From: Escherichia coli O157:H7
GTDB taxonomy: Bacteria; Pseudomonadota; Gammaproteobacteria; Enterobacterales; Enterobacteriaceae
Reading direction: 5' to 3' (one strand)
DNA length: 64,000 nt
Assembly: GCF_013167455.1 (NCBI RefSeq)
Contig: NZ_CP038328.1
Of the stretch, positions 1 to 64,000 are shown one piece after another. The notes beneath the pieces are model-generated. The model worked only from the letters and a program-made list of their open reading frames with translations. It did no database searches and was not told the origin of the DNA. Both the position numbers and the translations under genes were made by a program. Within the stretch, counting starts at the first letter, position 1; each line of letters begins with the position of its first letter.

Positions 1-964
<964 letters not shown>

Positions 965-1082
965 CTAAAATTAGTCGCTTTTGGCGGTGAATGCTGAATT
1001 AAAACGCAGAATTTTGTCCGATAGTGGTATCGGTGTACCATTCGCGCAGAAGAAAATTCTTAACCTTAATCTGGAATACGCC

Positions 1083-1901
1083 ATGACCACACGCGTGATT
1101 GCTCTCGACTTAGACGGCACCTTATTGACCCCGAAAAAGACCCTGCTACCTTCATCGATAGAAGCCCTGGCCCGCGCTCGCGAAGCAGGTTATCAATTAA
1201 TCATCGTCACAGGTCGCCATCACGTCGCTATTCATCCTTTTTATCAGGCGCTGGCGCTGGATACACCTGCTATTTGCTGTAATGGCACCTATTTGTATGA
1301 TTATCATGCAAAAACCGTGCTGGAAGCGGACCCAATGCCCGTTAATAAAGCCCTACAACTCATTGAGATGCTGAATGAACACCACATTCACGGTCTGATG
1401 TATGTCGATGACGAGATGGTTTATGAGCACCCGACCGGGCATGTCATTCGCACGTCTAACTGGGCGCAAACCCTGCCGCCGGAACAGCGTCCGACTTTCA
1501 CACAAGTCGCTTCTCTGGCTGAAACGGCGCAACAAGTTAACGCCGTATGGAAGTTCGCCCTCACGCACGATGACCTGCCGCAATTGCAGCATTTTGGTAA
1601 GCATGTCGAACATGAACTGGGACTGGAGTGTGAATGGTCCTGGCACGATCAGGTTGATATTGCACGCGGCGGCAACAGCAAAGGTAAACGTTTGACGAAA
1701 TGGGTTGAGGCGCAAGGCTGGTCGATGGAAAACGTCGTGGCGTTCGGCGATAACTTTAATGATATCAGTATGCTGGAGGCCGCTGGTACAGGCGTGGCGA
1801 TGGGCAACGCCGATGACGCGGTAAAAGCGCGCGCCAACATTGTGATTGGTGATAACACCACCGACAGCATTGCCCAGTTCATTTATAGCCACCTGATTTA
1901 A
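1083..1901 (+). CDS. ybhA: HAD/Cof-family phosphatase (pyridoxal phosphate phosphatase YbhA)
   Basis: ORF track 981..1901; ATG at 1083 gives 272 aa starting MTTRVIALDLDGTLLTP (HAD motif DxDGT); upstream in-frame extension judged non-coding. Confidence 0.85.
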   Translation: MTTRVIALDLDGTLLTPKKTLLPSSIEALARAREAGYQLIIVTGRHHVAIHPFYQALALDTPAICCNGTYLYDYHAKTVLEADPMPVNKALQLIEMLNEHHIHGLMYVDDEMVYEHPTGHVIRTSNWAQTLPPEQRPTFTQVASLAETAQQVNAVWKFALTHDDLPQLQHFGKHVEHELGLECEWSWHDQVDIARGGNSKGKRLTKWVEAQGWSMENVVAFGDNFNDISMLEAAGTGVAMGNADDAVKARANIVIGDNTTDSIAQFIYSHLI

Positions 1902-2960
1902 TCAGGCGGTTATCGACACACTTTTAATTTGCGCGTACAGCCACAGGCCAGGTTTGATCGCCAGTTCATCCCTGGCCCACGGGCTGATACGCGCCCACAG
2001 CGTTTTACCGCCGACTTCCAGTTCCACTTCCACCTGGCCGTTGTCGTCATAACTATTAACAACTTTTGCCCGCAATACGTTACGAATGCTGGTTTGCTGC
2101 GGCGGTTGTAAAACCAGAGAAACATCGGAAGCCTGAATGCGGATACGTAGCGCAGCTTGCAGCGGTTCGTCCAGCTTATTGACCCACAAATGCTGATCGC
2201 CCAGCGCCAGCGCGGTCATCGCGTAATGCGGATGATGCTCAAGTACCGTCACTTTCAGAATGCTACTTTGTTGCTCTTTCGGCAGCCACGGATTCATCAC
2301 GCTACTACCCCAGACTTCTTCCAGCGCGCCAAAGGCTTTCACCTGACCGTTTTCCAGTACCATCACTCTGTCTGCCAGATGGAGGATCTCATCCAGCGAA
2401 TGGCTGACATACAACATCGGGATGTTGATTTCCCGCGTCAGACGTTGCAGATAAGGCAACAGTTCGCGTTTACGCGGAATATCCAGTGACGCCAGCGGTT
2501 CATCCAGCAACAGCAATTCTGGTGCCGTCAGCAAAGCCCGCCCAATCGCTACGCGCTGTTTTTCGCCTCCGGACAGGCTGCCTGGTAAACGGTCAAGCAA
2601 CGGTTCAATGCCTAAAAGCGCCACCAGCTTATCGAACTGATCGACCATGCTTTTCGCCATGCCGTAGCGCAGATTGCCACGCACTTTGTAATGCGGGAAC
2701 AGCCGCGCATCCTGAAAAACATAGCCAACGCGACGCTTTTCCGGCGTCAGGCAGATACCTTTTTCGGCATCATTTAGTACCCGACCATTGAGGACAATCC
2801 TCCCTTTTTGCGGGCGCGTCAGTCCACTGATGGCGTTAATCAGCGAAGTTTTTCCGGCACCGGAGACGCCAAAGATAGCAGTGATGCCATTGGCGGGCAG
2901 CGTTTCATTAATAGTCAGGCAATGGTTGCCCAACGTCTGGGAAAAATTCAGTTCCAGCAT
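1902..2960 (-). CDS. modC: molybdate ABC transporter ATP-binding protein
   Basis: 352 aa ORF with Walker [10 protein letters not shown] and ABC signature LSGGEKQRV; modABC order. Confidence 0.9.
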
Positions 2961-2962
2961 GA

Positions 2963-3652
2963 TTAGCGCCCCGCCCGTTCACGGCTGATTCTGGCCAGCC
3001 ATTCTGAAATCAACAGGGAGATCATCGCCAGCGCAATAGAAATAATGCACAGTCTCGCTGCGCCACTTTCCCCGCCGGGGGTCTGAATCAGGGTATACAT
3101 GGCAGAAGGAATGGTTCGCGTTTCACCAGGAATGTTCGACACAAAGGTGATGGTTGCGCCAAATTCACCGAGAGAACGAGCAAAAGCCAGTACCGTACCA
3201 ACAATAATTCCCGGTAAGGTCAGCGGTAACGTGATAGTAAAGAAAACGCGCCAGCGCCCGGCCCCCAGTGTTCTTGCGGCCTGTTCCAGTTTGACATCAA
3301 CCCCTTCCAGCGCCAGACGAATTGCCCGCACCATCAGCGGAAACGACATGACGGCGGCAGCGAGAACCGCGCCGCGCCAGCTAAAGGCGAAGGTAATACC
3401 AAACCAGTCATACAGACGTTCACCGATAAATCCGCGCCGCCCCATCGAAACTAATAATAAGTAACCGACGACCACGGGCGGTAACACCAGCGGTAGATGC
3501 AGTACGCTGTCGAGCAGAGCTTTGCCCGGAAACGTGCAACGCACCAGTAACCAGGCAAAAAAGATCCCAAACGGCAGGCTAAACAGCACAGCCAGGGAAG
3601 AAACTTTCAGGCTTAATAAAACTGCCTGCCATTCTGGATCGGTCAGTATCAT
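2963..3652 (-). CDS. modB: molybdate ABC transporter permease
   Basis: 229 aa hydrophobic ORF between modA and modC; 1-nt overlap with modA stop. Confidence 0.9.
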
Positions 3653-4425
3653 TACTTGGTTGTAAATCCGTAACGTTTAAAGATTTCCGCTGCCTGCGGT
3701 CCCTTCAGATAATCATAAAATGCTTTCACTGTCGCATTGTTATGCCCTTCCACAACAGCAACCGGATATTCCACTTTTTTATGTGAATCTTCCGGGAAGG
3801 TGGCAACCACTTTTACCCCTTTGCTAGCAACTGCGTCAGAACCGTAAACAATGCCCAACGGCGCTTCATTGCGTTCGACCAACGCCAGCGCGCCACGAAC
3901 ATCTTCCGCCGGAGCCAGTTTCGGGGAGAGCGTATCCCATGCGCCCAGTTTTTGCAGTGCTTCTTTTGCATAAATGCCAGCGGGAACATGTTCCGGATCG
4001 CCAACCGCCAGGCGACCGCCATTCAGCAGTGAAGTCCAGTTGGTTTTGCTGTCGATGGTAAAATCTTTCTGCTCGCTGGCTTTCGGTGCTACAACGACCA
4101 GGCTATTGCCGAGCAGTGTCTGACGCGTAGCTGTATCGATCGCTTTTTTATCAACCGCATAATCCATCCATTTCTGATCGGCAGAAATAAACAGATCCGC
4201 AGGGGCACCCGCTTCAATCTGACGGGCGAGAGTAGATGACGAAGCGAAAGAAGAAACCACATCCACGCCTTTCTCTTTTTTATACTGCGTAGCAATGTCC
4301 TGCATTGCGTTAGTCAGTGATGCGGCGGCGAACACCGTGATTTTCCCTTCATCTGCCAGTGCATTGCCAGCAACAGCGAAAGAGAGTGCCGCCCCAGCAA
4401 ACAAGTTCAACCATTTACGAGCCAT
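3652..4425 (-). CDS. modA: molybdate ABC transporter periplasmic binding protein
   Basis: 257 aa ORF with N-terminal signal peptide MARKWLNLFAGAALSFAVAGNALA; first gene of modABC. Confidence 0.9.
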   Translation of the reverse strand: MARKWLNLFAGAALSFAVAGNALADEGKITVFAAASLTNAMQDIATQYKKEKGVDVVSSFASSSTLARQIEAGAPADLFISADQKWMDYAVDKKAIDTATRQTLLGNSLVVVAPKASEQKDFTIDSKTNWTSLLNGGRLAVGDPEHVPAGIYAKEALQKLGAWDTLSPKLAPAEDVRGALALVERNEAPLGIVYGSDAVASKGVKVVATFPEDSHKKVEYPVAVVEGHNNATVKAFYDYLKGPQAAEIFKRYGFTTK

Positions 4426-4437
4426 TGGTAACCCCTT

Positions 4438-4469
4438 AATGTAACGTTATGTAGGCGACAATATAACGA
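4438..4469. promoter_or_regulatory. ModE operator in the modA promoter
   Basis: Sequence reads (reverse complement) CGTTATATTGTCGCCTACATAACGTTACATTAAGG, matching the known ModE-binding operator, immediately upstream of modA. Confidence 0.65.
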
Positions 4470-4562
4470 CTAACTCGGAATTTTCCCAGCAGTTATTGCT
4501 AACCTTTGTGAGGTAGATAAGAAAAAATATCGGCAGGAAAAGCAGGAAGTTGAGAAAAAGAA

Positions 4563-4586
4563 AATGCCCGACTAAGCGGGCATTCA
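4563..4586 (-). terminator. Rho-independent terminator downstream of acrZ
   Basis: GC hairpin GCCCG-N5-CGGGC followed by a T-run on the minus strand just after the acrZ stop. Confidence 0.5.
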
Positions 4587-4591
4587 GGGAA

Positions 4592-4759
<168 letters not shown>

Positions 4760-4869
4760 TCATGAGACTATTCTAACCGCTAAGCACAGAAAAGCACTCC
4801 CCTTTTGTGCGGTCAGCTTTGCGTGGCGTTCGTTTTCCGTCACAATAAGACTTTTGCCAGGACATTGTT

Positions 4870-5658
4870 ATGCAGGCCGAAATCCTTCTCACCCTTAAGC
4901 TCCAACAAAAATTATTCGCCGACCCGCGCCGCATTTCGCTACTAAAACACATTGCGCTTTCCGGTTCCATTAGCCAGGGAGCGAAAGATGCCGGTATCAG
5001 CTATAAAAGCGCCTGGGATGCCATTAACGAGATGAATCAGTTAAGTGAGCATATTCTGGTCGAGCGCGCAACAGGCGGTAAAGGTGGCGGCGGCGCAGTA
5101 CTGACCCGCTATGGTCAGCGACTGATTCAGCTCTATGACTTACTGGCGCAAATCCAGCAAAAAGCCTTTGATGTGTTAAGTGACGATGACGCCCTGCCGC
5201 TGAACAGCCTGCTGGCCGCGATCTCACGTTTTTCACTCCAAACCAGCGCCCGTAACCAGTGGTTCGGTACCATCACCGCCCGCGATCATGATGACGTTCA
5301 ACAGCATGTTGATGTCTTACTGGCTGATGGAAAAACACGCCTGAAAGTCGCAATTACCGCACAAAGCGGCGCGCGTCTGGGGCTGGATGAAGGCAAAGAA
5401 GTGTTGATATTGCTAAAAGCGCCGTGGGTAGGCATTACTCAGGACGAAGCGGTCGCGCAAAACGCTGACAACCAATTACCGGGTATTATTAGTCATATTG
5501 AGCGCGGCGCAGAGCAGTGCGAAGTATTAATGGCGCTACCGGACGGGCAAACACTGTGCGCCACAGTGCCGGTAAATGAAGCGACTTCTCTTCAGCAAGG
5601 ACAGAATGTCACGGCCTACTTTAATGCCGACAGCGTGATTATCGCCACACTGTGCTAA
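4870..5658 (+). CDS. modE: molybdate-responsive transcriptional regulator ModE
   Basis: 262 aa ORF divergent from modABC; N-terminal HTH and C-terminal Mop domains recognised by eye. Confidence 0.9.
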   Translation: MQAEILLTLKLQQKLFADPRRISLLKHIALSGSISQGAKDAGISYKSAWDAINEMNQLSEHILVERATGGKGGGGAVLTRYGQRLIQLYDLLAQIQQKAFDVLSDDDALPLNSLLAAISRFSLQTSARNQWFGTITARDHDDVQQHVDVLLADGKTRLKVAITAQSGARLGLDEGKEVLILLKAPWVGITQDEAVAQNADNQLPGIISHIERGAEQCEVLMALPDGQTLCATVPVNEATSLQQGQNVTAYFNADSVIIATLC

Positions 5659-5725
5659 GCGTGTTGACAATTTGTTATGAAACACGTATCCCTGTCAGTA
5701 ATCGCTGCACAAAATGGGATATAAA

Positions 5726-7198
5726 ATGTCATCGTTGCAAATTTTGCAAGGCACGTTTCGTCTTAGCGACACAAAAACGCTGCAATTGCCTCAGCTAACG
5801 TTAAACGCGGGTGATAGTTGGGCGTTTGTCGGTTCGAATGGAAGCGGGAAATCGGCCCTGGCCCGCGCGCTGGCGGGGGAACTTCCGCTTTTGAAAGGTG
5901 AACGGCAAAGCCAGTTTTCCCACATCACTCGTCTCTCCTTCGAGCAATTGCAAAAGCTCGTCAGCGACGAATGGCAGCGGAATAACACCGATATGCTCGG
6001 CCCTGGCGAAGATGACACCGGACGCACTACGGCTGAGATTATTCAGGATGAAGTAAAGGATGCACCGCGCTGCATGCAACTGGCACAGCAGTTCGGTATT
6101 ACCCCCCTCCTCGACCGACGCTTTAAATACCTTTCCACTGGCGAGACGCGAAAAACCCTGCTGTGTCAGGCGCTGATGTCGGAGCCTGACTTGTTGATTC
6201 TTGATGAGCCGTTCGATGGCCTGGATGTTGCCTCACGTCAGCAGCTGGCTGAGCGACTCGCCTCGTTACATCAGTCCGGTATTACTCTGGTACTGGTGCT
6301 CAATCGCTTCGATGAGATCCCGGAGTTTGTCCAGTTTGCTGGCGTGCTGGCGGATTGCACGTTAGCGGAAACTGGCGCTAAAGAGGAACTGCTCCAACAA
6401 GCACTCGTCGCGCAACTGGCGCATAGTGAACAGCTTGAAGGTGTGCAACTGCCGGAGCCGGATGAACCTTCAGCACGTCACGCCTTACCCGCCAACGAAC
6501 CGCGCATTGTGCTGAATAATGGCGTGGTTTCTTATAACGATCGCCCCATTCTTAATAACCTTAGCTGGCAGGTGAATCCAGGTGAACACTGGCAAATTGT
6601 CGGGCCAAATGGCGCGGGAAAATCGACGTTATTAAGCCTGATTACTGGCGATCATCCGCAAGGTTACAGCAACGATTTGACGCTTTTCGGACGACGTCGT
6701 GGCAGCGGCGAAACCATCTGGGATATCAAAAAGCATATCGGTTACGTCAGCAGTAGTTTGCATCTGGATTACCGGGTCAGTACTACTGTGCGTAATGTGA
6801 TTCTTTCTGGCTATTTTGATTCGATTGGCATTTATCAGGCCGTTTCGGATCGCCAGCAAAAACTGGTGCAGCAGTGGCTGGATATTCTCGGCATTGATAA
6901 ACGCACGGCTGACGCTCCGTTCCATAGTCTTTCCTGGGGACAGCAGCGTCTGGCGCTGATCGTCCGCGCACTGGTGAAACATCCGACGTTGCTTATTCTC
7001 GACGAACCATTGCAGGGGCTTGATCCGCTCAATCGCCAGCTTATTCGCCGTTTTGTTGATGTGCTGATTAGCGAAGGTGAAACGCAATTGTTGTTTGTTT
7101 CGCACCATGCTGAAGATGCGCCGGCTTGTATTACCCATCGTCTGGAGTTCGTGCCGGACGGTGGCCTCTATCATTATGCGCTGACAAAAATAAACTAA
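5726..7198 (+). CDS. modF: ABC-type ATPase ModF (two ATP-binding domains)
   Basis: ORF track 5714..7198; ATG at 5726 gives 490 aa starting MSSLQILQGTF; two Walker A motifs (GSNGSGKSA, GPNGAGKST). Confidence 0.85.
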   Translation: MSSLQILQGTFRLSDTKTLQLPQLTLNAGDSWAFVGSNGSGKSALARALAGELPLLKGERQSQFSHITRLSFEQLQKLVSDEWQRNNTDMLGPGEDDTGRTTAEIIQDEVKDAPRCMQLAQQFGITPLLDRRFKYLSTGETRKTLLCQALMSEPDLLILDEPFDGLDVASRQQLAERLASLHQSGITLVLVLNRFDEIPEFVQFAGVLADCTLAETGAKEELLQQALVAQLAHSEQLEGVQLPEPDEPSARHALPANEPRIVLNNGVVSYNDRPILNNLSWQVNPGEHWQIVGPNGAGKSTLLSLITGDHPQGYSNDLTLFGRRRGSGETIWDIKKHIGYVSSSLHLDYRVSTTVRNVILSGYFDSIGIYQAVSDRQQKLVQQWLDILGIDKRTADAPFHSLSWGQQRLALIVRALVKHPTLLILDEPLQGLDPLNRQLIRRFVDVLISEGETQLLFVSHHAEDAPACITHRLEFVPDGGLYHYALTKIN

Positions 7199-7214
7199 GT
7201 CGGTAATGCTGACT

Positions 7215-7288
7215 GTGCCGGATGCGGCGTAAACGCTTTATCCGGCACACGGTCAGACGCATCCAGGCATGAAACTGCGTCTTTTTTT
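7215..7288 (+). repeat. REP-like palindromic element plus terminator hairpin downstream of modF
   Basis: GCCGGATGCGGCGTAAACGCTTTATCCGGC palindrome followed by hairpin GACGCA...TGCGTC and a T7 run. Confidence 0.5.
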
Positions 7289-7365
7289 CAGATAAAAAGC
7301 GCAATCATTCACAATCCCTCTGTTTTATAATCACTTAATCGCGCATAAAAAACGGCTAAATTCTT

Positions 7366-7381
7366 GTGTAAACGATTCCAC
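7366..7381. promoter_or_regulatory. gal operator OE (GalR/GalS site)
   Basis: GTGTAAACGATTCCAC upstream of galE, matching the gal external operator. Confidence 0.7.
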
Positions 7382-7459
7382 TAATTTATTCCATGTCACA
7401 CTTTTCGCATCTTTGTTATGCTATGGTTATTTCATACCATAAGCCTAATGGAGCGAATT

Positions 7460-8476
7460 ATGAGAGTTCTGGTCACTGGTGGTAGCGGTTACATTGGAAG
7501 TCATACCTGTGTGCAATTACTGCAAAACGGTCATGATGTCATCATTCTTGATAACCTCTGTAACAGTAAGCGCAGCGTACTGCCTGTTATCGAGCGTTTA
7601 GGCGGCAAACATCCGACGTTTGTTGAAGGCGATATCCGTAACGAAGCGTTGATGACCGAGATCCTGCACGATCACGCTATCGACACCGTGATCCACTTCG
7701 CCGGGCTGAAAGCCGTTGGCGAATCGGTACAAAAACCGCTGGAATATTACGACAACAATGTCAACGGTACTCTGCGCCTGATTAGCGCCATGCGCGCCGC
7801 TAACGTCAAAAACTTTATTTTTAGCTCCTCCGCCACCGTTTATGGCGATCAGCCCAAAATTCCATACGTTGAAAGCTTCCCGACCGGCACACCGCAAAGC
7901 CCTTACGGCAAAAGCAAGCTGATGGTGGAACAGATCCTCACCGATCTGCAAAAAGCCCAGCCGGACTGGAGCATTGCCCTGCTGCGCTACTTCAACCCGG
8001 TTGGCGCACATCCGTCGGGCGATATGGGCGAAGATCCGCAAGGCATTCCGAATAACCTTATGCCATACATCGCCCAGGTTGCTGTAGGCCGTCGCGACTC
8101 GCTGGCGATTTTTGGTAACGATTATCCGACCGAAGACGGTACTGGCGTACGCGATTACATCCACGTAATGGATCTGGCGGACGGTCACGTCGTGGCGATG
8201 GAAAAACTGGCGAACAAGCCAGGCGTACACATCTACAACCTCGGTGCTGGCGTAGGCAGCAGCGTGCTGGACGTGGTTAATGCCTTCAGCAAAGCCTGCG
8301 GCAAACCGGTTAACTATCATTTTGCACCGCGTCGCGAGGGCGACCTTCCGGCCTACTGGGCGGACGCCAGCAAAGCCGACCGTGAACTGAACTGGCGCGT
8401 AACGCGCACACTCGATGAAATGGCGCAGGACACCTGGCACTGGCAGTCACGCCATCCACAGGGATATCCCGATTAA
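7460..8476 (+). CDS. galE: UDP-glucose 4-epimerase
   Basis: ORF track 7418..8476; ATG at 7460 gives 338 aa MRVLVTGGSGYIGSHT (Rossmann GxxGxxG). Confidence 0.9.
   Translation: MRVLVTGGSGYIGSHTCVQLLQNGHDVIILDNLCNSKRSVLPVIERLGGKHPTFVEGDIRNEALMTEILHDHAIDTVIHFAGLKAVGESVQKPLEYYDNNVNGTLRLISAMRAANVKNFIFSSSATVYGDQPKIPYVESFPTGTPQSPYGKSKLMVEQILTDLQKAQPDWSIALLRYFNPVGAHPSGDMGEDPQGIPNNLMPYIAQVAVGRRDSLAIFGNDYPTEDGTGVRDYIHVMDLADGHVVAMEKLANKPGVHIYNLGAGVGSSVLDVVNAFSKACGKPVNYHFAPRREGDLPAYWADASKADRELNWRVTRTLDEMAQDTWHWQSRHPQGYPD
7489..7504. promoter_or_regulatory. gal operator OI (internal, within galE)
   Basis: GTGGTAGCGGTTACAT inside the 5' end of galE, matching the internal gal operator. Confidence 0.65.
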
Positions 8477-8485
8477 GGAACGACC

Positions 8486-9532
8486 ATGACGCAATTTAAT
8501 CCCGTTGATCATCCACATCGCCGCTACAACCAGCTCACCGGGCAATGGATTCTGGTTTCACCGCACCGCGCTAAGCGCCCCTGGCAGGGGGCGCAGGAAA
8601 CGCCAGCCAAACAGGTGTTACCTGCGCACGATCCAGATTGCTTCCTCTGCGCAGGTAATGTGCGGGTGACAGGCGATAAAAACCCCGATTACACCGGGAC
8701 TTACGTTTTCACTAATGACTTTGCGGCCTTGATGTCTGACACGCCAGATGCGCCAGAAAGCAACGATCCTTTGATGCGTTGCCAGAGCGCGCGCGGTACC
8801 AGCCGGGTGATCTGCTTTTCACCGGATCACAGTAAAACGCTGCCAGAACTGAGCGTTGCGGCATTGACGGAAATCGTCAAAACCTGGCAGGAGCAAACCG
8901 CAGAACTGGGGAAAACATACCCGTGGGTGCAGGTCTTTGAAAACAAAGGTGCGGCGATGGGCTGCTCTAACCCGCATCCGCACGGACAGATTTGGGCAAA
9001 TAGCTTCCTGCCTAACGAAGCTGAGCGCGAAGACCGCCTGCAAAAAGAATATTTTGCCGAGCAGAAATCGCCAATGCTGGTGGATTATGTTCAGCGCGAG
9101 CTGGCAGACGGTAGCCGTACCGTTGTCGAAACCGAACACTGGTTAGCAGTTGTGCCTTACTGGGCTGCCTGGCCGTTCGAAACGCTACTTCTGCCCAAAG
9201 CCCACGTTTTGCGGATCACCGATTTGACCGACGCCCAGCGCAGCGATTTGGCACTGGCGTTGAAAAAGCTGACCAGTCGTTATGACAACCTCTTCCAGTG
9301 CTCCTTCCCCTACTCTATGGGCTGGCACGGCGCACCGTTTAATGGCGAAGAGAATCAACACTGGCAGCTGCACGCGCACTTTTATCCGCCTCTGTTGCGC
9401 TCCGCCACCGTACGTAAATTTATGGTTGGTTATGAAATGCTGGCAGAAACCCAGCGAGACCTGACCGCAGAACAGGCAGCAGAGCGTTTGCGCGCAGTCA
9501 GCGATATCCATTTTCGCGAATCCGGAGTGTAA
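8486..9532 (+). CDS. galT: galactose-1-phosphate uridylyltransferase
   Basis: 348 aa ORF; HPH active-site motif (NPHPHGQ) present; gal operon order. Confidence 0.9.
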
Positions 9533-9535
9533 GAA

Positions 9536-10684
9536 ATGAGTCTGAAAGAAAAAACACAATCTCTGTTTGCCAACGCATTTGGCTACCCTGCCACTCATAC
9601 CATTCAGGCGCCTGGCCGCGTGAATTTGATTGGTGAACACACCGACTACAACGACGGTTTCGTTCTGCCCTGCGCGATTGATTATCAAACCGTGATCAGC
9701 TGTGCGCCACGCGATGACCGTAAAGTTCGCGTAATGGCAGCCGATTATGAAAATCAGCTTGATGAGTTTTCCCTTGATGCGCCCATTGTCGCGCATGAAA
9801 ACTATCAATGGGCGAACTACGTTCGTGGCGTGGTGAAACATCTGCAACTGCGTAACAACAGCTTCGGCGGTGTGGACATGGTGATCAGCGGCAATGTGCC
9901 GCAGGGTGCCGGGTTAAGTTCTTCCGCTTCACTGGAAGTCGCGGTCGGAACCGTATTGCAGCAGCTTTATCATCTGCCGCTGGACGGCGCACAAATCGCG
10001 CTTAACGGTCAGGAAGCAGAAAACCAGTTTGTTGGCTGTAACTGCGGGATCATGGATCAGCTAATTTCCGCACTCGGCAAGAAAGATCATGCCTTGCTGA
10101 TTGACTGTCGCTCACTGGGGACCAAAGCAGTTTCCATGCCGAAAGGTGTGGCTGTCGTCATCATCAACAGTAACTTCAAACGTACCCTGGTTGGCAGCGA
10201 ATACAACACCCGTCGTGAACAGTGCGAAACCGGTGCGCGTTTCTTCCAGCAGCCAGCTCTGCGCGATGTCACCATTGAAGAGTTCAACGCTGTTGCACAT
10301 GAGCTGGACCCAATCGTGGCGAAACGCGTGCGTCATATCCTGACTGAAAACGCCCGCACCGTTGAAGCTGCCAGCGCGCTGGAGCAAGGCGACCTGAAAC
10401 GTATGGGCGAGTTGATGGCGGAGTCTCATGCCTCTATGCGCGATGATTTCGAAATCACCGTGCCGCAAATTGACACTCTGGTAGAAATCGTCAAAGCTGT
10501 GATTGGCGACAAAGGTGGCGTACGCATGACCGGCGGCGGATTTGGCGGCTGTATCGTCGCGCTGATCCCGGAAGAGCTGGTGCCTGCCGTACAGCAAGCT
10601 GTCGCAGAACAATATGAAGCAAAAACAGGTATTAAAGAGACTTTTTACGTTTGTAAACCATCACAAGGAGCAGGACAGTGCTGA
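9536..10684 (+). CDS. galK: galactokinase
   Basis: 382 aa ORF with GHMP-kinase motif [11 protein letters not shown]. Confidence 0.9.
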
Positions 10685-11718
10685 ACGAAACTCCCGCACT
10701 GGCACCCGATGGTCAGCCGTACCGACTGTTAACTTTGCGTAACAACGCAGGGATGGTAGTCACGCTGATGGACTGGGGTGCGACTTTACTTTCAGCCCGT
10801 ATTCCGCTTTCCGATGGCAGCGTCCGCGAGGCGCTGCTCGGCTGTGCCAGCCCGGAATGCTATCAGGATCAGGCCGCGTTTCTGGGTGCCTCTATTGGTC
10901 GTTATGCCAACCGCATCGCCAATAGTCGTTATACCTTTGACGGTGAAACCGTGACGCTTTCGCCAAGTCAGGGCGTTAACCAGCTGCACGGCGGCCCGGA
11001 AGGGTTCGACAAACGTCGCTGGCAGATTGTGAACCAGAACGATCGTCAGGTGCTGTTTGCCCTGAGTTCAGATGATGGCGATCAGGGCTTCCCGGGTAAT
11101 CTCGGCGCGACGGTGCAATATCGTCTGACCGACGATAACCGTATCTCCATTACTTATCGCGCCACAGTTGATAAACCTTGCCCGGTGAATATGACTAATC
11201 ACGTCTATTTCAATCTTGACGGCAAGCAGTCTGACGTGCGCAATCACAAGTTGCAGATTCTGGCGGACGAATATCTGCCGGTTGATGAAGGCGGTATTCC
11301 GCACGACGGCCTGAAATCTGTCGCCGGAACGTCTTTTGATTTCCGCAGCGCCAAAATCATCGCCAGTGAGTTTCTTGCCGACGACGATCAGCGCAAAGTG
11401 AAAGGTTACGATCACGCATTCTTGTTACAGGCCAAAGGCGATGGCAAGAAAGTGGCGGCGCATGTCTGGTCAGCAGATGAAAAATTGCAGCTGAAGGTCT
11501 ACACCACCGCTCCGGCTCTGCAATTCTACTCCGGCAACTACCTCGGCGGCACACCGTCGCGGGGAACCGAACCTTACGCCGACTGGCAAGGGCTGGCGTT
11601 GGAAAGCGAGTTTCTGCCGGACAGCCCGAACCACCCTGAATGGCCGCAACCGGACTGTTTCCTGCATCCTGGTGAAGAGTATTCCAGCCTGACGGAATAT
11701 CAGTTTATTGCTGAGTAA
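10678..11718 (+). CDS. galM: galactose mutarotase (aldose 1-epimerase)
   Basis: 346 aa ORF overlapping the galK 3' end; last gene of galETKM. Confidence 0.9.
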
Positions 11719-11723
11719 TGTTA

Positions 11724-11746
11724 AGCCCTCGTCATGAGGGCTTTAT
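11724..11746 (+). terminator. Hairpin terminator after galM
   Basis: GCCCTC-GTCAT-GAGGGC hairpin followed by TTTAT, directly after the galM stop. Confidence 0.45.
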
Positions 11747-11919
11747 CTCATATTGTTCAAATCACCAGCAAACACCGACATATTTGCAACTCAATATTCA
11801 CAACAACCTTACACTGCGCCACTATTTTCGCTATGGTTATGCGTAAGCATTGCTGTTGCTTCGTCACGGCAATATAATGAGAATTATTATCATTAAAAGA
11901 TGATTTGAGGAGTAAGTAT

Positions 11920-12672
11920 ATGGCTGTAACTAAGCTGGTTCTGGTTCGTCATGGCGAAAGTCAGTGGAACAAAGAAAACCGTTTCACCGGTTGGTACGAC
12001 GTGGATCTGTCTGAGAAAGGCGTAAGCGAAGCAAAAGCAGCAGGTAAGCTGCTGAAAGAGGAAGGTTACAGCTTTGACTTTGCTTACACCTCTGTGCTGA
12101 AACGCGCTATCCATACCCTGTGGAATGTGCTGGACGAACTGGATCAGGCATGGCTGCCCGTTGAGAAATCCTGGAAACTGAACGAACGTCACTACGGTGC
12201 GTTGCAGGGTCTGAACAAAGCGGAAACTGCTGAAAAATATGGCGACGAGCAGGTGAAACAGTGGCGTCGTGGTTTTGCAGTGACTCCGCCGGAACTGACT
12301 AAAGATGATGAGCGTTATCCGGGTCACGATCCGCGTTACGCGAAACTGAGCGAGAAAGAACTGCCGCTGACGGAAAGCCTGGCGCTGACCATTGACCGCG
12401 TGATCCCTTACTGGAATGAAACCATTCTGCCGCGTATGAAGAGCGGTGAGCGCGTAATCATCGCTGCACACGGTAACTCGTTACGTGCGCTGGTGAAATA
12501 TCTCGATAACATGAGCGAAGAAGAGATTCTTGAGCTGAATATCCCGACCGGCGTGCCGCTGGTTTATGAGTTTGACGAGAACTTCAAACCGCTGAAACGC
12601 TATTATCTGGGTAATGCTGACGAGATCGCGGCGAAAGCAGCAGCCGTTGCGAACCAGGGTAAAGCGAAGTAA
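11920..12672 (+). CDS. gpmA: 2,3-bisphosphoglycerate-dependent phosphoglycerate mutase
   Basis: ORF track 11905..12672; ATG at 11920 gives 250 aa [17 protein letters not shown] (RHGE catalytic motif). Confidence 0.9.
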
Positions 12673-12696
12673 ACGTCATTCGTTTAAAAATGAGAA

Positions 12697-12726
12697 AGCC
12701 GACTGCAAGTGAGTCGGCTTTTTTGT
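12697..12726 (+). terminator. Rho-independent terminator of gpmA
   Basis: AAGCCGACT-loop-AGTCGGCTT hairpin followed by TTTTT. Confidence 0.6.
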
Positions 12727-12753
12727 TTGTCGTCGCTAACAATGGAGCACATT

Positions 12754-12828
12754 GCCTGATGCGACGCTGCGCGTCTTGTCAGGGCTACGGTGATTCATCG
12801 GATACGCCACTCTGACGGCGCATCCGAC
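12754..12828. repeat. REP elements between gpmA and aroG
   Basis: GCCTGATGCGACGCTGCGCGTCTTGTCAGGGCTACGG and a second REP-like palindrome (GGATACGCC...GGCGCATCCG). Confidence 0.55.
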
Positions 12829-12837
12829 AATTAAACT

Positions 12838-13890
12838 TTACCCGCGACGCGCTTTCACTGCGTTCGCCAGTTGACGTAACAGAGCATCGGTATCTTCCCA
12901 GCCAATGCAGGCATCGGTGATGCTCTTACCATAGGCCAGCGGCTCCCCGCTCTCCAGGCTCTGATTGCCTTCCACCAGATGACTTTCCACCATCACACCG
13001 ATAATGGCCTTTTCGCCACCGGCAATCTGCTGGCAAACGTCAGCACAAACATCCATCTGCTTTTTGAATTGTTTGGACGAATTAGCATGGCTGAAATCGA
13101 TCATCACCTGAGCTGGCAGACCTGCTTTGTTCAGCCCTTCTTTCACTTCAGCAACGTGCTTCGCGCTGTAGTTAGGCTCTTTACCGCCGCGCAGAATGAT
13201 ATGGCAATCGCCGTTACCGCTGGTATTCACAATCGCCGAATGCCCCCATTTAGTTACGGACAGGAAGCAGTGCGGCGCACCGGCGGCATTAATGGCATCG
13301 ATAGCCACTTTAATCGTACCGTCTGTGCCATTTTTAAAACCTACCGGACAAGAAAGACCAGACGCCAGTTCGCGGTGCACCTGCGATTCCGTGGTACGTG
13401 CACCAATTGCGCCCCAGCTCATCAGGTCAGCGAGATACTGAGGAGTGATCATATCGAGGAATTCACCCGCCGCTGGCAGACCGCTGTCGTTAATATCAAG
13501 CAGCAATTTACGGGCTATACGCAGACCGTCGTTGATCTGGAAGCTGTTATCCATATGCGGATCGTTAATCAGCCCTTTCCAGCCCACCGTAGTACGCGGC
13601 TTTTCAAAATAGACGCGCATTACGATTTCCAGCTCATCTTTCAGCTCTTCACGCAGCGCCAGCAAGCGAGTGGCATACTCTTTAGCCGCGACAGGATCAT
13701 GAATTGAGCACGGGCCAATCACCACCAACAGGCGATCATCATTACCTTTCAGGATCTTATGGATCGCTTTTCGGGCATGGGCAACCGTATTCGCGGCATT
13801 TTCAGTAGCGGGGAATTTTTCCAGCAATGCGACAGGAGGAAGTAACTCTTTGATTTCTTTGATGCGTAAATCGTCGTTCTGATAATTCAT
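12838..13890 (-). CDS. aroG: Phe-sensitive DAHP synthase
   Basis: 350 aa ORF MNYQNDDLRIKEIKELLPPVALLEKFPATENAANTVAHARKAIHKIL. Confidence 0.9.
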   Translation of the reverse strand: MNYQNDDLRIKEIKELLPPVALLEKFPATENAANTVAHARKAIHKILKGNDDRLLVVIGPCSIHDPVAAKEYATRLLALREELKDELEIVMRVYFEKPRTTVGWKGLINDPHMDNSFQINDGLRIARKLLLDINDSGLPAAGEFLDMITPQYLADLMSWGAIGARTTESQVHRELASGLSCPVGFKNGTDGTIKVAIDAINAAGAPHCFLSVTKWGHSAIVNTSGNGDCHIILRGGKEPNYSAKHVAEVKEGLNKAGLPAQVMIDFSHANSSKQFKKQMDVCADVCQQIAGGEKAIIGVMVESHLVEGNQSLESGEPLAYGKSITDACIGWEDTDALLRQLANAVKARRG

Positions 13891-13960
13891 GTCTGTTCCA
13901 GTGTTGCCATACTTATCTTAGTGAATGCAATACTTCCAATCTATATCTTCCGTCAGAATG

Positions 13961-13978
13961 TGTAAACGGGGTTTTACA
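13961..13978. promoter_or_regulatory. TyrR box upstream of aroG
   Basis: TGTAAACGGGGTTTTACA matches TGTAAA-N6-TTTACA, about 70 bp upstream of the aroG start. Confidence 0.6.
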
Positions 13979-14205
13979 CTATGAACGGATTAATCCTGGA
14001 ATTAGCAAGAAAAACGCCAGATTGTCGCGAAAAACGAGATCTCTCCTACAATTTCTAACTGTAACTCCTTTGTTTGTTAATTATTTCAAGATTCTCTGCT
14101 GGATTTCTTTGCCTGGCTGAAATCTTAAACCAATGCCTTATATTCACCTGCAAATGCACTGTTGGAAGAGGTTATCCGACATAACGACCATAACAGGAGC
14201 ATCCT

Positions 14206-14586
14206 ATGAAAATGACAAAACTGGCCACACTATTTCTGACTGCCACTCTAAGCCTTGCCAGCGGTGCCGCACTGGCTGCCGATAGCGGAGCGCAAACCAA
14301 TAACGGCCAGGCAAACGCCGCAGCTGATGCGGGCCAGGTAGCCCCTGACGCCCGTGAAAATGTCGCGCCAAATAACGTCGACAATAACGGGGTAAATACC
14401 GGTTCTGGCGGCACTATGCTGCATCCGGATGGTTCTTCAATGAACAATGACGGCATGACCAAAGATGAAGAGCACAAGAACACCATGTGCAAAGATGGTC
14501 GCTGCCCGGATATCAATAAAAAGGTACAAACCGGTGATGGCATCAATAATGATGTCGATACCAAAACCGACGGTACCACGCAGTAA
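14206..14586 (+). CDS. ybgS: secreted protein of unknown function YbgS
   Basis: 126 aa ORF with signal peptide and low-complexity N/G/D-rich body; conserved position. Confidence 0.8.
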
Positions 14587-14607
14587 CCCTGCAAAATAGC
14601 CAATAAT

Positions 14608-14631
14608 GGGAGAGCGGAGTCTCTCCCTTTT
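14608..14631 (+). terminator. Rho-independent terminator of ybgS
   Basis: GGGAGAG-CGGAGT-CTCTCCC hairpin followed by TTTT. Confidence 0.55.
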
Positions 14632-14699
14632 AATTTTTCCCTTCTAAAAGCAGTATGATGTCATAAAGTTAAGTGAGAATAATTAAGGGATGACTCGTC

Positions 14700-15641
14700 A
14701 TGGCGCACTCACACTCACACACGTCCTCACACCTGCCAGAAGATAATAATGCTCGTCGCTTGTTGTATGCTTTCGGCGTGACTGCCGGGTTTATGCTGGT
14801 AGAAGTCATTGGTGGTTTTCTTTCCGGTTCTCTGGCTTTGCTGGCCGATGCGGGTCATATGTTGACCGATACTGCCGCCCTGCTTTTCGCCCTACTCGCC
14901 GTGCAATTTTCACGTCGTCCTCCCACCATTCGCCACACTTTCGGTTGGCTAAGATTGACCACGCTCGCGGCGTTTGTGAATGCCATCGCCCTCGTGGTAA
15001 TTACCATTTTGATTGTCTGGGAGGCGATAGAACGCTTCCGCACGCCGCGTCCGGTCGAGGGCGGCATGATGATGGCAATTGCCGTGGCTGGGTTGCTGGC
15101 AAATATACTTTCTTTCTGGTTACTTCATCACGGCAGCGAAGAGAAAAACCTCAACGTACGAGCAGCGGCACTGCATGTGCTCGGGGACCTGCTGGGTTCG
15201 GTTGGGGCTATTATTGCCGCGTTGATTATTATCTGGACCGGCTGGACACCTGCTGACCCCATTCTCTCGATACTGGTGTCGCTTCTGGTTCTGCGTAGCG
15301 CGTGGCGACTGTTGAAAGATAGCGTGAATGAATTACTTGAGGGTGCACCGGTATCGCTGGATATCGCTGAACTGAAGCGTCGTATGTGCCGGGAAATCCC
15401 GGAAGTCCGCAATGTGCACCATGTGCATGTATGGATGGTAGGCGAGAAGCCGGTGATGACGTTGCATGTGCAGGTGATCCCGCCACACGATCACGATGCC
15501 TTGTTGGATCAGATCCAACACTACCTGATGGATCACTATCAGATTGAGCACGCCACCATTCAGATGGAATATCAACCTTGTCATGGGCCAGACTGCCACC
15601 TGAATGAAGGGGTGTCTGGCCATTCACATCATCACCATTAA
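14700..15641 (+). CDS. zitB: zinc efflux transporter (cation diffusion facilitator)
   Basis: 313 aa ORF with His-rich N and C termini and CDF membrane core. Confidence 0.88.
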
Positions 15642-16357
15642 TGGGACAGCGCGCGTGAGCCTCTTTCGCGTGCGCTATTGATCCACATCCGGCTGCCGTT
15701 GAGCGCAATAAAGGTCAGGATGATGTACTCCAGAGACATGGCGTAAACGCCCTGAAGTGCAAAAATAACGACGCTAATCACGTTAATAATCACCCACAAC
15801 AGCCAGTTTTCCACATACTTACGAGTCATCAGAATCATTGCCACGATAGATAACACCATCATGCAAGAATCCCAGAACGGGAAAGCGTCCGGTTGTAGTT
15901 CAGGCATCGCAACCTGTAATCCTAATGCTTGCATGATGATGACTGCCACGCGGGTCAAAAATGCAAACACCGGATTGATAAATACCGTCATCAGACCAAT
16001 CGAAACAACGCAAACCGCCAACCAGCTGAGTGCCTTCGGCAATGGCAACCAGCGAATTTTTAACTCCGCCTCGTTCTGACTGGTTTGTCGCGACCACGCA
16101 TACCAGCCGTAAATATTCGCGGCAAAGAAAAACACCTGTAATAGCAGGCTGGCATACAGCTGAATCTGAAAGAAAATAATGCCAAACAAGGTGACGTTGA
16201 TCAGGCCAAAGAAGTAGTTGCTGATCTTCTCCAGACTGGCAAGGCCAATACACAGCAACCCGGCGATTGTGCCTACCGCTTCGATCCATGAGAGATCATA
16301 ACCGCCTGCTCCTATTGGTATATGTACCAGGATATTCTGCACACTAAAAAAATCCAT
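15638..16357 (-). CDS. pnuC: nicotinamide riboside transporter
   Basis: 239 aa membrane ORF downstream of nadA on the same strand; 4-nt convergent overlap with zitB. Confidence 0.88.
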
Positions 16358-16394
16358 CTTTCCCCCAAAGCGTAACGTTACGCCTTATTATTCG

Positions 16395-17438
16395 TTATCC
16401 ACGTAGTGTAGCCGCAAAATCCAGCATACGATTGAGCGGCACCAGCGCCCTCTCTCGCAGCCTTTCATCAACATGAACCTCGTAATTGCTTCCTTCCTGT
16501 TCTAATGCCTCAGCGATGGCCTGGAGGCCATTCATGGCCATCCACGGACAATGCGCGCAGCTGCGGCAGGTTGCGCCCTCACCCGCGGTTGGTGCTTCCA
16601 GTAACTCTTTATCTGGCACCGCCTGCTGCATTTTGTAGAAAATACCCCGATCGGTTGCCACAATAAGCCTCTGATGTGGCAATGTTTTCGCAGCAGCGAT
16701 CAGTTGACTGGTGGAACCGACCGCATCCGCCATATCGACAATAGCTTGTGGTGATTCTGGATGCACCAGTATGGCAGCATCCGGGTATTCTTCTTGCAAG
16801 CGGGTTAACGCCTGAGTCTTAAACTCATCATGCACAATGCAGGCACCCTGCCAGCATAAAATGTCTGCGCCCGTCTTTTTTTGCACGTAACGCCCCAGAT
16901 GTTTGTCGGGTGCCCAGATGATTTTTTCACCCAAACTATCCAGATGATCAATAAGTTCGACGGCAATGCTTGAAGTTACCACCCAATCTGCCCGCGCTTT
17001 TACCGCAGCAGAAGTGTTGGCGTAGACGACGACAGTACGATCGGGATGGGCATCGCAAAATGCGTTAAATTCTTCAACAGGGCAGCCGAGATCCAGTGAA
17101 CACTCAGCCTGAAGTGTCGGCATCAGAATTGTTTTTTCCGGACTGAGAATTTTGGCGGTTTCTCCCATAAATCTCACCCCAGCGACTAACAACGTAGAAG
17201 CGGGATGCTTTGCACCGAAGCGCGCCATTTCCAGAGAATCAGAAATACAGCCACCGGTTTCTTCTGCCAGTTGTTGAATTTCGGGATCGGTATAGTAGTG
17301 GGCAACCATCACCGCATTACGTTCTTTTAGCAGACGTTTTATCTTCTCGCGGTAATACGCTTTTTCATCAATGCTTAACGGCGTCGGCTTCGGGGGGAAA
17401 GGATAAATCGCCGTGTCTGGATCAAACATCACGCTCAT
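16395..17438 (-). CDS. nadA: quinolinate synthase A
   Basis: 347 aa [24 protein letters not shown] with conserved Cys residues for the Fe-S cluster. Confidence 0.9.
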
Positions 17439-17510
17439 CTTACCATCTCGTTTTACAGGCTTAACGTTAAAACCGACATTAGCGTGATATTCGCTGTTAT
17501 CGGTGTAATT

Positions 17511-17528
17511 TGTTTTATATGCTAAACA
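17511..17528. promoter_or_regulatory. NadR operator upstream of nadA
   Basis: Palindrome TGTTTTATATGCTAAACA (TGTTTA-N6-TAAACA type) about 75 bp upstream of nadA. Confidence 0.6.
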
Positions 17529-17684
17529 AGATAGTCGAATGGTGGGGAAAAGTCACTCGAATTACGTATGAGATGCCGAATGCCACACTTTGCGTCTTAT
17601 TCCTCCGACGTAAAGTTGTTTACGCAGCAAGCGCGGAGTATGTCATCAGGGTCAAGAATTGAAATTGAGAGATGCCTGAATAGC

Positions 17685-17712
17685 AAAAAAGCGCCTTTAG
17701 GGCGCTTTTTTA
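17685..17712 (-). terminator. Rho-independent terminator at the 3' end of the tRNA array
   Basis: AAGCGCCC-TAAA-GGGCGCTT hairpin followed by TTTTTT on the minus strand, just beyond the last tRNA-Lys. Confidence 0.65.
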
Positions 17713-17715
17713 CAT

Positions 17716-17791
17716 TGGTGGGTCGTGCAGGATTCGAACCTGCGACCAATTGATTAAAAGTCAACTGCTCTACCAACTGAGCTAACGACCC
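17716..17791 (-). tRNA. tRNA-Lys (UUU)
   Basis: 76 nt; reverse complement reads GGGTCGTTAGCTCAGTTGGTAGAGCAGTTGACTTTTAATCAATTGGTCGCAGGTTCGAATCCTGCACGACCCACCA. Confidence 0.95.
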
Positions 17792-17839
17792 ATACGGGTG
17801 TTACCTGAAAGATTTCTACTCGGAACCAATCTTTAAAAT

Positions 17840-17856
17840 TGGTGGGTCGTGCAGGA
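17840..17856 (-). pseudogene. tRNA-Lys 3'-end fragment (17 nt remnant)
   Basis: TGGTGGGTCGTGCAGGA is identical to the 3' end (including CCA) of the intact tRNA-Lys copies, then diverges; upstream context TTAAAATTGG also matches a spacer. Confidence 0.6.
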
Positions 17857-17937
17857 TGACTCGCTTCGCTTGCCCTACGGGCCGTTGCTGACGCAACGTT
17901 ATCCTTCACGCTTAACATCTGAGTTTGATGTTAAAAT

Positions 17938-18013
17938 TGGTGGGTCGTGCAGGATTCGAACCTGCGACCAATTGATTAAAAGTCAACTGCTCTACCAACT
18001 GAGCTAACGACCC
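17938..18013 (-). tRNA. tRNA-Lys (UUU)
   Basis: 76 nt, identical to the copy at 17716-17791. Confidence 0.95.
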
Positions 18014-18016
18014 GAG

Positions 18017-18092
18017 TGGTGGGTGATGACGGGATCGAACCGCCGACCCCCTCCTTGTAAGGGAGGTGCTCTCCCAGCTGAGCTAATCACCC
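18017..18092 (-). tRNA. tRNA-Val (UAC)
   Basis: 76 nt; reverse complement reads GGGTGATTAGCTCAGCTGGGAGAGCACCTCCCTTACAAGGAGGGGGTCGGCGGTTCGATCCCGTCATCACCCACCA. Confidence 0.95.
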
Positions 18093-18143
18093 GATACTGC
18101 GCTGGATACTACAAACTACTTCCACCGAACCCACCGTAATTAG

Positions 18144-18219
18144 TGGTGGGTCGTGCAGGATTCGAACCTGCGACCAATTGATTAAAAGTCAACTGCTCTA
18201 CCAACTGAGCTAACGACCC
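18144..18219 (-). tRNA. tRNA-Lys (UUU)
   Basis: 76 nt, identical to the other tRNA-Lys copies. Confidence 0.95.
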
Positions 18220-18221
18220 GG

Positions 18222-18297
18222 TGGTGGGTGATGACGGGATCGAACCGCCGCCCCCCTCCTTGTAAGGGAGGTGCTCTCCCAGCTGAGCTAATCACCC
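18222..18297 (-). tRNA. tRNA-Val (UAC), one-base variant
   Basis: 76 nt; differs from the copy at 18017-18092 by one base in the variable-loop region (GCCCCCC versus GACCCCC on the plus strand). Confidence 0.9.
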
Positions 18298-18332
18298 GAT
18301 ATTACGCTGGATACTACAACTAACTAGGTTAG

Positions 18333-18408
18333 TGGTGGGTCGTGCAGGATTCGAACCTGCGACCAATTGATTAAAAGTCAACTGCTCTACCAACTGAGCT
18401 AACGACCC
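18333..18408 (-). tRNA. tRNA-Lys (UUU)
   Basis: 76 nt, identical to the other tRNA-Lys copies; first gene of the array (promoter lies at higher coordinates). Confidence 0.95.
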
Positions 18409-18572
18409 ACTTTTTCGTTGCTTTCGGTTTGTTTGATATCCCGTGGCAACGGCGGCATATATTACTGATTTCAGACTTGAGCGCAACAAAAATTTCGATG
18501 TAGATCACTCAACTGCTTATGATTCGCACGACACGACCAGAAATAATGCGACTTCTGGTCGTGTGTTATGCA

Positions 18573-19364
18573 TTACATCGCGTTCAGACGTTTTTGTGCC
18601 TGTTTAGCGCCATCAGTACCAGGGTATTTACTGATAACCTGCTGGTATACGGCTTTCGCTTTTGCGGTGTCACCTTTGTCCTGCATGATGACGCCGACTT
18701 TAAACATCGCATCTGCAGCCTTTGGTGACTTCGGATAGTTTTTCACTACCGAAGCAAAATAGTACGCCGCATCATCTTTTTTACCCTTGTTGTAGTTTAA
18801 CTGACCCAGCCAATAATTGGCGTTTGGCAGGTAAGTTGAATCAGGGTAATTTTTGATGAAATTCTGAAATGCCACCATTGCGTCATCCTGGCGGGATTTA
18901 TCCTGCACCAGCGCAATAGCTGCATTGTAATCCGTGTTTGCATCACCGCTTTTCACCGGCGCGCCAGCATTCGCAGTACCAGCATCAGCTGTCGGCGTCG
19001 TTGATGCCGCCGCACCGCTTTGATCACCGCTGGTTGATTGCGCCGCTGCACCACCGCTGCTGAGGCTGTCGATCTGCAACAGGATCTGCTTTTGCCGCTC
19101 CACGACCTGATTCAGTTGATACTGATTTTCCTGAATCTGACCACGCAGGGAATCAATATCGGATTGATTATCAGAGAGTTGTTGCTGGAGTTGGGTTAAA
19201 AGCTGGCTGTGAGCATTAGAAATACGCTCAAGTTGAATGACGCGGTCTTCGACCGAGCCTGAGCCGACACTACTGATTGGTGCCTGAGCAAAAGCGGCCC
19301 AGGGGGCCGCTATACCAACCAGTAACGACAGACTCAATAGTTGATGTCTGAAGTTACTGCTCAT
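18573..19364 (-). CDS. cpoB: cell-division coordinator CpoB (YbgF), TPR protein
   Basis: 263 aa ORF with signal peptide, coiled-coil and C-terminal TPR repeats; last gene of the tol-pal cluster. Confidence 0.88.
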   Translation of the reverse strand: MSSNFRHQLLSLSLLVGIAAPWAAFAQAPISSVGSGSVEDRVIQLERISNAHSQLLTQLQQQLSDNQSDIDSLRGQIQENQYQLNQVVERQKQILLQIDSLSSGGAAAQSTSGDQSGAAASTTPTADAGTANAGAPVKSGDANTDYNAAIALVQDKSRQDDAMVAFQNFIKNYPDSTYLPNANYWLGQLNYNKGKKDDAAYYFASVVKNYPKSPKAADAMFKVGVIMQDKGDTAKAKAVYQQVISKYPGTDGAKQAQKRLNAM

Positions 19365-19373
19365 GCAATTCTC

Positions 19374-19919
<546 letters not shown>

Positions 19920-19929
19920 TTAATTATTA

Positions 19930-21222
19930 TCACAGATACGGCGACCAGGCAGGGAATTTGACCTGTCCATCAGTTGCCGGAAGACGCGCTTTGAAACGCC
20001 CATCTGTAGAAACCAAATTCAGCACGGATCCCATCCCCTGAGAAGAGCTGTAGATTACCATAGTGCCGTTAGGTGCCAGACTTGGCGTTTCATCCAGGAA
20101 CGTGGACGACAGAACTTGTACGCCTCCCGTTGCCAGATCTTGTTTGGCAATGTGCTGCTGCCCACCATTGGAGCTGACCATTACCATAAATTTACCGTCG
20201 CTGCTGACATCCGCATCCTGGTTCTGCGAACCTTCCCAGGTAATACGTTGTGGCGCACCGCCGTTGATATTCACTTTATAAACCTGTGGACGACCGGCCT
20301 GGTCAGAAGTAAATGCCAGGTTCTGGCTGTCCGGGAACCAGGTCGGTTCGGTATTGTTACTGCGACCATCAGTCACCTGGCGGATCTGACCAGAAGCCAA
20401 ATCCATTACGTACAGGTTCAGGCTACCGGTTTTCGACAAGGCGAATGCCAGTTTGCTGCCGTCTGGCGAGAATGCAGGCGCACCGTTGTGACGCGGGAAT
20501 GAAGCCACCTGACGTACAGCGCCGTTTGCCAGCGTTTGTATAACCAGCGCGGAACGACCGCTTTCGAAGGTCACATAAGCCAGTTTAGAACCGTCTGGTG
20601 ACCACGCCGGGGACATCAGCGGCTGTGGTGAACGGTGAACGACAAACTGGTTGTAACCGTCATAGTCAGATACGCGCAGTTCATACGGGAACTGACCGCC
20701 GTTGGTCTGAACAACGTAGGCAATACGGGTACGGAACGCACCTTTAATACCGGTCAGTTTTTCAAACACTTCATCACTGGCGGTATGACCAGCATAACGC
20801 AGCCACTGCTTGTTCACTTTGTACGAGTTCTGAGCAAGTACAGTACCCGGTGCGCCGCCAGTGTCAACAAGTTGATAAGCAACATTGTAAGAACCATCCG
20901 GATTCGGAGTGACCTGACCGACAACTACAGCGTCAATACCCAGCGCGGACCATGCAGCTGGTTGTACTTCCTGCGCACTACCCGGCTGCTGTGGCAGACG
21001 AGCGCGATCTAACGGATTAAATTTACCGCTGTTACGCAAGTCGGCAGCAACGATGCCGCCAATATCTTCAGGTGCCGCACCAGGGCCCGCCCACTGGAAA
21101 GGAACAACTCCAATAGGACGACCGGAATCTACACCGCTGTCGATCACAATGCGGACTTCAGCATGCAGAACTGATGCCCACAGTATGAGAAAACCAAATG
21201 CTACTCGTAATGCCTGCTTCAT
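19930..21222 (-). CDS. tolB: Tol-Pal system periplasmic protein TolB
   Basis: 430 aa from the second in-frame ATG ([21 protein letters not shown]); beta-propeller protein. Confidence 0.9.
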
Positions 21223-21354
21223 CATATCTCCCTTATCTGGACCGATGGCCCACGATAATTTAGCAGAATGTTAACAAACTAAAATACACAAAACTACCAG
21301 AACCCCGTGGCAACCGGTGCCTGATGTTGACCGTCGGAACAGTCAACATCGCGA

Positions 21355-22569
21355 TTACGGTTTGAAGTCCAATGGCGCGTTTTTGAACACTTCATATACT
21401 GCCTGGCTTGGTGGTTTCGGGATCTTCGCAAGTTTAGCTGCTGCCAACGCAGCCTGACAAAGTGCGGGATCGCCACCTTCAGGTTTGATATCCAGTAACA
21501 TACCATCGGGTGCCAGTTTTATGCGCAGCGTACAGGTTTTGCCTGCATAGGACGATGCGTCATAGAACTTACTTTCGATAGCAGATTTAATCTGCCCGGC
21601 ATAGTTATTGATATCGGCCCCTGATGCGCCATTGTTTTTAGTATTACCACTCCCGGCAGGCGAAGCATTGTTCCCTTTCGCCCCTCCCCCCGTTTTCGGT
21701 GCATTCTTACCAGAGCTTAGCTCACCGAAAATATCATCTGCCTCCGCGGCAGCTTTTGCTGCAGCGGCTTTTTCAGCTGCTGCTTTTGCAGCTGCCGCTT
21801 TTTTGTCTGCGGCGGCTTTTTCTGCCGCTGCTTTCTTATCAGCTGCTGCCTTTTCAGCAGCCGCTTTTTCTGCTGCTTTTTTGTCGGCTGCAGCTTTCTC
21901 TGCTGCTTTTTTGTCGGCTGCAGCTTTCTCTGCTGCCGCTTTCTTTCTTGCTTCAGCTGCAGCTGCTTCTGCCGCTTCCGCTTTCTTCTTCAGCGCCGCA
22001 GCTGCTGCCTCGGCTTTTTTCTGCGCTTCGGCTGCGGCTTTGGCGGCTTCTGCTTCTGCTTTTTTCTTCGCGTCTGCAGCCGCTTTCTTCGCTGCTTCTT
22101 CCGCAGCTTTATCATCCGCTTCGGCCTTCGCTTTAGCATCTGCCGCCGCTTTCGCTGCCGCCTCTTCCGCTTGCTTCTGCTTTAACTCGGCCTGTTTTGC
22201 GGCTTCTTCAGCCTGCTTTTTCTGTTCCTGAGCAGCTAACCGCTCTTTCTCAAGTTGCTTCAGGCGTTCCTGTTCAGCCGCTTGTTTCTCACGCAGTTCT
22301 TCAGCAGCCTGCTGTTCCTTCATCTTGCGCTGCTCATCAGAACGCTTCGCGCTTGATTCCTGGCTTTGCATGCGTTTGTACTGCTCAACTACCGCACCTG
22401 AATCAACCATGACAGCGTCGATGGACGAACCACCGCCGCCTCCAGCTGAAGCTTCTATATTCTCATCGAACGAACTCCAGATCAGCGCCGCAAATAAGAT
22501 GACATGCAGCACTGCTGAAATAATTATCGCCCGCTTGAGCTTGTCGTTTTGTTCGGTTGCCTTTGACAC
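21355..22569 (-). CDS. tolA: Tol-Pal system protein TolA
   Basis: 404 aa ORF; N-terminal TM anchor, long Ala/Lys/Glu-rich helical domain II, C-terminal domain III. From memory K-12 TolA is 421 aa. Confidence 0.88.
   Translation of the reverse strand: MSKATEQNDKLKRAIIISAVLHVILFAALIWSSFDENIEASAGGGGGSSIDAVMVDSGAVVEQYKRMQSQESSAKRSDEQRKMKEQQAAEELREKQAAEQERLKQLEKERLAAQEQKKQAEEAAKQAELKQKQAEEAAAKAAADAKAKAEADDKAAEEAAKKAAADAKKKAEAEAAKAAAEAQKKAEAAAAALKKKAEAAEAAAAEARKKAAAEKAAADKKAAEKAAADKKAAEKAAAEKAAADKKAAAEKAAADKKAAAAKAAAEKAAAAKAAAEADDIFGELSSGKNAPKTGGGAKGNNASPAGSGNTKNNGASGADINNYAGQIKSAIESKFYDASSYAGKTCTLRIKLAPDGMLLDIKPEGGDPALCQAALAAAKLAKIPKPPSQAVYEVFKNAPLDFKP
21871..21930. repeat. Exact 30-bp tandem duplication within tolA domain II
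   Basis: TGCTGCTTTTTTGTCGGCTGCAGCTTTCTC occurs twice consecutively (21871-21900 and 21901-21930), inside a larger degenerate Ala/Lys repeat region. Confidence 0.85.
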
Positions 22570-22633
22570 TCTCGGTTTCCAAAAACTGTTCGCCTGTTAC
22601 CCGCTCTCTTTCAAGCAAGGGAAACGCAGATGT

Positions 22634-23062
22634 TTAGATAGGCTGCGTCATTAAACCAACCGATTTCACACCCGCACTATGTAACAAGTTCAGTGCTTTA
22701 ATTATTTCATCGTAAGGCACATCTTTTGCGCCACCGATCAGAAAGACCGTTTTCGGGTTGGCCTTGAAACGGCTGGACACTTCCGCCACCACCTGCTCTG
22801 GTGGTAAACGCTCCAGGCGATCTTTCTCAACCACCACGGTGTACTGACCAATACCAGACACTTCAACAATCACTGGCGGATTATCGTTACTGCTCACCGC
22901 CTGTGATTCAGTAGCGTCTGGCAAATCGACCTCCACGCTCTGGGTGATGATGGGCGCTGTCGCCATAAAGATCAGCAACAGCACCAGCAGTACGTCCAGC
23001 AACGGTACAATGTTGATTTCGGACTTGAGATCGCGACGACCTCGTCCACGCGCTCTGGCCAT
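22634..23062 (-). CDS. tolR: Tol-Pal system protein TolR
   Basis: 142 aa ORF, ExbD/TolR family. Confidence 0.9.
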   Translation of the reverse strand: MARARGRGRRDLKSEINIVPLLDVLLVLLLIFMATAPIITQSVEVDLPDATESQAVSSNDNPPVIVEVSGIGQYTVVVEKDRLERLPPEQVVAEVSSRFKANPKTVFLIGGAKDVPYDEIIKALNLLHSAGVKSVGLMTQPI

Positions 23063-23065
23063 GGC

Positions 23066-24159
<1,094 letters not shown>

Positions 24160-24308
24160 TTTACATCCCGGTAATGCAACAAAAGTTAGAGCTTTTAAAC
24201 GCTGCTACTATACGCGCGCGATTGAGGTTTGGGAATGAGGGCAAGTTAAGGGAGCGTAAAAATTTATGGGCCTGGCACGGCCCATAATTTTTTAAAGAGA
24301 ATTCTGAT

Positions 24309-24602
24309 TTAAAAGAAGAAGAAAATCAGCCCGACAATGAGAACAATATCGGCAAGCAATGGGCAAAAAATCCCTTGCCAAAGAACCTTCTGCGGACGAA
24401 AGCCCACGCCGTGAATCACACCAGCACAGACGGCCCACATCAGCAATAAACCATGCCAGATTTCCAGTTCACTGGTCTTCGCGGCGAAACGAGATGGGTC
24501 CCAAAACATACATCCTGCTAACAGAAGCGCCATCACGAAGGAAAGCGCCCGCAGGGGGCGCTTGTCCATTACCGCATACAAGGTTGCGATAATCTTACTC
24601 AT
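24309..24602 (-). CDS. ybgE: cyd operon protein YbgE
   Basis: 97 aa hydrophobic ORF immediately downstream of cydX. Confidence 0.8.
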   Translation of the reverse strand: MSKIIATLYAVMDKRPLRALSFVMALLLAGCMFWDPSRFAAKTSELEIWHGLLLMWAVCAGVIHGVGFRPQKVLWQGIFCPLLADIVLIVGLIFFFF

Positions 24603-24715
24603 CAGATGTCTTCTTGACCGGCTTTGCCTGATTCGACGTGCTCAAGCGCCAGCGCGGTGATTACCCCAAACGAACAGGCAAGAAGCGTTCCCAGAATCCA
24701 TGCGAAATACCACAT
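24602..24715 (-). CDS. cydX: cytochrome bd-I accessory subunit CydX
   Basis: 37-aa ORF translating to MWYFAWILGTLLACSFGVITALALEHVESGKAGQEDI; below the ORF-track size threshold. Confidence 0.8.
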   Translation of the reverse strand: MWYFAWILGTLLACSFGVITALALEHVESGKAGQEDI

Positions 24716-24729
24716 TTTTAGCTCCTTAC

Positions 24730-25869
24730 TTAGTACAGAGAGTGGGTGTTACGTTCAATATCTTCTTTGGTGATACGACCGAACATTTTCCAGTAACACC
24801 AGGCGGTGTAGAGCAGAATGATCGGTACCAGAACCACCGCAACCCAGGTCATGACGTTAAGTGTCAGCTGGCTGGAAGTTGCATCCCACATTGTCAGACT
24901 TGCGTTCATCATGGTGCTGGACGGCATCACAAACGGGAACATTGCGATACCGGCAGTCAGGATGATGCAGGCCAGCGTCAGGGAGGAGAACACAAACGCC
25001 CACGCGGCTTTATCCATACGTGCAGTCAGGATGGTCAGCAGCGGCAGAACCACACCCAGTGCCGGAATAGCCCACAGAATTGGCGTGTTGTTGAAGTTAA
25101 CCAGCCATGCGCCAGCTTCACGAACCACTTCTTTATTCAGCGGGTTAGAGGCTGCGTAATGGTCCATTGTCGATTTCACGACATAACCATCGATACCGTA
25201 CATCACCCATACGCCAGCCAGTGCGAAACAGACCAGTGTCACCAGTGCCGCCACCTGAGCCGTTGCACGGGTACGCAGGTGCAGTTCGCCCACGGTACGC
25301 ATTTGCAGATAGGTTGCGCCCTGAGTAATGATCATCCCTACGCTCACCACGCCTGCCAGCAGGCCGAACGGGTTAAGCAGCTGGAAGAAGTTACCGGTGT
25401 AGTACAGACGCAGATATTCATCAACGTTGAACGGTACGCCCTGCAACAGGTTACCGAACGCTACACCAATCACCAACGGCGGAACGAAGCTACCAATGAA
25501 GATGCCCCAGTCCCACATGTTACGCCAGCGGGTTTCTTCAATCTTGGAGCGGTAGTCAAAACCGACCGGACGGAAGAACAAAGACGCCAGCACGAGGATC
25601 ATCGCCACATAGAAGCCGGAGAACGCAGCGGCATAGACCATCGGCCAGGCAGCAAACAGTGCGCCGCCTGCGGTGATCAGCCAAACCTGGTTACCGTCCC
25701 AGTGTGGTGCGATGGAGTTAATCATAATTCGACGCTCGGTGTCGTTACGACCGAGGAAACGGGTGAGCATGCCCACCCCCATGTCGAAACCATCAGTGAC
25801 TGCAAAACCAATCAGCAGAACGCCAACCAGCAGCCACCAGATAAAACGCAATACTTCATAATCGATCAT
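24730..25869 (-). CDS. cydB: cytochrome bd-I ubiquinol oxidase subunit II
   Basis: 379 aa membrane ORF downstream of cydA. Confidence 0.9.
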   Translation of the reverse strand: MIDYEVLRFIWWLLVGVLLIGFAVTDGFDMGVGMLTRFLGRNDTERRIMINSIAPHWDGNQVWLITAGGALFAAWPMVYAAAFSGFYVAMILVLASLFFRPVGFDYRSKIEETRWRNMWDWGIFIGSFVPPLVIGVAFGNLLQGVPFNVDEYLRLYYTGNFFQLLNPFGLLAGVVSVGMIITQGATYLQMRTVGELHLRTRATAQVAALVTLVCFALAGVWVMYGIDGYVVKSTMDHYAASNPLNKEVVREAGAWLVNFNNTPILWAIPALGVVLPLLTILTARMDKAAWAFVFSSLTLACIILTAGIAMFPFVMPSSTMMNASLTMWDATSSQLTLNVMTWVAVVLVPIILLYTAWCYWKMFGRITKEDIERNTHSLY

Positions 25870-25884
25870 TTGACGACTCCTGTC

Positions 25885-27453
25885 TTAGCGTGCCGGCTGA
25901 GTAGTCGTGGAAGACTGCTCAAAGTGATAGCGACCGGTTTTCAGGCTGCTTGGGCCGAGGCGTGCAAACTTGAACATTAAGAACAATTCTGCCACCAGGA
26001 ACAGGGTATACAGGCCGCAAATCAGCACCATTGAGAAGATGAGATCGCCTGCGGTCAGTGACGAGTTCGCCACAGCTGTCGGCAGCACTTCACCGATAGC
26101 CCACGGTTGGCGGCCATATTCAGCCACGAACCAGCCCGCTTCTACAGCAATCCACGGCAGCGGAATACCGTACAGCGCGGCGCGCAGGAGCCATTTTTTC
26201 TCGCCAATGCGGTTGCGGATGACACTCCAGAAAGAGAGCGCGATGATTGCCAGCAGCAGGAAGCCACACGCCACCATGATACGGAACGCGAAGTACAGCG
26301 GCGCTACACGCGGAATGGAGTCTTTGGTTGCCTGTTGAATCTGCGCTTCAGTCGCATCAGCCACGTTTGGCGTATAGCGTTTCAGCAGCAGACCGTAACC
26401 GAGGTCCTTCTTCATGCTATTGAACTGGTCACGAACCGCCTGGTCGGTAGAACCAGAACGCAGTTGTTCGAGCAGAGAGTACGCCTTCATCCCGTTACGA
26501 ATGCGTTCTTCATGCTGCACCATCAGTTCTTTCAGGCCGATAACTGGAGTATCCACGGAACGCGTTGCAATTATGCCCAGCGCGTAAGGGATCTGGATCG
26601 CAAATTTGTTCGTCTCCTCTTCCTGATCAGGAATGCCGAACAGAGTAAAGGCAGCAGGCGCAGGTTGCGTTTCCCACTCAGCTTCAATAGCAGCCAGTTT
26701 GGTTTTCTGCACGTCGCCCATTTCGTAGCCGGATTCATCACCCAGAACAATAACAGACAGAACGGCAGCCATACCGAAGCTGGCAGCGATAGCAAAGGAG
26801 CGTTTAGCGAAGGCGAAGTCACGACCTTTCAGCATATACCATGCGCTGATACCGAGGATGAACATCGCGCCAGTCACATAACCAGACGCTACAGTGTGAA
26901 CGAATTTCACCTGAGCAACCGGGTTAAGCACCAGCTCGGAGAAGCTCACCATCTCCATACGCATAGTTTCAAAGTTGAAATCGGACGCGATTGGGTTTTG
27001 CATCCAGCCGTTCGCAACCAGAATCCACAGTGCGGACAGGTTTGAACCGAGCGCCACCAGCCAGGTGACACACATATGCTGAACTTTACCCAGACGATCC
27101 CAACCGAAGAAGAACAGACCTACAAAGGTGGATTCGAGGAAGAAGGCCATCAGACCTTCGATTGCCAGCGGCGCACCGAAGATATCCCCTACATAGTGGG
27201 AATAGTAAGACCAGTTAGTCCCGAACTGGAACTCCATGGTCAGACCGGTAGCCACACCCAGAGCGAAGTTGATACCAAACAACTTGCCCCAGAACTTGGT
27301 CATATCTTTATAAATCTGTTTGCCGGAAAGGACGTAGACCGTTTCCATAATGGCCAGCAGGAACGCCATACCGAGCGTCAGTGGCACAAAAAGGAAGTGG
27401 TACATCGCGGTCAAGGCAAACTGTAAGCGCGACAGTTCGACTATATCTAACAT
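25885..27453 (-). CDS. cydA: cytochrome bd-I ubiquinol oxidase subunit I
   Basis: ORF track 25885..27456; second ATG gives 522 aa [28 protein letters not shown]. Confidence 0.9.
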
Positions 27454-27790
27454 CATGACTCCTTGCTCATCGCATGAAGACTCCGAGAGTGAACCCCGTT
27501 AGAAAGGGTCACACGCATGCCCCAATACAAAATTATTTGCTCGCCTCTATCGTTGCCATTTCATCAAAAGAGGAAAAGACAATGATAAAAAAGTTACAAA
27601 TATGTTAATGAATAAACCAAATTGATCCCGTAATTATATTACGCCGCAAAATCCTTACAATAAACAGGTTTTTATTGAGCAAATTTGCATTTTTCGACAG
27701 TGATCAATTTATAGCGAAATTGTCACGATCTCACCAATTTGATCTACGACAATTTATCGTGTTTTGCAGATTTTTTTCAAGAATTAAAAA

Positions 27791-27804
27791 TTGATTTATA
27801 TCAA
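27791..27804. promoter_or_regulatory. FNR-type site in the cydAB upstream regulatory region
   Basis: TTGATTTATATCAA is a perfect TTGAT-N4-ATCAA match, about 340 bp upstream of the cydA start in a long AT-rich region. Confidence 0.55.
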
Positions 27805-28258
27805 AACCAACCAAATATGTTAATTATGTATAAACCATAGATCATTGGTGATTTTATTGTTAATTTATTGTGAAATATTTATGCAACACAATTATTACAA
27901 TGAAAAGGTATAGATAAAAAACCAGTATTTTATTTAACAGAACCGCCTTATCCACTTTTTATAATACCAATTGATTAGAGTAGCCAATTTGTTGCTATTT
28001 TACATAACATATTTTTATCAAAGTTAATTGATTGTTGCCTTTATGAGCACCGACCGTAAGCCCGTTATGTTATTGTTTCATTAGTAATAATCACTTAAAT
28101 GTATCGATGAAACAGGTATGACTTACCGGGAGTGATTGTTTCTGAGTGAACAGAGGCCACTTTCGCCTGATAAATGAAAAATGAGCGATTTTTGCAAGTT
28201 AGTTTTTCTATAGCCGAGTACGCTCAGCGCCTCGCTTGATTACAATGAGGTTGCTGCT

Positions 28259-29203
28259 ATGAGTCCTGATAATATCGGTTCGGCTGTCAATCGCTTCTCA
28301 GGTTGGCCATCTAATGATTCTCTAAAAACAGATAAAGAATCAATGACATCACCCGTGACTGTGCAGGTAATAAAGATGATTGCCGCCATCCTTGACCCAC
28401 ATCGGATAGTCGTTGGAATTGATACACTTTATACAACGCAGCGCGAAACATTTACCTCAGAGAGTCAACAGCTCATTGAATCAGCATTGCAAACACTTCA
28501 TGTGATGAATTTAAATAATCTGGAAACAAATCGCGATGAAGAAAGTCACTATCTGGCTTTTGAATATAACGTTGACACCTCTGACAGAATAACCGTTTCT
28601 GCTTATAATGAAAAAAAACCTGGCTGCTATGGCCAATGTCTTGTAATACAGGATGACGAAACAGACTTATTTAACCTGATAAAAATTAAAATTTTCGAAG
28701 CCAGGCATAATTATGTCGCTCAATTGATGAGCGATCCGGAATTTATGTTCAAATTCAGTTATAGCGCTCAACAAAATAGATTAGAACCTCATCTTCTGGT
28801 TCCCGCTTATTTCCCTCTAAAAACAAACGAACCGGTTACGCAAGAGGATGTACTGTTACTTTATCGTTTCTTTAAAATGAATGATGATTTTAATAAATTA
28901 ACATCAGATGAATACATGAGTATCCTGACACCTCTGATGAAGTGTGAGCGTAGCGTCCACGACAACAACAGGTATGTGACGGGCAAAGATACCCTTCTTC
29001 TGGACTATCCTCCTTCTGGTAACCAGATACATTTCCATGTTTTCCCTGACGAATCAGCAACACTAGTCCTTTATTTTTCAAACAATGACATTGAATGTTT
29101 CGTCTTTGAAAGAGATATTCCGAGCCAGTATCGCTTTTTCAAAATGTTTACCAATCTGGCACTGGTTATAGATCAGTTAACCGAAGCCAATAAAATACTT
29201 TAA
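28259..29203 (+). CDS. hypothetical protein, 314 aa, no recognisable family (AT-rich gene)
   Basis: 945-nt ORF in markedly AT-rich DNA where chance ORFs of this length are unlikely; no motif recognised by eye; start could alternatively be the internal ATG near 28345. Confidence 0.6.
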   Translation: MSPDNIGSAVNRFSGWPSNDSLKTDKESMTSPVTVQVIKMIAAILDPHRIVVGIDTLYTTQRETFTSESQQLIESALQTLHVMNLNNLETNRDEESHYLAFEYNVDTSDRITVSAYNEKKPGCYGQCLVIQDDETDLFNLIKIKIFEARHNYVAQLMSDPEFMFKFSYSAQQNRLEPHLLVPAYFPLKTNEPVTQEDVLLLYRFFKMNDDFNKLTSDEYMSILTPLMKCERSVHDNNRYVTGKDTLLLDYPPSGNQIHFHVFPDESATLVLYFSNNDIECFVFERDIPSQYRFFKMFTNLALVIDQLTEANKIL

Positions 29204-29284
29204 TTTTCTATATATCCCCTATGGCAAATATTGCTAAACAATGCCTGGGGATTAATTTTTATTACTCACGGAAAGATTTAAATA

Positions 29285-29707
29285 ATGATACCATCTCAGA
29301 TCTCTTTCAATACCCTTCCAGTCAATGCAACATACGCTTCAGAGACAACAGTTGACACACAAAAATTCTCTGACATCCTCTACTCAGCGGGGTGTTCCCT
29401 AAAGGATATGGCTTATCTGAGCAGATGTCTGGCATCAATACACCCGACTCTCGCCAAAAACATTTATGAAACAGAAAATCTCAGCGATCAAAAATTACTA
29501 CATATTGATTGCCGTAGTACAAATGAAATCAAGATAAATATCTTTTTTGGTCAACAACGAGAAGGATTAATTGAAATTAATTCTGACACAGTCATTTTTT
29601 CGATATTGTCTTCATTAATTGACTCCGCCATTTCTAAATTTCAACACCAAATCCCCGTTAACGGTTCAGTTAATCGTGAACTATTGTATGAGGATTATAC
29701 TGATTAA
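29285..29707 (+). CDS. hypothetical protein, 140 aa, no recognisable family (AT-rich gene)
   Basis: 423-nt ORF 81 bp downstream of the 314-aa ORF, same strand and similar composition; no signal peptide or motif recognised. Confidence 0.55.
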   Translation: MIPSQISFNTLPVNATYASETTVDTQKFSDILYSAGCSLKDMAYLSRCLASIHPTLAKNIYETENLSDQKLLHIDCRSTNEIKINIFFGQQREGLIEINSDTVIFSILSSLIDSAISKFQHQIPVNGSVNRELLYEDYTD

Positions 29708-30254
29708 ATCCACCCTGTCGCGAAAAATGGCCTGCGTTATTGCCAGACGTAATAAAACCTTTGATTAACGTTACTCATACTGATAGCACCTTCATGTACC
29801 TCTCTTTTTTACGAAAAATTAAAAGAGCTAACTAAGGTCATAATTCGCATGAATCATTAACCATTTGTTATTTTCAACATTATTTTTACATTAAGCAGAG
29901 ATGAATTGCAGTGAAATTCGACTTAAATCTTATGAAATGCATTTACTCATGGCTAAAACCACGTCACAAAAATGCAAATTAGAAGTAGATCACAATTATC
30001 TCAATACATTAAATCAAGTTAATTTTAAAAATTTAACACTCATGACATTAGTTGACATAACACACTGAATTAACATGGAAATTTAAAAACACACTTCAAA
30101 CAATCATTTCCCGAAAGACATTTTGAAAATAGATCAATTGCAACATTACGGTCAGATAAAGACACTCCTGTGATATTAAACCTGTGCCGTTATGAACGGC
30201 CATAAATACGACGTGTGTAACTTATTTTACTCTCTGTCTTACAAAGGATTACCC

Positions 30255-30704
30255 ATGAAGAAAGCAACACTTGTGATTGGCGTTATTGGCGCGGACTGCC
30301 ATGCAGTAGGCAATAAAGTTCTGGACCGCGTTTTTAGCAACCACGACTTCAGAGTCATTAATCTGGGCGTAATGGTCAGCCAGGACGAATATATTGATGC
30401 TGCCATTGAAACTGGCGCTGACGCGATTGTCGTCTCCTCTATCTATGGGCATGGCGATATCGACTGTCTGGGCATGCGCGAACGCTGCATCGAGCGTGGA
30501 CTGGGGGACATCCTGCTCTATGTGGGCGGTAACCTGGTGGTCGGAAAACATGACTTCGCTGACGTGGAAACCAAATTCAAAGAGATGGGATTTGATCGCG
30601 TCTTTGCCCCAAGTCATGACTTAGAAGATGTTTGCCAGCTGATGGCCCACGATATCAACCAACGTCATGACGTTGATACTCGTATTCTTGAAGAGGCTAT
30701 CTGA
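30255..30704 (+). CDS. mamA: glutamate mutase (methylaspartate mutase) S subunit, B12-binding
   Basis: ORF track 30192..30704; ATG at 30255 gives 149 aa [22 protein letters not shown] with the cobalamin-binding DxHxxG motif (DCHAVG); closely resembles clostridial GlmS/MutS. Confidence 0.88.
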
Positions 30705-32092
30705 TGCAAATCGTCTCTGTCGATATTGGATCGACGTGGACCAAAGCAGCCCTCTTTACCCGGGAGGGGGACGCGTTAACGTTGGTTAACCACGTACTGA
30801 CCCCAACCACCACCCATCATCTGGCGAAGGGGTTTTTCTCCAGCCTGAACCAGGTGTTAAACGTAGATAATGCCCTCCCCCTGTTAAACAGCGGTGAGGT
30901 TGCATTGAAGTATTCCTCCTCTGCCAAAGGTGGGCTGGCGGTTGCCGCAATGGGATTGGTGCCTTCTATCACCCTGGAAACCGCGAAAGTAACCGCTCAC
31001 TCTGCGGGTGCTAAAATTGCGCAATATTACGCCTACAAGCTGAACCGCCGTGATATCCAGGCACTGGAAGAAACGCAGCCCGATATTCTCTTGTTCACCG
31101 GCGGCACCGACGGCGGAGAAGAAAGCTACGGACTGAATAACGCCCGTGTGCTGGCAGAATCCAAACTCGACTGCGCCATTATTTATGCCGGAAACCGGGA
31201 TATTCAGGACGAGGTGCAGGAGATCCTCGGGCATAAAGACCTGACCATTGTCGACAACGTTCTGCCCGATCTTGACCATCCGAACCCTGTAGCTGCACGC
31301 CAGGCTATTTGCGACATATTCCTTAAACGCATCGTTAAAGGGAAAGGGCTGGATGTCATTGTTGATAAAACAGGCGAAGAACCAATGCCGACACCATGGA
31401 CGGTCTTTGAACTGGTCAAGGCAATCAGTAACGTCGATCACAGCTGGAAAGAGTTCATGCTGATCGACATGGGCGGCGCAACCACCGATGTTTATTCCGC
31501 CTGTGCCAACACGCTCTCGCCCGACACCGTTTTACACGGCGTACCGGAACCCTTCGTAAAACGGACGGTGGAAGGCGATCTGGGAATGCGCGTCTCGGCA
31601 GTGGTGGTTGGTGAAAGTGCGAAAGAGTTAGTCAATGTGAATTTTGCTCAGCAACCCGCACAGCTGGACGCTTTTTATCATTACCTCCGTCATCTAGTCG
31701 CTCATCCCGACTACTTACCCGCAAATGCAGAAGAGAAATATTTCGATACCGTCCTGGCCGGACTGTGTGTGGGTTATGCCACCGAAAGACATGCGGGCAC
31801 CAAAAAAGAGGTCTGCACCTGCGTCGGCAATGTCGATTTACAGATGGGACGTGACCTGACAACCGTGCGTAAAGTCGTCGGATCCGGCGGATGGCTCTCG
31901 CGTGCCAGTCAGTTCGATATGCATCACTGGTTGAAATACCGCGAGTTAAACGACGACGGTAAACGCATTCTCTTACCGACCGAATTTGAATATTACCGCG
32001 ATTCCCGGGGGCTATTACCACTGCTGGCAAACGTCGCCAGAGTCGATCCGCTGGCCGCCGCGCGCACCAGTATTCAATGCTTAACCCTATAA
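30704..32092 (+). CDS. glmL: glutamate mutase-associated protein GlmL/MutL (actin-like ATPase fold; proposed chaperone/reactivase)
   Basis: 462 aa ORF whose start overlaps the S-subunit stop by 1 nt; lies between S and E subunits as in clostridial operons. Confidence 0.7.
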   Translation: MQIVSVDIGSTWTKAALFTREGDALTLVNHVLTPTTTHHLAKGFFSSLNQVLNVDNALPLLNSGEVALKYSSSAKGGLAVAAMGLVPSITLETAKVTAHSAGAKIAQYYAYKLNRRDIQALEETQPDILLFTGGTDGGEESYGLNNARVLAESKLDCAIIYAGNRDIQDEVQEILGHKDLTIVDNVLPDLDHPNPVAARQAICDIFLKRIVKGKGLDVIVDKTGEEPMPTPWTVFELVKAISNVDHSWKEFMLIDMGGATTDVYSACANTLSPDTVLHGVPEPFVKRTVEGDLGMRVSAVVVGESAKELVNVNFAQQPAQLDAFYHYLRHLVAHPDYLPANAEEKYFDTVLAGLCVGYATERHAGTKKEVCTCVGNVDLQMGRDLTTVRKVVGSGGWLSRASQFDMHHWLKYRELNDDGKRILLPTEFEYYRDSRGLLPLLANVARVDPLAAARTSIQCLTL

Positions 32093-32110
32093 CAATTAAG
32101 GCTGCAATCA

Positions 32111-33556
32111 ATGGAACTTCGAAATAAGAAATTAACCCATGACGAATTCATGACCGAGCGGCAACAGGTACTGAAAACCTGGGAAACCGGCAAGGATGTT
32201 GAAAACTTTGAAGATGGCGTTAAATACCAACAAACCATCCCTGAGCATAAACGTTTCTCTCTTGCGCTGCTGAAAGCAGACAAGGAAGGTAAAACCCTTA
32301 GCCAACCGCGCGCAGGTGTGGCGCTGATGGACGAACACATCGAACTGCTGAAAACACTACAAGAAGAGTGCGATCTGCTGCCAAGCACCATCGATGCATA
32401 TACCCGTCTGAATCGGTACGAAGAAGCGGCTGTAGGGATTAAAAAATCCATCGAAGCCGGAACCTCTAAACTGAACGGTTTACCGGTAGTTAACCATGGT
32501 GTCGCAGCTTGCCGTCGCCTCACCGAAACCCTGCAAAAACCGCTACAGATCCGCCACGGCACGCCAGATGCGCGTCTGCTGGCTGAAATCTCAATGGCCA
32601 GCGGCTTTACCAGTTATGAAGGCGGTGGCATTTCCTACAACATTCCGTATGCCAAACGCGTAACGCTGGAAAAATCGATCCGCGACTGGCAGTACTGCGA
32701 CCGTTTAATGGGGATGTATGAAGAACACGGGATCCGCATCAACCGCGAACCGTTTGGCCCACTAACGGGTACGCTGATCCCGCCGTTTATCTCGCACTCT
32801 ATCGCGATAATCGAAGGCTTGCTGGCGCTGGAACAGGGTGTGAAATCTATCACCGTTGGTTATGGCCAGGTCGGCAGCCTGACGCAGGATGTTGCGGCGA
32901 TCCAGTCTCTGCGTGAACTTGCACACGAATATTTTCAGAGCTATGGCTATACCGACTATGAATTGAGTACCGTGTTTCACCAGTGGATGGGCGGCTTTCC
33001 GGAAGACGAATCGAAAGCGTTCGCTATTATCTCCTGGGGCGCAGCCGTCGCGGGGATGTCTGGTGCCACCAAAGTCATCACCAAAAGTCCGCACGAAGCC
33101 TGGGGTATCCCGACTGCCGCTGCCAACATTCAGGGGCTGAAAGCCTCCCGCCAAATGCTCAACATGGTCAATGAGCAGAAATTCCCGCCGTGCCCTGCGG
33201 TTGAACTGGAAATTGAACTGATTAAGAGCGAGGTTCGCGCGGTACTGAATAAAGTGTTCGAACTGGGTAATGGTGATATTGCGCGCGGAACGGTGCTGGC
33301 ATTTGAAGCGGGCGTACTGGATGTGCCGTTTGCGCCAGCCGCCTGCAACGCGGGCAAAATTCTTCCGGTCCGTGACAACACCGGCGCGATACGCGTACTG
33401 GAAGCCGGAGCCGTTCCATTGCCAAAAGATATTCTCGACCTCCACCACGATTACGTTGCGGAACGCGCACGCTGTGAAGGACGCCAACCGACATTCCAGA
33501 TGGTTGTAGATGACATCAATGCTGTATCCCACAGTAAATTAATAGGAAGACCATAA
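32111..33556 (+). CDS. glmE: glutamate mutase (methylaspartate mutase) E subunit, catalytic
   Basis: 481 aa ORF MELRNKKLTHDEF...QPRAGVALMDEHIELLK...LPSTIDAYTRLNRYEE, closely resembling clostridial GlmE. Confidence 0.9.
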   Translation: MELRNKKLTHDEFMTERQQVLKTWETGKDVENFEDGVKYQQTIPEHKRFSLALLKADKEGKTLSQPRAGVALMDEHIELLKTLQEECDLLPSTIDAYTRLNRYEEAAVGIKKSIEAGTSKLNGLPVVNHGVAACRRLTETLQKPLQIRHGTPDARLLAEISMASGFTSYEGGGISYNIPYAKRVTLEKSIRDWQYCDRLMGMYEEHGIRINREPFGPLTGTLIPPFISHSIAIIEGLLALEQGVKSITVGYGQVGSLTQDVAAIQSLRELAHEYFQSYGYTDYELSTVFHQWMGGFPEDESKAFAIISWGAAVAGMSGATKVITKSPHEAWGIPTAAANIQGLKASRQMLNMVNEQKFPPCPAVELEIELIKSEVRAVLNKVFELGNGDIARGTVLAFEAGVLDVPFAPAACNAGKILPVRDNTGAIRVLEAGAVPLPKDILDLHHDYVAERARCEGRQPTFQMVVDDINAVSHSKLIGRP

Positions 33557-34797
33557 TGAAAATAAAACAGGCTCTGTTCACCGCTGGCTACTCCTCATTC
33601 TATTTCGATGACCAGCAGGCGATAAAAAACGGAGCGGGTCATGACGGCTTTTTTTATACCGGGGAGCCAGTAACACAGGGGTTTAACGCCGTACGTCAGG
33701 CCGGGGAGTGCGTATCGGTACAGTTGATTCTGGAAAACGGCGCGGTCGCCGTAGGTGACTGTACTGCCGTACAGTATTCCGGGGCAGGCGGTCGCGATCC
33801 ACTGTTCCTCGCAGAGCACTTTATTCCGTTCCTCAACGACCATATCAAGCCATTACTGGTAGGCCGCGATGTGGATGCTTTCCTGCCGAATGCCCGTTTC
33901 TTCGACAAATTGCGTATTGACGGCAACTTGCTGCATACCGCCGTGCGCTACGGATTATCACAGGCGCTGCTTGATGCTACCGCGCTGGCAACCGGCCGTC
34001 TGAAAACTGAAGTGGTCTGTGATGAATGGCAGTTGCCACGCGTGGCGGAATCCATTCCATTATTTGGTCAGAGCGGCGACGATCGATATATCGCCGTCGA
34101 TAAGATGATCCTTAAAGGCATCGACGTGCTGCCCCATGCGCTGATTAATAACGTCGAAGAGAAGCTGGGCTTTAAAGGTGAAAAACTGCGCGAATATGTC
34201 CGCTGGTTGTCGGATCGCATTCTAAGCAAGCGCACCAGCGCACGCTACCACCCTACCCTGCACATCGATGTATACGGCACTATCGGTCTGATCTTCGATA
34301 TGGATCCGCTTCGCTGTGCGCAATACATCGCCAGCCTGGAAAAAGAAGCGCAAGGCCTGCCGCTCTACATCGAAGGGCCGGTCGATGCCGGTAACAAGCC
34401 CGATCAAATTCGCCTGCTGACCGCGATTACCAAAGAGCTGACGCGCCTCGGTTCCGGCGTGAAAATTGTGGCCGATGAATGGTGTAACACCTACCAGGAT
34501 ATTGTTGATTTCACTGATGCTGCCAGTTGTCACATGGTGCAAATCAAAACCCCGGATCTGGGCAGTATTCACAACATCGTCGATGCGGTTCTTTACTGCA
34601 ACAGCCACAGCATGGAAGCGTACCAGGGCGGCACCTGCAATGAAACTGATGTCAGTGCCCGCACCTGTGTCCACGTCGCCCTTGCCGCTCGCCCCATGCG
34701 TATGCTGGTAAAACCAGGGATGGGCTTTGACGAAGGCCTCGATATCGTCTTCAACGAAATGAATCGTACTATCGCGCTGTTGCAGGCTAAGGATTAA
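33556..34797 (+). CDS. 3-methylaspartate ammonia-lyase (beta-methylaspartase)
   Basis: 413 aa ORF MKIKQALFTAGYSSFYFDDQQAIKNGAGHDGFFYTGE...VQYSGAGGRDPLFLAE, enolase-superfamily MAL; start overlaps the glmE stop by 1 nt. Confidence 0.9.
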   Translation: MKIKQALFTAGYSSFYFDDQQAIKNGAGHDGFFYTGEPVTQGFNAVRQAGECVSVQLILENGAVAVGDCTAVQYSGAGGRDPLFLAEHFIPFLNDHIKPLLVGRDVDAFLPNARFFDKLRIDGNLLHTAVRYGLSQALLDATALATGRLKTEVVCDEWQLPRVAESIPLFGQSGDDRYIAVDKMILKGIDVLPHALINNVEEKLGFKGEKLREYVRWLSDRILSKRTSARYHPTLHIDVYGTIGLIFDMDPLRCAQYIASLEKEAQGLPLYIEGPVDAGNKPDQIRLLTAITKELTRLGSGVKIVADEWCNTYQDIVDFTDAASCHMVQIKTPDLGSIHNIVDAVLYCNSHSMEAYQGGTCNETDVSARTCVHVALAARPMRMLVKPGMGFDEGLDIVFNEMNRTIALLQAKD

Positions 34798-34800
34798 CAA

Positions 34801-36171
34801 ATGGCTCGTTCTTTTAAAGTCTTATCGCCAACGGCAATCCTCGGGTATGGATTCCCGGAAGAGAGCTTCCGCAAAGCGATGGCAGAATCGCCCGATCTGA
34901 TCGCCGTTGATGCAGGCTCTTCCGATCCAGGCCCCCACTACCTCGGGGCAGGCAAACCGTTTACCGATCGCGCAGGGGTCAAGCGCGATCTGCGCTATAT
35001 GATCACCGCAGGCGTGCAAAATAATATACCGGTGGTGATCGGAACGGCTGGCGGTTCTGGTGCCGCACCACACCTGGAGTGGTGCCGAGAAATAATTCAT
35101 GAGATTGCCCGGGAAGAGCACCTCTCGTTCTCGATGGCGTTGATCCCGGCAGACGTTGACAAAGCCATCGTCCACCAGGCGCTGGATAACGGCAAAATCA
35201 CGGCGCTGGATTTTGTCCCGCCGTTAACCCACGACGCGATTGACGAAAGTACGTATATCGTCGCGCAAATGGGCATCGAACCCTTCCAGCGGGCGCTGAA
35301 AGAACGCGCGCAAGTGGTGCTGGGCGGGCGCGCTTACGACCCGGCCTGCTTTGCTGCGCTCCCGATCATGCAAGGCTTTGATGAAGGTCTGGCGCTGCAT
35401 TGTGGGAAAATCCTTGAATGCGCGGCAATCGCCGCAACGCCCGGCTCAGGCTCTGACTGTGCGATGGGCATCATTGATGACAACGGCTTTACGCTGAAAA
35501 CATTTAATCCGAAGCGTAAATTTACCGAAACGTCAGCAGCTGCACACACACTGTATGAGAAATCCGATCCCTACTTCCTGCCAGGACCTGGCGGCGTGTT
35601 GAACCTGAAAGGCTGCACATTTAAAGCAGTAAATGACGGCGAAGTCTACGTCAGCGGTTCTAAGCATGAAGAAACGCCGTATGCCCTGAAACTGGAAGGT
35701 GCACGACGGGTGGGCTTCCGCTGTCTGACCATCGCCGGAACGCGCGACCCGATTATGATCGCCGGGATCGATAAAATCATCGATGAAGTCAAAACCAGCG
35801 TTTCGCGTAACCTGTCGCTCGACGATGACAGCATTCGCATCAATTTCCACCTGTACGGCAAAAACGGGGTGATGGGAGACCATGAACCGATGCAAACTGC
35901 CGGGCATGAGCTGGGGATTGTCCTTGATGTAGTTGCACCGACCCAGGAAATTGCCAACAGCGTTTGCTCGCTGGTGCGCTCTACCATGCTGCACTACGGC
36001 TATGAAAACCGCATCGCTACCGCAGGTAATCTGGCGTTCCCGTTCTCCCCTTCTGATATCCAGGGCGGGCCGGTATACGAATTTTCCATATATCACCTGA
36101 TTGAAGCCAACGACGCTCTGCGTTTTGATTTCCATATTGAACAGGTGACGCCAGAAGGAGTTCAGGCATGA
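34801..36171 (+). CDS. uncharacterised conserved protein, 456 aa (possibly DUF1446/AtuA-like; assignment from memory, unverified)
   Basis: ORF begins 3 nt after the MAL stop; Gly-rich segment GTAGGSGAAPH; no characterised catalytic motif recognised. Confidence 0.6.
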   Translation: MARSFKVLSPTAILGYGFPEESFRKAMAESPDLIAVDAGSSDPGPHYLGAGKPFTDRAGVKRDLRYMITAGVQNNIPVVIGTAGGSGAAPHLEWCREIIHEIAREEHLSFSMALIPADVDKAIVHQALDNGKITALDFVPPLTHDAIDESTYIVAQMGIEPFQRALKERAQVVLGGRAYDPACFAALPIMQGFDEGLALHCGKILECAAIAATPGSGSDCAMGIIDDNGFTLKTFNPKRKFTETSAAAHTLYEKSDPYFLPGPGGVLNLKGCTFKAVNDGEVYVSGSKHEETPYALKLEGARRVGFRCLTIAGTRDPIMIAGIDKIIDEVKTSVSRNLSLDDDSIRINFHLYGKNGVMGDHEPMQTAGHELGIVLDVVAPTQEIANSVCSLVRSTMLHYGYENRIATAGNLAFPFSPSDIQGGPVYEFSIYHLIEANDALRFDFHIEQVTPEGVQA

Positions 36172-36485
36172 AACAGTCAATTGTCTCACTGGCGCAAGTC
36201 ATTCGTTCGAAAAATGCCGGACCTTACGAACTGGTTTTAGATATTTTATTTAAAACGAAAGAAAACTATGAGCGAGTTAAATCATCAGGGCAATTAACCC
36301 CAGAACTGATTGCACGCTTATATCATGTTGAACCTGACTTTATTCATCGTATTGTCTGGTTTGATCCTTCTAACGCAGTAAAAATCGTCATGCCACGAGA
36401 TATTATCTCCGGGAATGTAGGTGACAATGATGTCTATGGTGCACAGCAACATGCACCTTTATTAAATATGAGTTTCGATTTGTAA
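36168..36485 (+). CDS. uncharacterised small protein, 105 aa (possibly DUF4387-like; unverified)
   Basis: ORF overlapping the preceding gene by 4 nt (ATGA), indicating translational coupling. Confidence 0.55.
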   Translation: MKQSIVSLAQVIRSKNAGPYELVLDILFKTKENYERVKSSGQLTPELIARLYHVEPDFIHRIVWFDPSNAVKIVMPRDIISGNVGDNDVYGAQQHAPLLNMSFDL

Positions 36486-36568
36486 AAATCCGAATACTTT
36501 TAGCCAACTGACATCCCGTCACTTATTGCAGTTCAACACTTCAGCTATTTGTAAGGTTGTAATAGCAG

Positions 36569-36600
36569 GTAGATGCCTGAATCTCTATTCAGGCATCTAC
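36569..36600 (+). terminator. Perfect 14-bp inverted repeat (terminator or operator candidate)
   Basis: GTAGATGCCTGAAT-CTCT-ATTCAGGCATCTAC between the 105-aa ORF and the transporter gene; only a weak T-run follows. Confidence 0.45.
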
Positions 36601-36645
36601 TTCTCCTGATTCTGATTTATCGCCGTGCACCTGATGGAGGAAAAA

Positions 36646-37926
36646 ATGAAGAAAATAAGTTTAACCACGATGATTCTTTTGGCGCTGGTACTTGGAATGA
36701 TTATCGGCGTAGTGCTCAATAACACTGCTTCACCGGAAACCGCAAAACTCTATGCGCAAGAAATATCGATATTCACGACGATTTTCTTACGACTGATAAA
36801 AATGATTATCGCTCCGTTAGTGGTCTCTACCCTGGTGGTAGGTATTGCTAAAATGGGCGATGCCAAAGCCCTTGGTCGTATTTTTTCTAAAACACTCTTT
36901 TTATTTATTTGCGCCTCATTGCTGTCAATTGCCTTAGGCTTGATAACGGTAAATTTCTTCATGCCAGGTACAGGAATTAATTTTGTTGCACACGGTGCCG
37001 AAACCACCGGAGTGGTCGCGGCAGAACCCTTTACGCTAAAAGTATTTATTTCGCATGCTTTCCCCACCAGCATTGTCGATGCCATGGCGCACAATGAAAT
37101 TTTGCAAATCGTGGTGTTCTCAATTTTCCTCGGCTGTAGCCTGACGGCGATTGGCGAGAAAGGCAGCGCCATCGTTCACGCCTTAGATTCGCTGGCACAT
37201 GCCATGTTAAAGCTCACTGGCTACGTCATGCTCTTCGCTCCCCTGACCGTATTCGCTGCTATTTCAGCATTGATTGCTGAACGAGGACTGGCAGTTATGG
37301 TGAGCGCCGGGATCTTTATGGGTGAATTTTATTTCACCATGTTATTACTTTGGGTACTGCTTATCGGTCTGGCCATCGTTTATGTCGGCCCCTGCATCAG
37401 ACGCCTGACCCGCGCCCTTTCGGAACCCGCCCTGCTGGCATTTACCACATCCAGTTCTGAAGCGGCTTTTCCGGGAACGCTTGAAAAACTGGAGCAATTT
37501 GGCGTTTCCCCCAAAATTGCCAGCTTTGTCTTACCCATTGGCTACTCATTTAATCTCGTTGGATCAATGGCCTACTGCTCCTTCGCCACAGTTTTCATCG
37601 CCCAGGCCTGCAATATCCATTTATCCATCGGTGAGCAAATCACCATGCTGTTGATCCTGATGTTGACCTCGAAAGGAATGGCTGGCGTACCACGCGCCTC
37701 AATGGTGGTTATCGCCGCCACGCTCAACCAGTTCAATATTCCGGAAGCGGGGCTGATCTTGCTGATGGGCGTTGATCCGTTCCTTGATATGGGGCGTTCC
37801 GCGACAAACGTCATGAGCAACGCAATGGGCGCTGCGATGGTGAGTCGGTGGGAAGGCGAACATTTCGGCGAGGGCTGTCGGGGTAAAGCATTAAAACCCA
37901 ATGAATCGAACGTTGCTCTGCCCTGA
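36646..37926 (+). CDS. dicarboxylate/amino-acid:cation symporter (GltP/DctA family), probable glutamate or C4/C5-dicarboxylate uptake
   Basis: ORF track 36625..37926; ATG at 36646 is preceded by GGAGG; multi-TM protein MKKISLTTMILLALVLGMIIGVVLNN. Confidence 0.75.
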   Translation: MKKISLTTMILLALVLGMIIGVVLNNTASPETAKLYAQEISIFTTIFLRLIKMIIAPLVVSTLVVGIAKMGDAKALGRIFSKTLFLFICASLLSIALGLITVNFFMPGTGINFVAHGAETTGVVAAEPFTLKVFISHAFPTSIVDAMAHNEILQIVVFSIFLGCSLTAIGEKGSAIVHALDSLAHAMLKLTGYVMLFAPLTVFAAISALIAERGLAVMVSAGIFMGEFYFTMLLLWVLLIGLAIVYVGPCIRRLTRALSEPALLAFTTSSSEAAFPGTLEKLEQFGVSPKIASFVLPIGYSFNLVGSMAYCSFATVFIAQACNIHLSIGEQITMLLILMLTSKGMAGVPRASMVVIAATLNQFNIPEAGLILLMGVDPFLDMGRSATNVMSNAMGAAMVSRWEGEHFGEGCRGKALKPNESNVALP

Positions 37927-38033
37927 GGGGGATCTTAAGCAATCAGAAGCCAATGACTACGCATTTTTATAAGCCGGATCATGAAGTTAGACGGCAATTA
38001 AGTAACACTAACGTTTAAGGTGAAAAGTGAAAT

Positions 38034-39686
38034 ATGTCCAAACCATTTATCTGGCAAGAACCGTTTCTACAAAATAAAGACGGTACAGAATATACATTAA
38101 TTAGCGATCAACATATTACAGTAACGGAATTAGACGGCGAAGAAGTGATAAAAATCGCTCCTGAAGCATTAACGCTGCTTGCCCGGCAGGCATTTTATGA
38201 AGCCTCTTTTTTCTTACGTTCCGCTCATTTGCAACAGGTCGCCAGCATTCTTAACGATCAGCAGGCCAGCAGTAATGATAAATACGTTGCGTTGCAGTTA
38301 TTACGTAATGCTGAAGTCTCAGCAAAAGGGGTATTACCCAACTGTCAGGATACCGGCACCGCAACTATTGTTGCCAGTAAAGGGCAACAGATATGGACCG
38401 GAGGTAACGACGCCGAAGCCTTAAGTAAAGGCATTTACAGTACTTTCCAGGAAAATAATCTGCGCTTTTCACAAAATGCGCCGCTGGATATGTATACCGA
38501 AGTCAATACGCAAACCAATCTCCCGGCGCAGATTGATATCAGCGCTGTCGCTGGTGATGAGTACCATTTTCTCTGTGTTAATAAAGGGGGCGGCTCCGCC
38601 AATAAAGCCGCGCTTTATCAGGAAACCAAATCCTTATTGCAACCAGAAAAACTGACCGCATTTTTAATCGAAAAAATGAAATCGCTGGGCACCGCTGCCT
38701 GCCCGCCTTACCACATCGCCTTTGTCGTCGGAGGGCTTTCAGCCGATCAAACCTTAAAAATTGCCAAGCTGGCCTCAACGAAATATTACGACAATTTGCC
38801 CACCAGCGGAAACGAGCAGGGACAAGCATTCCGTGATATTGAGCTGGAAAAAGTGTTGCTCGAGGCCAGTCAGCAATTTGGTATTGGTGCGCAATTTGGG
38901 GGTAAATATTTCGCTCATGATATTCGCGTCATTCGTCTGCCGCGTCACGGTGGCTCTTGCCCGATAGCTATGGCGCTCTCCTGTTCTGCCGATCGCAATA
39001 TCAAAGCAAAAATTAACAAACACGGTATCTGGCTGGAAAAACTCGAACACAATCCGGGGCAATATATTCCAGCCTCACTGCGGGAAGAAAATCACGCGCA
39101 ACATGTACAACTGGATCTAAACCGTCCGTTGCGTGACGTGATGCAGGATCTCGCCAGATTACCAGTAGGCACCCGCGTGTCGTTAAGTGGTCCCATCGTA
39201 GTGGCGCGCGATATCGCCCACGCCAAAATAAAAGCGCGGCTGGATAGCGGCGAACCGATGCCGGAGTACCTGAAGCATCATATTGTCTATTACGCTGGCC
39301 CGGCGAAAACACCGGAGAACATGGCCTGCGGTTCACTGGGTCCAACCACGGGCGGTCGAATGGACGGTTATATCGATACCTTCCAGGCGGCTGGCGGCAG
39401 TCTAGTGATGTTATCGAAAGGTAACCGCAGCCAGCAGGTCACCGATGCCTGTCACAAACATGGCGGCTTCAATCTGGGAAGTATTGGCGGTGCAGCTGCG
39501 TTACTGGCGCAAGAATATGTCAAAAGTCTGCGTTGCCTGGAATACCCGGAGCTGGGTATGGAAGCGGTGTGGATGATGGAAGTGGAAAATCTGCCCGCAT
39601 TCATCCTGGTAGATGATAAAGGCAATAATTTCTTTAGTCAGTTTGAGCAGCAACACCGCTGCGCCAGTTGCCCTGCGGGACATTAA
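38034..39686 (+). CDS. fumD: class I (Fe-S) fumarate hydratase paralogue, FumD-type mesaconase/fumarase
   Basis: 550 aa ORF closely similar to FumA/FumB over its length ([38 protein letters not shown]), located in the glutamate mutase cluster. Confidence 0.85.
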
Positions 39687-39695
39687 GGAAAATGA

Positions 39696-40298
39696 ATGGA
39701 AGCGCGAATTTCAACTGAACGGCATGTGCAGCGCCAACAGAAATTGAAGGAACAGGTCGATACGCGCGTCGCGGCGGCGATAGAGAAAAAAGGGATCTTG
39801 ATTGTTTTCACCGGCAACGGCAAAGGGAAATCCACTGCCGCGTTTGGTACTGTGACGCGCGCGGTGGGTCATGGCAAAACGGTGGGGGTTGCGCAGTACA
39901 TCAAGGGGCAATGGGACAACGGCGAATACAACCTTCTCCAGCCGCTGGGGGTTGAGTTTCATATTATGGGAACCGGTTTTACCTGGGAGACACAGAACCG
40001 GCAAGCGGATATCGACGCGGCGAAAGAGGTCTGGTCGGAAAGCAAACGGATGCTGGCTGACAAGCGTTACGACTTAGTGGTGCTTGATGAGCTGACCTAT
40101 ATGCTGGCTTACCATTATCTGGATACCGAAGAAGTGATCGCTTCTCTGCAAAACCGCCCGGCACAACAAAGTGTCATTGTCACCGGACGCGGTTGCCACA
40201 GTCAGATATTAAAAATGGCAGATACGGTCAGCGAAATCCGCCCCGTCAAACATGCTTTTGATAACGGCATTCAGGCCCAGCCGGGTATCGACTGGTAA
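39696..40298 (+). CDS. cob(I)alamin adenosyltransferase, BtuR/CobA family
   Basis: 200 aa ORF with P-loop FTGNGKGKSTAAFG and strong resemblance to E. coli BtuR. Confidence 0.85.
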   Translation: MEARISTERHVQRQQKLKEQVDTRVAAAIEKKGILIVFTGNGKGKSTAAFGTVTRAVGHGKTVGVAQYIKGQWDNGEYNLLQPLGVEFHIMGTGFTWETQNRQADIDAAKEVWSESKRMLADKRYDLVVLDELTYMLAYHYLDTEEVIASLQNRPAQQSVIVTGRGCHSQILKMADTVSEIRPVKHAFDNGIQAQPGIDW

Positions 40299-40301
40299 TA
40301 A

Positions 40302-40334
40302 CTGCGCCTGGCATCCCGCCAGGCGCAGGTTTTA
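40302..40334. terminator. Bidirectional hairpin between convergent adenosyltransferase and LysR genes
   Basis: CTGCGCCTGG-loop-CCAGGCGCAG followed by GTTTTA; overlaps the LysR stop codon. Confidence 0.5.
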
Positions 40335-41237
40335 CATCTCCTGCGGTACGACCGATTTCGCCAGCAACCATTCACGAAATTGCTGCAAGTGCGGTGAGTC
40401 AGACTTCTCTTCCTGCCACGTCATAATAAAACGATTACCGGTACGAATAGGCACATCACAGGGAATCACCATATCGCCACTATCCAAATCATGTTGAATA
40501 GCGAAACGTGGTAACAGCGCCACGCCGAGATTAGAGCGCACGGCGGCAATCAGCATTGAAAGCAAATCGAAACGTGGTCCGTTGTTGACCAGCGGACTGC
40601 TAACGCCAGATAAAGCAAACCACTCTTCCCAGCCAGTAATACGGGTGCTTTGATGCAGAAGTGGTAACTCAGTAAGCAGTTCTGCCACTGACAGTTTTTG
40701 ATCGGACATTGCAAGCAAACTGCCGCTGCATACCGGCAAAATCTCCTCTTCAAAGAGATATTCTACTTCCGCCCAGGGCGCGCAAAAATTTTCGCGCATA
40801 ATGACAGCATCGTACTCCCGATTAAGAAAATCGCCGTTATTAGCTAAAGAATGAATATTAACAATAATATCGGGATGTAACTTTGTGAATTCATGTAAAT
40901 TTGGGATTAACCAGTGGGTACTAAAAGTAGGATTAACGGCAAGTTCAATAACCTGAACCGTAGGCTGCCAGGTCATAATGGTATTGGTATCGCGTTCCAG
41001 CTTATTTAATGTTTCTTTTACTATCCCCAGGTAATACTTCCCTGTATCATTAAGAAAAATGCGTTTTTTAGAGTGTGAAAATAACGGAGTACGTAAAAAT
41101 TCCTCCAGCGCACTTACTTGTCTGAATACTGCACTTTGGGTTAACGCTAACTCCTCTGCCGCTCTGGTATAACTTTCATGACGTGCGACGACCTCAAAAG
41201 TCACCAGCAGTTCCGTTTTAGGTATTTTCCCTCGCAT
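40332..41237 (-). CDS. LysR-family transcriptional regulator
   Basis: 301 aa ORF with N-terminal HTH (LLVTFEVVARHESYTRAAEELALTQSAVFRQVSALE) and C-terminal substrate-binding domain. Confidence 0.85.
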   Translation of the reverse strand: MRGKIPKTELLVTFEVVARHESYTRAAEELALTQSAVFRQVSALEEFLRTPLFSHSKKRIFLNDTGKYYLGIVKETLNKLERDTNTIMTWQPTVQVIELAVNPTFSTHWLIPNLHEFTKLHPDIIVNIHSLANNGDFLNREYDAVIMRENFCAPWAEVEYLFEEEILPVCSGSLLAMSDQKLSVAELLTELPLLHQSTRITGWEEWFALSGVSSPLVNNGPRFDLLSMLIAAVRSNLGVALLPRFAIQHDLDSGDMVIPCDVPIRTGNRFIMTWQEEKSDSPHLQQFREWLLAKSVVPQEM

Positions 41238-41802
41238 AATGCCGTCCCTTAAAAATAGTTTAAACCATCAAAAATACATTACTTATTACGAAGTAATGGT
41301 AACCAAAGCAGCAATAAATAATTTATAAGAATCATGATTGACATTTATAAACCAGTAAGGCTGGCGTGACAAATATCTTAATCAGATAATAATAATCCGA
41401 AAAGCACAGCGCCTTTCGAATTATCCGGAATCACATTAAGTGAAAATTATTAAATTGATATCATTTATCATATCTGTGGATATTATGATAAACAATCAAC
41501 AAAGATTTTATTTTTGATTTATAGCATATCCCTCTAAGAATTTTTGCGATGCTGCAATATCCGGGGTAAAGACCCGATCCTGGCTGACAAATGGCACGAC
41601 TTGACGAAAAGCGGTGAACATCGCTTTTGTTGATTTACTTAACGCTACGGTCAAACGCTGGGAAGCCAGTGCATCAGGTAACGATTCGAAATTCGCCGTC
41701 GTTCTTATTCGTGGCTTGCGGTCGGTTGCGGCAATCCACAGTGGCTGTGGTCATGCAGTCAAGCCTGCAGTCAGATTTCGACCGTGGTTAACCGTTTAAG
41801 GC

Positions 41803-41903
41803 ATAAAAAAGGCCATCATACGATGGCCAACCATGTCGAAACCGACAGCCCTTCGCCATTCCTGTAGAGGGAAGCGGCGAGGGCTATTTCTTATTACAGA
41901 TAT
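41803..41903 (-). ncRNA. sdhX: SdhX (RybD) sRNA region, sucD 3'UTR ending at an intrinsic terminator
   Basis: 3'UTR of sucD on the minus strand ends in GGCCATCGTATGATGGCC plus TTTTTT and contains ACAGGAATGGCGAAGGGCTGTCGGTTTCGACATGG, which I recall as the SdhX region; exact 5' end not determined. Confidence 0.55.
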
Positions 41904-42773
41904 TTATTTCAGAACAGTTTTCAGTGCTTCACCGATATCCGCCAGGCTGCGAACGGTTTTCACGCCTGCGGCTTCCAGAGCAGCGAATTTCTCATCCGCA
42001 GTCCCTTTCCCACCGGCAATGATGGCACCCGCGTGGCCCATACGTTTGCCTTTCGGCGCAGTCACACCAGCGATGTAACCCACAACTGGCTTGGTAACGT
42101 GCTCTTTGATGTACGCAGCTGCTTCTTCTTCAGCGCTACCGCCGATCTCACCGATCATCACGATCGCTTCGGTCTGCGGATCTTTTTCGAACATTTCGAG
42201 AATGTCGATAAAGTTAGAGCCAGGGATCGGGTCACCGCCGATACCGACACAGGTCGACTGACCGAAACCGTAATCCGTGGTCTGTTTAACCGCTTCATAG
42301 GTCAGTGTACCGGAACGGGAAACGATACCCACTTTACCCGGTTTGTGAATGTGACCAGGCTGAATACCGATTTTGCATTCACCCGGAGTGATAACGCCTG
42401 GGCAGTTCGGGCCGATCATACGAACGCCTGCTTCATCCAGCTTCACTTTCACGGTCAGCATATCCAGCGTCGGGATGCCTTCAGTGATGGTGATAATCAG
42501 TTTGATGCCTGCGTCGATGGCTTCCAGAATGGAGTCTTTGCAGAACGGTGCTGGTACGTAGATAACAGAAGCGGTAGCGCCAGTAGCAGCAACAGCTTCA
42601 CGCACGGTGTTGAACACCGGCAGGCCGAGGTGGGTAGTACCGCCTTTACCTGGGGTTACGCCGCCAACCATTTTAGTGCCGTATGCAATGGCCTGTTCTG
42701 AGTGGAAAGTCCCCTGGCTACCGGTAAAGCCCTGGCAGATAACCTTGGTGTTTTTATCAATTAAAATGGACAT
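41904..42773 (-). CDS. sucD: succinyl-CoA synthetase alpha subunit
   Basis: 289 aa [48 protein letters not shown]. Confidence 0.92.
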
Positions 42774-43939
42774 TATTTCCCCTCCACTGCGGCAACAACC
42801 TGCTGAGCTGCATCCGTCAGACCTTTTGCTGCAATAATATTCAGGCCGCTGTCAGCCAGTTTCTTCGCGCCGAGTTCGGCGTTGTTACCTTCCAGACGTA
42901 CCACGACCGGTACGTTAACACCCACTTCCGCTACCGCACCGATGATACCGTCAGCGATCAGGTCGCAACGAACGATACCGCCGAAGATGTTAACCAGAAC
43001 GGCTTTCACTTTGTCGTCAGAGAGGATGATTTTGAACGCTTCGGTTACACGTTCTTTGGTTGCGCCGCCGCCAACGTCCAGGAAGTTAGCCGGTTCGCCG
43101 CCGTGCAGTTTAACGATGTCCATCGTACCCATCGCCAGGCCTGCGCCGTTAACCATACAACCGATGTTACCGTCCAGCGCAACGTAGTTCAGTTCCCACT
43201 GTGCAGCCTGTGCTTCACGCGGATCTTCCTGCGACTGGTCACGCATTTCGCGCAGATCAGGCTGGCGGAACAGGGCGTTGCCATCAGCGCCCAGTTTGCC
43301 GTCGAGGCAAATCAGATCGCCCTGTTTGGTGATGACCAGCGGGTTGATTTCGATCAGCGCCAGGTCGCGCTCCAGGAAAATGGTCGCCAGGCCCATGAAG
43401 ATTTTGGTGAACTGCTGAACCAGTTTACCTTCCAGACCCAGTTTGAACGCCAGCTCGCGTCCCTGATACGGCATCGGGCCAGTCAGCGGATCAAGCGCAA
43501 CTTTGTGGATCAGGTGCGGAGTTTCTTCCGCCACTTTTTCGATTTCCACGCCGCCTTCGGTGGAGGCCATAAAGACCACGCGACGTGAACTACGGTCTAC
43601 AACGGCACCGAGATACAGCTCTTTAGCGATATCGGTCGCTGCTTCAACCAGAATCTGGTTAACCGGTTGGCCATTGGCATCTGTTTGATACGTTACCAGA
43701 CGCTTGCCCAGCCAGTTTTCTGCAAAAGCACGGATGTCTTCTTTGCTGTTTACAACTTTCACACCGCCCGCTTTACCGCGGCCACCAGCGTGAACCTGAC
43801 ATTTCACTACCCACGGACCGGCACCGATTTTTGAAGCGGCTTCTTCTGCTTCGCGCGGAGTAGTACAGGCATAACCCACCGGTGCTGGTAAGCCATAGCG
43901 GGCAAACAGTTGTTTTGCCTGATATTCATGTAAGTTCAT
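42773..43939 (-). CDS. sucC: succinyl-CoA synthetase beta subunit
   Basis: 388 aa [21 protein letters not shown]; stop overlaps the sucD start. Confidence 0.92.
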
Positions 43940-44032
43940 GTGTTCTGTCCATCCTTCAGTAATCGTTATCTTTTAAACCGTAGACCGACACCCTATCCAC
44001 GTCGGTCTACAGTGCAGGTGAAACTTAAACTA

Positions 44033-45250
44033 CTACACGTCCAGCAGCAGACGCGTCGGATCTTCCAGCAACTCTTTGATCGTTACCAGGAAGCCCACGG
44101 ATTCGCGACCATCGATCAGACGGTGATCGTAGGACAGCGCCAGGTACATCATCGGCAGGATCTCAACCTGACCATTCACAGCCATCGGACGATCTTTGAT
44201 AGCGTGCATACCCAGAATTGCGCTCTGCGGCGGGTTGATGATCGGCGTAGACATCAGGGAACCGAACACACCACCGTTGGTGATGGTGAAGTTACCACCG
44301 GTCAGATCTTCAACCGTCAGCTTGCCGTCACGGCCTTTAACTGCCAGCTCTTTGATTTTCTTCTCGATGTCTGCCATGCCGAGGGTATCGACATCACGCA
44401 GTACCGGCGTCACCAGGCCGCGCGGCGTAGAAACCGCCATGCTGACGTCGAAATAGTTGTGGTAAACCACGTCATCGCCGTCGATAGAAGCATTCACTTC
44501 CGGGTAACGTTTCAGGGCTTCAACCACCGCTTTCACGTAGAAGGACATAAAGCCCAGACGGATGCCGTGGCGTTTTTCAAACGCTTCACCGTACTGCTTA
44601 CGCAGATCCATAATCGGCTTCATGTTGACTTCGTTGAACGTGGTCAGCATGGCGGTGGAGTTTTTCGCTTCCAGCAGACGCTCTGCCACACGCTTACGCA
44701 GGCGAGTCATCGGGACACGTTTTTCGCTACGTGCAGCCAGAGCCGGTTGCGCCGCCGGAGCAGCCGCTGCCGGTGCAGACTCTTTCGCCGGAGCTTTCGC
44801 CAGATGTTTTTCCACATCTTCACGGGTCAGACGACCACCCACACCGGTGCCTTTAATGGCGCTGGCGTCGAGGTTATGTTCAGCCAGCAGGCGACGGATC
44901 GCCGGGCTTAACGCATCGTTGTTTTGCTCTTCCAGAGACGCCTGCTGGCGTTGCGCCGGAGTGGACGCTTTCTCTTCAGATTTGGCGCTGGTTTCTTTAC
45001 CGGCGCTGTTGCCTTCACGCAGGCGACCAAGGATCTGACGAGACGTTACCGTTGTACCTTCATCTTCCAGAACCGCATCCAGAATGCCGTCTGCTGATGC
45101 CGGTACTTCCAGTACCACTTTGTCAGTTTCGATTTCTACCAGCACTTCATCACGTACGACTGCGTCACCGGGTTTTTTATGCCAGGTTGCGACGGTGGCA
45201 TCGGCTACGGATTCAGGCAGGTCAGGGACCAGAATATCTACGCTACTCAT
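44033..45250 (-). CDS. sucB: 2-oxoglutarate dehydrogenase E2 (dihydrolipoyl succinyltransferase)
   Basis: 405 aa ORF with N-terminal lipoyl domain ([11 protein letters not shown]) and Ala/Pro linker. Confidence 0.92.
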
Positions 45251-45264
45251 TGTGTATCCTTTAT

Positions 45265-48066
45265 TTATTCGACGTTCAGCGCGTCATTAACCAGATCTTG
45301 TTGCTGTTTCTGGTGAACGGACATATACCCTACCGCCGGAGAGGCGGAGGCCGGGCGGCCTGCATAACGCAGAGAAGCCCCAAACGGAATCACTTCACGG
45401 AAATGATGCTGGCTGCAGTACCATGCGCCCTGGTTGAGCGGCTCTTCCTGGCACCAGACAAAATCCTTGACGTGAGCAAACTGCTGCAACACTTCCTGCA
45501 TCGCTTTATGCGGGAACGGGTAGAGTTGCTCGATACGCACAATGGCGACATCGTGTTGATTGTTCTTACGACGCTGTTCCAGCAGGTCGTAATAAACCTT
45601 ACCAGAACACATCACTACGCGCTTCACGCCCTTCGGATCAAGCTCGTCGATTTCACCGATGGCTGGCAGGAAGGTGCCGTTCGCCAGTTCTTCGAGGCTG
45701 GAAACCGCCAGCGGATGACGCAGCAGGGATTTCGGCGACATCACGACCAGCGGACGACGCATCCCGCGCAGCGCCTGACGACGCAGCATGTGGTAAACCT
45801 GTGCCGGGGTAGACGGTACGCACACCTGCATGTTTTGCTCAGCACAAAGTTGCAGATAACGTTCCAGACGCGCGGAGGAGTGCTCCGGCCCCTGCCCTTC
45901 GTAACCGTGCGGCAGCAACATCACCAGACCACACATCCGGCCCCATTTCTGTTCGCCAGAGGAGATGAACTGGTCGATAACCACCTGCGCACCGTTGGCG
46001 AAGTCACCGAACTGAGCTTCCCAGATAGTCAGAGTGCGTGGTTCTGCGGTGGCATAACCGTATTCAAACGCCAGCACTGCTTCTTCAGAAAGTACGGAGT
46101 CCCAGACACGGAACGCGCCCTGGCCGTTATGGATGTGTTGCAGCGGCGTGTAAGTGGAACCGTTAGACTGGTTGTGGATCACCGCGTGGCGGTGGAAGAA
46201 GGTACCGCGACCGGAGTCTTCACCCGACAGGCGAACCGGAATGCCTTCGTCAACCAGCGTGGCGTAAGCGAGGTTTTCCGCGCCGCCCCAGTCGAACAGT
46301 TTCTCACCGGCAGCCATCGCCTGGCGATCGCCATAAATTTTGGCAACGCGAGACTGCATTTCAACCGCTTCCGGCACCGTGCTGATGCGTTTCGCCAGCT
46401 CCTGCAGGCGCTTCATCTCAACTTTATTCGGGTACTCTTCGTCCCATTCGTGGTTGAGGTACGGCGACCAGGTGAAAGAGTGCATGTTCATCGGACGCCA
46501 CTCTGCCACTACGCAATCGCCAGCATCCAGCGCATCGCGGTACAGGTTAACCATCTCGGTGGCATCTTCCAGCGTCGCCACTTTTTCCTGCTCCAGCTTG
46601 TCAGCATAGATTTTGCGCGGCGTCGGATGTTTTTTGATTTTCTGATACATCAGCGGCTGGGTTGCGCTCGGCTCGTCGGCTTCGTTGTGGCCGTGACGGC
46701 GGTAGCACACCAGGTCGATGAAGACATCACGTTTAAAGGTGTTACGGAAATCGAGCGCCAGACGGGTCACAAAGGCAACGGCTTCCGGATCATCCGCGTT
46801 AACGTGAAAAATCGGTGCCTGAACCATCTTACCGATATCAGTACAGTACGGCGTTGAACGGGCATCCAGCGGGTTAGAGGTGGTGAAGCCAACCTGGTTG
46901 TTGATAACGATACGTACCGTACCGCCAACTTCATAACCACGCGCTTTCGACATGTTCAGAGTTTCCTGAACCACGCCCTGCCCGGTCACTGCGGCGTCAC
47001 CGTGAATGGTGATTGGCAGCACTTTGTTGCTGCTCGGCTCATCAAGTCTGTCCAGACGGGCACGAACAGAACCGATAACGACCGGGCTGACAATCTCAAG
47101 GTGAGACGGGTTAAACGCCAGCGCCAGATGTACCAGGCCGCCATCGGTCTGGAAGTCAGACGAGAAGCCCATGTGGTATTTCACGTCACCCGTGCCGAGG
47201 TGTTCTTTATGTTTACCGGCAAACTCGTCGAACAAGTCTTGCGGTTTTTTACCCAGCACGTTCACCAGCACGTTCAGACGACCACGGTGCGCCATCCCGA
47301 GAACCACTTCGCGGGTGCCGCTGTTGCCAGCGTGGCGAATCATCTCTTTAAGCATCGGGATTAACGCGTCACCGCCTTCCAGCGAGAAGCGTTTTGCGCC
47401 AGGGAATTTTGCACCGAGGTAACGTTCAAGGCCTTCAGCGGCGGTCAGTTCGCTTAGGAAGCGTTTTTTCTCTTCGCTATTGAAAGTCGCGCGACCAGAC
47501 TCGATACGCTGTTGGATCCAGCGTTTTTCTTCGGTGCTGGTAATGTGCATATACTCGGCACCAATCGGGCCGCAGTAGGTTTGCTTGAGGGCTTCCAGCA
47601 GCTCGCCGAGTTTCATGGTTTCTTTGCCGCTGGCAAATGAACCGACGTTGAAGGTCTCCTGGAAGTCTGCTTCGGTCAGATCGTGGAAAGACGGATCCAG
47701 ATCGGCCACTTTATCTTGCTGCCACAGTCCCAGCGGATCGAGATTCGCATGCTGGTGACCACGGAAGCGGTATGCGTTAATGAGCTGCAGGACTTTTACC
47801 TGCTTCACATTGGTGTCAGGGTCGGAGATCGTTGAAGAGTAACGTGAAGCGTCTTTCGCCAGGCGGCGGAAATATTCACGCGTTTGAGAGTGGAATTGAT
47901 CCGGTTTGACTCCCGTACCAGGTAACTGCTGGAACGTCGAACGCCAGTTAGCGTCAACCGAGTCAGGATCGGTTAAGAAGTCTTCATAGAGCTGTTCTAT
48001 CCAGCTCTGGTTTGCGCCAGAGAGGTAAGAAGAGTCCAACCAGGCTTTCAAAGCGCTGTTCTGCAT
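45265..48066 (-). CDS. sucA: 2-oxoglutarate dehydrogenase E1 component
   Basis: 933 aa [34 protein letters not shown]. Confidence 0.92.
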
Positions 48067-48245
48067 CGTGATCCCTTAAGCATCTTTTTTATGCTTACTT
48101 CGCCGTGGATACTACCACGCACAGTGATGTGCGTGCCGGGGTTCACTTGCGAGCTCTTGTCTACGTAGTGGCTCGCGAAGGAACCTTTAAAAACTGTCTT
48201 AGTGTCAGGGGCAGTTTTTAAAGATTTCCTGCATTTCTTTGTTAC

Positions 48246-48365
48246 GCCTGATGCGCTGCGCTTATCAGGCCTACGGGTAATGACTTGTAGGCCGGATAAG
48301 GCGTTCACGCCGCATCCGGCACTGGTTGCCTGATGCGACGCTTGCGCGTCTTATCAGGCCTACGG
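48246..48365. repeat. BIME with three REP units between sucA and sdhB
   Basis: GCCTGATGCGCTGCGCTTATCAGGCCTACG, GTAGGCCGGATAAGGCGTTCACGCCGCATCCGGCA and GCCTGATGCGACGCTTGCGCGTCTTATCAGGCCTACGG. Confidence 0.8.
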
Positions 48366-48366
48366 T

Positions 48367-49083
48367 TTACGCATTACGTTGCAACAACATCGACTTGATA
48401 TGGCCGATGGCGCGCGTCGGGTTCAGCCCCTTCGGACATACACTGACGCAGTTCATGATGCTATGACAGCGGAATACACTGAATGCATCGCTCAAACCGT
48501 CGAGGCGGCTGTCAGTCTCGGTATCACGGCTATCGATCAGGAAACGATATGCCGCTAACAAGCCTGCCGGGCCGATAAACTTATCGGGATTCCACCAGAA
48601 AGACGGACAAGAGGTTGAACAACATGCGCAGAGAATACATTCATACAGCCCGTCGAGTTTTTCGCGCTGCTCTGGCATCTGTAAATGCTCGCGAGCTGGC
48701 GGATTTTGTCCATTATTCAACAGGTAAGGCTTAATTTTCTCATATTGCGCATAGAATTGTCCCATGTCTACCACCAAATCGCGGATCACCGGTAAACCTG
48801 GCAGCGGGCGAATCACAATCTTCTTGCCCGGCTGGTTGAGTGCCGAAATCGGGGTAATACAGGCCAGACCATTCTTGCCGTTCATGTTCAGACCGTCGGA
48901 ACCGCACACACCTTCACGGCAGGAGCGGCGGAACGACAGGCTGGGATCTTTCTCTTTCAGCTGGATAAGCGCATCCAGCAGCATCATGTCGCGACCTTCT
49001 TCCGCTTCCAGGGTGTAATCCTGCATACGCGGAGCATCATCAACATCCGGGTTATAGCGATAAATTGAAAACTCGAGTCTCAT
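48367..49083 (-). CDS. sdhB: succinate dehydrogenase iron-sulfur subunit
   Basis: 238 aa ORF with Cys clusters (CREGVCGSDG, CILCACCSTSCP, CHSIMNCVSVCP). Confidence 0.92.
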   Translation of the reverse strand: MRLEFSIYRYNPDVDDAPRMQDYTLEAEEGRDMMLLDALIQLKEKDPSLSFRRSCREGVCGSDGLNMNGKNGLACITPISALNQPGKKIVIRPLPGLPVIRDLVVDMGQFYAQYEKIKPYLLNNGQNPPAREHLQMPEQREKLDGLYECILCACCSTSCPSFWWNPDKFIGPAGLLAAYRFLIDSRDTETDSRLDGLSDAFSVFRCHSIMNCVSVCPKGLNPTRAIGHIKSMLLQRNA

Positions 49084-49098
49084 TTTCCTGTCTCCGCA

Positions 49099-50865
49099 TT
49101 AGTAAGTACGAATCTTCGGCGGGAATGCCGGGCGCAGTTTCGGTTCCATGTTGACGCTTCGGCGCGTCATGGATTCCGACTCTGGCAGATACAGGGAGTG
49201 GCACAGCCAGTTTTCATCATCACGATCCGGGAAGTCGAAGCGGCTATGTGCGCCACGGCTTTCGGTACGGAAGTTGGCAGAAACAGCCGTTGCATACGCC
49301 GTTTCCATCAGGTTATCCAGTTCCAGGCACTCAACGCGCTGGGTGTTGAACTCGCTGGAAGTGTCATCCAGACGGGCATTTTTCAGACGCTCGCGGATCA
49401 CTTTCAACTGCTCAAGCCCTTTAGCCATCGCATCACCTTCACGGAAGACCGAGAAGTTATGCTGCATACATTCTTGCAGCGCTTTACGAATCGCCACCGG
49501 ATCTTCACCGTTACGATTATTGTTCCAGCGGTTCAGACGATCCAAAGATGCTTCAACATCAGACTCGCTGGCATCGCGCAATGCGCCCTGCTCGGCGATA
49601 GACTCTTGCAGATGCAGACCCGCTGCGCGACCAAAGACCACCAGGTCCAGCAGCGAGTTGCCGCCCAGACGGTTAGCACCGTGTACCGATACGCAGGCAA
49701 TTTCACCTACCGCGAACAGCCCCGGAACAACCACATCTTCGCCTTTCTCATTCACAGTCAGCGCCTGACCGGTAACTTTGGTCGGAATACCGCCCATCAT
49801 GTAGTGACAGGTTGGGATAACCGGAATCGGCTCTTTCACCGGATCAACGTGAGCGAAGGTACGGGAAAGCTCCAGGATACCCGGCAGACGGGATTCGAGA
49901 ACTTCTTTACCCAGGTGATCGAGTTTCAGTTTCGCGTGTGGCCCCCACGGACCATCACAGCCGCGACCTTCACGGATTTCAATCATGATTGAACGCGCCA
50001 CCACATCACGGCCCGCCAGGTCTTTGGCGTTCGGCGCATAACGCTCCATAAAGCGTTCGCCATGTTTGTTCAGCAGATAACCGCCTTCACCACGGCAACC
50101 TTCGGTGACCAGTACGCCCGCACCGGCAATGCCGGTCGGGTGGAATTGCCACATTTCCATATCCTGCACCGGTACGCCTGCGCGGATAGCCATGCCGACG
50201 CCGTCGCCGGTGTTAATGTGGGCGTTAGTGGTAGACTGATAAATACGCCCTGCTCCGCCAGTCGCCAGCACGGTAGCGCGGGCTTTAAAATAAACCACTT
50301 CACCGGTTTCGATGCACAGTGCGGTACAACCCACCACCGCGCCATCCTGGTTTTTCACCAGATCCAGCGCATACCACTCGGAGAAAATGGTGGTGTGGTT
50401 TTTCAGGTTCTGCTGATAAAGCGTGTGCAACAGTGCGTGACCGGTACGGTCAGCCGCTGCCGCAGTGCGTGCCGCCTGCTCGCCGCCGAAGTTTTTCGAC
50501 TGACCGCCAAACGGACGTTGATAGATACGACCATCATCGAGACGCGAGAACGGCAGGCCCATGTGTTCGAGTTCCAGAATCGCTTCCGGCCCGGTTTTAC
50601 ACATATATTCAATCGCGTCCTGGTCACCGATATAGTCCGACCCTTTCACGGTGTCGTACATATGCCATTCCCAGTTATCTTCATGGGTATTACCCAGCGC
50701 AACGGTAATGCCGCCTTGCGCAGAAACGGTATGGGAACGGGTCGGGAAGACTTTAGAGAGCAGCGCACAGGTCTGGCCGCTCTGGGAAATTTGCAGCGCC
50801 GCGCGCATACCTGCGCCGCCGGCACCAATCACAACTGCATCAAATTCTCTGACTGGCAATTTCAT
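49099..50865 (-). CDS. sdhA: succinate dehydrogenase flavoprotein subunit
   Basis: ORF track 49099..50877; start at 50865 gives 588 aa [24 protein letters not shown] (FAD-binding GxGxxG). Confidence 0.92.
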
Positions 50866-51212
50866 CACACACCCCACACCACAACGAATCCATAAATCAC
50901 GTAAACCACCAGTGCAACGACAATCACCAGTTGCAGCATCAGGCGCAAAGCCAGCGGTTTAACGTAGTCGGTCAACACCTGCCACATGCCGATCCAGGCA
51001 TGGATCAAGATAGAAAACAGCGCCAGCAGGGTGAACACTTTGGTGAACGCAGAGGCGCAGAAACCGATCCAGACTTCATATGTCAGCTCGCCACTGGTGG
51101 CGAAAAAACCGACCATATAAATGATGTAGAGCGTCAGGACGATAGCGGTAGCGCGAACGAGGATGAAATCATGTACGCCATTGCGTCCTAATGCGGAGGC
51201 GTTGCTTACCAT
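50865..51212 (-). CDS. sdhD: succinate dehydrogenase membrane anchor subunit
   Basis: 115 aa hydrophobic ORF between sdhC and sdhA. Confidence 0.9.
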
Positions 51213-51595
51213 ACGAGGACTCCTGCGAGAAGTGAAAGCACGACAGTAATAACAAAGGAGATTTTGGCGGAGCGTTTACCCGCTTCGAATGTTTCTTCCA
51301 GATAGCCAAAATCCATCATCATGTGGCGAATACCTACGACGACGTGATACGCCAGAGCGGTAAGGATGCCCCACATGATAAATTTGACGAAGAAGCTGCC
51401 CATAATCGCGGAAGCTTGCTCGAAACCTTCAGGGGAAGAGAGGCTGGTACCCAGAAGCCACAGCAGGATACCCACTGCAACAAAGGTGATCACACCGGAA
51501 ACGCGATGGAGAATGGACGCTATCGCCGTGATGGGGAACCGGATGGTCTGTAGGTCCAGATTAACAGGTCTTTGTTTTTTCACATTTCTTATCAT
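51206..51595 (-). CDS. sdhC: succinate dehydrogenase cytochrome b556 subunit
   Basis: ORF track 51206..51610; start at 51595 gives 129 aa [21 protein letters not shown]. Confidence 0.9.
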
Positions 51596-52303
51596 GAATA
51601 ACGCCCACATGCTGTTCTTATTATTCCCTGGGGACTACGGGCACAGAGGTTAACTTTCTGTTACCTGGAGACGTCGGGATTTCCTTCCTCCGGTCTGCTT
51701 GCGGGTCAGACAGCGTCCTTTCTATAACTGCGCGTCATGCAAAACACTGCTTCCAGATGCGAAAACGACACGTTACAACGCTGGGTGGCTCGGGATTGCA
51801 GGGTGTTCCGGAGACCTGGCGGCAGTATAGGCCGTTCACAAAATCATTACAATTAACCTACATATAGTTTGTCGGGTTTTATCCTGAACAGTGATCCAGG
51901 TCACGATAACAACATTTATTTAATTTTTAATCATCTAATTTGACAATCATTCAACAAAGTTGTTACAAACATTACCAGGAAAAGCATATAATGCGTAAAA
52001 GTTATGAAGTCGGTATTTCACCTAAGATTAACTTATGTAACAGTGTGGAAGTATTGACCAATTCATTCGGGACAGTTATTAGTGGTAGACAAGTTTAATA
52101 ATTCGGATTGCTAAGTACTTGATTCGCCATTTATTCGTCATCAATGGATCCTTTACCTGCAAGCGCCCAGAGCTCTGTACCCAGGTTTTCCCCTCTTTCA
52201 CAGAGCGGCGAGCCAAATAACAAACGGGTAAAGCCAGGTTGATGTGCGAAGGCAAATTTAAGTTCCGGCAGTCTTACGCAATAAGGCGCTAAGGAGACCT
52301 TAA

Positions 52304-53587
52304 ATGGCTGATACAAAAGCAAAACTCACCCTCAACGGGGACACAGCTGTTGAACTGGATGTGCTGAAAGGCACGCTGGGTCAAGATGTTATTGATATCC
52401 GTACTCTCGGTTCAAAAGGTGTGTTCACCTTTGACCCTGGCTTCACTTCAACCGCATCCTGCGAATCTAAAATTACTTTTATTGATGGTGATGAAGGTAT
52501 TTTGCTGCACCGCGGTTTCCCGATCGATCAGCTGGCGACCGATTCTAACTACCTGGAAGTTTGTTACATCCTGCTGAATGGTGAAAAACCGACTCAGGAA
52601 CAGTATGACGAATTTAAAACTACGGTGACCCGTCATACCATGATCCACGAGCAGATTACCCGTCTGTTCCACGCTTTCCGTCGCGACTCACATCCAATGG
52701 CAGTCATGTGTGGTATTACCGGCGCGCTGGCGGCGTTCTATCACGACTCGCTGGATGTTAACAATCCTCGTCATCGTGAAATTGCCGCGTTCCGCCTGCT
52801 GTCGAAAATGCCGACCATGGCAGCGATGTGTTACAAGTATTCCATTGGTCAGCCATTTGTTTATCCGCGCAACGATCTCTCCTATGCCGGTAACTTCCTG
52901 AATATGATGTTCTCCACGCCGTGCGAACCGTATGAAGTTAATCCGATTCTGGAACGTGCTATGGACCGTATTCTGATCCTGCACGCTGACCATGAACAGA
53001 ACGCCTCTACCTCCACCGTGCGTACCGCTGGCTCTTCGGGTGCGAACCCGTTTGCCTGTATCGCAGCAGGTATTGCTTCACTGTGGGGGCCTGCACACGG
53101 TGGTGCTAACGAAGCGGCGCTGAAAATGCTGGAAGAAATTAGCTCCGTTAAACACATTCCGGAATTTGTTCGTCGTGCGAAAGATAAAAATGATTCTTTC
53201 CGCCTGATGGGCTTCGGTCACCGCGTGTACAAAAATTACGACCCGCGCGCCACCGTAATGCGTGAAACCTGCCATGAAGTTCTGAAAGAGCTGGGCACCA
53301 AAGATGACCTGCTGGAAGTGGCTATGGAGCTGGAAAACATCGCGCTGAACGACCCGTACTTTATCGAGAAGAAACTGTACCCGAACGTCGATTTCTACTC
53401 TGGTATCATCCTGAAAGCGATGGGTATTCCGTCTTCCATGTTCACCGTCATCTTCGCTATGGCCCGTACCGTTGGCTGGATCGCTCACTGGAGCGAAATG
53501 CACAGTGACGGCATGAAGATCGCCCGTCCGCGCCAGTTGTACACCGGCTATGAAAAACGAGACTTTAAATCAGATGTTAAACATTAA
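52304..53587 (+). CDS. gltA: citrate synthase
   Basis: 427 aa [50 protein letters not shown]; divergent from sdhC across a ~700-bp regulatory region. Confidence 0.92.
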
Positions 53588-53614
53588 TTATCTGATTTGA
53601 ACCATATATCGTTT

Positions 53615-53648
53615 AGCCCGCCTGAATATCTGGCGGGCTTTTTTTTGT
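53615..53648 (+). terminator. Rho-independent terminator of gltA
   Basis: AGCCCGCC-TGAATATC-TGGCGGGCT hairpin followed by a T8 run. Confidence 0.7.
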
Positions 53649-53958
53649 TCGTTAGTTATGTCTATCGACAAAAAAACGTAATCGGACACAAATACATAAT
53701 TACACGTTACAAGAATACATATCCGATAACTAAATAAAATCCTAATTTTTCATTCACCACCACCGTTATCCCGCCAATCGATGTAGAATACATTGGGTAG
53801 CACCCACAATTAAATAAACTCGTAATAGGATTAATTCACTTTATTTATGATTCGAGAGCTTTGAGAAACTCTCAAACATAATGTAGCAACATTAATATTA
53901 TTACATGAACAAAAAACCACTATTCTGTCGGAATAATTAGTATACTTTATCATAGCCC

Positions 53959-54459
53959 ATGAAGGATTCATGTATGTTTAAAGGACAAAAAACACTGGCC
54001 GCCCTGGCCATATCTCTACTATTCGCTTCACCTGTTTTTGCTGCAGATGAAGGATCTGGTGAAATCCACTTTAAAGGTGAAGTTATTGAAGCACCATGTG
54101 AAATTCACCCTGATGACCTTGATATGAACATTGACCTGGGTGAAGTAACCACATCCCACATAAATCGAGAACATCATAGCGAGAAAAAACCTGTCAATAT
54201 TCGCTTAATCAACTGTGATATTGCAGGCTGGGATGATGGCAAGGGTGGCGTGGTCTCAAAGGTAGGCGTGACCTTCGACAGCACGGCTAAAACGACAGGT
54301 GCAACCCCGCTCCTTAGTAACATCAGTGCTGGCGAGGCTACCGGCGTTGGCGTACGTCTCATGAACAAAGATGAATCATTTGTTACATTGGGAACAGAAG
54401 CGCCAACAATTGACTTATTGGCAAGTTCAACAGAACAAACGTTAAACTTCTTTGCCTAG
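53959..54459 (+). CDS. ybgD: fimbrial major subunit (chaperone-usher pilus)
   Basis: 166 aa ORF with signal peptide (start may be the ATG at 53974, MFKGQKTLAALAISLLFASPVFA) and fimbrial-subunit C-terminus. Confidence 0.75.
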   Translation: MKDSCMFKGQKTLAALAISLLFASPVFAADEGSGEIHFKGEVIEAPCEIHPDDLDMNIDLGEVTTSHINREHHSEKKPVNIRLINCDIAGWDDGKGGVVSKVGVTFDSTAKTTGATPLLSNISAGEATGVGVRLMNKDESFVTLGTEAPTIDLLASSTEQTLNFFA

Positions 54460-54548
54460 ATGGAACAGATGGATAACGCAGTTTCGGTTACCGCGGGGGC
54501 CGTTACTGCTAACGCAACTTACGTTCTGGATTACCAATAATCCTTTTT

Positions 54549-54575
54549 AAGGCGGCTGATTAGCCGCCTTTTGCG
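54549..54575 (+). terminator. Hairpin between fimbrial subunit and usher genes (likely attenuator)
   Basis: AAGGCGGCT-GATT-AGCCGCCTT hairpin followed by TT; such structures commonly set subunit:usher stoichiometry. Confidence 0.5.
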
Positions 54576-54589
54576 AATATTGTTCAGGT

Positions 54590-57049
54590 ATGGATGCCGT
54601 GAATATTTATCGACTCTCTGTTCTTTCCTGTCTGGCAATGGTAACCCCTCCTGCGCTGACAGCTGAATTTAACCTTAACGTTCTCGATAAGTCGATTCGG
54701 GATAGCGTTGATATTTCGTTGCTCAATCAAAAAGGCGTCGTAGCTCCCGGCGATTACTTTGTTAGTGTTACGGTTAATAATAATAAAATCAGTAATGGGC
54801 AACAAATTCGCTGGCAAAAATCTGGCGATAAAATTATTCCTTGTATCAATGAATCGCTGATCGAACTCTTCGGACTTAAATCTGACTTTCGTAAAAAATT
54901 ACCGGCAATAAAAGAATGTGTCGATTTTAGTGTCTTCCCTGAAATCATCTTTACTTTCGATCAGGCAAATCAACAGCTCAATATTACAATCCCGCAGGCA
55001 TGGCTGGCGTGGCATTCAGAAAACTGGACGCCACCCTCAACGTGGAATAACGGTATTCCTGGCTTCCTGATGGATTACAACCTGTTTGCCAGCACTTATC
55101 GCCCACAAAGCGGCAGCAGCAGCAACAACCTGAACGCCTATGGCACCACGGGCCTCAACGCCGGGGCATGGCGTCTGCGCAGCGATTATCAGCTTAGCCA
55201 GTCCGATAGCGGCGACAACCGTGAACAATCTGGGGCGATTTCACGGACCTACCTGTTCCGCCCGTTACCGCAAATAGGTTCCCGATTAACCCTGGGCGAA
55301 ACCGATTTTAGCTCTAACATTTTTGATGGTTTCTCCTATACCGGTGCGGCGTTAGCCAGCGACGATCGAATGCTCCCCTGGGAGTTACGCGGCTACGCGC
55401 CGCAAATCAGCGGCATCGCACAGACTAACGCCACGGTCACGATAAGCCATTCTGGTCGCGTGATTTACCAGAAAAAAGTTCCACCAGGCCCATTTATTAT
55501 TGATGACCTGAATCAGTCAGTGCAAGGTACACTGGATGTCAAAGTGAGCGAAGAAGATGGACGGGTGAATAACTTCCAGGTTTCAGCGGCCTCTACCCCG
55601 TTCCTGACGCGTCAGGGCCAGGTGCGCTATAAACTGGCTGCCGGTCGCCCGCGTTCCTCTATGTCGCACCACACCGAGGATGAAACCTTCATTAGCCATG
55701 AAGTCTCCTGGGGAATGCTCTCCAACACTTCACTATATGGCGGCATGCTTCTCGCAGGCGATGACTATCGTTCCGGCGCGCTGGGTATTGGGCAAAATAT
55801 GCTCTGGATGGGGGCGCTGTCGTTTGACGTGACCTGGGCCGACAGCCATTTTGATACCCAACAGGATGAGCAGGGTTACAGCTACCGCTTTAACTACAGC
55901 AAACAGGTTGATGCGACCAACAGCACCATCTCATTGGCAGCCTATCGCTTCTCCGATCGCCATTTTCACAGCTACGCTAACTACATTGATCACAAATACA
56001 ATGACGCCGACGCGCAGGATGAAAAGCAAACAATCAGCCTCTCCTTCGGTCAGCCTATTACTCTGCTGAATCTTAATCTCTACGCCAACATCCTGCATCA
56101 GAGCTGGTGGAATGCGGATACCTCCACCACGGCCAACATTACCGTCGGTTTTAACGTCGACATTGGCGACTGGAAAGATATTTCTGTCTCGACCTCGTTC
56201 AACACCACCCATTATGAAGATAAAGATCGCGACAACCAGATTTACTTTTCGATCTCCTTACCGATTGGGGAAAGTGGTCGACTGGGTTATGACATGCAGA
56301 ACAACAGTAATACTACCACCCACCGCATGTCGTGGAACGATACCCTGGATGAACGAAACAGTTGGGGAATGTCGGCTGGAATACAATCCGATCGCCCGGA
56401 TAACGGTGCGCAGGTCAGCGGCAATTACCAACACCTCAGTTCGGCGGGGGAATGGGATCTGACCGGAACCTATGCCGCCAATGATTACACTTCCGCCAGT
56501 GCCAGTTGGAGCGGCTCGTTTACCGCGACTCAACATGGCGCGGCATTCCATCGCCGCAGTTCCACCAATGAACCACGCCTGATGGTCAGCACCGACGGCG
56601 TGGGCGATATTCCGATTCAGGGCAATATTGACTACACCAACCGCTTTGGTATTGCCGTGGTACCGTTTGTTTCCAGCTACCAGCCTACGACGGTGGCGGT
56701 CAATATGAACGACTTGCCTGACGGCGTTACCGTTTCCGAAAACGTGGTGAAAGAAACCTGGACCGAAGGCGCCATCGGCTTTAAATCGCTGGCGTCCCGC
56801 GCCGGGAAAGATCTCAACGTCATTATCAGCGATGCTAACGGGCATTTCCCGCCGCTCGGTGCCGATGTTCGCCAGGCTGAAGGCGGTGTCAGCGTCGGGA
56901 TGGTTGGCGAAAACGGTCACGCATGGCTGAGTGGGGTCGATGAAAATCAACAATTTACCGTGCACTGGGGCGACCAGAAAACGTGTGCCATTCATCTGCC
57001 GGAACATCTGGAAGATGTGACTAAGCGCCTGATTTTACCCTGTCATTAA
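54590..57049 (+). CDS. ybgQ: fimbrial outer-membrane usher
   Basis: 819 aa ORF of typical usher size and composition, between subunit and chaperone genes. Confidence 0.8.
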   Translation: MDAVNIYRLSVLSCLAMVTPPALTAEFNLNVLDKSIRDSVDISLLNQKGVVAPGDYFVSVTVNNNKISNGQQIRWQKSGDKIIPCINESLIELFGLKSDFRKKLPAIKECVDFSVFPEIIFTFDQANQQLNITIPQAWLAWHSENWTPPSTWNNGIPGFLMDYNLFASTYRPQSGSSSNNLNAYGTTGLNAGAWRLRSDYQLSQSDSGDNREQSGAISRTYLFRPLPQIGSRLTLGETDFSSNIFDGFSYTGAALASDDRMLPWELRGYAPQISGIAQTNATVTISHSGRVIYQKKVPPGPFIIDDLNQSVQGTLDVKVSEEDGRVNNFQVSAASTPFLTRQGQVRYKLAAGRPRSSMSHHTEDETFISHEVSWGMLSNTSLYGGMLLAGDDYRSGALGIGQNMLWMGALSFDVTWADSHFDTQQDEQGYSYRFNYSKQVDATNSTISLAAYRFSDRHFHSYANYIDHKYNDADAQDEKQTISLSFGQPITLLNLNLYANILHQSWWNADTSTTANITVGFNVDIGDWKDISVSTSFNTTHYEDKDRDNQIYFSISLPIGESGRLGYDMQNNSNTTTHRMSWNDTLDERNSWGMSAGIQSDRPDNGAQVSGNYQHLSSAGEWDLTGTYAANDYTSASASWSGSFTATQHGAAFHRRSSTNEPRLMVSTDGVGDIPIQGNIDYTNRFGIAVVPFVSSYQPTTVAVNMNDLPDGVTVSENVVKETWTEGAIGFKSLASRAGKDLNVIISDANGHFPPLGADVRQAEGGVSVGMVGENGHAWLSGVDENQQFTVHWGDQKTCAIHLPEHLEDVTKRLILPCH

Positions 57050-57063
57050 TTAAGGAAAAGACG

Positions 57064-57795
57064 ATGACATTTGTTAAAGGATTCCCTTTGATTCTTCTGG
57101 TTGCCAGTATGTGCAGCCACGGCGCAGTGCAGCCTGACCGCACGCGCATCATCTTTAATAGCAAAGATAAAGCAACCAGCCTGCGCGTGGAAAACCGCAG
57201 CGATAAACTCCCCTACCTCGCCTATTCATGGATAGAAAATGAAAAGGGAGAGAAAAGCGATGAATTTCTCGTCGCCCTGCCGCCTATCCAGCGACTGGAG
57301 CCAAAAGCGACTTCGCAGGTTCGGATCATGAAACAAGCCGCCACCGCGAAATTACCCACCGATCGCGAATCTCTCTTTTACTATAACCTGCGTGAAATTC
57401 CGCCTGTCCCGGAAGGCAGCGAGGGCCATGCGATCCTGCAAGTCGCCGTCCAAAGTCGCATTAAGCTATTCTGGCGACCCGCCGCATTACGCAAAAAAAT
57501 GGGCGATCATGTTGAGCAACAGCTACAGGTTAGCCAGCAGAATAACCAGCTTACCCTGAAAACCCCGACCGGATACTATCTGACTATTGCCTATCTTGGG
57601 CGGGATGAGAAAGGCGTGCTGCCTGGCTTTAAAAGCACGATGGTCGCACCGTTCAGTTCGGTCACCACCAGCACGGGCAGCTATAGCGGCAAGCAGTTTT
57701 ATCTTGGCTACATGGACGACTACGGCGCATTGCGTATGAACACGCTCTCCTGCCAGCGGCAATGCCGCCTGCAGCCGGTGGAGAATAAAAAATGA
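57064..57795 (+). CDS. ybgP: fimbrial periplasmic chaperone
   Basis: 243 aa ORF with signal peptide and PapD-like features ([20 protein letters not shown]). Confidence 0.8.
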
Positions 57796-58853
57796 GATTC
57801 GCCAAAGGCGTGTTGCTCGCCATCTGTCTGATTTTTTTGCCGCTAAAAGCGGCGCTGGCGCTGAACTGCTATTTTGGTACCGCAAACGGCGCTGTAGAAA
57901 AATCGGAAGCTATTATGCCCTTCGCCGTTCCGGCCAATTCCAAACCCGGCGATAAAATCTGGGAATCTGACGATATAAAAATTCCGGTCTACTGTGACAA
58001 CAACACAAACGGTAATTTTGAAAGCGAGCACGTCTACGCCTGGGTAAACCCTTACCCCGGTATTCAGGATCCCTATTATCAATTGGGCGTAACCTATGAA
58101 GGCGTGGACTATGACGCAAGCCTTGGGAAAAGCCGCATCGACACGAATCAGTGCATCGACAGTAAGAATATTGATATTTACACCCCGGAGCAGATCATTG
58201 CGATGGGCTGGCAAAATAAACTTTGCTCCGGCGATCCAACCGTTATGCACAAATCGCGGACGTTTGTGGCGCGTATGCGGCTTTACGTTAAAGTTCGCGC
58301 CATGCCGCCCCATGATTATCAGAGCAAACTCAGCGATTACATCGTCGTACAGTTTGATGGCGCAGGCAGCGTGAACGAAGACCCTACCGCGAAGAATCTG
58401 AAATATCACATTACCGGTCTGGAAAATATCCGCGTGCTGGATTGCAGCGTCAACTTTGCTATCTCACCTGAAACCCAGGTCGTTGATTTTGGCCGATTTA
58501 ACGTGCTGGATATTCGTCGCCATACGATGTCGCAGCAATTTAAAATAACTACAACCAAATCACAAAACGACCAGTGTACCGACGGTTTTAAAGTCAGCTC
58601 TTCGTTTTATACCGATGAAACCCTTATCGACGAAGATAAATCACTGCTCATTGGCAATGGCTTGAAGCTTCGATTGTTGGATGAAAATGCCTCACCCTAT
58701 ACTTTCAACAAATACAGTGAGTATGCCGATTTTACCAGCGACCTGTTAGTGTATGAAAAAACCTACACGGCAGAATTGTCATCCACGCCGGGTACGCCCA
58801 TCGACGTTGGTCCCTTTGATACAGTGGTACTTTTCAAAATTAACTACAACTGA
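57792..58853 (+). CDS. ybgO: fimbrial adhesin-like protein
   Basis: 353 aa ORF with signal peptide, last gene of the fimbrial operon; 4-nt overlap with the chaperone gene. Confidence 0.75.
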
Positions 58854-59001
58854 TTTAGCCTATTGCCCTTTCCAGCCGGAGAGGGCTTCTTCGGTTAATT
58901 GCCAATTTTCCGGCTTTTATTGATTACCGTTATTTTTTCCATGCCCGGCATTCTTTATGCTGTATCGATACACCAAAGAGAAAATAATGAGGGAGCAAAG
59001 G

Positions 59002-60048
59002 ATGCCAGTTTTGCAGTGGGGAATGTTATGTGTGCTATCACTTCTCCTTTCTATTGGTTTCCTCGGATTACATCTCCCGGCGGCACTCTTACTTGGACCG
59101 ATGATCGCCGGGATCATCTTCAGTATGCGCGGGGTTACCCTGCAACTCCCCCGCTCCGCTTTTCTCGCCGCGCAGGCCATTCTTGGCTGCATGATTGCGC
59201 AAAACTTGACCGGTTCGATCCTGACCACGCTGGAGGTTAACTGGCCGATTGTGTTAGCTATTTTACTGGTGACGTTGCTTTCCAGCGCTATCGTGGGATG
59301 GCTACTGGTGCGCTATAGCTCACTGCCCGGAAATACTGGTGCCTGGGGCTCCTCGCCTGGCGGGGCGGCGGCAATGGTCGCGATGGCGCAGGATTACGGC
59401 GCAGATATCCGCCTGGTGGCGTTTATGCAGTATCTGCGAGTGCTGTTTGTCGCGGGGGCCGCAGTTCTGGTCACGCGAATGATGCTGGGCGATAACGCTG
59501 AAGCGGTTAACCAGCATATCGTCTGGTTCCCGCCAGTGAGCATTAATCTCCTGCTTACTATTTTGCTCGCGGTCGTTGCCGGTACAGTGGGATGCCTGCT
59601 GCGTCTTCCTTCCGGCACGATGCTCATCCCGATGCTGGCGGGCGCAGTGCTCCAGTCTGGTCAGCTCATCACCATCGAACTACCGGAATGGCTACTGGCG
59701 ATGGCGTATATGGCAATTGGCTGGCGGATTGGCCTTGGTTTCGATAAACAAATCTTACTGCGGGCACTACGCCCGCTACCACAAATCCTGCTGTCGATTT
59801 TTGCTCTGCTGGCTATTTGTGCGGGTATGGCGTGGGGACTGACCCGGTTTATGCACATTGATTTTATGACTGCCTACCTCGCCACCAGCCCCGGCGGGCT
59901 TGATACCGTGGCGGTCATCGCCGCAGGGAGCAATGCCGATATGGCGCTCATTATGGCGATGCAAACCCTGCGCCTGTTCAGTATTTTGCTGACAGGGCCT
60001 GCCATTGCGCGGTTTATTTCAACCTATGCGCCGAAACGTACGGCCTAG
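59002..60048 (+). CDS. abrB: AbrB-family membrane protein (putative transporter)
   Basis: ORF track 58957..60048; ATG at 59002 gives 348 aa [25 protein letters not shown], polytopic membrane protein. Confidence 0.8.
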
Positions 60049-60836
60049 TGCTGGCAGCCCGGACACCAGTAAAACGGGCGAGATGACAGCGTGGTTTTCT
60101 CAATGATGCCGCCACAGCGTTCGCACAGTTCGCCATCACGATGAAAAACCTTAAAGCGAAACAGCGCCCCATGATGCTTATTCTCATCCACCTGCCCCCG
60201 CGTAGCGTAAGAAAACCGAGGAATATCCAGTAACGCGTGTGCGAGTGCATCCAGTTGCGCCGCATTGAGGTCTTTCGCTTTATGATTTCCAGTCAACCCA
60301 ACCTGCCAGAGGATCTCCACACGCAAATAATTGCCAAGCCCAGCCAGAAACGCCTGATCGAGCAGTAATCCAGCAAACTGACGGTTACGAAAGCGCGGCG
60401 ACAATAACCGTTCTTTCACCACCTCCGGCGTCAGATTCGGATCCAGCACATCGGGACCAACGCGTTGTAAAAACGGATGCGTGGTCAGTTGTTCCGGGGT
60501 CAACATCTCAATATCCGAGGCGCTATAAAGCAGAATGGTTTTGTCAGCCGTTTGCAGTTTTACCCGCAATACTCGCGTGGTCTGCGACTCTTCGCCGGTA
60601 TCAACCACGCGCCAGACGCCATAAAGCTGATTATGGCTGTAGAGCGTTAAGTCGTTGGAAAAATGAGTTAACAACGCCTTACCACGCGTTTCCACATGGG
60701 TAACGTGTTGACCGATAAGTTGTGATTGATAAGTTTTTAACTGCGGGAAGGCAAACCAGACATCAGTTAGTGGTTTGCCTTTGATCGCCGCCTCCAGGTT
60801 ATCCGCTGCACGGCGGATCTCCGGGCCTTCAGGCAT
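60045..60836 (-). CDS. nei: endonuclease VIII (DNA glycosylase/AP lyase)
   Basis: 263 aa [24 protein letters not shown] (N-terminal PEGPE catalytic motif) with C-terminal zinc finger CxxC...CxxC. Confidence 0.9.
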
Positions 60837-60871
60837 GGTGATATCCTTTTTTCATTCTTTATTAATCGGGG

Positions 60872-61606
60872 TTATGCTGCGACAACAATCCCCTTTTCGG
60901 CAAATGCAGAGCGTAGTCGGCGGGCGAACGCCAGTGCGTGCTCGCCGTCGCCATGCAGGCAGACCGTTTGCGCCGTGACCGTTGCCCATTCGCCGGTGAT
61001 ACTTTTGACTCTGCCGTGTTGCACCATCTCCAACGTTTGCGCAAGCGCCTGTTCTTCGTCTTCAATCAGCGCGCCTGACTGGCTTCGCGGCACCAGCGAG
61101 CCGTCAGCCTGATAACCGCGATCGGCAAACACTTCCTCGCGCGTTGTCAGGCCATATTGCTTGCCTGCACGAATCAGCTCGCTTCCTGCCAGCCCAACGA
61201 GAACCAATGCTGGATCGCAAGCGTATACCGCTCTGGCGATGGCGTCTGCCAGTTGTGCCTCTTTCGCCGCCTGGTTGTATAACATGCCGTGCGGTTTGAC
61301 ATGACGCATTACACCACCTTGCGCACGGGTAATCGTTGCCAGCGCGCCAATTTGATACAGCGTCTGGGCGTAAACGGTTTCTGGCGGCAGCTGCATAGCG
61401 CTGCGACCAAAATTTTTCCTGTCGGGAAAACTCGGATGAGCGCCAATCGCGACACCATTTTTTATTGCTTCACGCACGCAAGCCTGCATGGTTTGCGCAT
61501 CGCCTGCATGAAATCCACAGGCAATATTGGCAGAGGAAACCAGCGTTAATAGCTCTGCGTCGCTGGTGCAGCCTTCGCCCAGATCGGCGTTCAGGTCAAT
61601 TTTCAT
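60872..61606 (-). CDS. pxpA: 5-oxoprolinase subunit A (LamB/YcsF family)
   Basis: 244 aa [39 protein letters not shown]. Confidence 0.88.
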
Positions 61607-62528
61607 TGTGCAGCCGCCACGCTAATTGTTCGAAATAACGTTGCTGATCTTGCCGCGCTTTCAGTGCCTCTTCCAGTGAACACTGGACAAAATGAATCGG
61701 CTGACCGAGCGGAATTTGCGCCAGATGGTACATATCAGCCTCAATGATACAGGCAATACGCGGGTAACCACCGGTGGTCTGTGCGTCGTTCATCAACACA
61801 ATGGGCTGCCCGTTATGCGGCACCTGCACCACGCCCGGTAACAAACCGTGAGATAACAGTTCGCGATCGGTGGTGCGTTTTAAAATTTGCCCCTGTAAGC
61901 GATAGCCCATGCGGTTACTTTGCGAGCTAAGCTGCCAGGGCGAACGCCAGAATGCATCCTGCGAGGCGCGATCGAACTCATGATATTCCGGCCCCGGCAA
62001 GGCGCGAATGCGGTTGCCCCACAGCAGCTGTTTAACGCCCTGCGCTTCCATAAAATCACGCTTCGCTTTGCCAATCGGGAGTCGGTCACCATCCTTCAGT
62101 AAACGGCCTTCCAGCCCGCCAATCCCCACTTTGAGATCGGTGCTGCATGACCCCATTACCGGCGGAACATCAATACCACCCGCGACCGCCAGATAACTGC
62201 GCATCCCGTGCTGCGGGCGTTTAAGCGTTAAACGCTGGCCTGCTTTCATCGGCAATCGCCAGCCGGTCCAGACGGCATTATCATCCAGCCGCGCTTCGCA
62301 ACCGGCACCCGTCAGAGCAAACCACCCATCAGTTTCGAACTCAACCGTTAACTGACCGAGCGTGATCTCCAGCGCGGGGGCATTGGCATCATTACCCACC
62401 AGCAGGTTAGCAATGCGTAACGCAGGCATATCCAGTGCGCCGCAGTGGCTGATACCCGACTGGCGAAAACCGTGACGACCGCCATCTTGCACAGTGGTAT
62501 ACATGCCCGCACGAATAATCTTCAGCAT
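61596..62528 (-). CDS. pxpC: 5-oxoprolinase subunit C
   Basis: 310 aa ORF downstream of pxpB, overlapping pxpA by 11 nt. Confidence 0.85.
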
Positions 62529-63178
62529 ACTCCCTCCTTTTGCGGTACAAAGCGCACGCTGTCTCCCGGACGTAATAAGATGGGTTCGTCACGCGCCGGA
62601 TCAAACAGGCTGAGTGAGGTATGACCAATCAACTGCCAGCCACCCGGCGTTGCCAGCGGATAAACACCAGTCTGCGGCCCGCCGATCCCGACAGAACCTG
62701 CCGGAACGAGCAAGCGCGGTTCAGCGCGCCGTGGCGTGTGTAGTTGTTCCGGCAAACTCCCGAGATACGGGAAGCCCGGTTGAAAACCTAAAAACCAGAC
62801 CACGTATTCCACGGAGGAGTGCAATTCAACAACCTGTTTTTCGCTCAACCCGCAATGCGCCGCGACCACCGCCAAATCCGGTCCGCCTGCACCACCGTAA
62901 ACCACCGGAATTTCAATAAAGCGAGACTCAGGTTCCAGGGCCTCGCTCTCCTCCCACCAGCGTTGCAAACGCTCTATGGCATCCAGCGCCAGCGACTCAG
63001 GATTACGCAAAATCACCGTGATATTGTTCATGCCGGGAATGGCTTCAACCACATTCGGCATATCCACCAGACGCTGCGCCAGTCGCCAGATCCGTTTCTG
63101 GCTAGCCAGCGTCACCGGCGGTTCCAGTTCCAGCACTACCGCCGTTTCACCTATCAGATAACAACGCGCTCGTTGCAC
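62522..63178 (-). CDS. pxpB: 5-oxoprolinase subunit B
   Basis: 218 aa ORF downstream of ybgI; conserved ybgI-ybgJ-ybgK-ybgL order. Confidence 0.85.
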
Positions 63179-63200
63179 TTTCGATCCCTCTGATTATTCG

Positions 63201-63944
63201 TTATGCAGGATTAGGAATATCAATAAAGGTCACATCAAGATCGGTATTTTCATTCAGCCACTCGCTCAATGCGCGAATACCACCACGTTCAGTGGCATGG
63301 TGACCTGCAGCATAAAAATGCAATCCCTGCTCGCGGGCTGAATGAATGGTCTGTTCAGAAACTTCGCCAGTAATAAAAGCATCCACGCCAAAACGCGCGG
63401 CGCTATCGATAAAACTTTGCCCGCCGCCCGTGCACCAGGCGACGCGCTGGACCACCTCAGGTCCGGTATCGCCACACCATAACGGCTTACGTCCCAGACG
63501 CGCTTCAATCCAGGAAGCCAGCTCCAGTCCCGGCACAGGCATGGTCAGTTCGCCCCACGGCACCAACGGCTCAATTTCGCCCATGACCGTGATCCCCAGT
63601 AACGCCGCCAGCTGTGCGTTATTGCCCAGCTCAGGATGTGCGTCAAGCGGCAAATGCCAGCCATACAGGTTGATATCATTCGCCAGCAACGTTTTTAAAC
63701 GGTTACGCTTCATGCCGCGAATGACCGGAGATTCGCCTTTCCAGAAGTAGCCATGATGCACAATGACCGCATCCGCGCCCAGACGCACTGCCTCATCGAG
63801 CAAAGCCTGGCTGGCAGTGACACCGGTAACAATTTTTTGCACCGTCTCTTTGCCTTCCACCTGCAAACCATTCGGCGCGTAATCACTAATCGCCGCGCTG
63901 TTCAGTTTTTCGTTAATCAGTTGTTCCAGTTCGGTGTTTTTCAT
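63201..63944 (-). CDS. ybgI: Nif3-family dinuclear metal-binding protein YbgI
   Basis: 247 aa ORF MKNTELEQLINEKLNSAAISDYAPNGLQVEG. Confidence 0.88.
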   Translation of the reverse strand: MKNTELEQLINEKLNSAAISDYAPNGLQVEGKETVQKIVTGVTASQALLDEAVRLGADAVIVHHGYFWKGESPVIRGMKRNRLKTLLANDINLYGWHLPLDAHPELGNNAQLAALLGITVMGEIEPLVPWGELTMPVPGLELASWIEARLGRKPLWCGDTGPEVVQRVAWCTGGGQSFIDSAARFGVDAFITGEVSEQTIHSAREQGLHFYAAGHHATERGGIRALSEWLNENTDLDVTFIDIPNPA

Positions 63945-64000
63945 CTTCGCGCCTTCCGTATTCTGATAGCTACACCGTTAACATAGCGTTACCTCGCCTG

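Follow-up and report, generated by a model that had tools for sequence, protein, structure and literature searches.

The sequence analyzed here (referred to below as the window) is a stretch of 64,000 nucleotides from Escherichia coli O157:H7 (RefSeq assembly GCF_013167455.1, contig NZ_CP038328.1). Homology to E. coli K-12, as determined by blastn, stops at position 27829 of the window and resumes at position 41797, and the sequence in between forms a strain-specific island at the sdhX/sucD–cydA junction. In K-12, this position is taken by mngR-mngA-mngB (mannosylglycerate utilization), which the island replaces, such that strains carry either one gene set or the other at the sucD/sdhX–cydA site; the K-12 sequence including sdhX is kept beside sucD, with 99% identity across the junction. 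The features of the island that are relevant to our analysis are as follows:

27830–41796, no strand assigned: strain-specific island of 13,967 bp, delimited by blastn against K-12, holding fumD and its neighbors
28259–29203 and 29285–29707, plus strand: two orphan ORFs of 314 and 140 aa, with 36–38% GC, at the cydA-side edge of the island
30255–30704, plus strand: glmS, subunit S of glutamate (methylaspartate) mutase (NF002612, 253 bits against a cutoff of 110; the RefSeq annotation agrees)
30704–32092, plus strand: glmL, glutamate mutase accessory protein, reactivase-like (NF040745, 510.7 bits against a cutoff of 475)
32111–33556, plus strand: glmE, subunit E of glutamate mutase (TIGR01503, 866 bits against a cutoff of 390)
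33556–34797, plus strand: mal, 3-methylaspartate ammonia-lyase, which makes mesaconate, the FumD substrate (TIGR01502, 542.7 bits against a cutoff of 286)
34801–36171, plus strand: cmlA, "AtuA family/DUF1446" protein, orthologous to the large citramalate lyase subunit in PDB 9ERQ/9EVF
36168–36485, plus strand: cmlB, DUF4387 protein, orthologous to the small citramalate lyase subunit in PDB 9ERQ/9EVF
36569–36600, plus strand: perfect hairpin with arms of 14 bp and a loop of 4 nt, within the 160 nt that separate cmlB from the symporter gene (–27.2 kcal/mol, z-score –5.4)
36646–37926, plus strand: symporter of the dicarboxylate/amino acid:cation family, GltP/DctA-like (the RefSeq start is at window position 36646)
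38034–39686, plus strand: fumD, class I [4Fe-4S] mesaconase/fumarase of 550 aa, ECs_0757 (RefSeq WP_000042485.1)
39696–40298, plus strand: cobO, cob(I)yrinic acid a,c-diamide (corrinoid) adenosyltransferase (NF004637, 295.6 bits against a cutoff of 185; TIGR00708, 246.6 bits)
40302–40328, no strand assigned: strong stem-loop of 11 base pairs, 9 being G-C, at the point where the cobO and LysR genes converge (–28.1 kcal/mol, z-score –5.1)
40332–41237, minus strand: LysR-family (GcvA-like) regulator, a candidate regulator of the island (LysR family in RefSeq; NF008352, 220 bits, which is below the cutoff of 288)

The plus strand of the island reads, in order, the two low-GC orphan ORFs, an AT-rich spacer of 547 nt, the block glmS-glmL-glmE-mal-cmlA-cmlB, and the block symporter-fumD-cobO. 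The genes of the first block are separated by gaps of only –4 to 18 nt, with cmlB overlapping cmlA by 4 nt, and the gaps further on measure 160 nt (cmlB to symporter), 107 nt (symporter to fumD), and 9 nt (fumD to cobO). Upstream of fumD, at a distance of 3.2–7.8 kb and in the same orientation, lie glmS, glmL, glmE, and mal, each with a score that exceeds its curated NCBIfam cutoff; this agrees with the placement of the fumarase homologue inside a glutamate mutase cluster, and away from the fumA and fumB loci, in a preliminary description of this DNA. Searches of NCBIfam and PADLOC with the two orphan ORFs at the island edge gave no match, and a PDB search with the larger ORF was equally negative.

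An ORF scan of the window returned a reading frame of 550 codons, from ATG to TAA, that occupies exactly positions 38034–39686 of the plus strand. This ORF is 100% identical to the Sakai gene ECs_0757, with 0 mismatches over 1653 nt, as is the island as a whole, all 13,967 bp of which match the Sakai sequence with 0 mismatches. The fumD DNA is also 100% identical to that in many E. coli O157:H7 chromosomes, and, of 5426 complete E. coli genomes, 1121 carry fumD, as a single copy. These identical matches, together with the presence of the ORF in this number of genomes, indicate that fumD is a real and conserved gene.

An additional class I fumarase was described in O157:H7 by Kronen and Berg (PLoS One 2015, PMC4682846), who named it FumD (ECs0757/ECATCC700728_0849), purified and characterized it, and counted its gene as the fourth fumarase gene of O157:H7, with the class II enzyme FumC included. 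Their enzyme was cloned from strain ATCC 700728, and our comparison with that strain covers the primer sites: the gene-specific part of their primer FumD_fwd, ATGTCCAAACCATTTATCTGGC, matches exactly at 38034–38055 (plus strand), and that of FumD_rev, TTAATGTCCCGCAGGGCA, matches exactly at 39669–39686 (minus strand), each at a single site in the window. The gene of the 2015 study is the same gene as the one analyzed here, the ECs_0757 sequence being without any difference from the ORF of the window, and the neighborhood given in the legend to Figure 5 of that study (GltP, FumD, CobA, and LTTR, with DUF1446 downstream of mal) agrees with that of the window. The 2015 study had already reported this gene, the activity of its enzyme, and its genomic setting for an identical sequence, and the preliminary description was correct in calling the finding established rather than new.

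The names carried by this gene in public records do not reflect this. The Sakai record gives ECs_0757 the name fumA, the RefSeq label for WP_000042485.1 is "class I fumarate hydratase", and the listed RefSeq genes with full (100%) identity to K-12 fumA are named fumB. With fumD named fumA on the one hand, and sequences identical to K-12 fumA named fumB on the other, the names of class I fumarases in public records are unreliable, and the annotation of fumD, still either fumA or simply class I fumarate hydratase, is outdated.

At the protein level, FumD carries both Pfam domains of class I fumarases, namely Fumerase (PF05681, residues 50–325, E 1.6e-74) and Fumerase_C (PF05683, residues 331–536, E 3.2e-78), on one chain of 550 aa, as is characteristic of the single-chain FumA/FumB type. 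The protein also matches its own NCBIfam equivalog, NF011921, over positions 1–550 of 550, with 1287 bits against a cutoff of 1060, and the ORF is accordingly the class I fumarase of 550 aa that had been proposed. The PDB copy searched contains no structure of FumD itself, and the closest solved structure is that of the Leishmania major fumarate hydratase LmFH-2 (5L2R, E 4e-210), with which FumD residues 18–536 align without large gaps and share all active-site residues, although LmFH-2 differs from FumD in being eukaryotic, in having an N-terminal extension, and in having been studied as a fumarase.

We used 13 active-site residues of the Leishmania enzyme (LmFH) as a checklist, taken from bioRxiv 10.1101/2022.09.03.506457, where they comprise the cluster cysteines Cys133, Cys252, and Cys346, the acid Asp135/His334, the base Thr467 with Arg421 and Arg471, and the remaining residues Gln134, Arg173, Gly216, Thr468, and Lys491. 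All 13 are kept in the alignment with FumD. The [4Fe-4S] ligands of FumD are Cys104, Cys223, and Cys317, aligned to Cys133/252/346 of LmFH and Cys105/224/318 of FumA, and the ten catalytic and substrate-binding residues kept in FumD are Q105, D106, R144, G187, H305, R392, T438, T439, R442, and K462. As all of these residues are kept, the [4Fe-4S] Lewis-acid mechanism of class I fumarases applies to FumD by homology. By analogy with the Leishmania enzyme, the fourth iron of the FumD cluster would act as a Lewis acid on the substrate hydroxyl group or water, the base would be Thr438 (with Arg392 and Arg442), and the acid would be Asp106 together with His305. FumD adds water reversibly to mesaconate (methylfumarate) to give (S)-citramalate, and also to fumarate to give malate. 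Class I fumarases are homodimers, and their activity is in general oxygen-sensitive and is restored by Fe2+ and thiol (Kronen and Berg 2015, PMC4682846); in the case of FumD, activity was much higher when all steps were anoxic, as reported in the same study.

FumA and FumB resemble FumD in their two-domain architecture, in the three cluster cysteines, in all 10 catalytic and substrate residues, and in being promiscuous between fumarate and mesaconate (as found in the 2015 study), and the ORF was previously described as very similar to them. The homology stands, but the degree of similarity had been overstated: over 545 residues, FumD is 68% identical to K-12 FumA and 67% identical to FumB, which is well under the 90% identity of FumA and FumB to each other. 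FumD further differs from both in its locus, in its NCBIfam model, and in a reversed substrate preference (discussed below). It scores 924.5 bits on the FumA model NF011919, below the cutoff of 1105, and 920.6 bits on the related class I model NF011920, again below the cutoff of 1094. The fumD locus, between sucD/sdhX and cydA, corresponds to neither of the K-12 loci compared, manA-fumA-fumC and dcuB-fumB. Furthermore, a megablast search with K-12 fumA matched 5425 of 5426 complete E. coli genomes, at a median of two places per genome and at most two, never three. Since this query finds two places (fumA and fumB) and never a third, fumD is an additional, more distant paralogue, and the same median shows that fumA and fumB are generally present alongside it.

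These data leave a negligible probability that the ORF at 38034–39686 is a displaced orthologue of fumA or fumB. Such a displacement would be in keeping with the name fumA in the Sakai record, and with a length class and a set of domains that are the same as those of FumA and FumB, but it is contradicted by the gap between 68%/67% and 90% identity, by the NCBIfam scores, which fall under the cutoffs of the FumA model and NF011920 and over that of NF011921, and by the fumA query, which gives two places in most genomes, and never three, with fumD not among them. We reject it on the grounds of identity, NCBIfam cutoffs, and locus. The alignments that the preliminary description had proposed as a check on this point, against FumA, FumB, and characterized FumD, gave 68%, 67%, and 100% identity, respectively, the last of these at the nucleotide level to ECs_0757.

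To locate differences between FumD and its paralogues, we considered the 64 aligned positions at which FumA, FumB, and the Leishmania enzyme have the same residue and FumD a different one. Seven of these lie near active-site motifs in the sequence (I111T, T235L, A307G, G312A, V315L, A440G, and A461S), and these replacements, for instance A440G between the catalytic Thr438/Thr439 and Arg442, may be candidates for the shift in specificity toward mesaconate.

The kinetic parameters published for this sequence (Kronen and Berg 2015, PMC4682846) comprise, for FumD with mesaconate, a Vmax of 292 U/mg, a Km of 0.15 mM, and a kcat/Km of 2x10^6 M-1 s-1 (Table 2 of that study), compared to a Vmax of 671 U/mg, a Km of 0.9 mM, and a kcat/Km of 7.5x10^5 M-1 s-1 with fumarate. 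In the reverse direction, the corresponding values were 104 U/mg, 0.92 mM, and 1.1x10^5 M-1 s-1 with (S)-citramalate, and 52 U/mg, 0.2 mM, and 2.6x10^5 M-1 s-1 with (S)-malate. The preference of FumD for mesaconate is modest, at about 2.7-fold in kcat/Km, and the Vmax is higher with fumarate; FumD is a promiscuous enzyme that is shifted toward mesaconate, which fits its place beside enzymes that make mesaconate from glutamate. With FumA and FumB, the efficiency with mesaconate is only 4% and 19%, respectively, of that with fumarate (Kronen and Berg 2015, PMC4682846).

It is worth asking, in this context, whether FumD could physiologically be a third, redundant fumarase, for example an anaerobic or stress backup, with a mesaconase activity that merely expresses the general promiscuity of class I enzymes. 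The fumarate Vmax and kcat/Km of FumD are similar to those of a true fumarase, the residues of its active site are the same as in FumA and FumB, mesaconate is also hydrated by both of the latter, and expression of the glutamate pathway was never detected in the 2015 study. A redundant fumarase would, however, not be expected to show a Km that is 6-fold lower, and a kcat/Km that is 2.7-fold higher, for mesaconate, where the relative efficiency of FumA and FumB is 4–19%, and it would be added to genomes in which fumA and fumB are generally present as well. The gene content points in the same direction, as fumD was accompanied by glutamate mutase and methylaspartase in every case surveyed in 2015 (PMC4682846), and an orthologue of citramalate lyase is found on the same island, in a nearly equal number of genomes. 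We therefore regard a purely redundant fumarase as quite improbable. The reading we prefer, to which we assign a probability of roughly 0.9, is that the ORF at 38034–39686 is the fumD gene of E. coli O157:H7 and encodes the mesaconase that performs the third step of a methylaspartate route encoded on the island. The preliminary description had likewise proposed a FumD-type mesaconase that converts mesaconate to (S)-citramalate after methylaspartase, and this is borne out by the identity of the ORF to ECs_0757 and by the published kcat/Km values of 2x10^6 and 7.5x10^5.

Taking the neighboring genes into account, the proposed route would start with the uptake of glutamate, putatively by the symporter, followed by conversion of glutamate to 3-methylaspartate by GlmS/GlmE, with GlmL and with adenosylcobalamin from CobO. 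Mal would then release ammonia from 3-methylaspartate to give mesaconate, which FumD would hydrate to (S)-citramalate as the third step of the route, and CmlAB, judged by its orthology to a deposited citramalate lyase, would cleave citramalate to pyruvate and acetate. The role of CobO here is to supply adenosylcobalamin for glutamate mutase.

The assignment of the last step comes from a sequence search of the PDB. In phmmer searches, CmlA matches 9erq_A over its full length with 92.1% identity (E 1.3e-291), and CmlB matches 9erq_B with 84.6% identity (E 5.2e-57); chains A and B of PDB 9ERQ/9EVF were deposited as "Citramalate lyase, subunit A (cmlA)" and "subunit B (cmlB)". CmlA has no NCBIfam match, our literature search for DUF1446, DUF4387, and AtuA returned no matches, and it found no primary paper on CmlAB. 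A 2026 preprint reports that cmlAB of Raoultella planticola, obtained as a gift, cleaves citramalate directly to pyruvate and acetate. On the strength of the names of the deposited orthologues and of this preprint on the Raoultella enzyme, we infer that CmlAB is the citramalate lyase of E. coli and performs the step after FumD. No citramalate lyase was found by Kronen and Berg (2015, PMC4682846), for whom the fate of citramalate remained open, and CmlAB, if it is a citramalate lyase, would fill this step. With the orthology of CmlAB, the island would encode every step by which glutamate is converted to pyruvate, acetate, and ammonia, FumD acting in the middle; by the fumD count of 1121 among 5426 complete E. 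coli genomes, a seemingly full methylaspartate pathway is present in about one genome in five.

As with fumD, the public labels of these likely citramalate lyase genes give little indication of such a function. In the Sakai annotation, cmlA and cmlB appear as "3-methylaspartate ammonia-lyase" (ECs_0760) and "acyl-CoA synthetase" (ECs_0759), respectively, and the corresponding RefSeq-style labels are "AtuA family protein" and "DUF4387".

The gene clusters of Clostridium tetanomorphum and C. tetani, as described in the 2015 study, resemble the island in combining glutamate mutase, methylaspartase, a mesaconase of the class I fumarase type, and citramalate lyase. In the Clostridia, however, two separate genes encode the N-terminal and C-terminal domains of the mesaconase, and citramalate is cleaved by a citrate lyase homologue, whereas the island combines a mesaconase of the single-chain FumA type with an unrelated AtuA/DUF4387 pair as the candidate lyase.

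The preliminary description placed fumD in an operon with a dicarboxylate symporter. A member of this transporter family is indeed adjacent, ending 107 nt upstream of fumD, with its ATG at 36646 preceded by GGAGGAAAAA, but the operon is suggested by spacing and terminators only, and the substrate class cannot be read from the sequence. The symporter scores 314 bits on the NCBIfam model for DctA (cutoff 513) and 302 bits on that for GltP (cutoff 638), and since it falls under both cutoffs, its substrate is not assignable in this way; Kronen and Berg (2015, PMC4682846) labeled it a glutamate transporter. We note that a transporter beside a class I fumarase is not diagnostic in itself, as K-12 fumB also adjoins dcuB.

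On the side of transcription, the symporter, fumD, and cobO probably form one unit, given their spacing on the same strand, the strong terminator after cobO, and the finding of no convincing terminator-like site in the 107 nt between symporter and fumD. The cobO gene starts 9 nt past the fumD stop codon, with a ribosome-binding site that overlaps this stop, and the stem-loop at 40302–40328 is likely the end of the fumD transcription unit, common to the convergent LysR gene. No sigma-70 promoter-like site precedes fumD in the 107-nt gap. Over the region, there are 7 promoter-like sites, compared to a mean of 17 in shuffled sequences, and with fewer such sites than in the shuffles, an internal promoter can be neither claimed nor excluded. 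The hairpin at 36569–36600, the arms of which are unique in the window, is possibly an internal attenuator, an element of RNA processing or stability, or a palindromic protein-binding site. No cobalamin riboswitch or other RNA regulator was found by Rfam at the gathering score, or at E<=1, over 27800–41950.

The separation of glmSLE-mal-cmlAB from symporter-fumD-cobO by this strong hairpin could also be read as a sign that the symporter and fumD, together with cmlAB, serve mainly in the uptake and degradation of external C5-dicarboxylates (mesaconate or citramalate), in the manner of the promiscuous class I fumarase of Burkholderia xenovorans, and not in B12-dependent glutamate fermentation. 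The use of mesaconate by B. xenovorans via a class I fumarase is cited by Kronen and Berg (2015, PMC4682846), and the symporter is as close to DctA as to GltP, while passing the cutoff of neither. Against this, the 9-nt gap between fumD and cobO is of a length suited to translational coupling of the two genes, and the product of cobO is required by the B12-dependent mutase alone; the island also appears to be passed on in its entirety, and the chemistry of FumD is alike under both readings. We consider such a primary role in external C5-dicarboxylate use unlikely, and retain the glutamate-derived methylaspartate route as the context of FumD.

Inheritance of the island as one unit appears to be reflected in its distribution, with near-equal counts among the 5426 complete E. 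coli genomes for fumD (1121), cmlAB (1125), and the island-edge ORFs (1135). Separately, the searches with fumD, cmlAB, and the edge ORFs each returned exactly one match that lies on a plasmid instead of a chromosome, which suggests either a plasmid-borne or a misassigned copy of the island.

Whether and when the route operates is a different question. E. coli O157:H7 ATCC 700728 showed no methylaspartate ammonia-lyase activity under any condition tried, and neither grew on glutamate nor was stimulated by it, with or without cobalamins (Kronen and Berg 2015, PMC4682846), and with neither methylaspartase activity nor growth on glutamate detectable in O157:H7, the pathway may be silent or conditional. 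Our literature search, using ECs locus tags and pathway terms, found no functional or expression studies of the O157:H7 island beyond that of Kronen and Berg, and a 2024 transcriptome paper on the chicken cecum merely lists enzymes of the methylaspartate pathway. The very AT-rich, non-coding stretch of 547 nt at 29708–30254, upstream of glmS, holds no strong promoter-like site on the plus strand, and we speculate that this AT-rich region may relate to the failure to detect expression in 2015, for example through silencing of acquired DNA.

The in vivo direction of flux through the FumD route, as drawn above, is putative, as is any role in the gut. A broader interpretation, which we put forward tentatively and which is more likely to fail than to hold in full, is that the island encodes a complete, self-contained, B12-dependent glutamate route that ends in an AtuA/DUF4387 lyase of the non-citrate-lyase type, is silent in the laboratory, is induced in the gut or host via the LysR regulator, and confers a colonization advantage on EHEC and other island-bearing enterobacteria.

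Finally, RNAs of the core genome were observed elsewhere in the window (17716–18408, 19335–19473, and 48290–48360), namely a cluster of tRNA genes, four for tRNA-Lys and two for tRNA-Val, with an accompanying RtT element, the CpoB/ybgF RNA thermometer, and naRNA4, the last of which is located between sucA and sdhB.

Follow-up and report, generated by a model that had tools for sequence, protein, structure and literature searches.

A CobA-type adenosyltransferase gene at the end of the glutamate mutase cluster of Escherichia coli O157:H7 is a paralogue of btuR and does not by itself imply cobalamin salvage

The glutamate-fermentation island of Escherichia coli O157:H7 encodes an adenosylcobalamin (AdoCbl)-dependent glutamate mutase and, in the same cluster, a corrinoid adenosyltransferase of its own. 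The question raised by this locus is what the second gene says about the cofactor supply of the first. An earlier note on the window (the whole stretch of 64,000 nucleotides that was analyzed) took the cluster-borne enzyme as a sign that the pathway depends on salvaged cobalamin. As an interpretation of the locus, this stands in part: the enzyme type, the cluster and the lack of corrin synthesis in E. coli are correct, but dependence on salvage does not follow from the presence of the gene. The enzyme is probably a pathway-dedicated ATP:corrinoid adenosyltransferase (ACAT) that would supply and re-adenosylate the cofactor of glutamate mutase. Family membership, intact motifs, operon position, a distinct clade, conserved synteny and purifying selection give this reading its direct support, and from them we infer activity, co-transcription and role.

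The gene under study is the following:

cobA (RefSeq cobO, WP_000388207.1), 39696..40298, + strand: island-borne CobA/BtuR-type ATP:corrinoid adenosyltransferase (ACAT), 200 amino acids

The open reading frame starts with ATG, stops with TAA and comprises 603 bp. It is present at 100% identity in many O157:H7 chromosomes, and RefSeq places cobO at exactly matching coordinates. Island CobA covers the entire Pfam profile PF02572, CobA_CobO_BtuR (positions 1-172 of 172), with an E value of 4.7e-64 and 216.2 bits against a cutoff of 25.7, and it exceeds the cutoffs of the NCBIfam equivalog TIGR00708 "cobA" (246.6 bits; cutoff, 167.75) and of NF004637 (295.6 bits; cutoff, 185). With Salmonella CobA (SeCobA; PDB 1G5R, 1G64 and 4HUT), the protein shares 68.4% identity in an ungapped alignment (E value, 2.5e-88), in which residues 6-200 pair with residues 2-196 of 1G5R chain A with zero gaps. 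The P-loop reads GNGKGKST at residues 40-47, compared to GNGKGKTT at residues 36-43 of SeCobA; the sole change, T42 of SeCobA to serine, is fixed in all 15 island copies. The alignment places the equivalents of SeCobA Phe91 and Trp93 at F95 and W97, inside the conserved segment TGFTWETQNR. Going by the title of Moore et al. 2012, as cited in PMC5282855, these two residues are critical in CobA for making cob(II)alamin four-coordinate. PF02572, TIGR00708, the 1G5R alignment and the motifs agree with the BtuR/CobA type that had been assigned to this reading frame, and the gene is confirmed, at the level of sequence, as intact and real, with a second, predicted CobA-type ACAT as its product beside that of housekeeping btuR. 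A literature search found no published enzyme assay of island CobA. Two further open reading frames, 39711-40004 on the minus strand and 40252-40497 on the plus strand, overlap well-supported genes and are treated as mechanical.

The placement of the gene within a glutamate mutase cluster, likewise claimed before, is borne out by glmS, glmL, glmE and the methylaspartate ammonia-lyase gene upstream on the same strand. The surroundings of cobA contain the following features:

glmS, 30255..30704, + strand: glutamate (methylaspartate) mutase sigma subunit with a B12-binding domain (NF002612, 252.7 bits; TIGR01501), given with the RefSeq start
glmL (mutL), 30704..32092, + strand: glutamate mutase accessory/reactivating protein (PF13941, E value 4.7e-140; NF040745 accessory_GlmL, 510.7 bits, cutoff 475)
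glmE, 32111..33556, + strand: glutamate mutase epsilon (catalytic) subunit (PF06368, E value 1.7e-214; TIGR01503, 866 bits)
mal, 33556..34797, + strand: methylaspartate ammonia-lyase (PF07476 and PF05034; TIGR01502, 542.7 bits)
cmlA, 34801..36171, + strand: citramalate lyase subunit A, in RefSeq an "AtuA family protein" (match to PDB 9ERQ/9EVF chain A)
cmlB, 36168..36485, + strand: citramalate lyase subunit B, in RefSeq "DUF4387" (match to PDB 9ERQ chain B)
gltP, 36646..37926, + strand: GltP/DctA-like sodium:dicarboxylate symporter (PF00375, E value 3e-102; below the GltP and DctA equivalog cutoffs)
fumD, 38034..39686, + strand: class I fumarase/mesaconase (NF011921, 1287 bits, cutoff 1060)
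Shine-Dalgarno-like AAGGA, 39685..39689, + strand: 6 nt before the cobA ATG, overlapping the fumD stop codon (39684-39686), as read from the sequence
intrinsic-terminator-like hairpin, 40302..40333, + strand: 11 pairs, 9 of them G-C, followed by GTTTT, 4 nt past the cobA stop codon
lysR, 40332..41237, - strand: LysR-family regulator, convergent with the operon (PF00126 and PF03466)

The gene order is glmS-glmL-glmE-mal-cmlA-cmlB-gltP-fumD-cobA, all on the plus strand and with cobA in the last position. GlmS contains the sequence DCHAVG, an instance of the DxHxxG motif of base-off/His-on B12 binding, and is the client of the adenosylated cofactor. GlmL acts as a reactivating chaperone, and FumD has been characterized biochemically (PMC4682846). 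The symporter is named GltP in Fig. 5 of the same study and presumably serves glutamate uptake. The gap between fumD and cobA amounts to 9 nt, and a terminator scan of positions 27400-42000 finds no terminator-like site between the two genes; the top-ranked site across these 14.6 kb is the hairpin at 40302, which lies between cobA and the convergent lysR and marks the predicted end of the operon. The same regulator gene adjoins cobA in all 15 islands examined. As inferred from spacing only, cobA would share a transcription unit with the AdoCbl-dependent enzyme and its reactivase. No cobalamin riboswitch or other Rfam family is found in 27000-42500 at an E value of ≤1, nor at the gathering score in the Salmonella, Citrobacter and Morganella loci, so that control of the operon by a B12-responsive RNA is unsupported. 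The island encodes neither a dedicated partner reductase of the PduS type nor any microcompartment genes.

Flanked by cydA and sucD (window positions 27457-41903), the island lies where K-12 carries mngR-mngA-mngB. Two open reading frames between cydA and glmS, 28259-29203 (314 amino acids) and 29285-29707 (140 amino acids), have a low GC content of 36 to 38% and are annotated as hypothetical; Pfam and PADLOC scans of both give no significant match. Both also occur in a non-O157 carrier of the island.

In the proposed mechanism, island CobA is a btuR paralogue that travels with the methylaspartate-pathway island. Its gene would be transcribed with the operon, in the last position, so that production of the enzyme would always accompany that of glutamate mutase. 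If the protein works as Salmonella CobA does, the P-loop would bind MgATP and the conserved Phe/Trp pair would hold cob(II)alamin in a four-coordinate state, and after reduction to Co(I), the cobalt would attack C5' of ATP to yield adenosylcobalamin. More adenosylating capacity would thereby be available locally to GlmS, the B12-binding subunit, and damaged cofactor, removed from the inactivated mutase by the reactivase GlmL, may be re-adenosylated by the same enzyme. In E. coli, where cobUST is all that the host possesses, the corrinoid substrate would have to come from outside; in Salmonella and Citrobacter, island CobA would use corrinoid of the cell's own making. Against a dedicated role stands the consideration that housekeeping BtuR alone might suffice. 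EutT, too, might suffice and make a dedicated ACAT unnecessary. Further points that speak against the mechanism are the missing PduS-type reductase, the negative riboswitch scans and the failure to obtain expression of the cluster in O157:H7 ATCC 700728 (PMC4682846).

Island CobA shares 67.3% identity with BtuR of K-12, compared to 89.3% between BtuR and Salmonella CobA. The housekeeping gene stands in the context yciK-btuR-rluB in K-12, and yciK-btuR is found at ≥80% query coverage in 5,422 of 5,426 complete E. coli genomes; a distant blastn search likewise returns a CobA-type gene in 5,422/5,426. Island cobA fails as the housekeeping orthologue: it is flanked by fumD and lysR, lies outside yciK-btuR-rluB and falls into a separate clade. 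Judged on this context and phylogeny, island cobA is a paralogue of btuR and not the housekeeping orthologue. It occurs in 1,121 of the 5,426 genomes (∼21%), and full-length glmE is found in an equal number, 1,121. The O157:H7 record PV15-279 contains two CobA-type places, the second of which is btuR. The idea that btuR is missing or broken in island carriers, leaving the island copy as the sole ACAT, is rejected, given yciK-btuR in 5,422/5,426 genomes and the intact copy seen. A few E. coli genomes show two or three CobA-type places, and in the E. coli genome collection, one copy each of island cobA and glmE lies on a plasmid record.

The division between the two gene types extends beyond E. 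coli. A scan of relatives with one genome per species yields 80 loci, whose neighboring genes were typed by tblastn. All 13 species-representative loci with an 80 to 86% identical CobA show the context glmL-glmE-mal-cmlAB-gltP-(glsA)-fumD-cobA/lysR; these loci come from Citrobacter spp., a Raoultella metagenome-assembled genome (MAG), Lelliottia, Buttiauxella and Klebsiella michiganensis, and in several of these loci the island adjoins sucD. A further 66 loci, with identities of ≤71%, all lie in yciK-btuR-rluB. The lone exception at that level of identity is Morganella morganii, whose copy (69% identity) is linked to gltP-fumD and lysR. Both the island and the housekeeping copy are visible in at least 8 genomes. 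In the protein database, 83 to 86% identical proteins of 200 amino acids are found in Salmonella enterica, Citrobacter koseri, C. amalonaticus, C. farmeri and C. freundii and in Enterobacter species, and two Salmonella contigs contain the whole island next to sucD.

The islands differ in their accessory genes. Those of Salmonella and most Citrobacter carry a glutaminase (glsA), a uroporphyrinogen-III methyltransferase (TP_methylase, SUMT; called SumT in Fig. 5 of PMC4682846) and an AraC regulator with a PocR domain. An Asp/Glu racemase gene lies beside these extra genes in the Salmonella island (locus L083, 7244-8245 and 11993-14845). All four are absent from the O157 window, where the spacer between lysR and sucD (41238-41804) shows no homology to them. 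The E. coli island resembles a pared-down form in which the adenosyltransferase is preserved: cobA is retained although glsA, SUMT and the PocR-like regulator are absent. In Morganella (locus L062, 6567-18664), the module gltP-fumD-cobA-lysR abuts cobT-cobC-cobS-cobU-cbiP-cbiO-cbiQ, and no glm or mal genes are found within ∼10 kb on each side of cobA.

In a neighbor-joining tree the fumD-linked copies, Morganella included, are monophyletic. Mean identity is 89% inside this clade (Morganella left out) and 68% to the housekeeping copies. The clade shows eight specific substitutions, defined as fixed in 15/15 island copies, with a different residue in at least 65 of the 68 housekeeping copies: R32K, T46S (in the P-loop), P74D, Q89H, V90I, A92G, T106I and L125Y in O157 numbering. 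Several of them stand just ahead of the Phe95/Trp97 motif, a distribution that would suit a specialized ACAT, in which the fumD-linked clade hands AdoCbl directly to GlmS/GlmL or adenosylates cobamides of the gut for which BtuR is poorly suited, such as pseudocobalamin. The base-off/His-on cofactor binding of GlmS fits such a specialization, as does the observation that BtuR overexpression is of advantage to E. coli specifically with pseudocobalamin; ACAT capacity can therefore be limiting for cobamides of this kind (PMC11841063). The substitutions, however, are all conservative or of unclear consequence, and the same pattern would arise if a paralogue had simply diverged over a long time, which leaves specialization a tentative and rather unlikely reading. 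If it were true, any corrinoid that a B12-auxotrophic E. coli scavenges could serve its base-off/His-on mutase, in a gut that, on the same reading, is dominated by non-DMB cobamides, such as pseudocobalamin.

The preferred reading of a pathway-dedicated ACAT also has to be weighed against simple redundancy. Island cobA could be a passenger: a btuR-like gene, duplicated or acquired by transfer, that is carried along by the island and contributes no more than BtuR and EutT already do. The near-universal housekeeping btuR speaks for this, and ACATs are interchangeable to a degree, as CobA partly substitutes for PduO in Salmonella (PMC4923194). The conservation of the gene points the other way. 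Between genera, cobA shows a dN of 0.09 to 0.13, with dS saturated. Island cobA of E. coli Z142-2 is 98.7% identical over 603 nt, with ∼8 differences, and encodes the identical protein WP_000388207.1, so that all 8 nucleotide differences are synonymous. Island cobA is intact and under strong purifying selection. Its position is invariant in 15 islands from at least six genera, plus Morganella; it is retained in the E. coli island, from which the accessory genes are absent; and its count equals that of full-length glmE in E. coli. A passenger is accordingly improbable. In comparison with the Salmonella island (L083), fumD and cobA have a dS above 2.8 (saturated), compared to 1.1 to 1.3 for glmE, mal and cmlA, a contrast by which the two halves of the operon may have different histories.

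That E. coli is unable to make B12 de novo is textbook knowledge, and the genomes examined here agree with it. A probe for corrin genes, a Morganella segment spanning cbiP-cobU-cobS-cobC-cobT, is matched over its cobU/S/T parts in 5,415 of the 5,426 E. coli genomes, and its cbiP part is reached by no E. coli match among the matches listed. In O157:H7 strain Z1766 (locus L085, 3670-8988), all that stands ahead of cobU-cobS-cobT is a 108-bp pseudogene fragment, annotated "cobalamin biosynthesis protein", together with IS66 and IS4; this fragment is the stump of a lost cbi operon. A review table lists de novo synthesis as "No" and salvage as "Yes" for E. coli, compared to "Yes" for both in S. typhimurium (PMC5282855). 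The check for btuR and cob/cbi genes that the earlier note called for gives btuR in 5,422/5,426 genomes, cobU/S/T in 5,415/5,426 and cbiP in none of the matches listed, and its statement that E. coli lacks corrin-ring synthesis, so that the pathway needs an imported corrinoid, is upheld by this and by the review table.

From here the same note went on to the reading that the cluster has its own ACAT because the host makes no corrin, that is, as a salvage adaptation that marks dependence on imported cobalamin. The absence of cbi genes from E. coli, with cobUST and a cbi remnant as the only rest (PMC5282855), is in its favor, and imported cyano- or hydroxocobalamin does need adenosylation before use by glutamate mutase. 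In E. coli, however, btuR already does exactly that job, and with yciK-btuR in nearly all genomes, salvage does not require the cluster copy. De novo synthesis is another task of the family, as can be seen from the name cob(I)yrinic acid a,c-diamide adenosyltransferase, which points to an intermediate of the de novo route. Furthermore, the Salmonella enterica and Citrobacter islands have this gene at an unchanged place, and Salmonella is a de novo producer of B12 (PMC5282855). The SUMT gene in the Salmonella and most Citrobacter islands and the adjacency of the Morganella gene to cbiP-cbiO-cbiQ argue against a salvage adaptation as well, and this reading is therefore about as improbable as the passenger. 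The implication drawn from the gene fails, with btuR near-universal, the family named after a de novo intermediate and the gene kept in B12 producers. The dependence on salvaged corrinoid lies with the E. coli host and is not implied by island cobA. Since the gene occurs in B12 producers and nonproducers alike, it informs on the cofactor logistics of glutamate mutase and not on salvage.

Among known enzymes, island CobA is closest to Salmonella CobA and E. coli BtuR in family, length, an ungapped alignment at 67 to 68% identity, the P-loop GNGKGK[ST]T and the equivalents of Phe91/Trp93. In contrast to CobA/BtuR, it is encoded in a glutamate-fermentation operon and not in yciK-btuR-rluB, forms a separate clade and has a 4-residue N-terminal extension and the fixed clade-specific substitutions. 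In its setting, the gene resembles a second group of enzymes. Three ACAT families are distinguished, CobA, EutT and PduO (PMC5282855), and the latter two provide examples of an ACAT encoded within the operon of an AdoCbl-dependent enzyme (the eut and pdu operons, respectively), beside a reactivase and partly redundant with CobA (PMC4923194, PMC5282855). In these systems, known from Salmonella and E. coli, PduO, with PduGH and PduS, serves diol dehydratase, and EutT serves ethanolamine ammonia-lyase; the supply-and-repair loop proposed for island CobA would be comparable. Unlike these systems, in which the pathway-specific ACATs belong to unrelated families and folds, the pathway-specific enzyme here is itself of the CobA type, and the island lacks microcompartment genes as well as a cobalamin reductase of its own. 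The clostridial glutamate-fermentation clusters in Fig. 4 of PMC4682846 are without an ACAT, which makes the ACAT an enterobacterial addition.

The cluster is the same, and from the same organism, as the enterobacterial methylaspartate-pathway cluster described by Kronen & Berg 2015 (PMC4682846, Fig. 5). In that figure the gene is labeled "CobA, cob(I)alamin adenosyltransferase", along with GltP, FumD and LTTR, and by those authors' count the cluster occurs in 26.5% of E. coli and in 90.6% of O157:H7 strains. With CobA drawn in the 2015 cluster, the finding as such is already known. Growth tests with and without three cobalamins are published there as well: neither growth nor any conditions for expression of the cluster were found in O157:H7 ATCC 700728, with or without hydroxo-, cyano- or adenosylcobalamin (PMC4682846). 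A literature search for expression data on the locus tags ECs0756-0761, Z0890 and Z0892 returns only this study. The additions made here are modest: that the gene is a btuR paralogue, how its clade is structured, the signs of selection, the contrast to genomes of B12 producers and the match to CmlAB.

This match concerns the DUF1446/DUF4387 pair, which was left unassigned in 2015, as was the fate of citramalate (PMC4682846). The product of 34801-36171 matches chain A of PDB 9ERQ/9EVF, "Citramalate lyase, subunit A (cmlA)", over its full length with ∼91% identity (E value, 1.3e-291), and the product of 36168-36485 matches chain B of 9ERQ, "Citramalate lyase, subunit B (cmlB)" (E value, 5.2e-57). 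A 2026 preprint describes the cleavage of citramalate to pyruvate and acetate by Cml of Raoultella planticola, an enzyme provided by the Berg laboratory. The GC content of cmlB is 38% (GC3, 31%) compared to 55% for cmlA, despite an overlap of 4 nt, and it is low elsewhere too, with 44% in the Salmonella copy and 41% in the Citrobacter copy. The methylaspartate pathway is represented by all six of its components, glutamate mutase S and E, GlmL, methylaspartate ammonia-lyase, mesaconase and citramalate lyase; with DUF1446/DUF4387 identified as CmlAB, the island therefore encodes the complete pathway from glutamate to pyruvate and acetate.

For the adenosyltransferase itself, the analysis has little importance beyond confirmation: the RefSeq annotation is correct, and the gene was drawn as CobA in 2015. 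The assignment of CmlAB answers the question on the fate of citramalate, and the external requirement of the island pathway in E. coli is corrinoid only. These clarifications sharpen the question of when O157:H7 uses the pathway.

Follow-up and report, generated by a model that had tools for sequence, protein, structure and literature searches.

LysR-type regulators (LTTRs) are frequently transcribed divergently from their target, a trait that recurs in the family but does not define it. The intergenic region between the regulator gene and such a divergent operon is the canonical position of their sites, and the recognition sites themselves usually lie near position -67. A typical LTTR operator pairs a dyad of the T-N11-A type near -65 with an activation site near the -35 of the target promoter, and LTTRs typically activate in response to an effector and repress their own gene. 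The gene of GcvA, the activator of glycine cleavage in E. coli, lies apart from its target operon gcvTHP, i.e., this regulator acts on an unlinked operon. DsdC, AmpR/PenR and the choline-sulfate regulator (TIGR03418) are pathway-specific activators that respond to small-molecule effectors and are mostly divergent from their target. The regulator analyzed here, from the glutamate-fermentation island of E. coli O157:H7, matches these proteins next after GcvA among the NCBIfam profiles and PDB structures, but its pathway differs from theirs.

The glutamate-fermentation clusters of clostridia carry a GntR-type regulator (Kronen & Berg, PMC4682846, Figure 4). That regulator is presumably a functional analogue of the LTTR, since both are linked to a cluster for the same pathway, while the two protein families are non-homologous. 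The sole biochemical study of the enterobacterial island (Kronen & Berg, PLoS One 2015, PMC4682846) characterized the fumarase of the cluster as FumD, a mesaconase, and reports citramalate as the pathway product. In Figure 5 of that study, the gene discussed here is drawn in the cluster as 'LTTR, putative LysR family transcriptional regulator', together with GltP, FumD and CobA. To this drawing the present analysis adds, by inference, a target, an operator, effector candidates and a comparison of gene orders. The regulator is thus ordinary in kind and previously noted as putative, and a literature search returned no experimental work on it in the searchable library. As regulator biology, a pathway-specific LTTR with a shuffled gene order is unremarkable; what is new is that conservation ties the regulator to the pathway gene set and that a candidate operator is located at the glmS promoter. 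The biochemical study found no condition under which the island is expressed, and a defined promoter element offers a handle on the induction signal. Unlocking the silent pathway via its likely regulator would allow a possible contribution to gut colonization to be tested.

The regulator and its gene cluster

The window, i.e., the whole stretch of DNA analyzed, comprises 64,000 nucleotides of E. coli O157:H7, and its positions 40200-41700 are 100% identical to many chromosomes of O157:H7. According to the RefSeq annotation of an identical genome, the gene order is cydA (- strand), two hypothetical genes, glmS to cobO (+), the LysR-family gene (-) and sucDCBA (-). The presumed target operon (30255..40298, + strand) was delineated from the ORF list, RefSeq, Pfam/NCBIfam and PMC4682846. 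It runs from glmS, glmL, glmE and methylaspartate ammonia-lyase through an AtuA-like gene, DUF4387 and an SDF-family transporter to fumD (mesaconase) and cobO. RefSeq names the transporter a dicarboxylate/amino-acid:cation symporter and fumD a class I fumarate hydratase. The RefSeq names of the cluster genes, including cobO (39696-40298, +; Pfam CobA_CobO_BtuR, E 4.7e-64), are borne out by Pfam and NCBIfam scans, and every ORF of the cluster is intact. Searches against Rfam gave no match to a known RNA family in positions 27000-43000 of the window, and none, including the cobalamin riboswitch, in the loci of Yokenella, Yersinia, Morganella and Budvicia. A perfect 14-bp hairpin precedes the transporter gene in E. 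coli, and a comparable perfect repeat was not found in five other loci checked.

The regulator gene, lysR (40332..41237, - strand), is a 301-aa ORF with an ATG start. Its product matches Pfam HTH_1 (PF00126) over residues 9-66 with 62.4 bits (cut-off 26.6; E 3.9e-17) and LysR_substrate (PF03466) over residues 96-293 with 98.7 bits (cut-off 28; E 4e-28). As an earlier note on this DNA had proposed, the protein is a LysR-type regulator; it has an N-terminal wHTH, a C-terminal effector-binding domain and the usual length of about 300 aa. RefSeq names the product 'LysR substrate-binding domain-containing protein' (WP_001214266.1). The best NCBIfam match is the GcvA subfamily NF008352, with 220.9 bits under a curated cut-off of 288, and the best match among solved structures is GcvA itself (PDB 8y6u; E 7e-43, 31% identity over 297 residues). 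The equivalog cut-offs of the profiles for DsdC, AmpR/PenR and the choline-sulfate regulator are far from reached (157 vs 324.8, 145 vs 316 and 118 vs 625). Judged by these matches, the protein is an LTTR of the GcvA clade but not GcvA. Both proteins share the two-domain layout of LTTRs, but differ in the recognition helix, which reads AVFRQ here and AVSHQ in GcvA, and their genomic contexts are wholly unlike. The predicted helix, LTQSAVFRQ, is kept within the orthologue group, with F38 and R39 invariant; its counterpart in GcvA is TQAAVSHQ.

The earlier note had named glutamate or mesaconate as plausible effectors. Under anaerobic conditions with glutamate, with or without three cobalamins, methylaspartase activity was not induced in O157:H7, and neither this activity nor glutamate-dependent growth was seen in any condition tried (Kronen & Berg, PMC4682846). 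This speaks against glutamate alone as the inducer, or for a circuit that is inactive in O157:H7. The system might hence be non-functional in this strain, with regulator and cluster being a cryptic, decaying remnant in which the regulator sequence is intact but no working circuit is left. Truncated lysR variants do circulate in E. coli, such as forms of 279 aa and a sequence cluster of 189 aa with 180 members, and gene remnants flank the island. Nonetheless, the O157 regulator is of full length and retains all residues that are invariant across the orthologue group, and the ORFs of the cluster are undamaged. The glmS promoter module described below is intact too, with a core as in Salmonella and Klebsiella. 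Moreover, the island occurs in many opportunistic enterobacteria and in about a fifth of the complete E. coli genomes, O157:H7 among them (1127 out of 5426 contain the segment at 95-100% identity). Weighing both sides, we consider such decay improbable.

Gene order around the regulator and its orthologues

One genome per species was scanned with an alignment of the orthologues, which resulted in 55 loci from about 15 genera, and the E. coli cluster proteins were mapped onto these loci by tblastn. The lysR orthologues at these loci are 57-100% identical to the E. coli protein. A protein search gives a similar picture: orthologues in genera such as Salmonella, Citrobacter, Enterobacter, Klebsiella, Yersinia and Yokenella span 99% to about 55% identity, after which the values fall to about 45% in unrelated betaproteobacteria. 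Cluster genes are present within the fetched flanks of 52 loci; the remaining three comprise a contig end, a 4-kb contig and an IS-rich Trabulsiella locus.

Five types of gene order can be distinguished. Type A (79-100% identity) occurs in Escherichia, Salmonella, Citrobacter, Klebsiella, Enterobacter, Lelliottia, Buttiauxella and Pluralibacter. Here, the locus adjoins sucD, and lysR is convergent with cobO-fumD, with the remaining cluster behind. Variants of this type are the Pseudescherichia vulneris group (about 71%), which has no cobO, and E. whittamii, which has neither cobO nor the transporter. In type B, found in Yersinia species (62-64%), lysR is divergent from an operon of TP-methylase, GHMP kinase and glmS up to the transporter, while fumD-cobO lies downstream of lysR on the same strand. 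Type C, found in Yokenella and Enterobacter sp. ENT03 (57-58%), has lysR divergent from an operon encoding FecCD, an ABC ATPase, a TonB-dependent receptor and a periplasmic binding protein, followed by glmS, glmL, glmE, mal and AtuA. In Morganella (type D; 61-62%), lysR directly follows cobT and is convergent with transporter-fumD-cobO, and in Budvicia and two other enterobacteria (type E; 63-64%), cobT, lysR, fumD and cobO are all on one strand. As in Morganella and Budvicia, lysR directly follows cobT in Trabulsiella.

The linkage of lysR to the pathway genes outlasts at least five rearrangements, which is evidence that the regulator is an integral and conserved part of the pathway gene set. 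More distant relatives, at 43% identity or less, are unlinked to the cluster, as exemplified by a Leeia protein (43%). Citrobacter portucalensis contains, besides its 86% orthologue, a second, 68%-identical copy beside an MFS transporter and a porin. As this paralogue lies among unrelated genes, the target is not fixed by sequence similarity alone.

The earlier note had remarked that lysR is convergent with the adenosyltransferase gene, and considered this layout unusual for an LTTR. The arrangement itself holds, as cobO (+) ends at 40298 and lysR (-) starts its 3' end at 40332, leaving a gap of 33 nt. The premise of an oddity is weak, given that orthologues divergent from the same operon occur in Yersinia and Yokenella and that GcvA, the nearest characterized relative, is unlinked to its target. 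Divergence is absent in the window and in the Salmonella/Citrobacter/Klebsiella type, and present in Yersinia and Yokenella. The tail-to-tail layout is a gene order particular to the lineage of Escherichia, Salmonella, Citrobacter, Klebsiella and relatives and not a different mechanism.

The glmS promoter module

Promoter alignments and matrix scans delineate a conserved module on the + strand at 30104..30166, upstream of the glmS ATG at 30255, which is a candidate LysR operator. It opens with an imperfect TCATT-N5-AAAGA dyad centred near -62 (30104-30118), followed by a TGA-N7-TCA box that abuts the -35 hexamer (30124-30136). The invariant ATCAATTG (30133-30140) overlaps this hexamer, TTGCAA (30138-30143), and a weak -10, GACACT (30161-30166), follows after a 17-nt spacer; the glmS transcript is predicted to start near 30173. 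Between types A, B and C, the sequences upstream of glmS cannot otherwise be aligned, yet all hold the invariant ATCAATTG. Its surroundings are fixed as well: CAAG or AAAG occurs 19 nt upstream, a T(G/T/C)A-N7-TCA box terminates within it, its TTG opens a -35-like hexamer, and 17 nt further a conserved weak -10 is found (GACACT, CACACT, CACATT or CATATT). In every architecture, the core ATAGATCAATTGC upstream of glmS overlaps the -35 and is followed by 17 nt and the weak -10. In Salmonella and a Klebsiella-like contig, the module lies 140-144 nt before glmS, and the E. coli core is identical to that of Salmonella and Klebsiella. When 12 promoters from three classes are aligned without gaps, they likewise have a (near-)invariant core T..ATCAATTG at a fixed distance from a -10-like hexamer.

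A 31-nt matrix has a single match in the 64-kb window, at 30113-30143, with a score of 40.6 as against 5.7 for the 99.999th percentile of window scores, and recovers every glmS promoter over 1.27 Mb of fetched loci. A second strong copy of the module (22-24 bits) occurs in Yokenella and ENT03 in the 228-bp intergenic region between lysR and FecCD, facing the divergent operon. In Yokenella, this copy occupies the canonical LTTR position, 131-161 nt upstream of lysR, and comprises TTGCCT, 17 nt and TATATA. Yersinia, Budvicia and relatives have weaker, related copies before fumD. In the fumD promoters of Yersinia and Budvicia, 17 nt separate GATAGA(T/A)CAATTGCTT from a -10 that resembles AATAAT, and a further dyad, CTTATT-N4-AATAAG, is centred some 32 nt ahead of the -35, near -67. 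The promoter of the Morganella transporter gene loosely resembles the module, and is not counted as evidence.

To avoid circularity, a matrix derived from one promoter class was scanned on other loci (about 21 kb, both strands). With a matrix from Escherichia-type glmS promoters only, the Yersinia glmS and fumD promoters ranked first and second, the Yokenella glmS promoter ranked first, the top two matches in ENT03 were the glmS promoter and the lysR-divergent site, and the Budvicia fumD promoter ranked first. Conversely, when only the Yersinia/Budvicia fumD promoters were used for the matrix, its best match in the window was E. coli 30123-30143, scoring 16.4 vs 10.1 for the next match. The element is common to glmS, fumD and lysR-divergent promoters.

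The earlier note had guessed that the regulator acts in 29708-30254, and this gains indirect support from the module at 30104-30166, which recurs next to lysR orthologues in other genera. Its alternative, the promoter of the transporter or of fumD, gains no support in E. coli, as the matrix scan did not find the module there upstream of the transporter gene, fumD or lysR. Expression from glmS to cobO probably depends on the glmS promoter, possibly together with unrecognized internal promoters. The T-N11-A search suggested in the same note turned out to be uninformative, with counts in the intergenic regions at chance level (61 vs 60.4, 15 vs 12.9 and 37 vs 35.0 expected), and dyad-symmetric versions of this motif were not enriched over shuffles in four intergenic regions. 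The GcvA-type motif, CTAAT, is not seen in the candidate glmS operator. A consensus scan for FNR gave no convincing site at the glmS promoter, and FNR and CRP counts overall were near chance; a CRP-like site with two mismatches lies at 29979-29994, about 190 nt upstream of the glmS promoter.

The presence of the module in the lysR-divergent region (Yokenella), immediately downstream of lysR (Yersinia, Budvicia) and before glmS wherever the regulator is nearby is most economically explained if it is the operator-promoter unit on which the regulator acts. We lean, by a modest measure of confidence, towards a pathway-specific LTTR of the B12-dependent glutamate mutase/methylaspartase/mesaconase set that would activate in trans at this module. 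The protein would act about 10 kb from its own gene and bind the module upstream of and overlapping the -35 of the weak glmS promoter (30104-30166). Together with a small-molecule effector, it would then activate transcription from glmS through cobO. Within such an operator-promoter unit, the activation site would abut the -35 and the recognition dyad would lie 20-30 nt further upstream. A scan with the sigma-70 consensus found no good promoter at glmS, and this, together with the weak -10, fits an activator-dependent promoter.

However, the shared core overlaps the -35 hexamer, so its conservation could partly reflect promoter rather than operator function. The upstream dyads also differ by class in both sequence and spacing (TCtTT-N5-AAAGA for glmS vs CTTATT-N4-AATAAG for fumD), so a single protein may not read both. 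The full 51-nt matrix of the fumD promoter finds Yersinia/Budvicia-type loci only and has no match in E. coli, Salmonella or Morganella. An 18-nt matrix of the fumD dyad alone has no discriminating power, as its top matches are scattered over AT-rich DNA with no enrichment near lysR. The regulator might mainly control fumD-cobO, perhaps with the transporter, or only its own promoter, in which case the glmS module would be read by an unlinked factor or be a plain promoter. Indeed, no neighbour accompanies lysR more constantly than fumD(-cobO), which is adjacent or near in all architectures but the Yokenella type, and in Yersinia and Budvicia the LTTR-like promoter with the dyad near -67 is that of fumD, directly downstream of lysR. 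On the other hand, a fumD-type element is missing in E. coli from both intergenic stretches concerned, the one preceding fumD (107 bp) and the one preceding the transporter gene (160 bp). Furthermore, the fumD and glmS promoters have one core, each retrieving the other in cross-scans, and Yokenella has module copies at both the lysR-divergent promoter and glmS. Control of mainly fumD-cobO or of lysR alone is thus deemed unlikely.

Activation at the glmS module could also be part of a wider function. The regulator and the ATCAATTG-type module may form a small regulon in which the supply of B12 is coupled to the glutamate mutase-mesaconase pathway, with a pathway intermediate or a corrinoid, and not glutamate, as effector. 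The B12 side of this regulon would be represented by the TonB-dependent uptake operon of Yokenella, by cobO and by the position of the regulator after cobT (Morganella, Budvicia, Trabulsiella), and 3-methylaspartate, mesaconate, citramalate or a corrinoid would be the effector candidates. If true, this would explain why the cluster has so far failed to switch on in EHEC. We put this coupling forward tentatively, as a possible but doubtful extension.

The two ends of lysR

Within the 33-nt gap between the stop codons of cobO and lysR, an 11-bp GC-rich stem is located at 40302..40328. It folds with -28.1 kcal/mol (z = -5.1) on the + transcript and with -25.9 kcal/mol (z = -4.5) on the - transcript, and none of 200 shuffles folds equally well. 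The hairpin proposed in the earlier note is hence present, but its bidirectional character holds only in part: it is on the + strand alone that a T-run (GTTTTA) comes after the stem, and the terminator scan makes its only call on this strand. In E. whittamii, which lacks cobO, the hairpin still adjoins lysR, and no counterpart was found in the Salmonella, Citrobacter, Klebsiella, Lelliottia and Buttiauxella loci checked. Among the loci compared, it appears as an Escherichia-specific 3' structure, and the description as a shared bidirectional terminator says too much.

At the other end, the upstream region of lysR (41238..41507, - strand; 270 nt) has a GC content of 27%, and positions 41250-41549 give the same value (0.27), in agreement with the AT-rich region noted before. 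A perfect inverted repeat, CATTACTT-N6-AAGTAATG, is located at 41277..41298, 40-60 nt upstream of the lysR ATG, and may weakly be regarded as a candidate autoregulatory site. In E. whittamii, its arms are conserved and its spacer is altered. It fits the Yersinia dyad CTTATT-N4-AATAAG with two mismatches, for which 2.27 fits are expected per 64 kb and about 0.01 per 283-bp lysR upstream region. Its position just upstream of lysR and its likeness to the fumD dyad speak for control of the regulator's own promoter. The repeat is unique, with no second copy in the window, including the cluster promoters.

The upstream region does not end at the island border, but at 41507, where it meets a 3' gene remnant of the aromatic-amino-acid/histidine ammonia-lyase-like kind (41508..41762, - strand). 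This remnant does not belong to the regulator, and the sequence in common with K-12 does not set in again before about 41797. In another E. coli strain, the annotation gives the remnant as a hypothetical protein of 84 aa. It is longer in E. whittamii, where it matches the C-terminus of aromatic amino-acid lyases (profile positions 423-466 of 466, E 1.4e-5). Since the remnant lies immediately upstream of lysR on the same strand, and another E. coli lineage has hut genes at this chromosomal site, the regulator could stem from another, now deleted module such as hut-like genes and be a mere passenger beside the cluster. The orthologues of Yersinia, Yokenella, Morganella and Budvicia, however, are linked to fumD, cobO or glm genes at other sites that have no hut genes. 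An assignment of lysR to the neighbouring hut-like remnant is rejected by this synteny across the orthologue loci, and a passenger origin is regarded as very improbable.

Two minor features of the upstream region were also recorded. A putative sigma-70 promoter for lysR, TTGTCA-17 nt-TATAAA, can be read by eye on the minus strand at about 41381-41353. A hairpin near 41397-41417, further upstream of lysR, may be an old terminator of the upstream remnant.

Control region and operon interior

A perfect FNR consensus, TTGATTTATATCAA, lies at 27791-27804 in the AT-rich DNA upstream of cydA and presumably belongs to the known control region of cydAB. Between this control region and the glmS promoter, the island carries two low-GC (35-40%) ORFs on the plus strand, encoding 314 aa (28259-29203) and 140 aa (29285-29707), for which searches of Pfam, NCBIfam and PADLOC returned no matches. 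Only the E. coli form of the island showed these two ORFs; in Salmonella and Klebsiella, cydA directly adjoins glmS.

Within the operon, an inverted repeat with perfect 14-bp arms and a 4-nt loop (36569-36600; -27 kcal/mol, z -5.4) separates the DUF4387 gene from the transporter gene. A clean T-run is absent, and the repeat may be a partial terminator or, alternatively, an mRNA-stabilising or processing site. None of the five other loci checked has a comparable perfect repeat; at the pre-transporter position, two carry different repeats, shorter or imperfect. Upstream of the repeat, the AtuA-family and DUF4387 genes form a pair (34801-36485, plus strand) that is kept within the operon in all architectures that include mal, the methylaspartate ammonia-lyase gene. 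The citramalate-cleaving enzyme of these bacteria is still unknown (Kronen and Berg 2015; PMC4682846).

DNA flanking the regulator gene

In Salmonella, Citrobacter and Klebsiella, about 400 nt upstream of lysR is strongly conserved (loci L005, L065, L022, L027 and L035, about positions 9580-10000), and such cross-genus conservation is unusual for intergenic DNA. About 60-90 nt before the lysR ATG, this region contains a stem (AACTCTCAG...CTGAGAG-like) in which the changes are apparently compensatory. The E. coli lysR upstream sequence is unrelated to this conserved region.

Between lysR and the sucD terminator of the window lies a 3' gene remnant resembling histidine/aromatic ammonia-lyase genes (41508-41762, minus strand). 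A different E. coli strain has the counterpart intact, annotated as an 84-aa 'hypothetical protein', and E. whittamii has a longer form. The sucD-proximal site looks like an integration hotspot, because it is occupied by hut genes and an RtcB gene in a further E. coli lineage (strain MS1718, L003).

Regulator neighbourhoods and copies

The regulator follows cobT, which closes the cobalamin biosynthesis operon, in Morganella (L052 and L013), Budvicia (L066) and loci L060, L049 and L014 (Trabulsiella). Here cobT ends just upstream of locus position 10001, leaving a gap that ranges from some tens of nt to about 190 nt before the regulator start. This proximity hints that the regulator is co-transcribed with, or functionally coupled to, B12 synthesis.

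Citrobacter portucalensis has both a cluster-linked orthologue (86%, L031) and a paralogue (68% identical, L010 10001-10906), the latter preceding genes for an MFS transporter and a porin, near diol/glycerol dehydratase genes. A metagenome-bin contig labelled 'Citrobacter sp.' (L015) carries a lysR with 100% identity to that of E. coli O157, and the same bin contains a separate Citrobacter-type copy (87%, L021); this bin is probably mixed. Finally, shortened regulator variants occur in E. coli and Shigella (protein clusters P0074, P0002 and P0004), including a 189-aa form with 180 member sequences and a 279-aa form, which suggests that the circuit is decaying in some lineages.

Follow-up and report, generated by a model that had tools for sequence, protein, structure and literature searches.

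The small RNA gene sdhX lies intact at the sucD edge of a variable region in Escherichia coli O157:H7

We analysed a window of 64,000 nt (the whole stretch of DNA under study) from Escherichia coli O157:H7, which is oriented opposite to the K-12 map. On its minus strand lies sucD, the last gene of sdhCDAB-sucABCD, ending in a TAA stop codon at 41904-41906; the matching O157:H7 record has the operon order sdhCDAB-sucAB(odhB)CD upstream of the sucD 3' untranslated region (3'UTR). Read from 41903 down to 41803, this 3'UTR aligns without gaps to the K-12 non-coding RNA gene sdhX (b4764, NC_000913.3 765050-765150) with 100 of 101 nt identical (megablast E = 7e-45, far beyond chance). The sole mismatch is at nt 100, which is G in K-12 and A at window position 41804; it falls 3' of the U6 tract and is probably outside the RNA or at its very end. 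A 701-base query around sdhX is 100% identical to O157:H7 strains, for example PV15-279. The coordinates of the features discussed here are collected in Table 1.

Table 1. Features at the sucD 3' end and in the neighbouring accessory block (window positions)
Feature	Position	Strand	Basis or remark
sdhX (RybD), full-length sRNA region, equal to the sucD 3'UTR, 101 nt	41803-41903	-	K-12 alignment, fold, genome survey
sucD CDS (succinyl-CoA synthetase alpha subunit)	41904-42773	-	ORF list; annotation in the O157:H7 record and in K-12
5' stem-loop of the long form, SdhX nt 19-57	41847-41885	-	MFE fold; identical to K-12
Conserved seed UUCGACAUGGU, SdhX nt 64-74, core CGACAU	41830-41840	-	published seed; identical to K-12
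Rho-independent terminator, putative Hfq-binding module	41805-41828	-	terminator scan and fold
Junction with K-12-type sequence	41799-41804		pairwise alignment, blastn end points, four- and eight-way alignments
Decayed 3' remnant of a convergent rtcB-family gene	41705-41802	+	blastn against the intact gene of strain NRZ96052a; tblastn; alignment
Accessory block, ~14 kb, replacing K-12 mngR-mngA-mngB	27830-41802		homology to K-12 starts again at 27829, upstream of cydA

The sequence-only reading had named the element at 41803-41903 as the source of SdhX. The near-complete identity to b4764, the seed, the terminator and the position directly after the sucD stop codon bear out this assignment, and the coordinates are exact; the strand, which had not been given, is the minus strand. 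In the K-12 alignment that had been proposed as a check, the seed region is identical to K-12 and matches the published UUCGACAUGGU. Likewise, the intrinsic terminator was correctly described as intact, with its hairpin and U6 at 41828-41805. SdhX in this window is thus an already known, fully conserved and ordinary element.

The 101-nt RNA has a predicted folding energy of -41.3 kcal/mol (z = -4.67), a value that none of 200 dinucleotide-shuffled sequences reaches. In the predicted fold, a long 5' stem-loop precedes the seed-bearing region, and a hairpin with the U6 run closes the RNA. This terminator has a 7-bp stem, GGCCAUC/GAUGGCC (41828-41822 paired with 41817-41811), a 4-nt loop (GUAU) and the U-tract at 41810-41805. 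The 5' stem-loop is the E. coli-specific, variable part of SdhX and contains the polymorphic nt 36 and 46; the katG-pairing region is also contained in the variable 5' part (PMC6393394). No sigma-70-like promoter was found on the minus strand between 41200 and 42100, which fits release of the RNA from the operon mRNA by processing. Scans with Rfam 15 found no match to SdhX/RybD here, neither in a gathering-threshold scan of the whole window nor in a scan of 41300-42100 at E <= 10. Since Rfam 15 appears to lack a model for SdhX, the missing match is uninformative and does not count against membership. The weak Rfam matches that did appear (isrD, RsaOG and tmRNA fragments, all with E >= 0.5) are attributed to chance.

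SdhX (formerly RybD) is an Hfq-dependent sRNA that RNase E releases from the 3' end of the ~10-kb sdhCDAB-sucABCD mRNA, in forms of ~101 nt and ~38 nt; acetate kinase is repressed through base pairing of UUCGACAUGGU (core CGACAU) to the AUG and UCG codons of ackA, and the E. coli RNA also represses fdoG and, via its variable 5' region, katG (PMC6393394, PMC9438474). In the window the seed ends 1 nt 5' of the terminator stem, and its core is complementary to these two ackA codons. The single-sequence MFE fold pairs nt 58-61 with nt 65-68, a weak 4-bp hairpin closed by nt 64-68, and leaves nt 69-75 unpaired. The predicted duplex between seed and ackA has an energy of -17.1 kcal/mol, compared with -10.9 +/- 2.5 kcal/mol for shuffled targets, of which 18 in 1000 reach the observed value. 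The target is as well preserved as the regulator: the region from -100 to +100 of ackA in O157:H7 PV15-279 is 100% identical to K-12, and it is at least 99% identical to K-12 in 5,407 of 5,424 genomes. With both the RNA up to the U-tract and the ackA region identical to K-12, the same regulation of ackA is to be expected in this strain, as judged from sequence. A literature search for EHEC-specific expression of SdhX gave no paper that reports it directly.

The element can be compared with three sets of characterized RNAs. The K-12 SdhX occupies the same position and strand and has the same seed, 5' stem-loop and terminator. The difference lies downstream, where K-12 has mngR and the window has the remnant of an rtcB-family gene and, beyond it, the methylaspartate island. 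SdhX of Salmonella shares the 3'UTR origin, the seed UUCGACAUGGU, the layout of terminator and U-tract, and ackA as the conserved primary target, whereas its stop-to-seed region is unrelated and lacks the katG-pairing region of the E. coli form (PMC6393394). It also targets fumB and yfbV, which E. coli SdhX does not (PMC6393394, PMC9438474). CpxQ, SroC, NarS and MalH resemble SdhX in having no promoter of their own, in being released from the 3' end of a parental mRNA and in using the terminator as the Hfq module (PMC9438474). Compared with these RNAs, SdhX conserves little beyond its short seed and the GC-rich stem and U-tract of its terminator (PMC6393394), a sparseness that our alignments reproduce (see the spacer lengths below).

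The unbroken identity to K-12 stops at 41805, the last T of the U-tract, and nothing aligns past 41799. The bases between, 41799-41804, contain only scattered matches (A/G, TGC, C/T, T) and are followed by unrelated sequence. The sequence-only reading had placed sdhX within about 300 bp of the junction. This is wrong: the distance is 0-6 nt after the U-tract, the junction adjoins the terminator, and the sucD-side boundary of the accessory region has to be moved from near 41,500 to the U-tract (41799-41804).

What lies immediately past the boundary is the decayed end of another gene. Two pieces, 41764-41802 and 41705-41761, match positions 6199-6236 and 6412-6468, respectively, of the locus L003, and tblastn gives 17/24 and 10/12 identities to residues 375-398 and 451-462 of the RtcB family. 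The remnant has suffered a 175-bp internal deletion, and a 1-nt insertion shifts its stop codon to 41797-41799. The intact rtcB-family gene (465 aa) is convergent with sucD and stands beside a hut cluster, for example in strain NRZ96052a, an arrangement shared by 157 genomes of E. coli; the last two T's of the SdhX U-tract and the A that follows make up the TAA stop codon of the gene. The persistence of this one remnant suggests that the O157-type cassette derives from an arrangement in which an rtcB-family gene abutted the terminator. The first ~100 bp of the 'island' are thus the tail of an rtcB-family gene and not island cargo. The adjoining segment, 41500-41703, lies between the remnant and the AT-rich region upstream of lysR and contains a minus-strand open frame of 70 codons ending at ~41511. 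It has no blastn or tblastn match in the fetched loci except the identical O157:H7 record, and no Pfam match below E = 0.07.

The gene content of the accessory block was taken from the RefSeq annotation of the O157:H7 PV15-279 record, Pfam and the GC profile. The block encodes glutamate mutase (glmS/glmL/glmE), methylaspartate ammonia-lyase, an AtuA-like protein, a DUF4387 protein, a dicarboxylate symporter, FumD (a class I fumarase/mesaconase), cobO and a LysR regulator; FumD, CobO and LysR are backed by Pfam matches. A glutamate-fermentation (methylaspartate) cluster with FumD has been described in O157:H7 (PMC4682846), and the block holds the same genes (glutamate mutase, methylaspartate ammonia-lyase and FumD). 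To SdhX this cluster is a neighbour only: neither the motif search at gene starts nor the seed-complement search of the 64-kb window found a functional link between the two. The LysR regulator gene (40332-41237, minus strand) is co-directional with sucD and lies ~570 bp downstream of the SdhX terminator; transcription of the sdh-suc operon that continues past the terminator could in principle extend into it. At the opposite, cydA-side end of the block, 27800-30200 is AT-rich (GC 0.32-0.37) and contains two hypothetical ORFs, 28259-29203 (314 aa) and 29285-29707 (140 aa); 27830-28094 is shared with genomes that carry the TPR-type cassette (see below) and is absent from K-12.

Two repeats were considered as island-flanking or att-like sites and set aside. 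An inverted pair (I8; 28301-28318 versus an arm of the terminator) is judged to be a chance match: it is an 11-nt exact match only, with neither a second arm nor a T-run, and is one of 14 pairs of similar quality. A 27-nt direct repeat (D1), which pairs 40049-40075 in cobO with 41576-41602, raised the possibility of a second cobO remnant; a tblastn search with CobO found nothing.

The surroundings of sdhX were surveyed in 5,426 complete E. coli genomes, classified by the sequence that follows the gene. Four cassettes account for 5,406 of 5,425 genomes: the K-12-type mngR-mngAB cassette (3,867 genomes), the O157-type cassette with the methylaspartate island (835), a TPR-protein gene followed by cydA (547) and an rtcB-family gene with hut (157). 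With one representative aligned for each cassette, the shared sequence stops within a few bases of the U-tract in every case, the last common position being sdhX nt 101. The convergent mngR of the K-12-type cassette stops 2 nt past the annotated sdhX end. The gene itself is present in 5,425 of the 5,426 genomes, and no genome falls below 95% identity in the 48-nt part that comprises seed and terminator. The only disrupted copy, in FDAARGOS_944 (NZ_CP065613.1; L127, 3001-3880), is of the mngR type and carries an IS1 insertion after nt 73, at the junction of seed and terminator.

An alignment of sdhX from eight representative genomes has variable positions only at nt 36, 46, 83 (in the terminator loop) and 100. 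The first three, which correspond to window positions 41868, 41858 and 41821, define two alleles, U36/U46/G83 in K-12 and O157 and C36/G46/U83. The latter was found with both mngR and TPR cassettes (compared in five loci), and allele and downstream cassette are therefore unlinked. As sdhX is present in all genomes except one and the boundary lies within a few bases of the U-tract in the representatives of all four cassettes, retention of sdhX is the universal state of the locus and not a property of the O157 replacement; it is what any homologous exchange in the conserved sucD flank would give.

Beyond E. coli, the 3' ends of sucD were sampled at 120 loci with a degenerate pattern placed inside the sucD coding sequence, a choice that avoids circularity. 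The core CGACAU (CGACAT in DNA) occurs within 100 nt of the sucD stop codon in 21 of 44 Enterobacterales versus none of 74 other Gammaproteobacteria. The carriers include Citrobacter, Enterobacter, E. albertii, Kluyvera, Pluralibacter, Phytobacter and Siccibacter, together with Mangrovibacter, Superficieibacter, Serratia, Rahnella, Hafnia and Brenneria. In all these carriers a GC-rich hairpin with a T-run follows CGACAT at a distance of 2-5 nt. The stop codon is separated from the seed by a freely varying spacer of 10 to 66 nt, and past the T-run the genera have unrelated sequences. In an alignment of 20 species GACAU is invariant and the terminator stem covaries, with 99.3% of cells paired and compensatory changes at four of seven pairs; slid controls gave 22-60%. 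The occurrence of CGACAU across species, the covariation of the stem and the single disrupted copy in 5,426 genomes support purifying selection on seed and terminator.

Other samples depart from this pattern. In Yersinia aldovae and Y. artesiana the first 60 nt past the sucD stop codon contain GTTCGACACC, in which one base of the seed core is changed (CGACAC instead of CGACAT), before a hairpin. The samples from Photorhabdus, Providencia, Pantoea and Erwinia have the terminator only, without the seed. In both E. albertii and Superficieibacter electus the T-run of SdhX is followed by ATTTCAGCATAATGCT, which differs from the four E. coli cassettes; this shared downstream sequence is probably the end of another convergent gene.

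A break only 0-6 nt past the U-tract could be read as the mark of sRNA-specific selection on the O157 replacement, recombinants with a damaged SdhX having been purged so that the break came to lie at the terminator. The sequence-only reading took this line when it held that the replacement had preserved the sRNA precisely, consistent with selection. Part of this stands, in that the sRNA and its terminator are intact, that seed and terminator both show purifying selection between species and that only the IS1 insertion disrupts sdhX among the genomes surveyed. As an argument from this locus alone it is weak, and we consider it unlikely that such selection shaped the replacement. The representatives of all four cassettes lose the shared sequence within a few bases of the same U-tract, and the same sdhX allele occurs with different cassettes just as different alleles occur with the same cassette; boundary and alleles are independent of the cassette, so that the boundary is a property of the locus and not of the O157 event. 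The hairpin also terminates a highly expressed ten-kilobase operon, and selection on the sRNA is inseparable here from selection on termination. Furthermore, with mngR ending 2 nt beyond sdhX and the rtcB-type stop codon overlapping the U-tract, the convergent genes are packed so closely that there is no intergenic DNA to spare where a break could otherwise lie. A general caution follows: an element at the edge of a conserved flank looks 'precisely preserved' by any replacement, with or without selection. The tight packing of convergent genes could in turn be functional, the SdhX terminator being the invariant left border of a hotspot between sucD and cydA where at least four cassettes replace one another. 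The hairpin might then act for the transcripts from both sides, or formation of the SdhX 3' end, or SdhX abundance, might depend on which gene lies downstream, and cassette turnover would subtly retune SdhX levels between lineages. We regard this as a long shot.

It is also conceivable that in this lineage the element acts as the operon terminator only, its function as an sRNA having been lost or become irrelevant. Such a reading could draw on the RefSeq annotation, which has nothing at this position in non-K-12 genomes; this gap is, however, consistent with the lack of an Rfam match for SdhX/RybD and does not speak to biology. The RNA is identical through the U-tract to the experimentally characterized K-12 SdhX, and the ackA site is identical in the matching O157:H7 strain, which makes a loss of function highly improbable. 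We give just as little credence to the idea that SdhX has gained lineage-specific targets in the adjacent glutamate-fermentation island. The attraction of this idea is metabolic: acetate and pyruvate are products of the island's pathway, acetate kinase is under SdhX control, and FumD of the island belongs to class I, as does the fumarase encoded by fumB, a gene that SdhX controls in Salmonella (PMC6393394). The island's gene starts nevertheless offer nothing to pair with: the motif AUGUCG(A) occurs at none of them, and the start of fumD reads AUGUCCAAA. Duplex energies calculated in this search were discounted, since pairing with the terminator sequence inflates them. A search of the 64-kb window for ACCATGTCGAA with up to two mismatches found the exact seed complement at the sdhX locus alone. 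By ORF coordinates, the three matches with one mismatch fall inside coding regions (inside an HAD-like ORF, antisense to cyd genes and inside sucA) and none is at a gene start. Moreover, sdhX adjoins four different cassettes, and its adjacency is not specific to the island.

We are confident in the main account, namely that this is the known SdhX, intact and expected to act as in K-12, with a variable sucD-cydA region beyond it whose turnover spares sdhX. By analogy with K-12 and Salmonella, the operon transcript would end at the hairpin and U-tract, and RNase E would cut free species of ~101 nt and ~38 nt, both retaining the terminator as a handle for Hfq. The single-stranded seed UUCGACAUGGU would then pair with the start-codon region of ackA and repress acetate kinase, thus coupling expression of the TCA-cycle operon to acetate metabolism. 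The conserved flank ends with the sucD 3'UTR, which is why strain-specific sequence sets in right at the end of the U-tract. Exchange of cassettes, for which homologous recombination within the conserved flanking sequences is the simplest mechanism, would spare sdhX in every configuration. The 3' neighbourhood that differs from K-12 may affect termination efficiency or antisense transcription across sdhX. The role of the sRNA SdhX in linking the TCA-cycle operon with acetate metabolism has been characterized, and the present observation matters little beyond annotation: O157:H7-type genomes carry the gene unchanged though RefSeq leaves it unannotated outside K-12.

Other RNA features were noted elsewhere in the window. 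An Rfam match to naRNA4 (a REP-type, nucleoid-associated RNA; 88.4 bits) at 48290-48360 on the plus strand probably falls in the sdhB-sucA intergenic region, as the match is situated a little past the start of the sucA ORF (45265-48066, minus strand). A seven-gene tRNA array with an RtT element (17719-18408) and the CpoB/ybgF RNA thermometer (19335-19473; 142 bits), both on the minus strand, are the expected K-12-like neighbours downstream of tol-pal.
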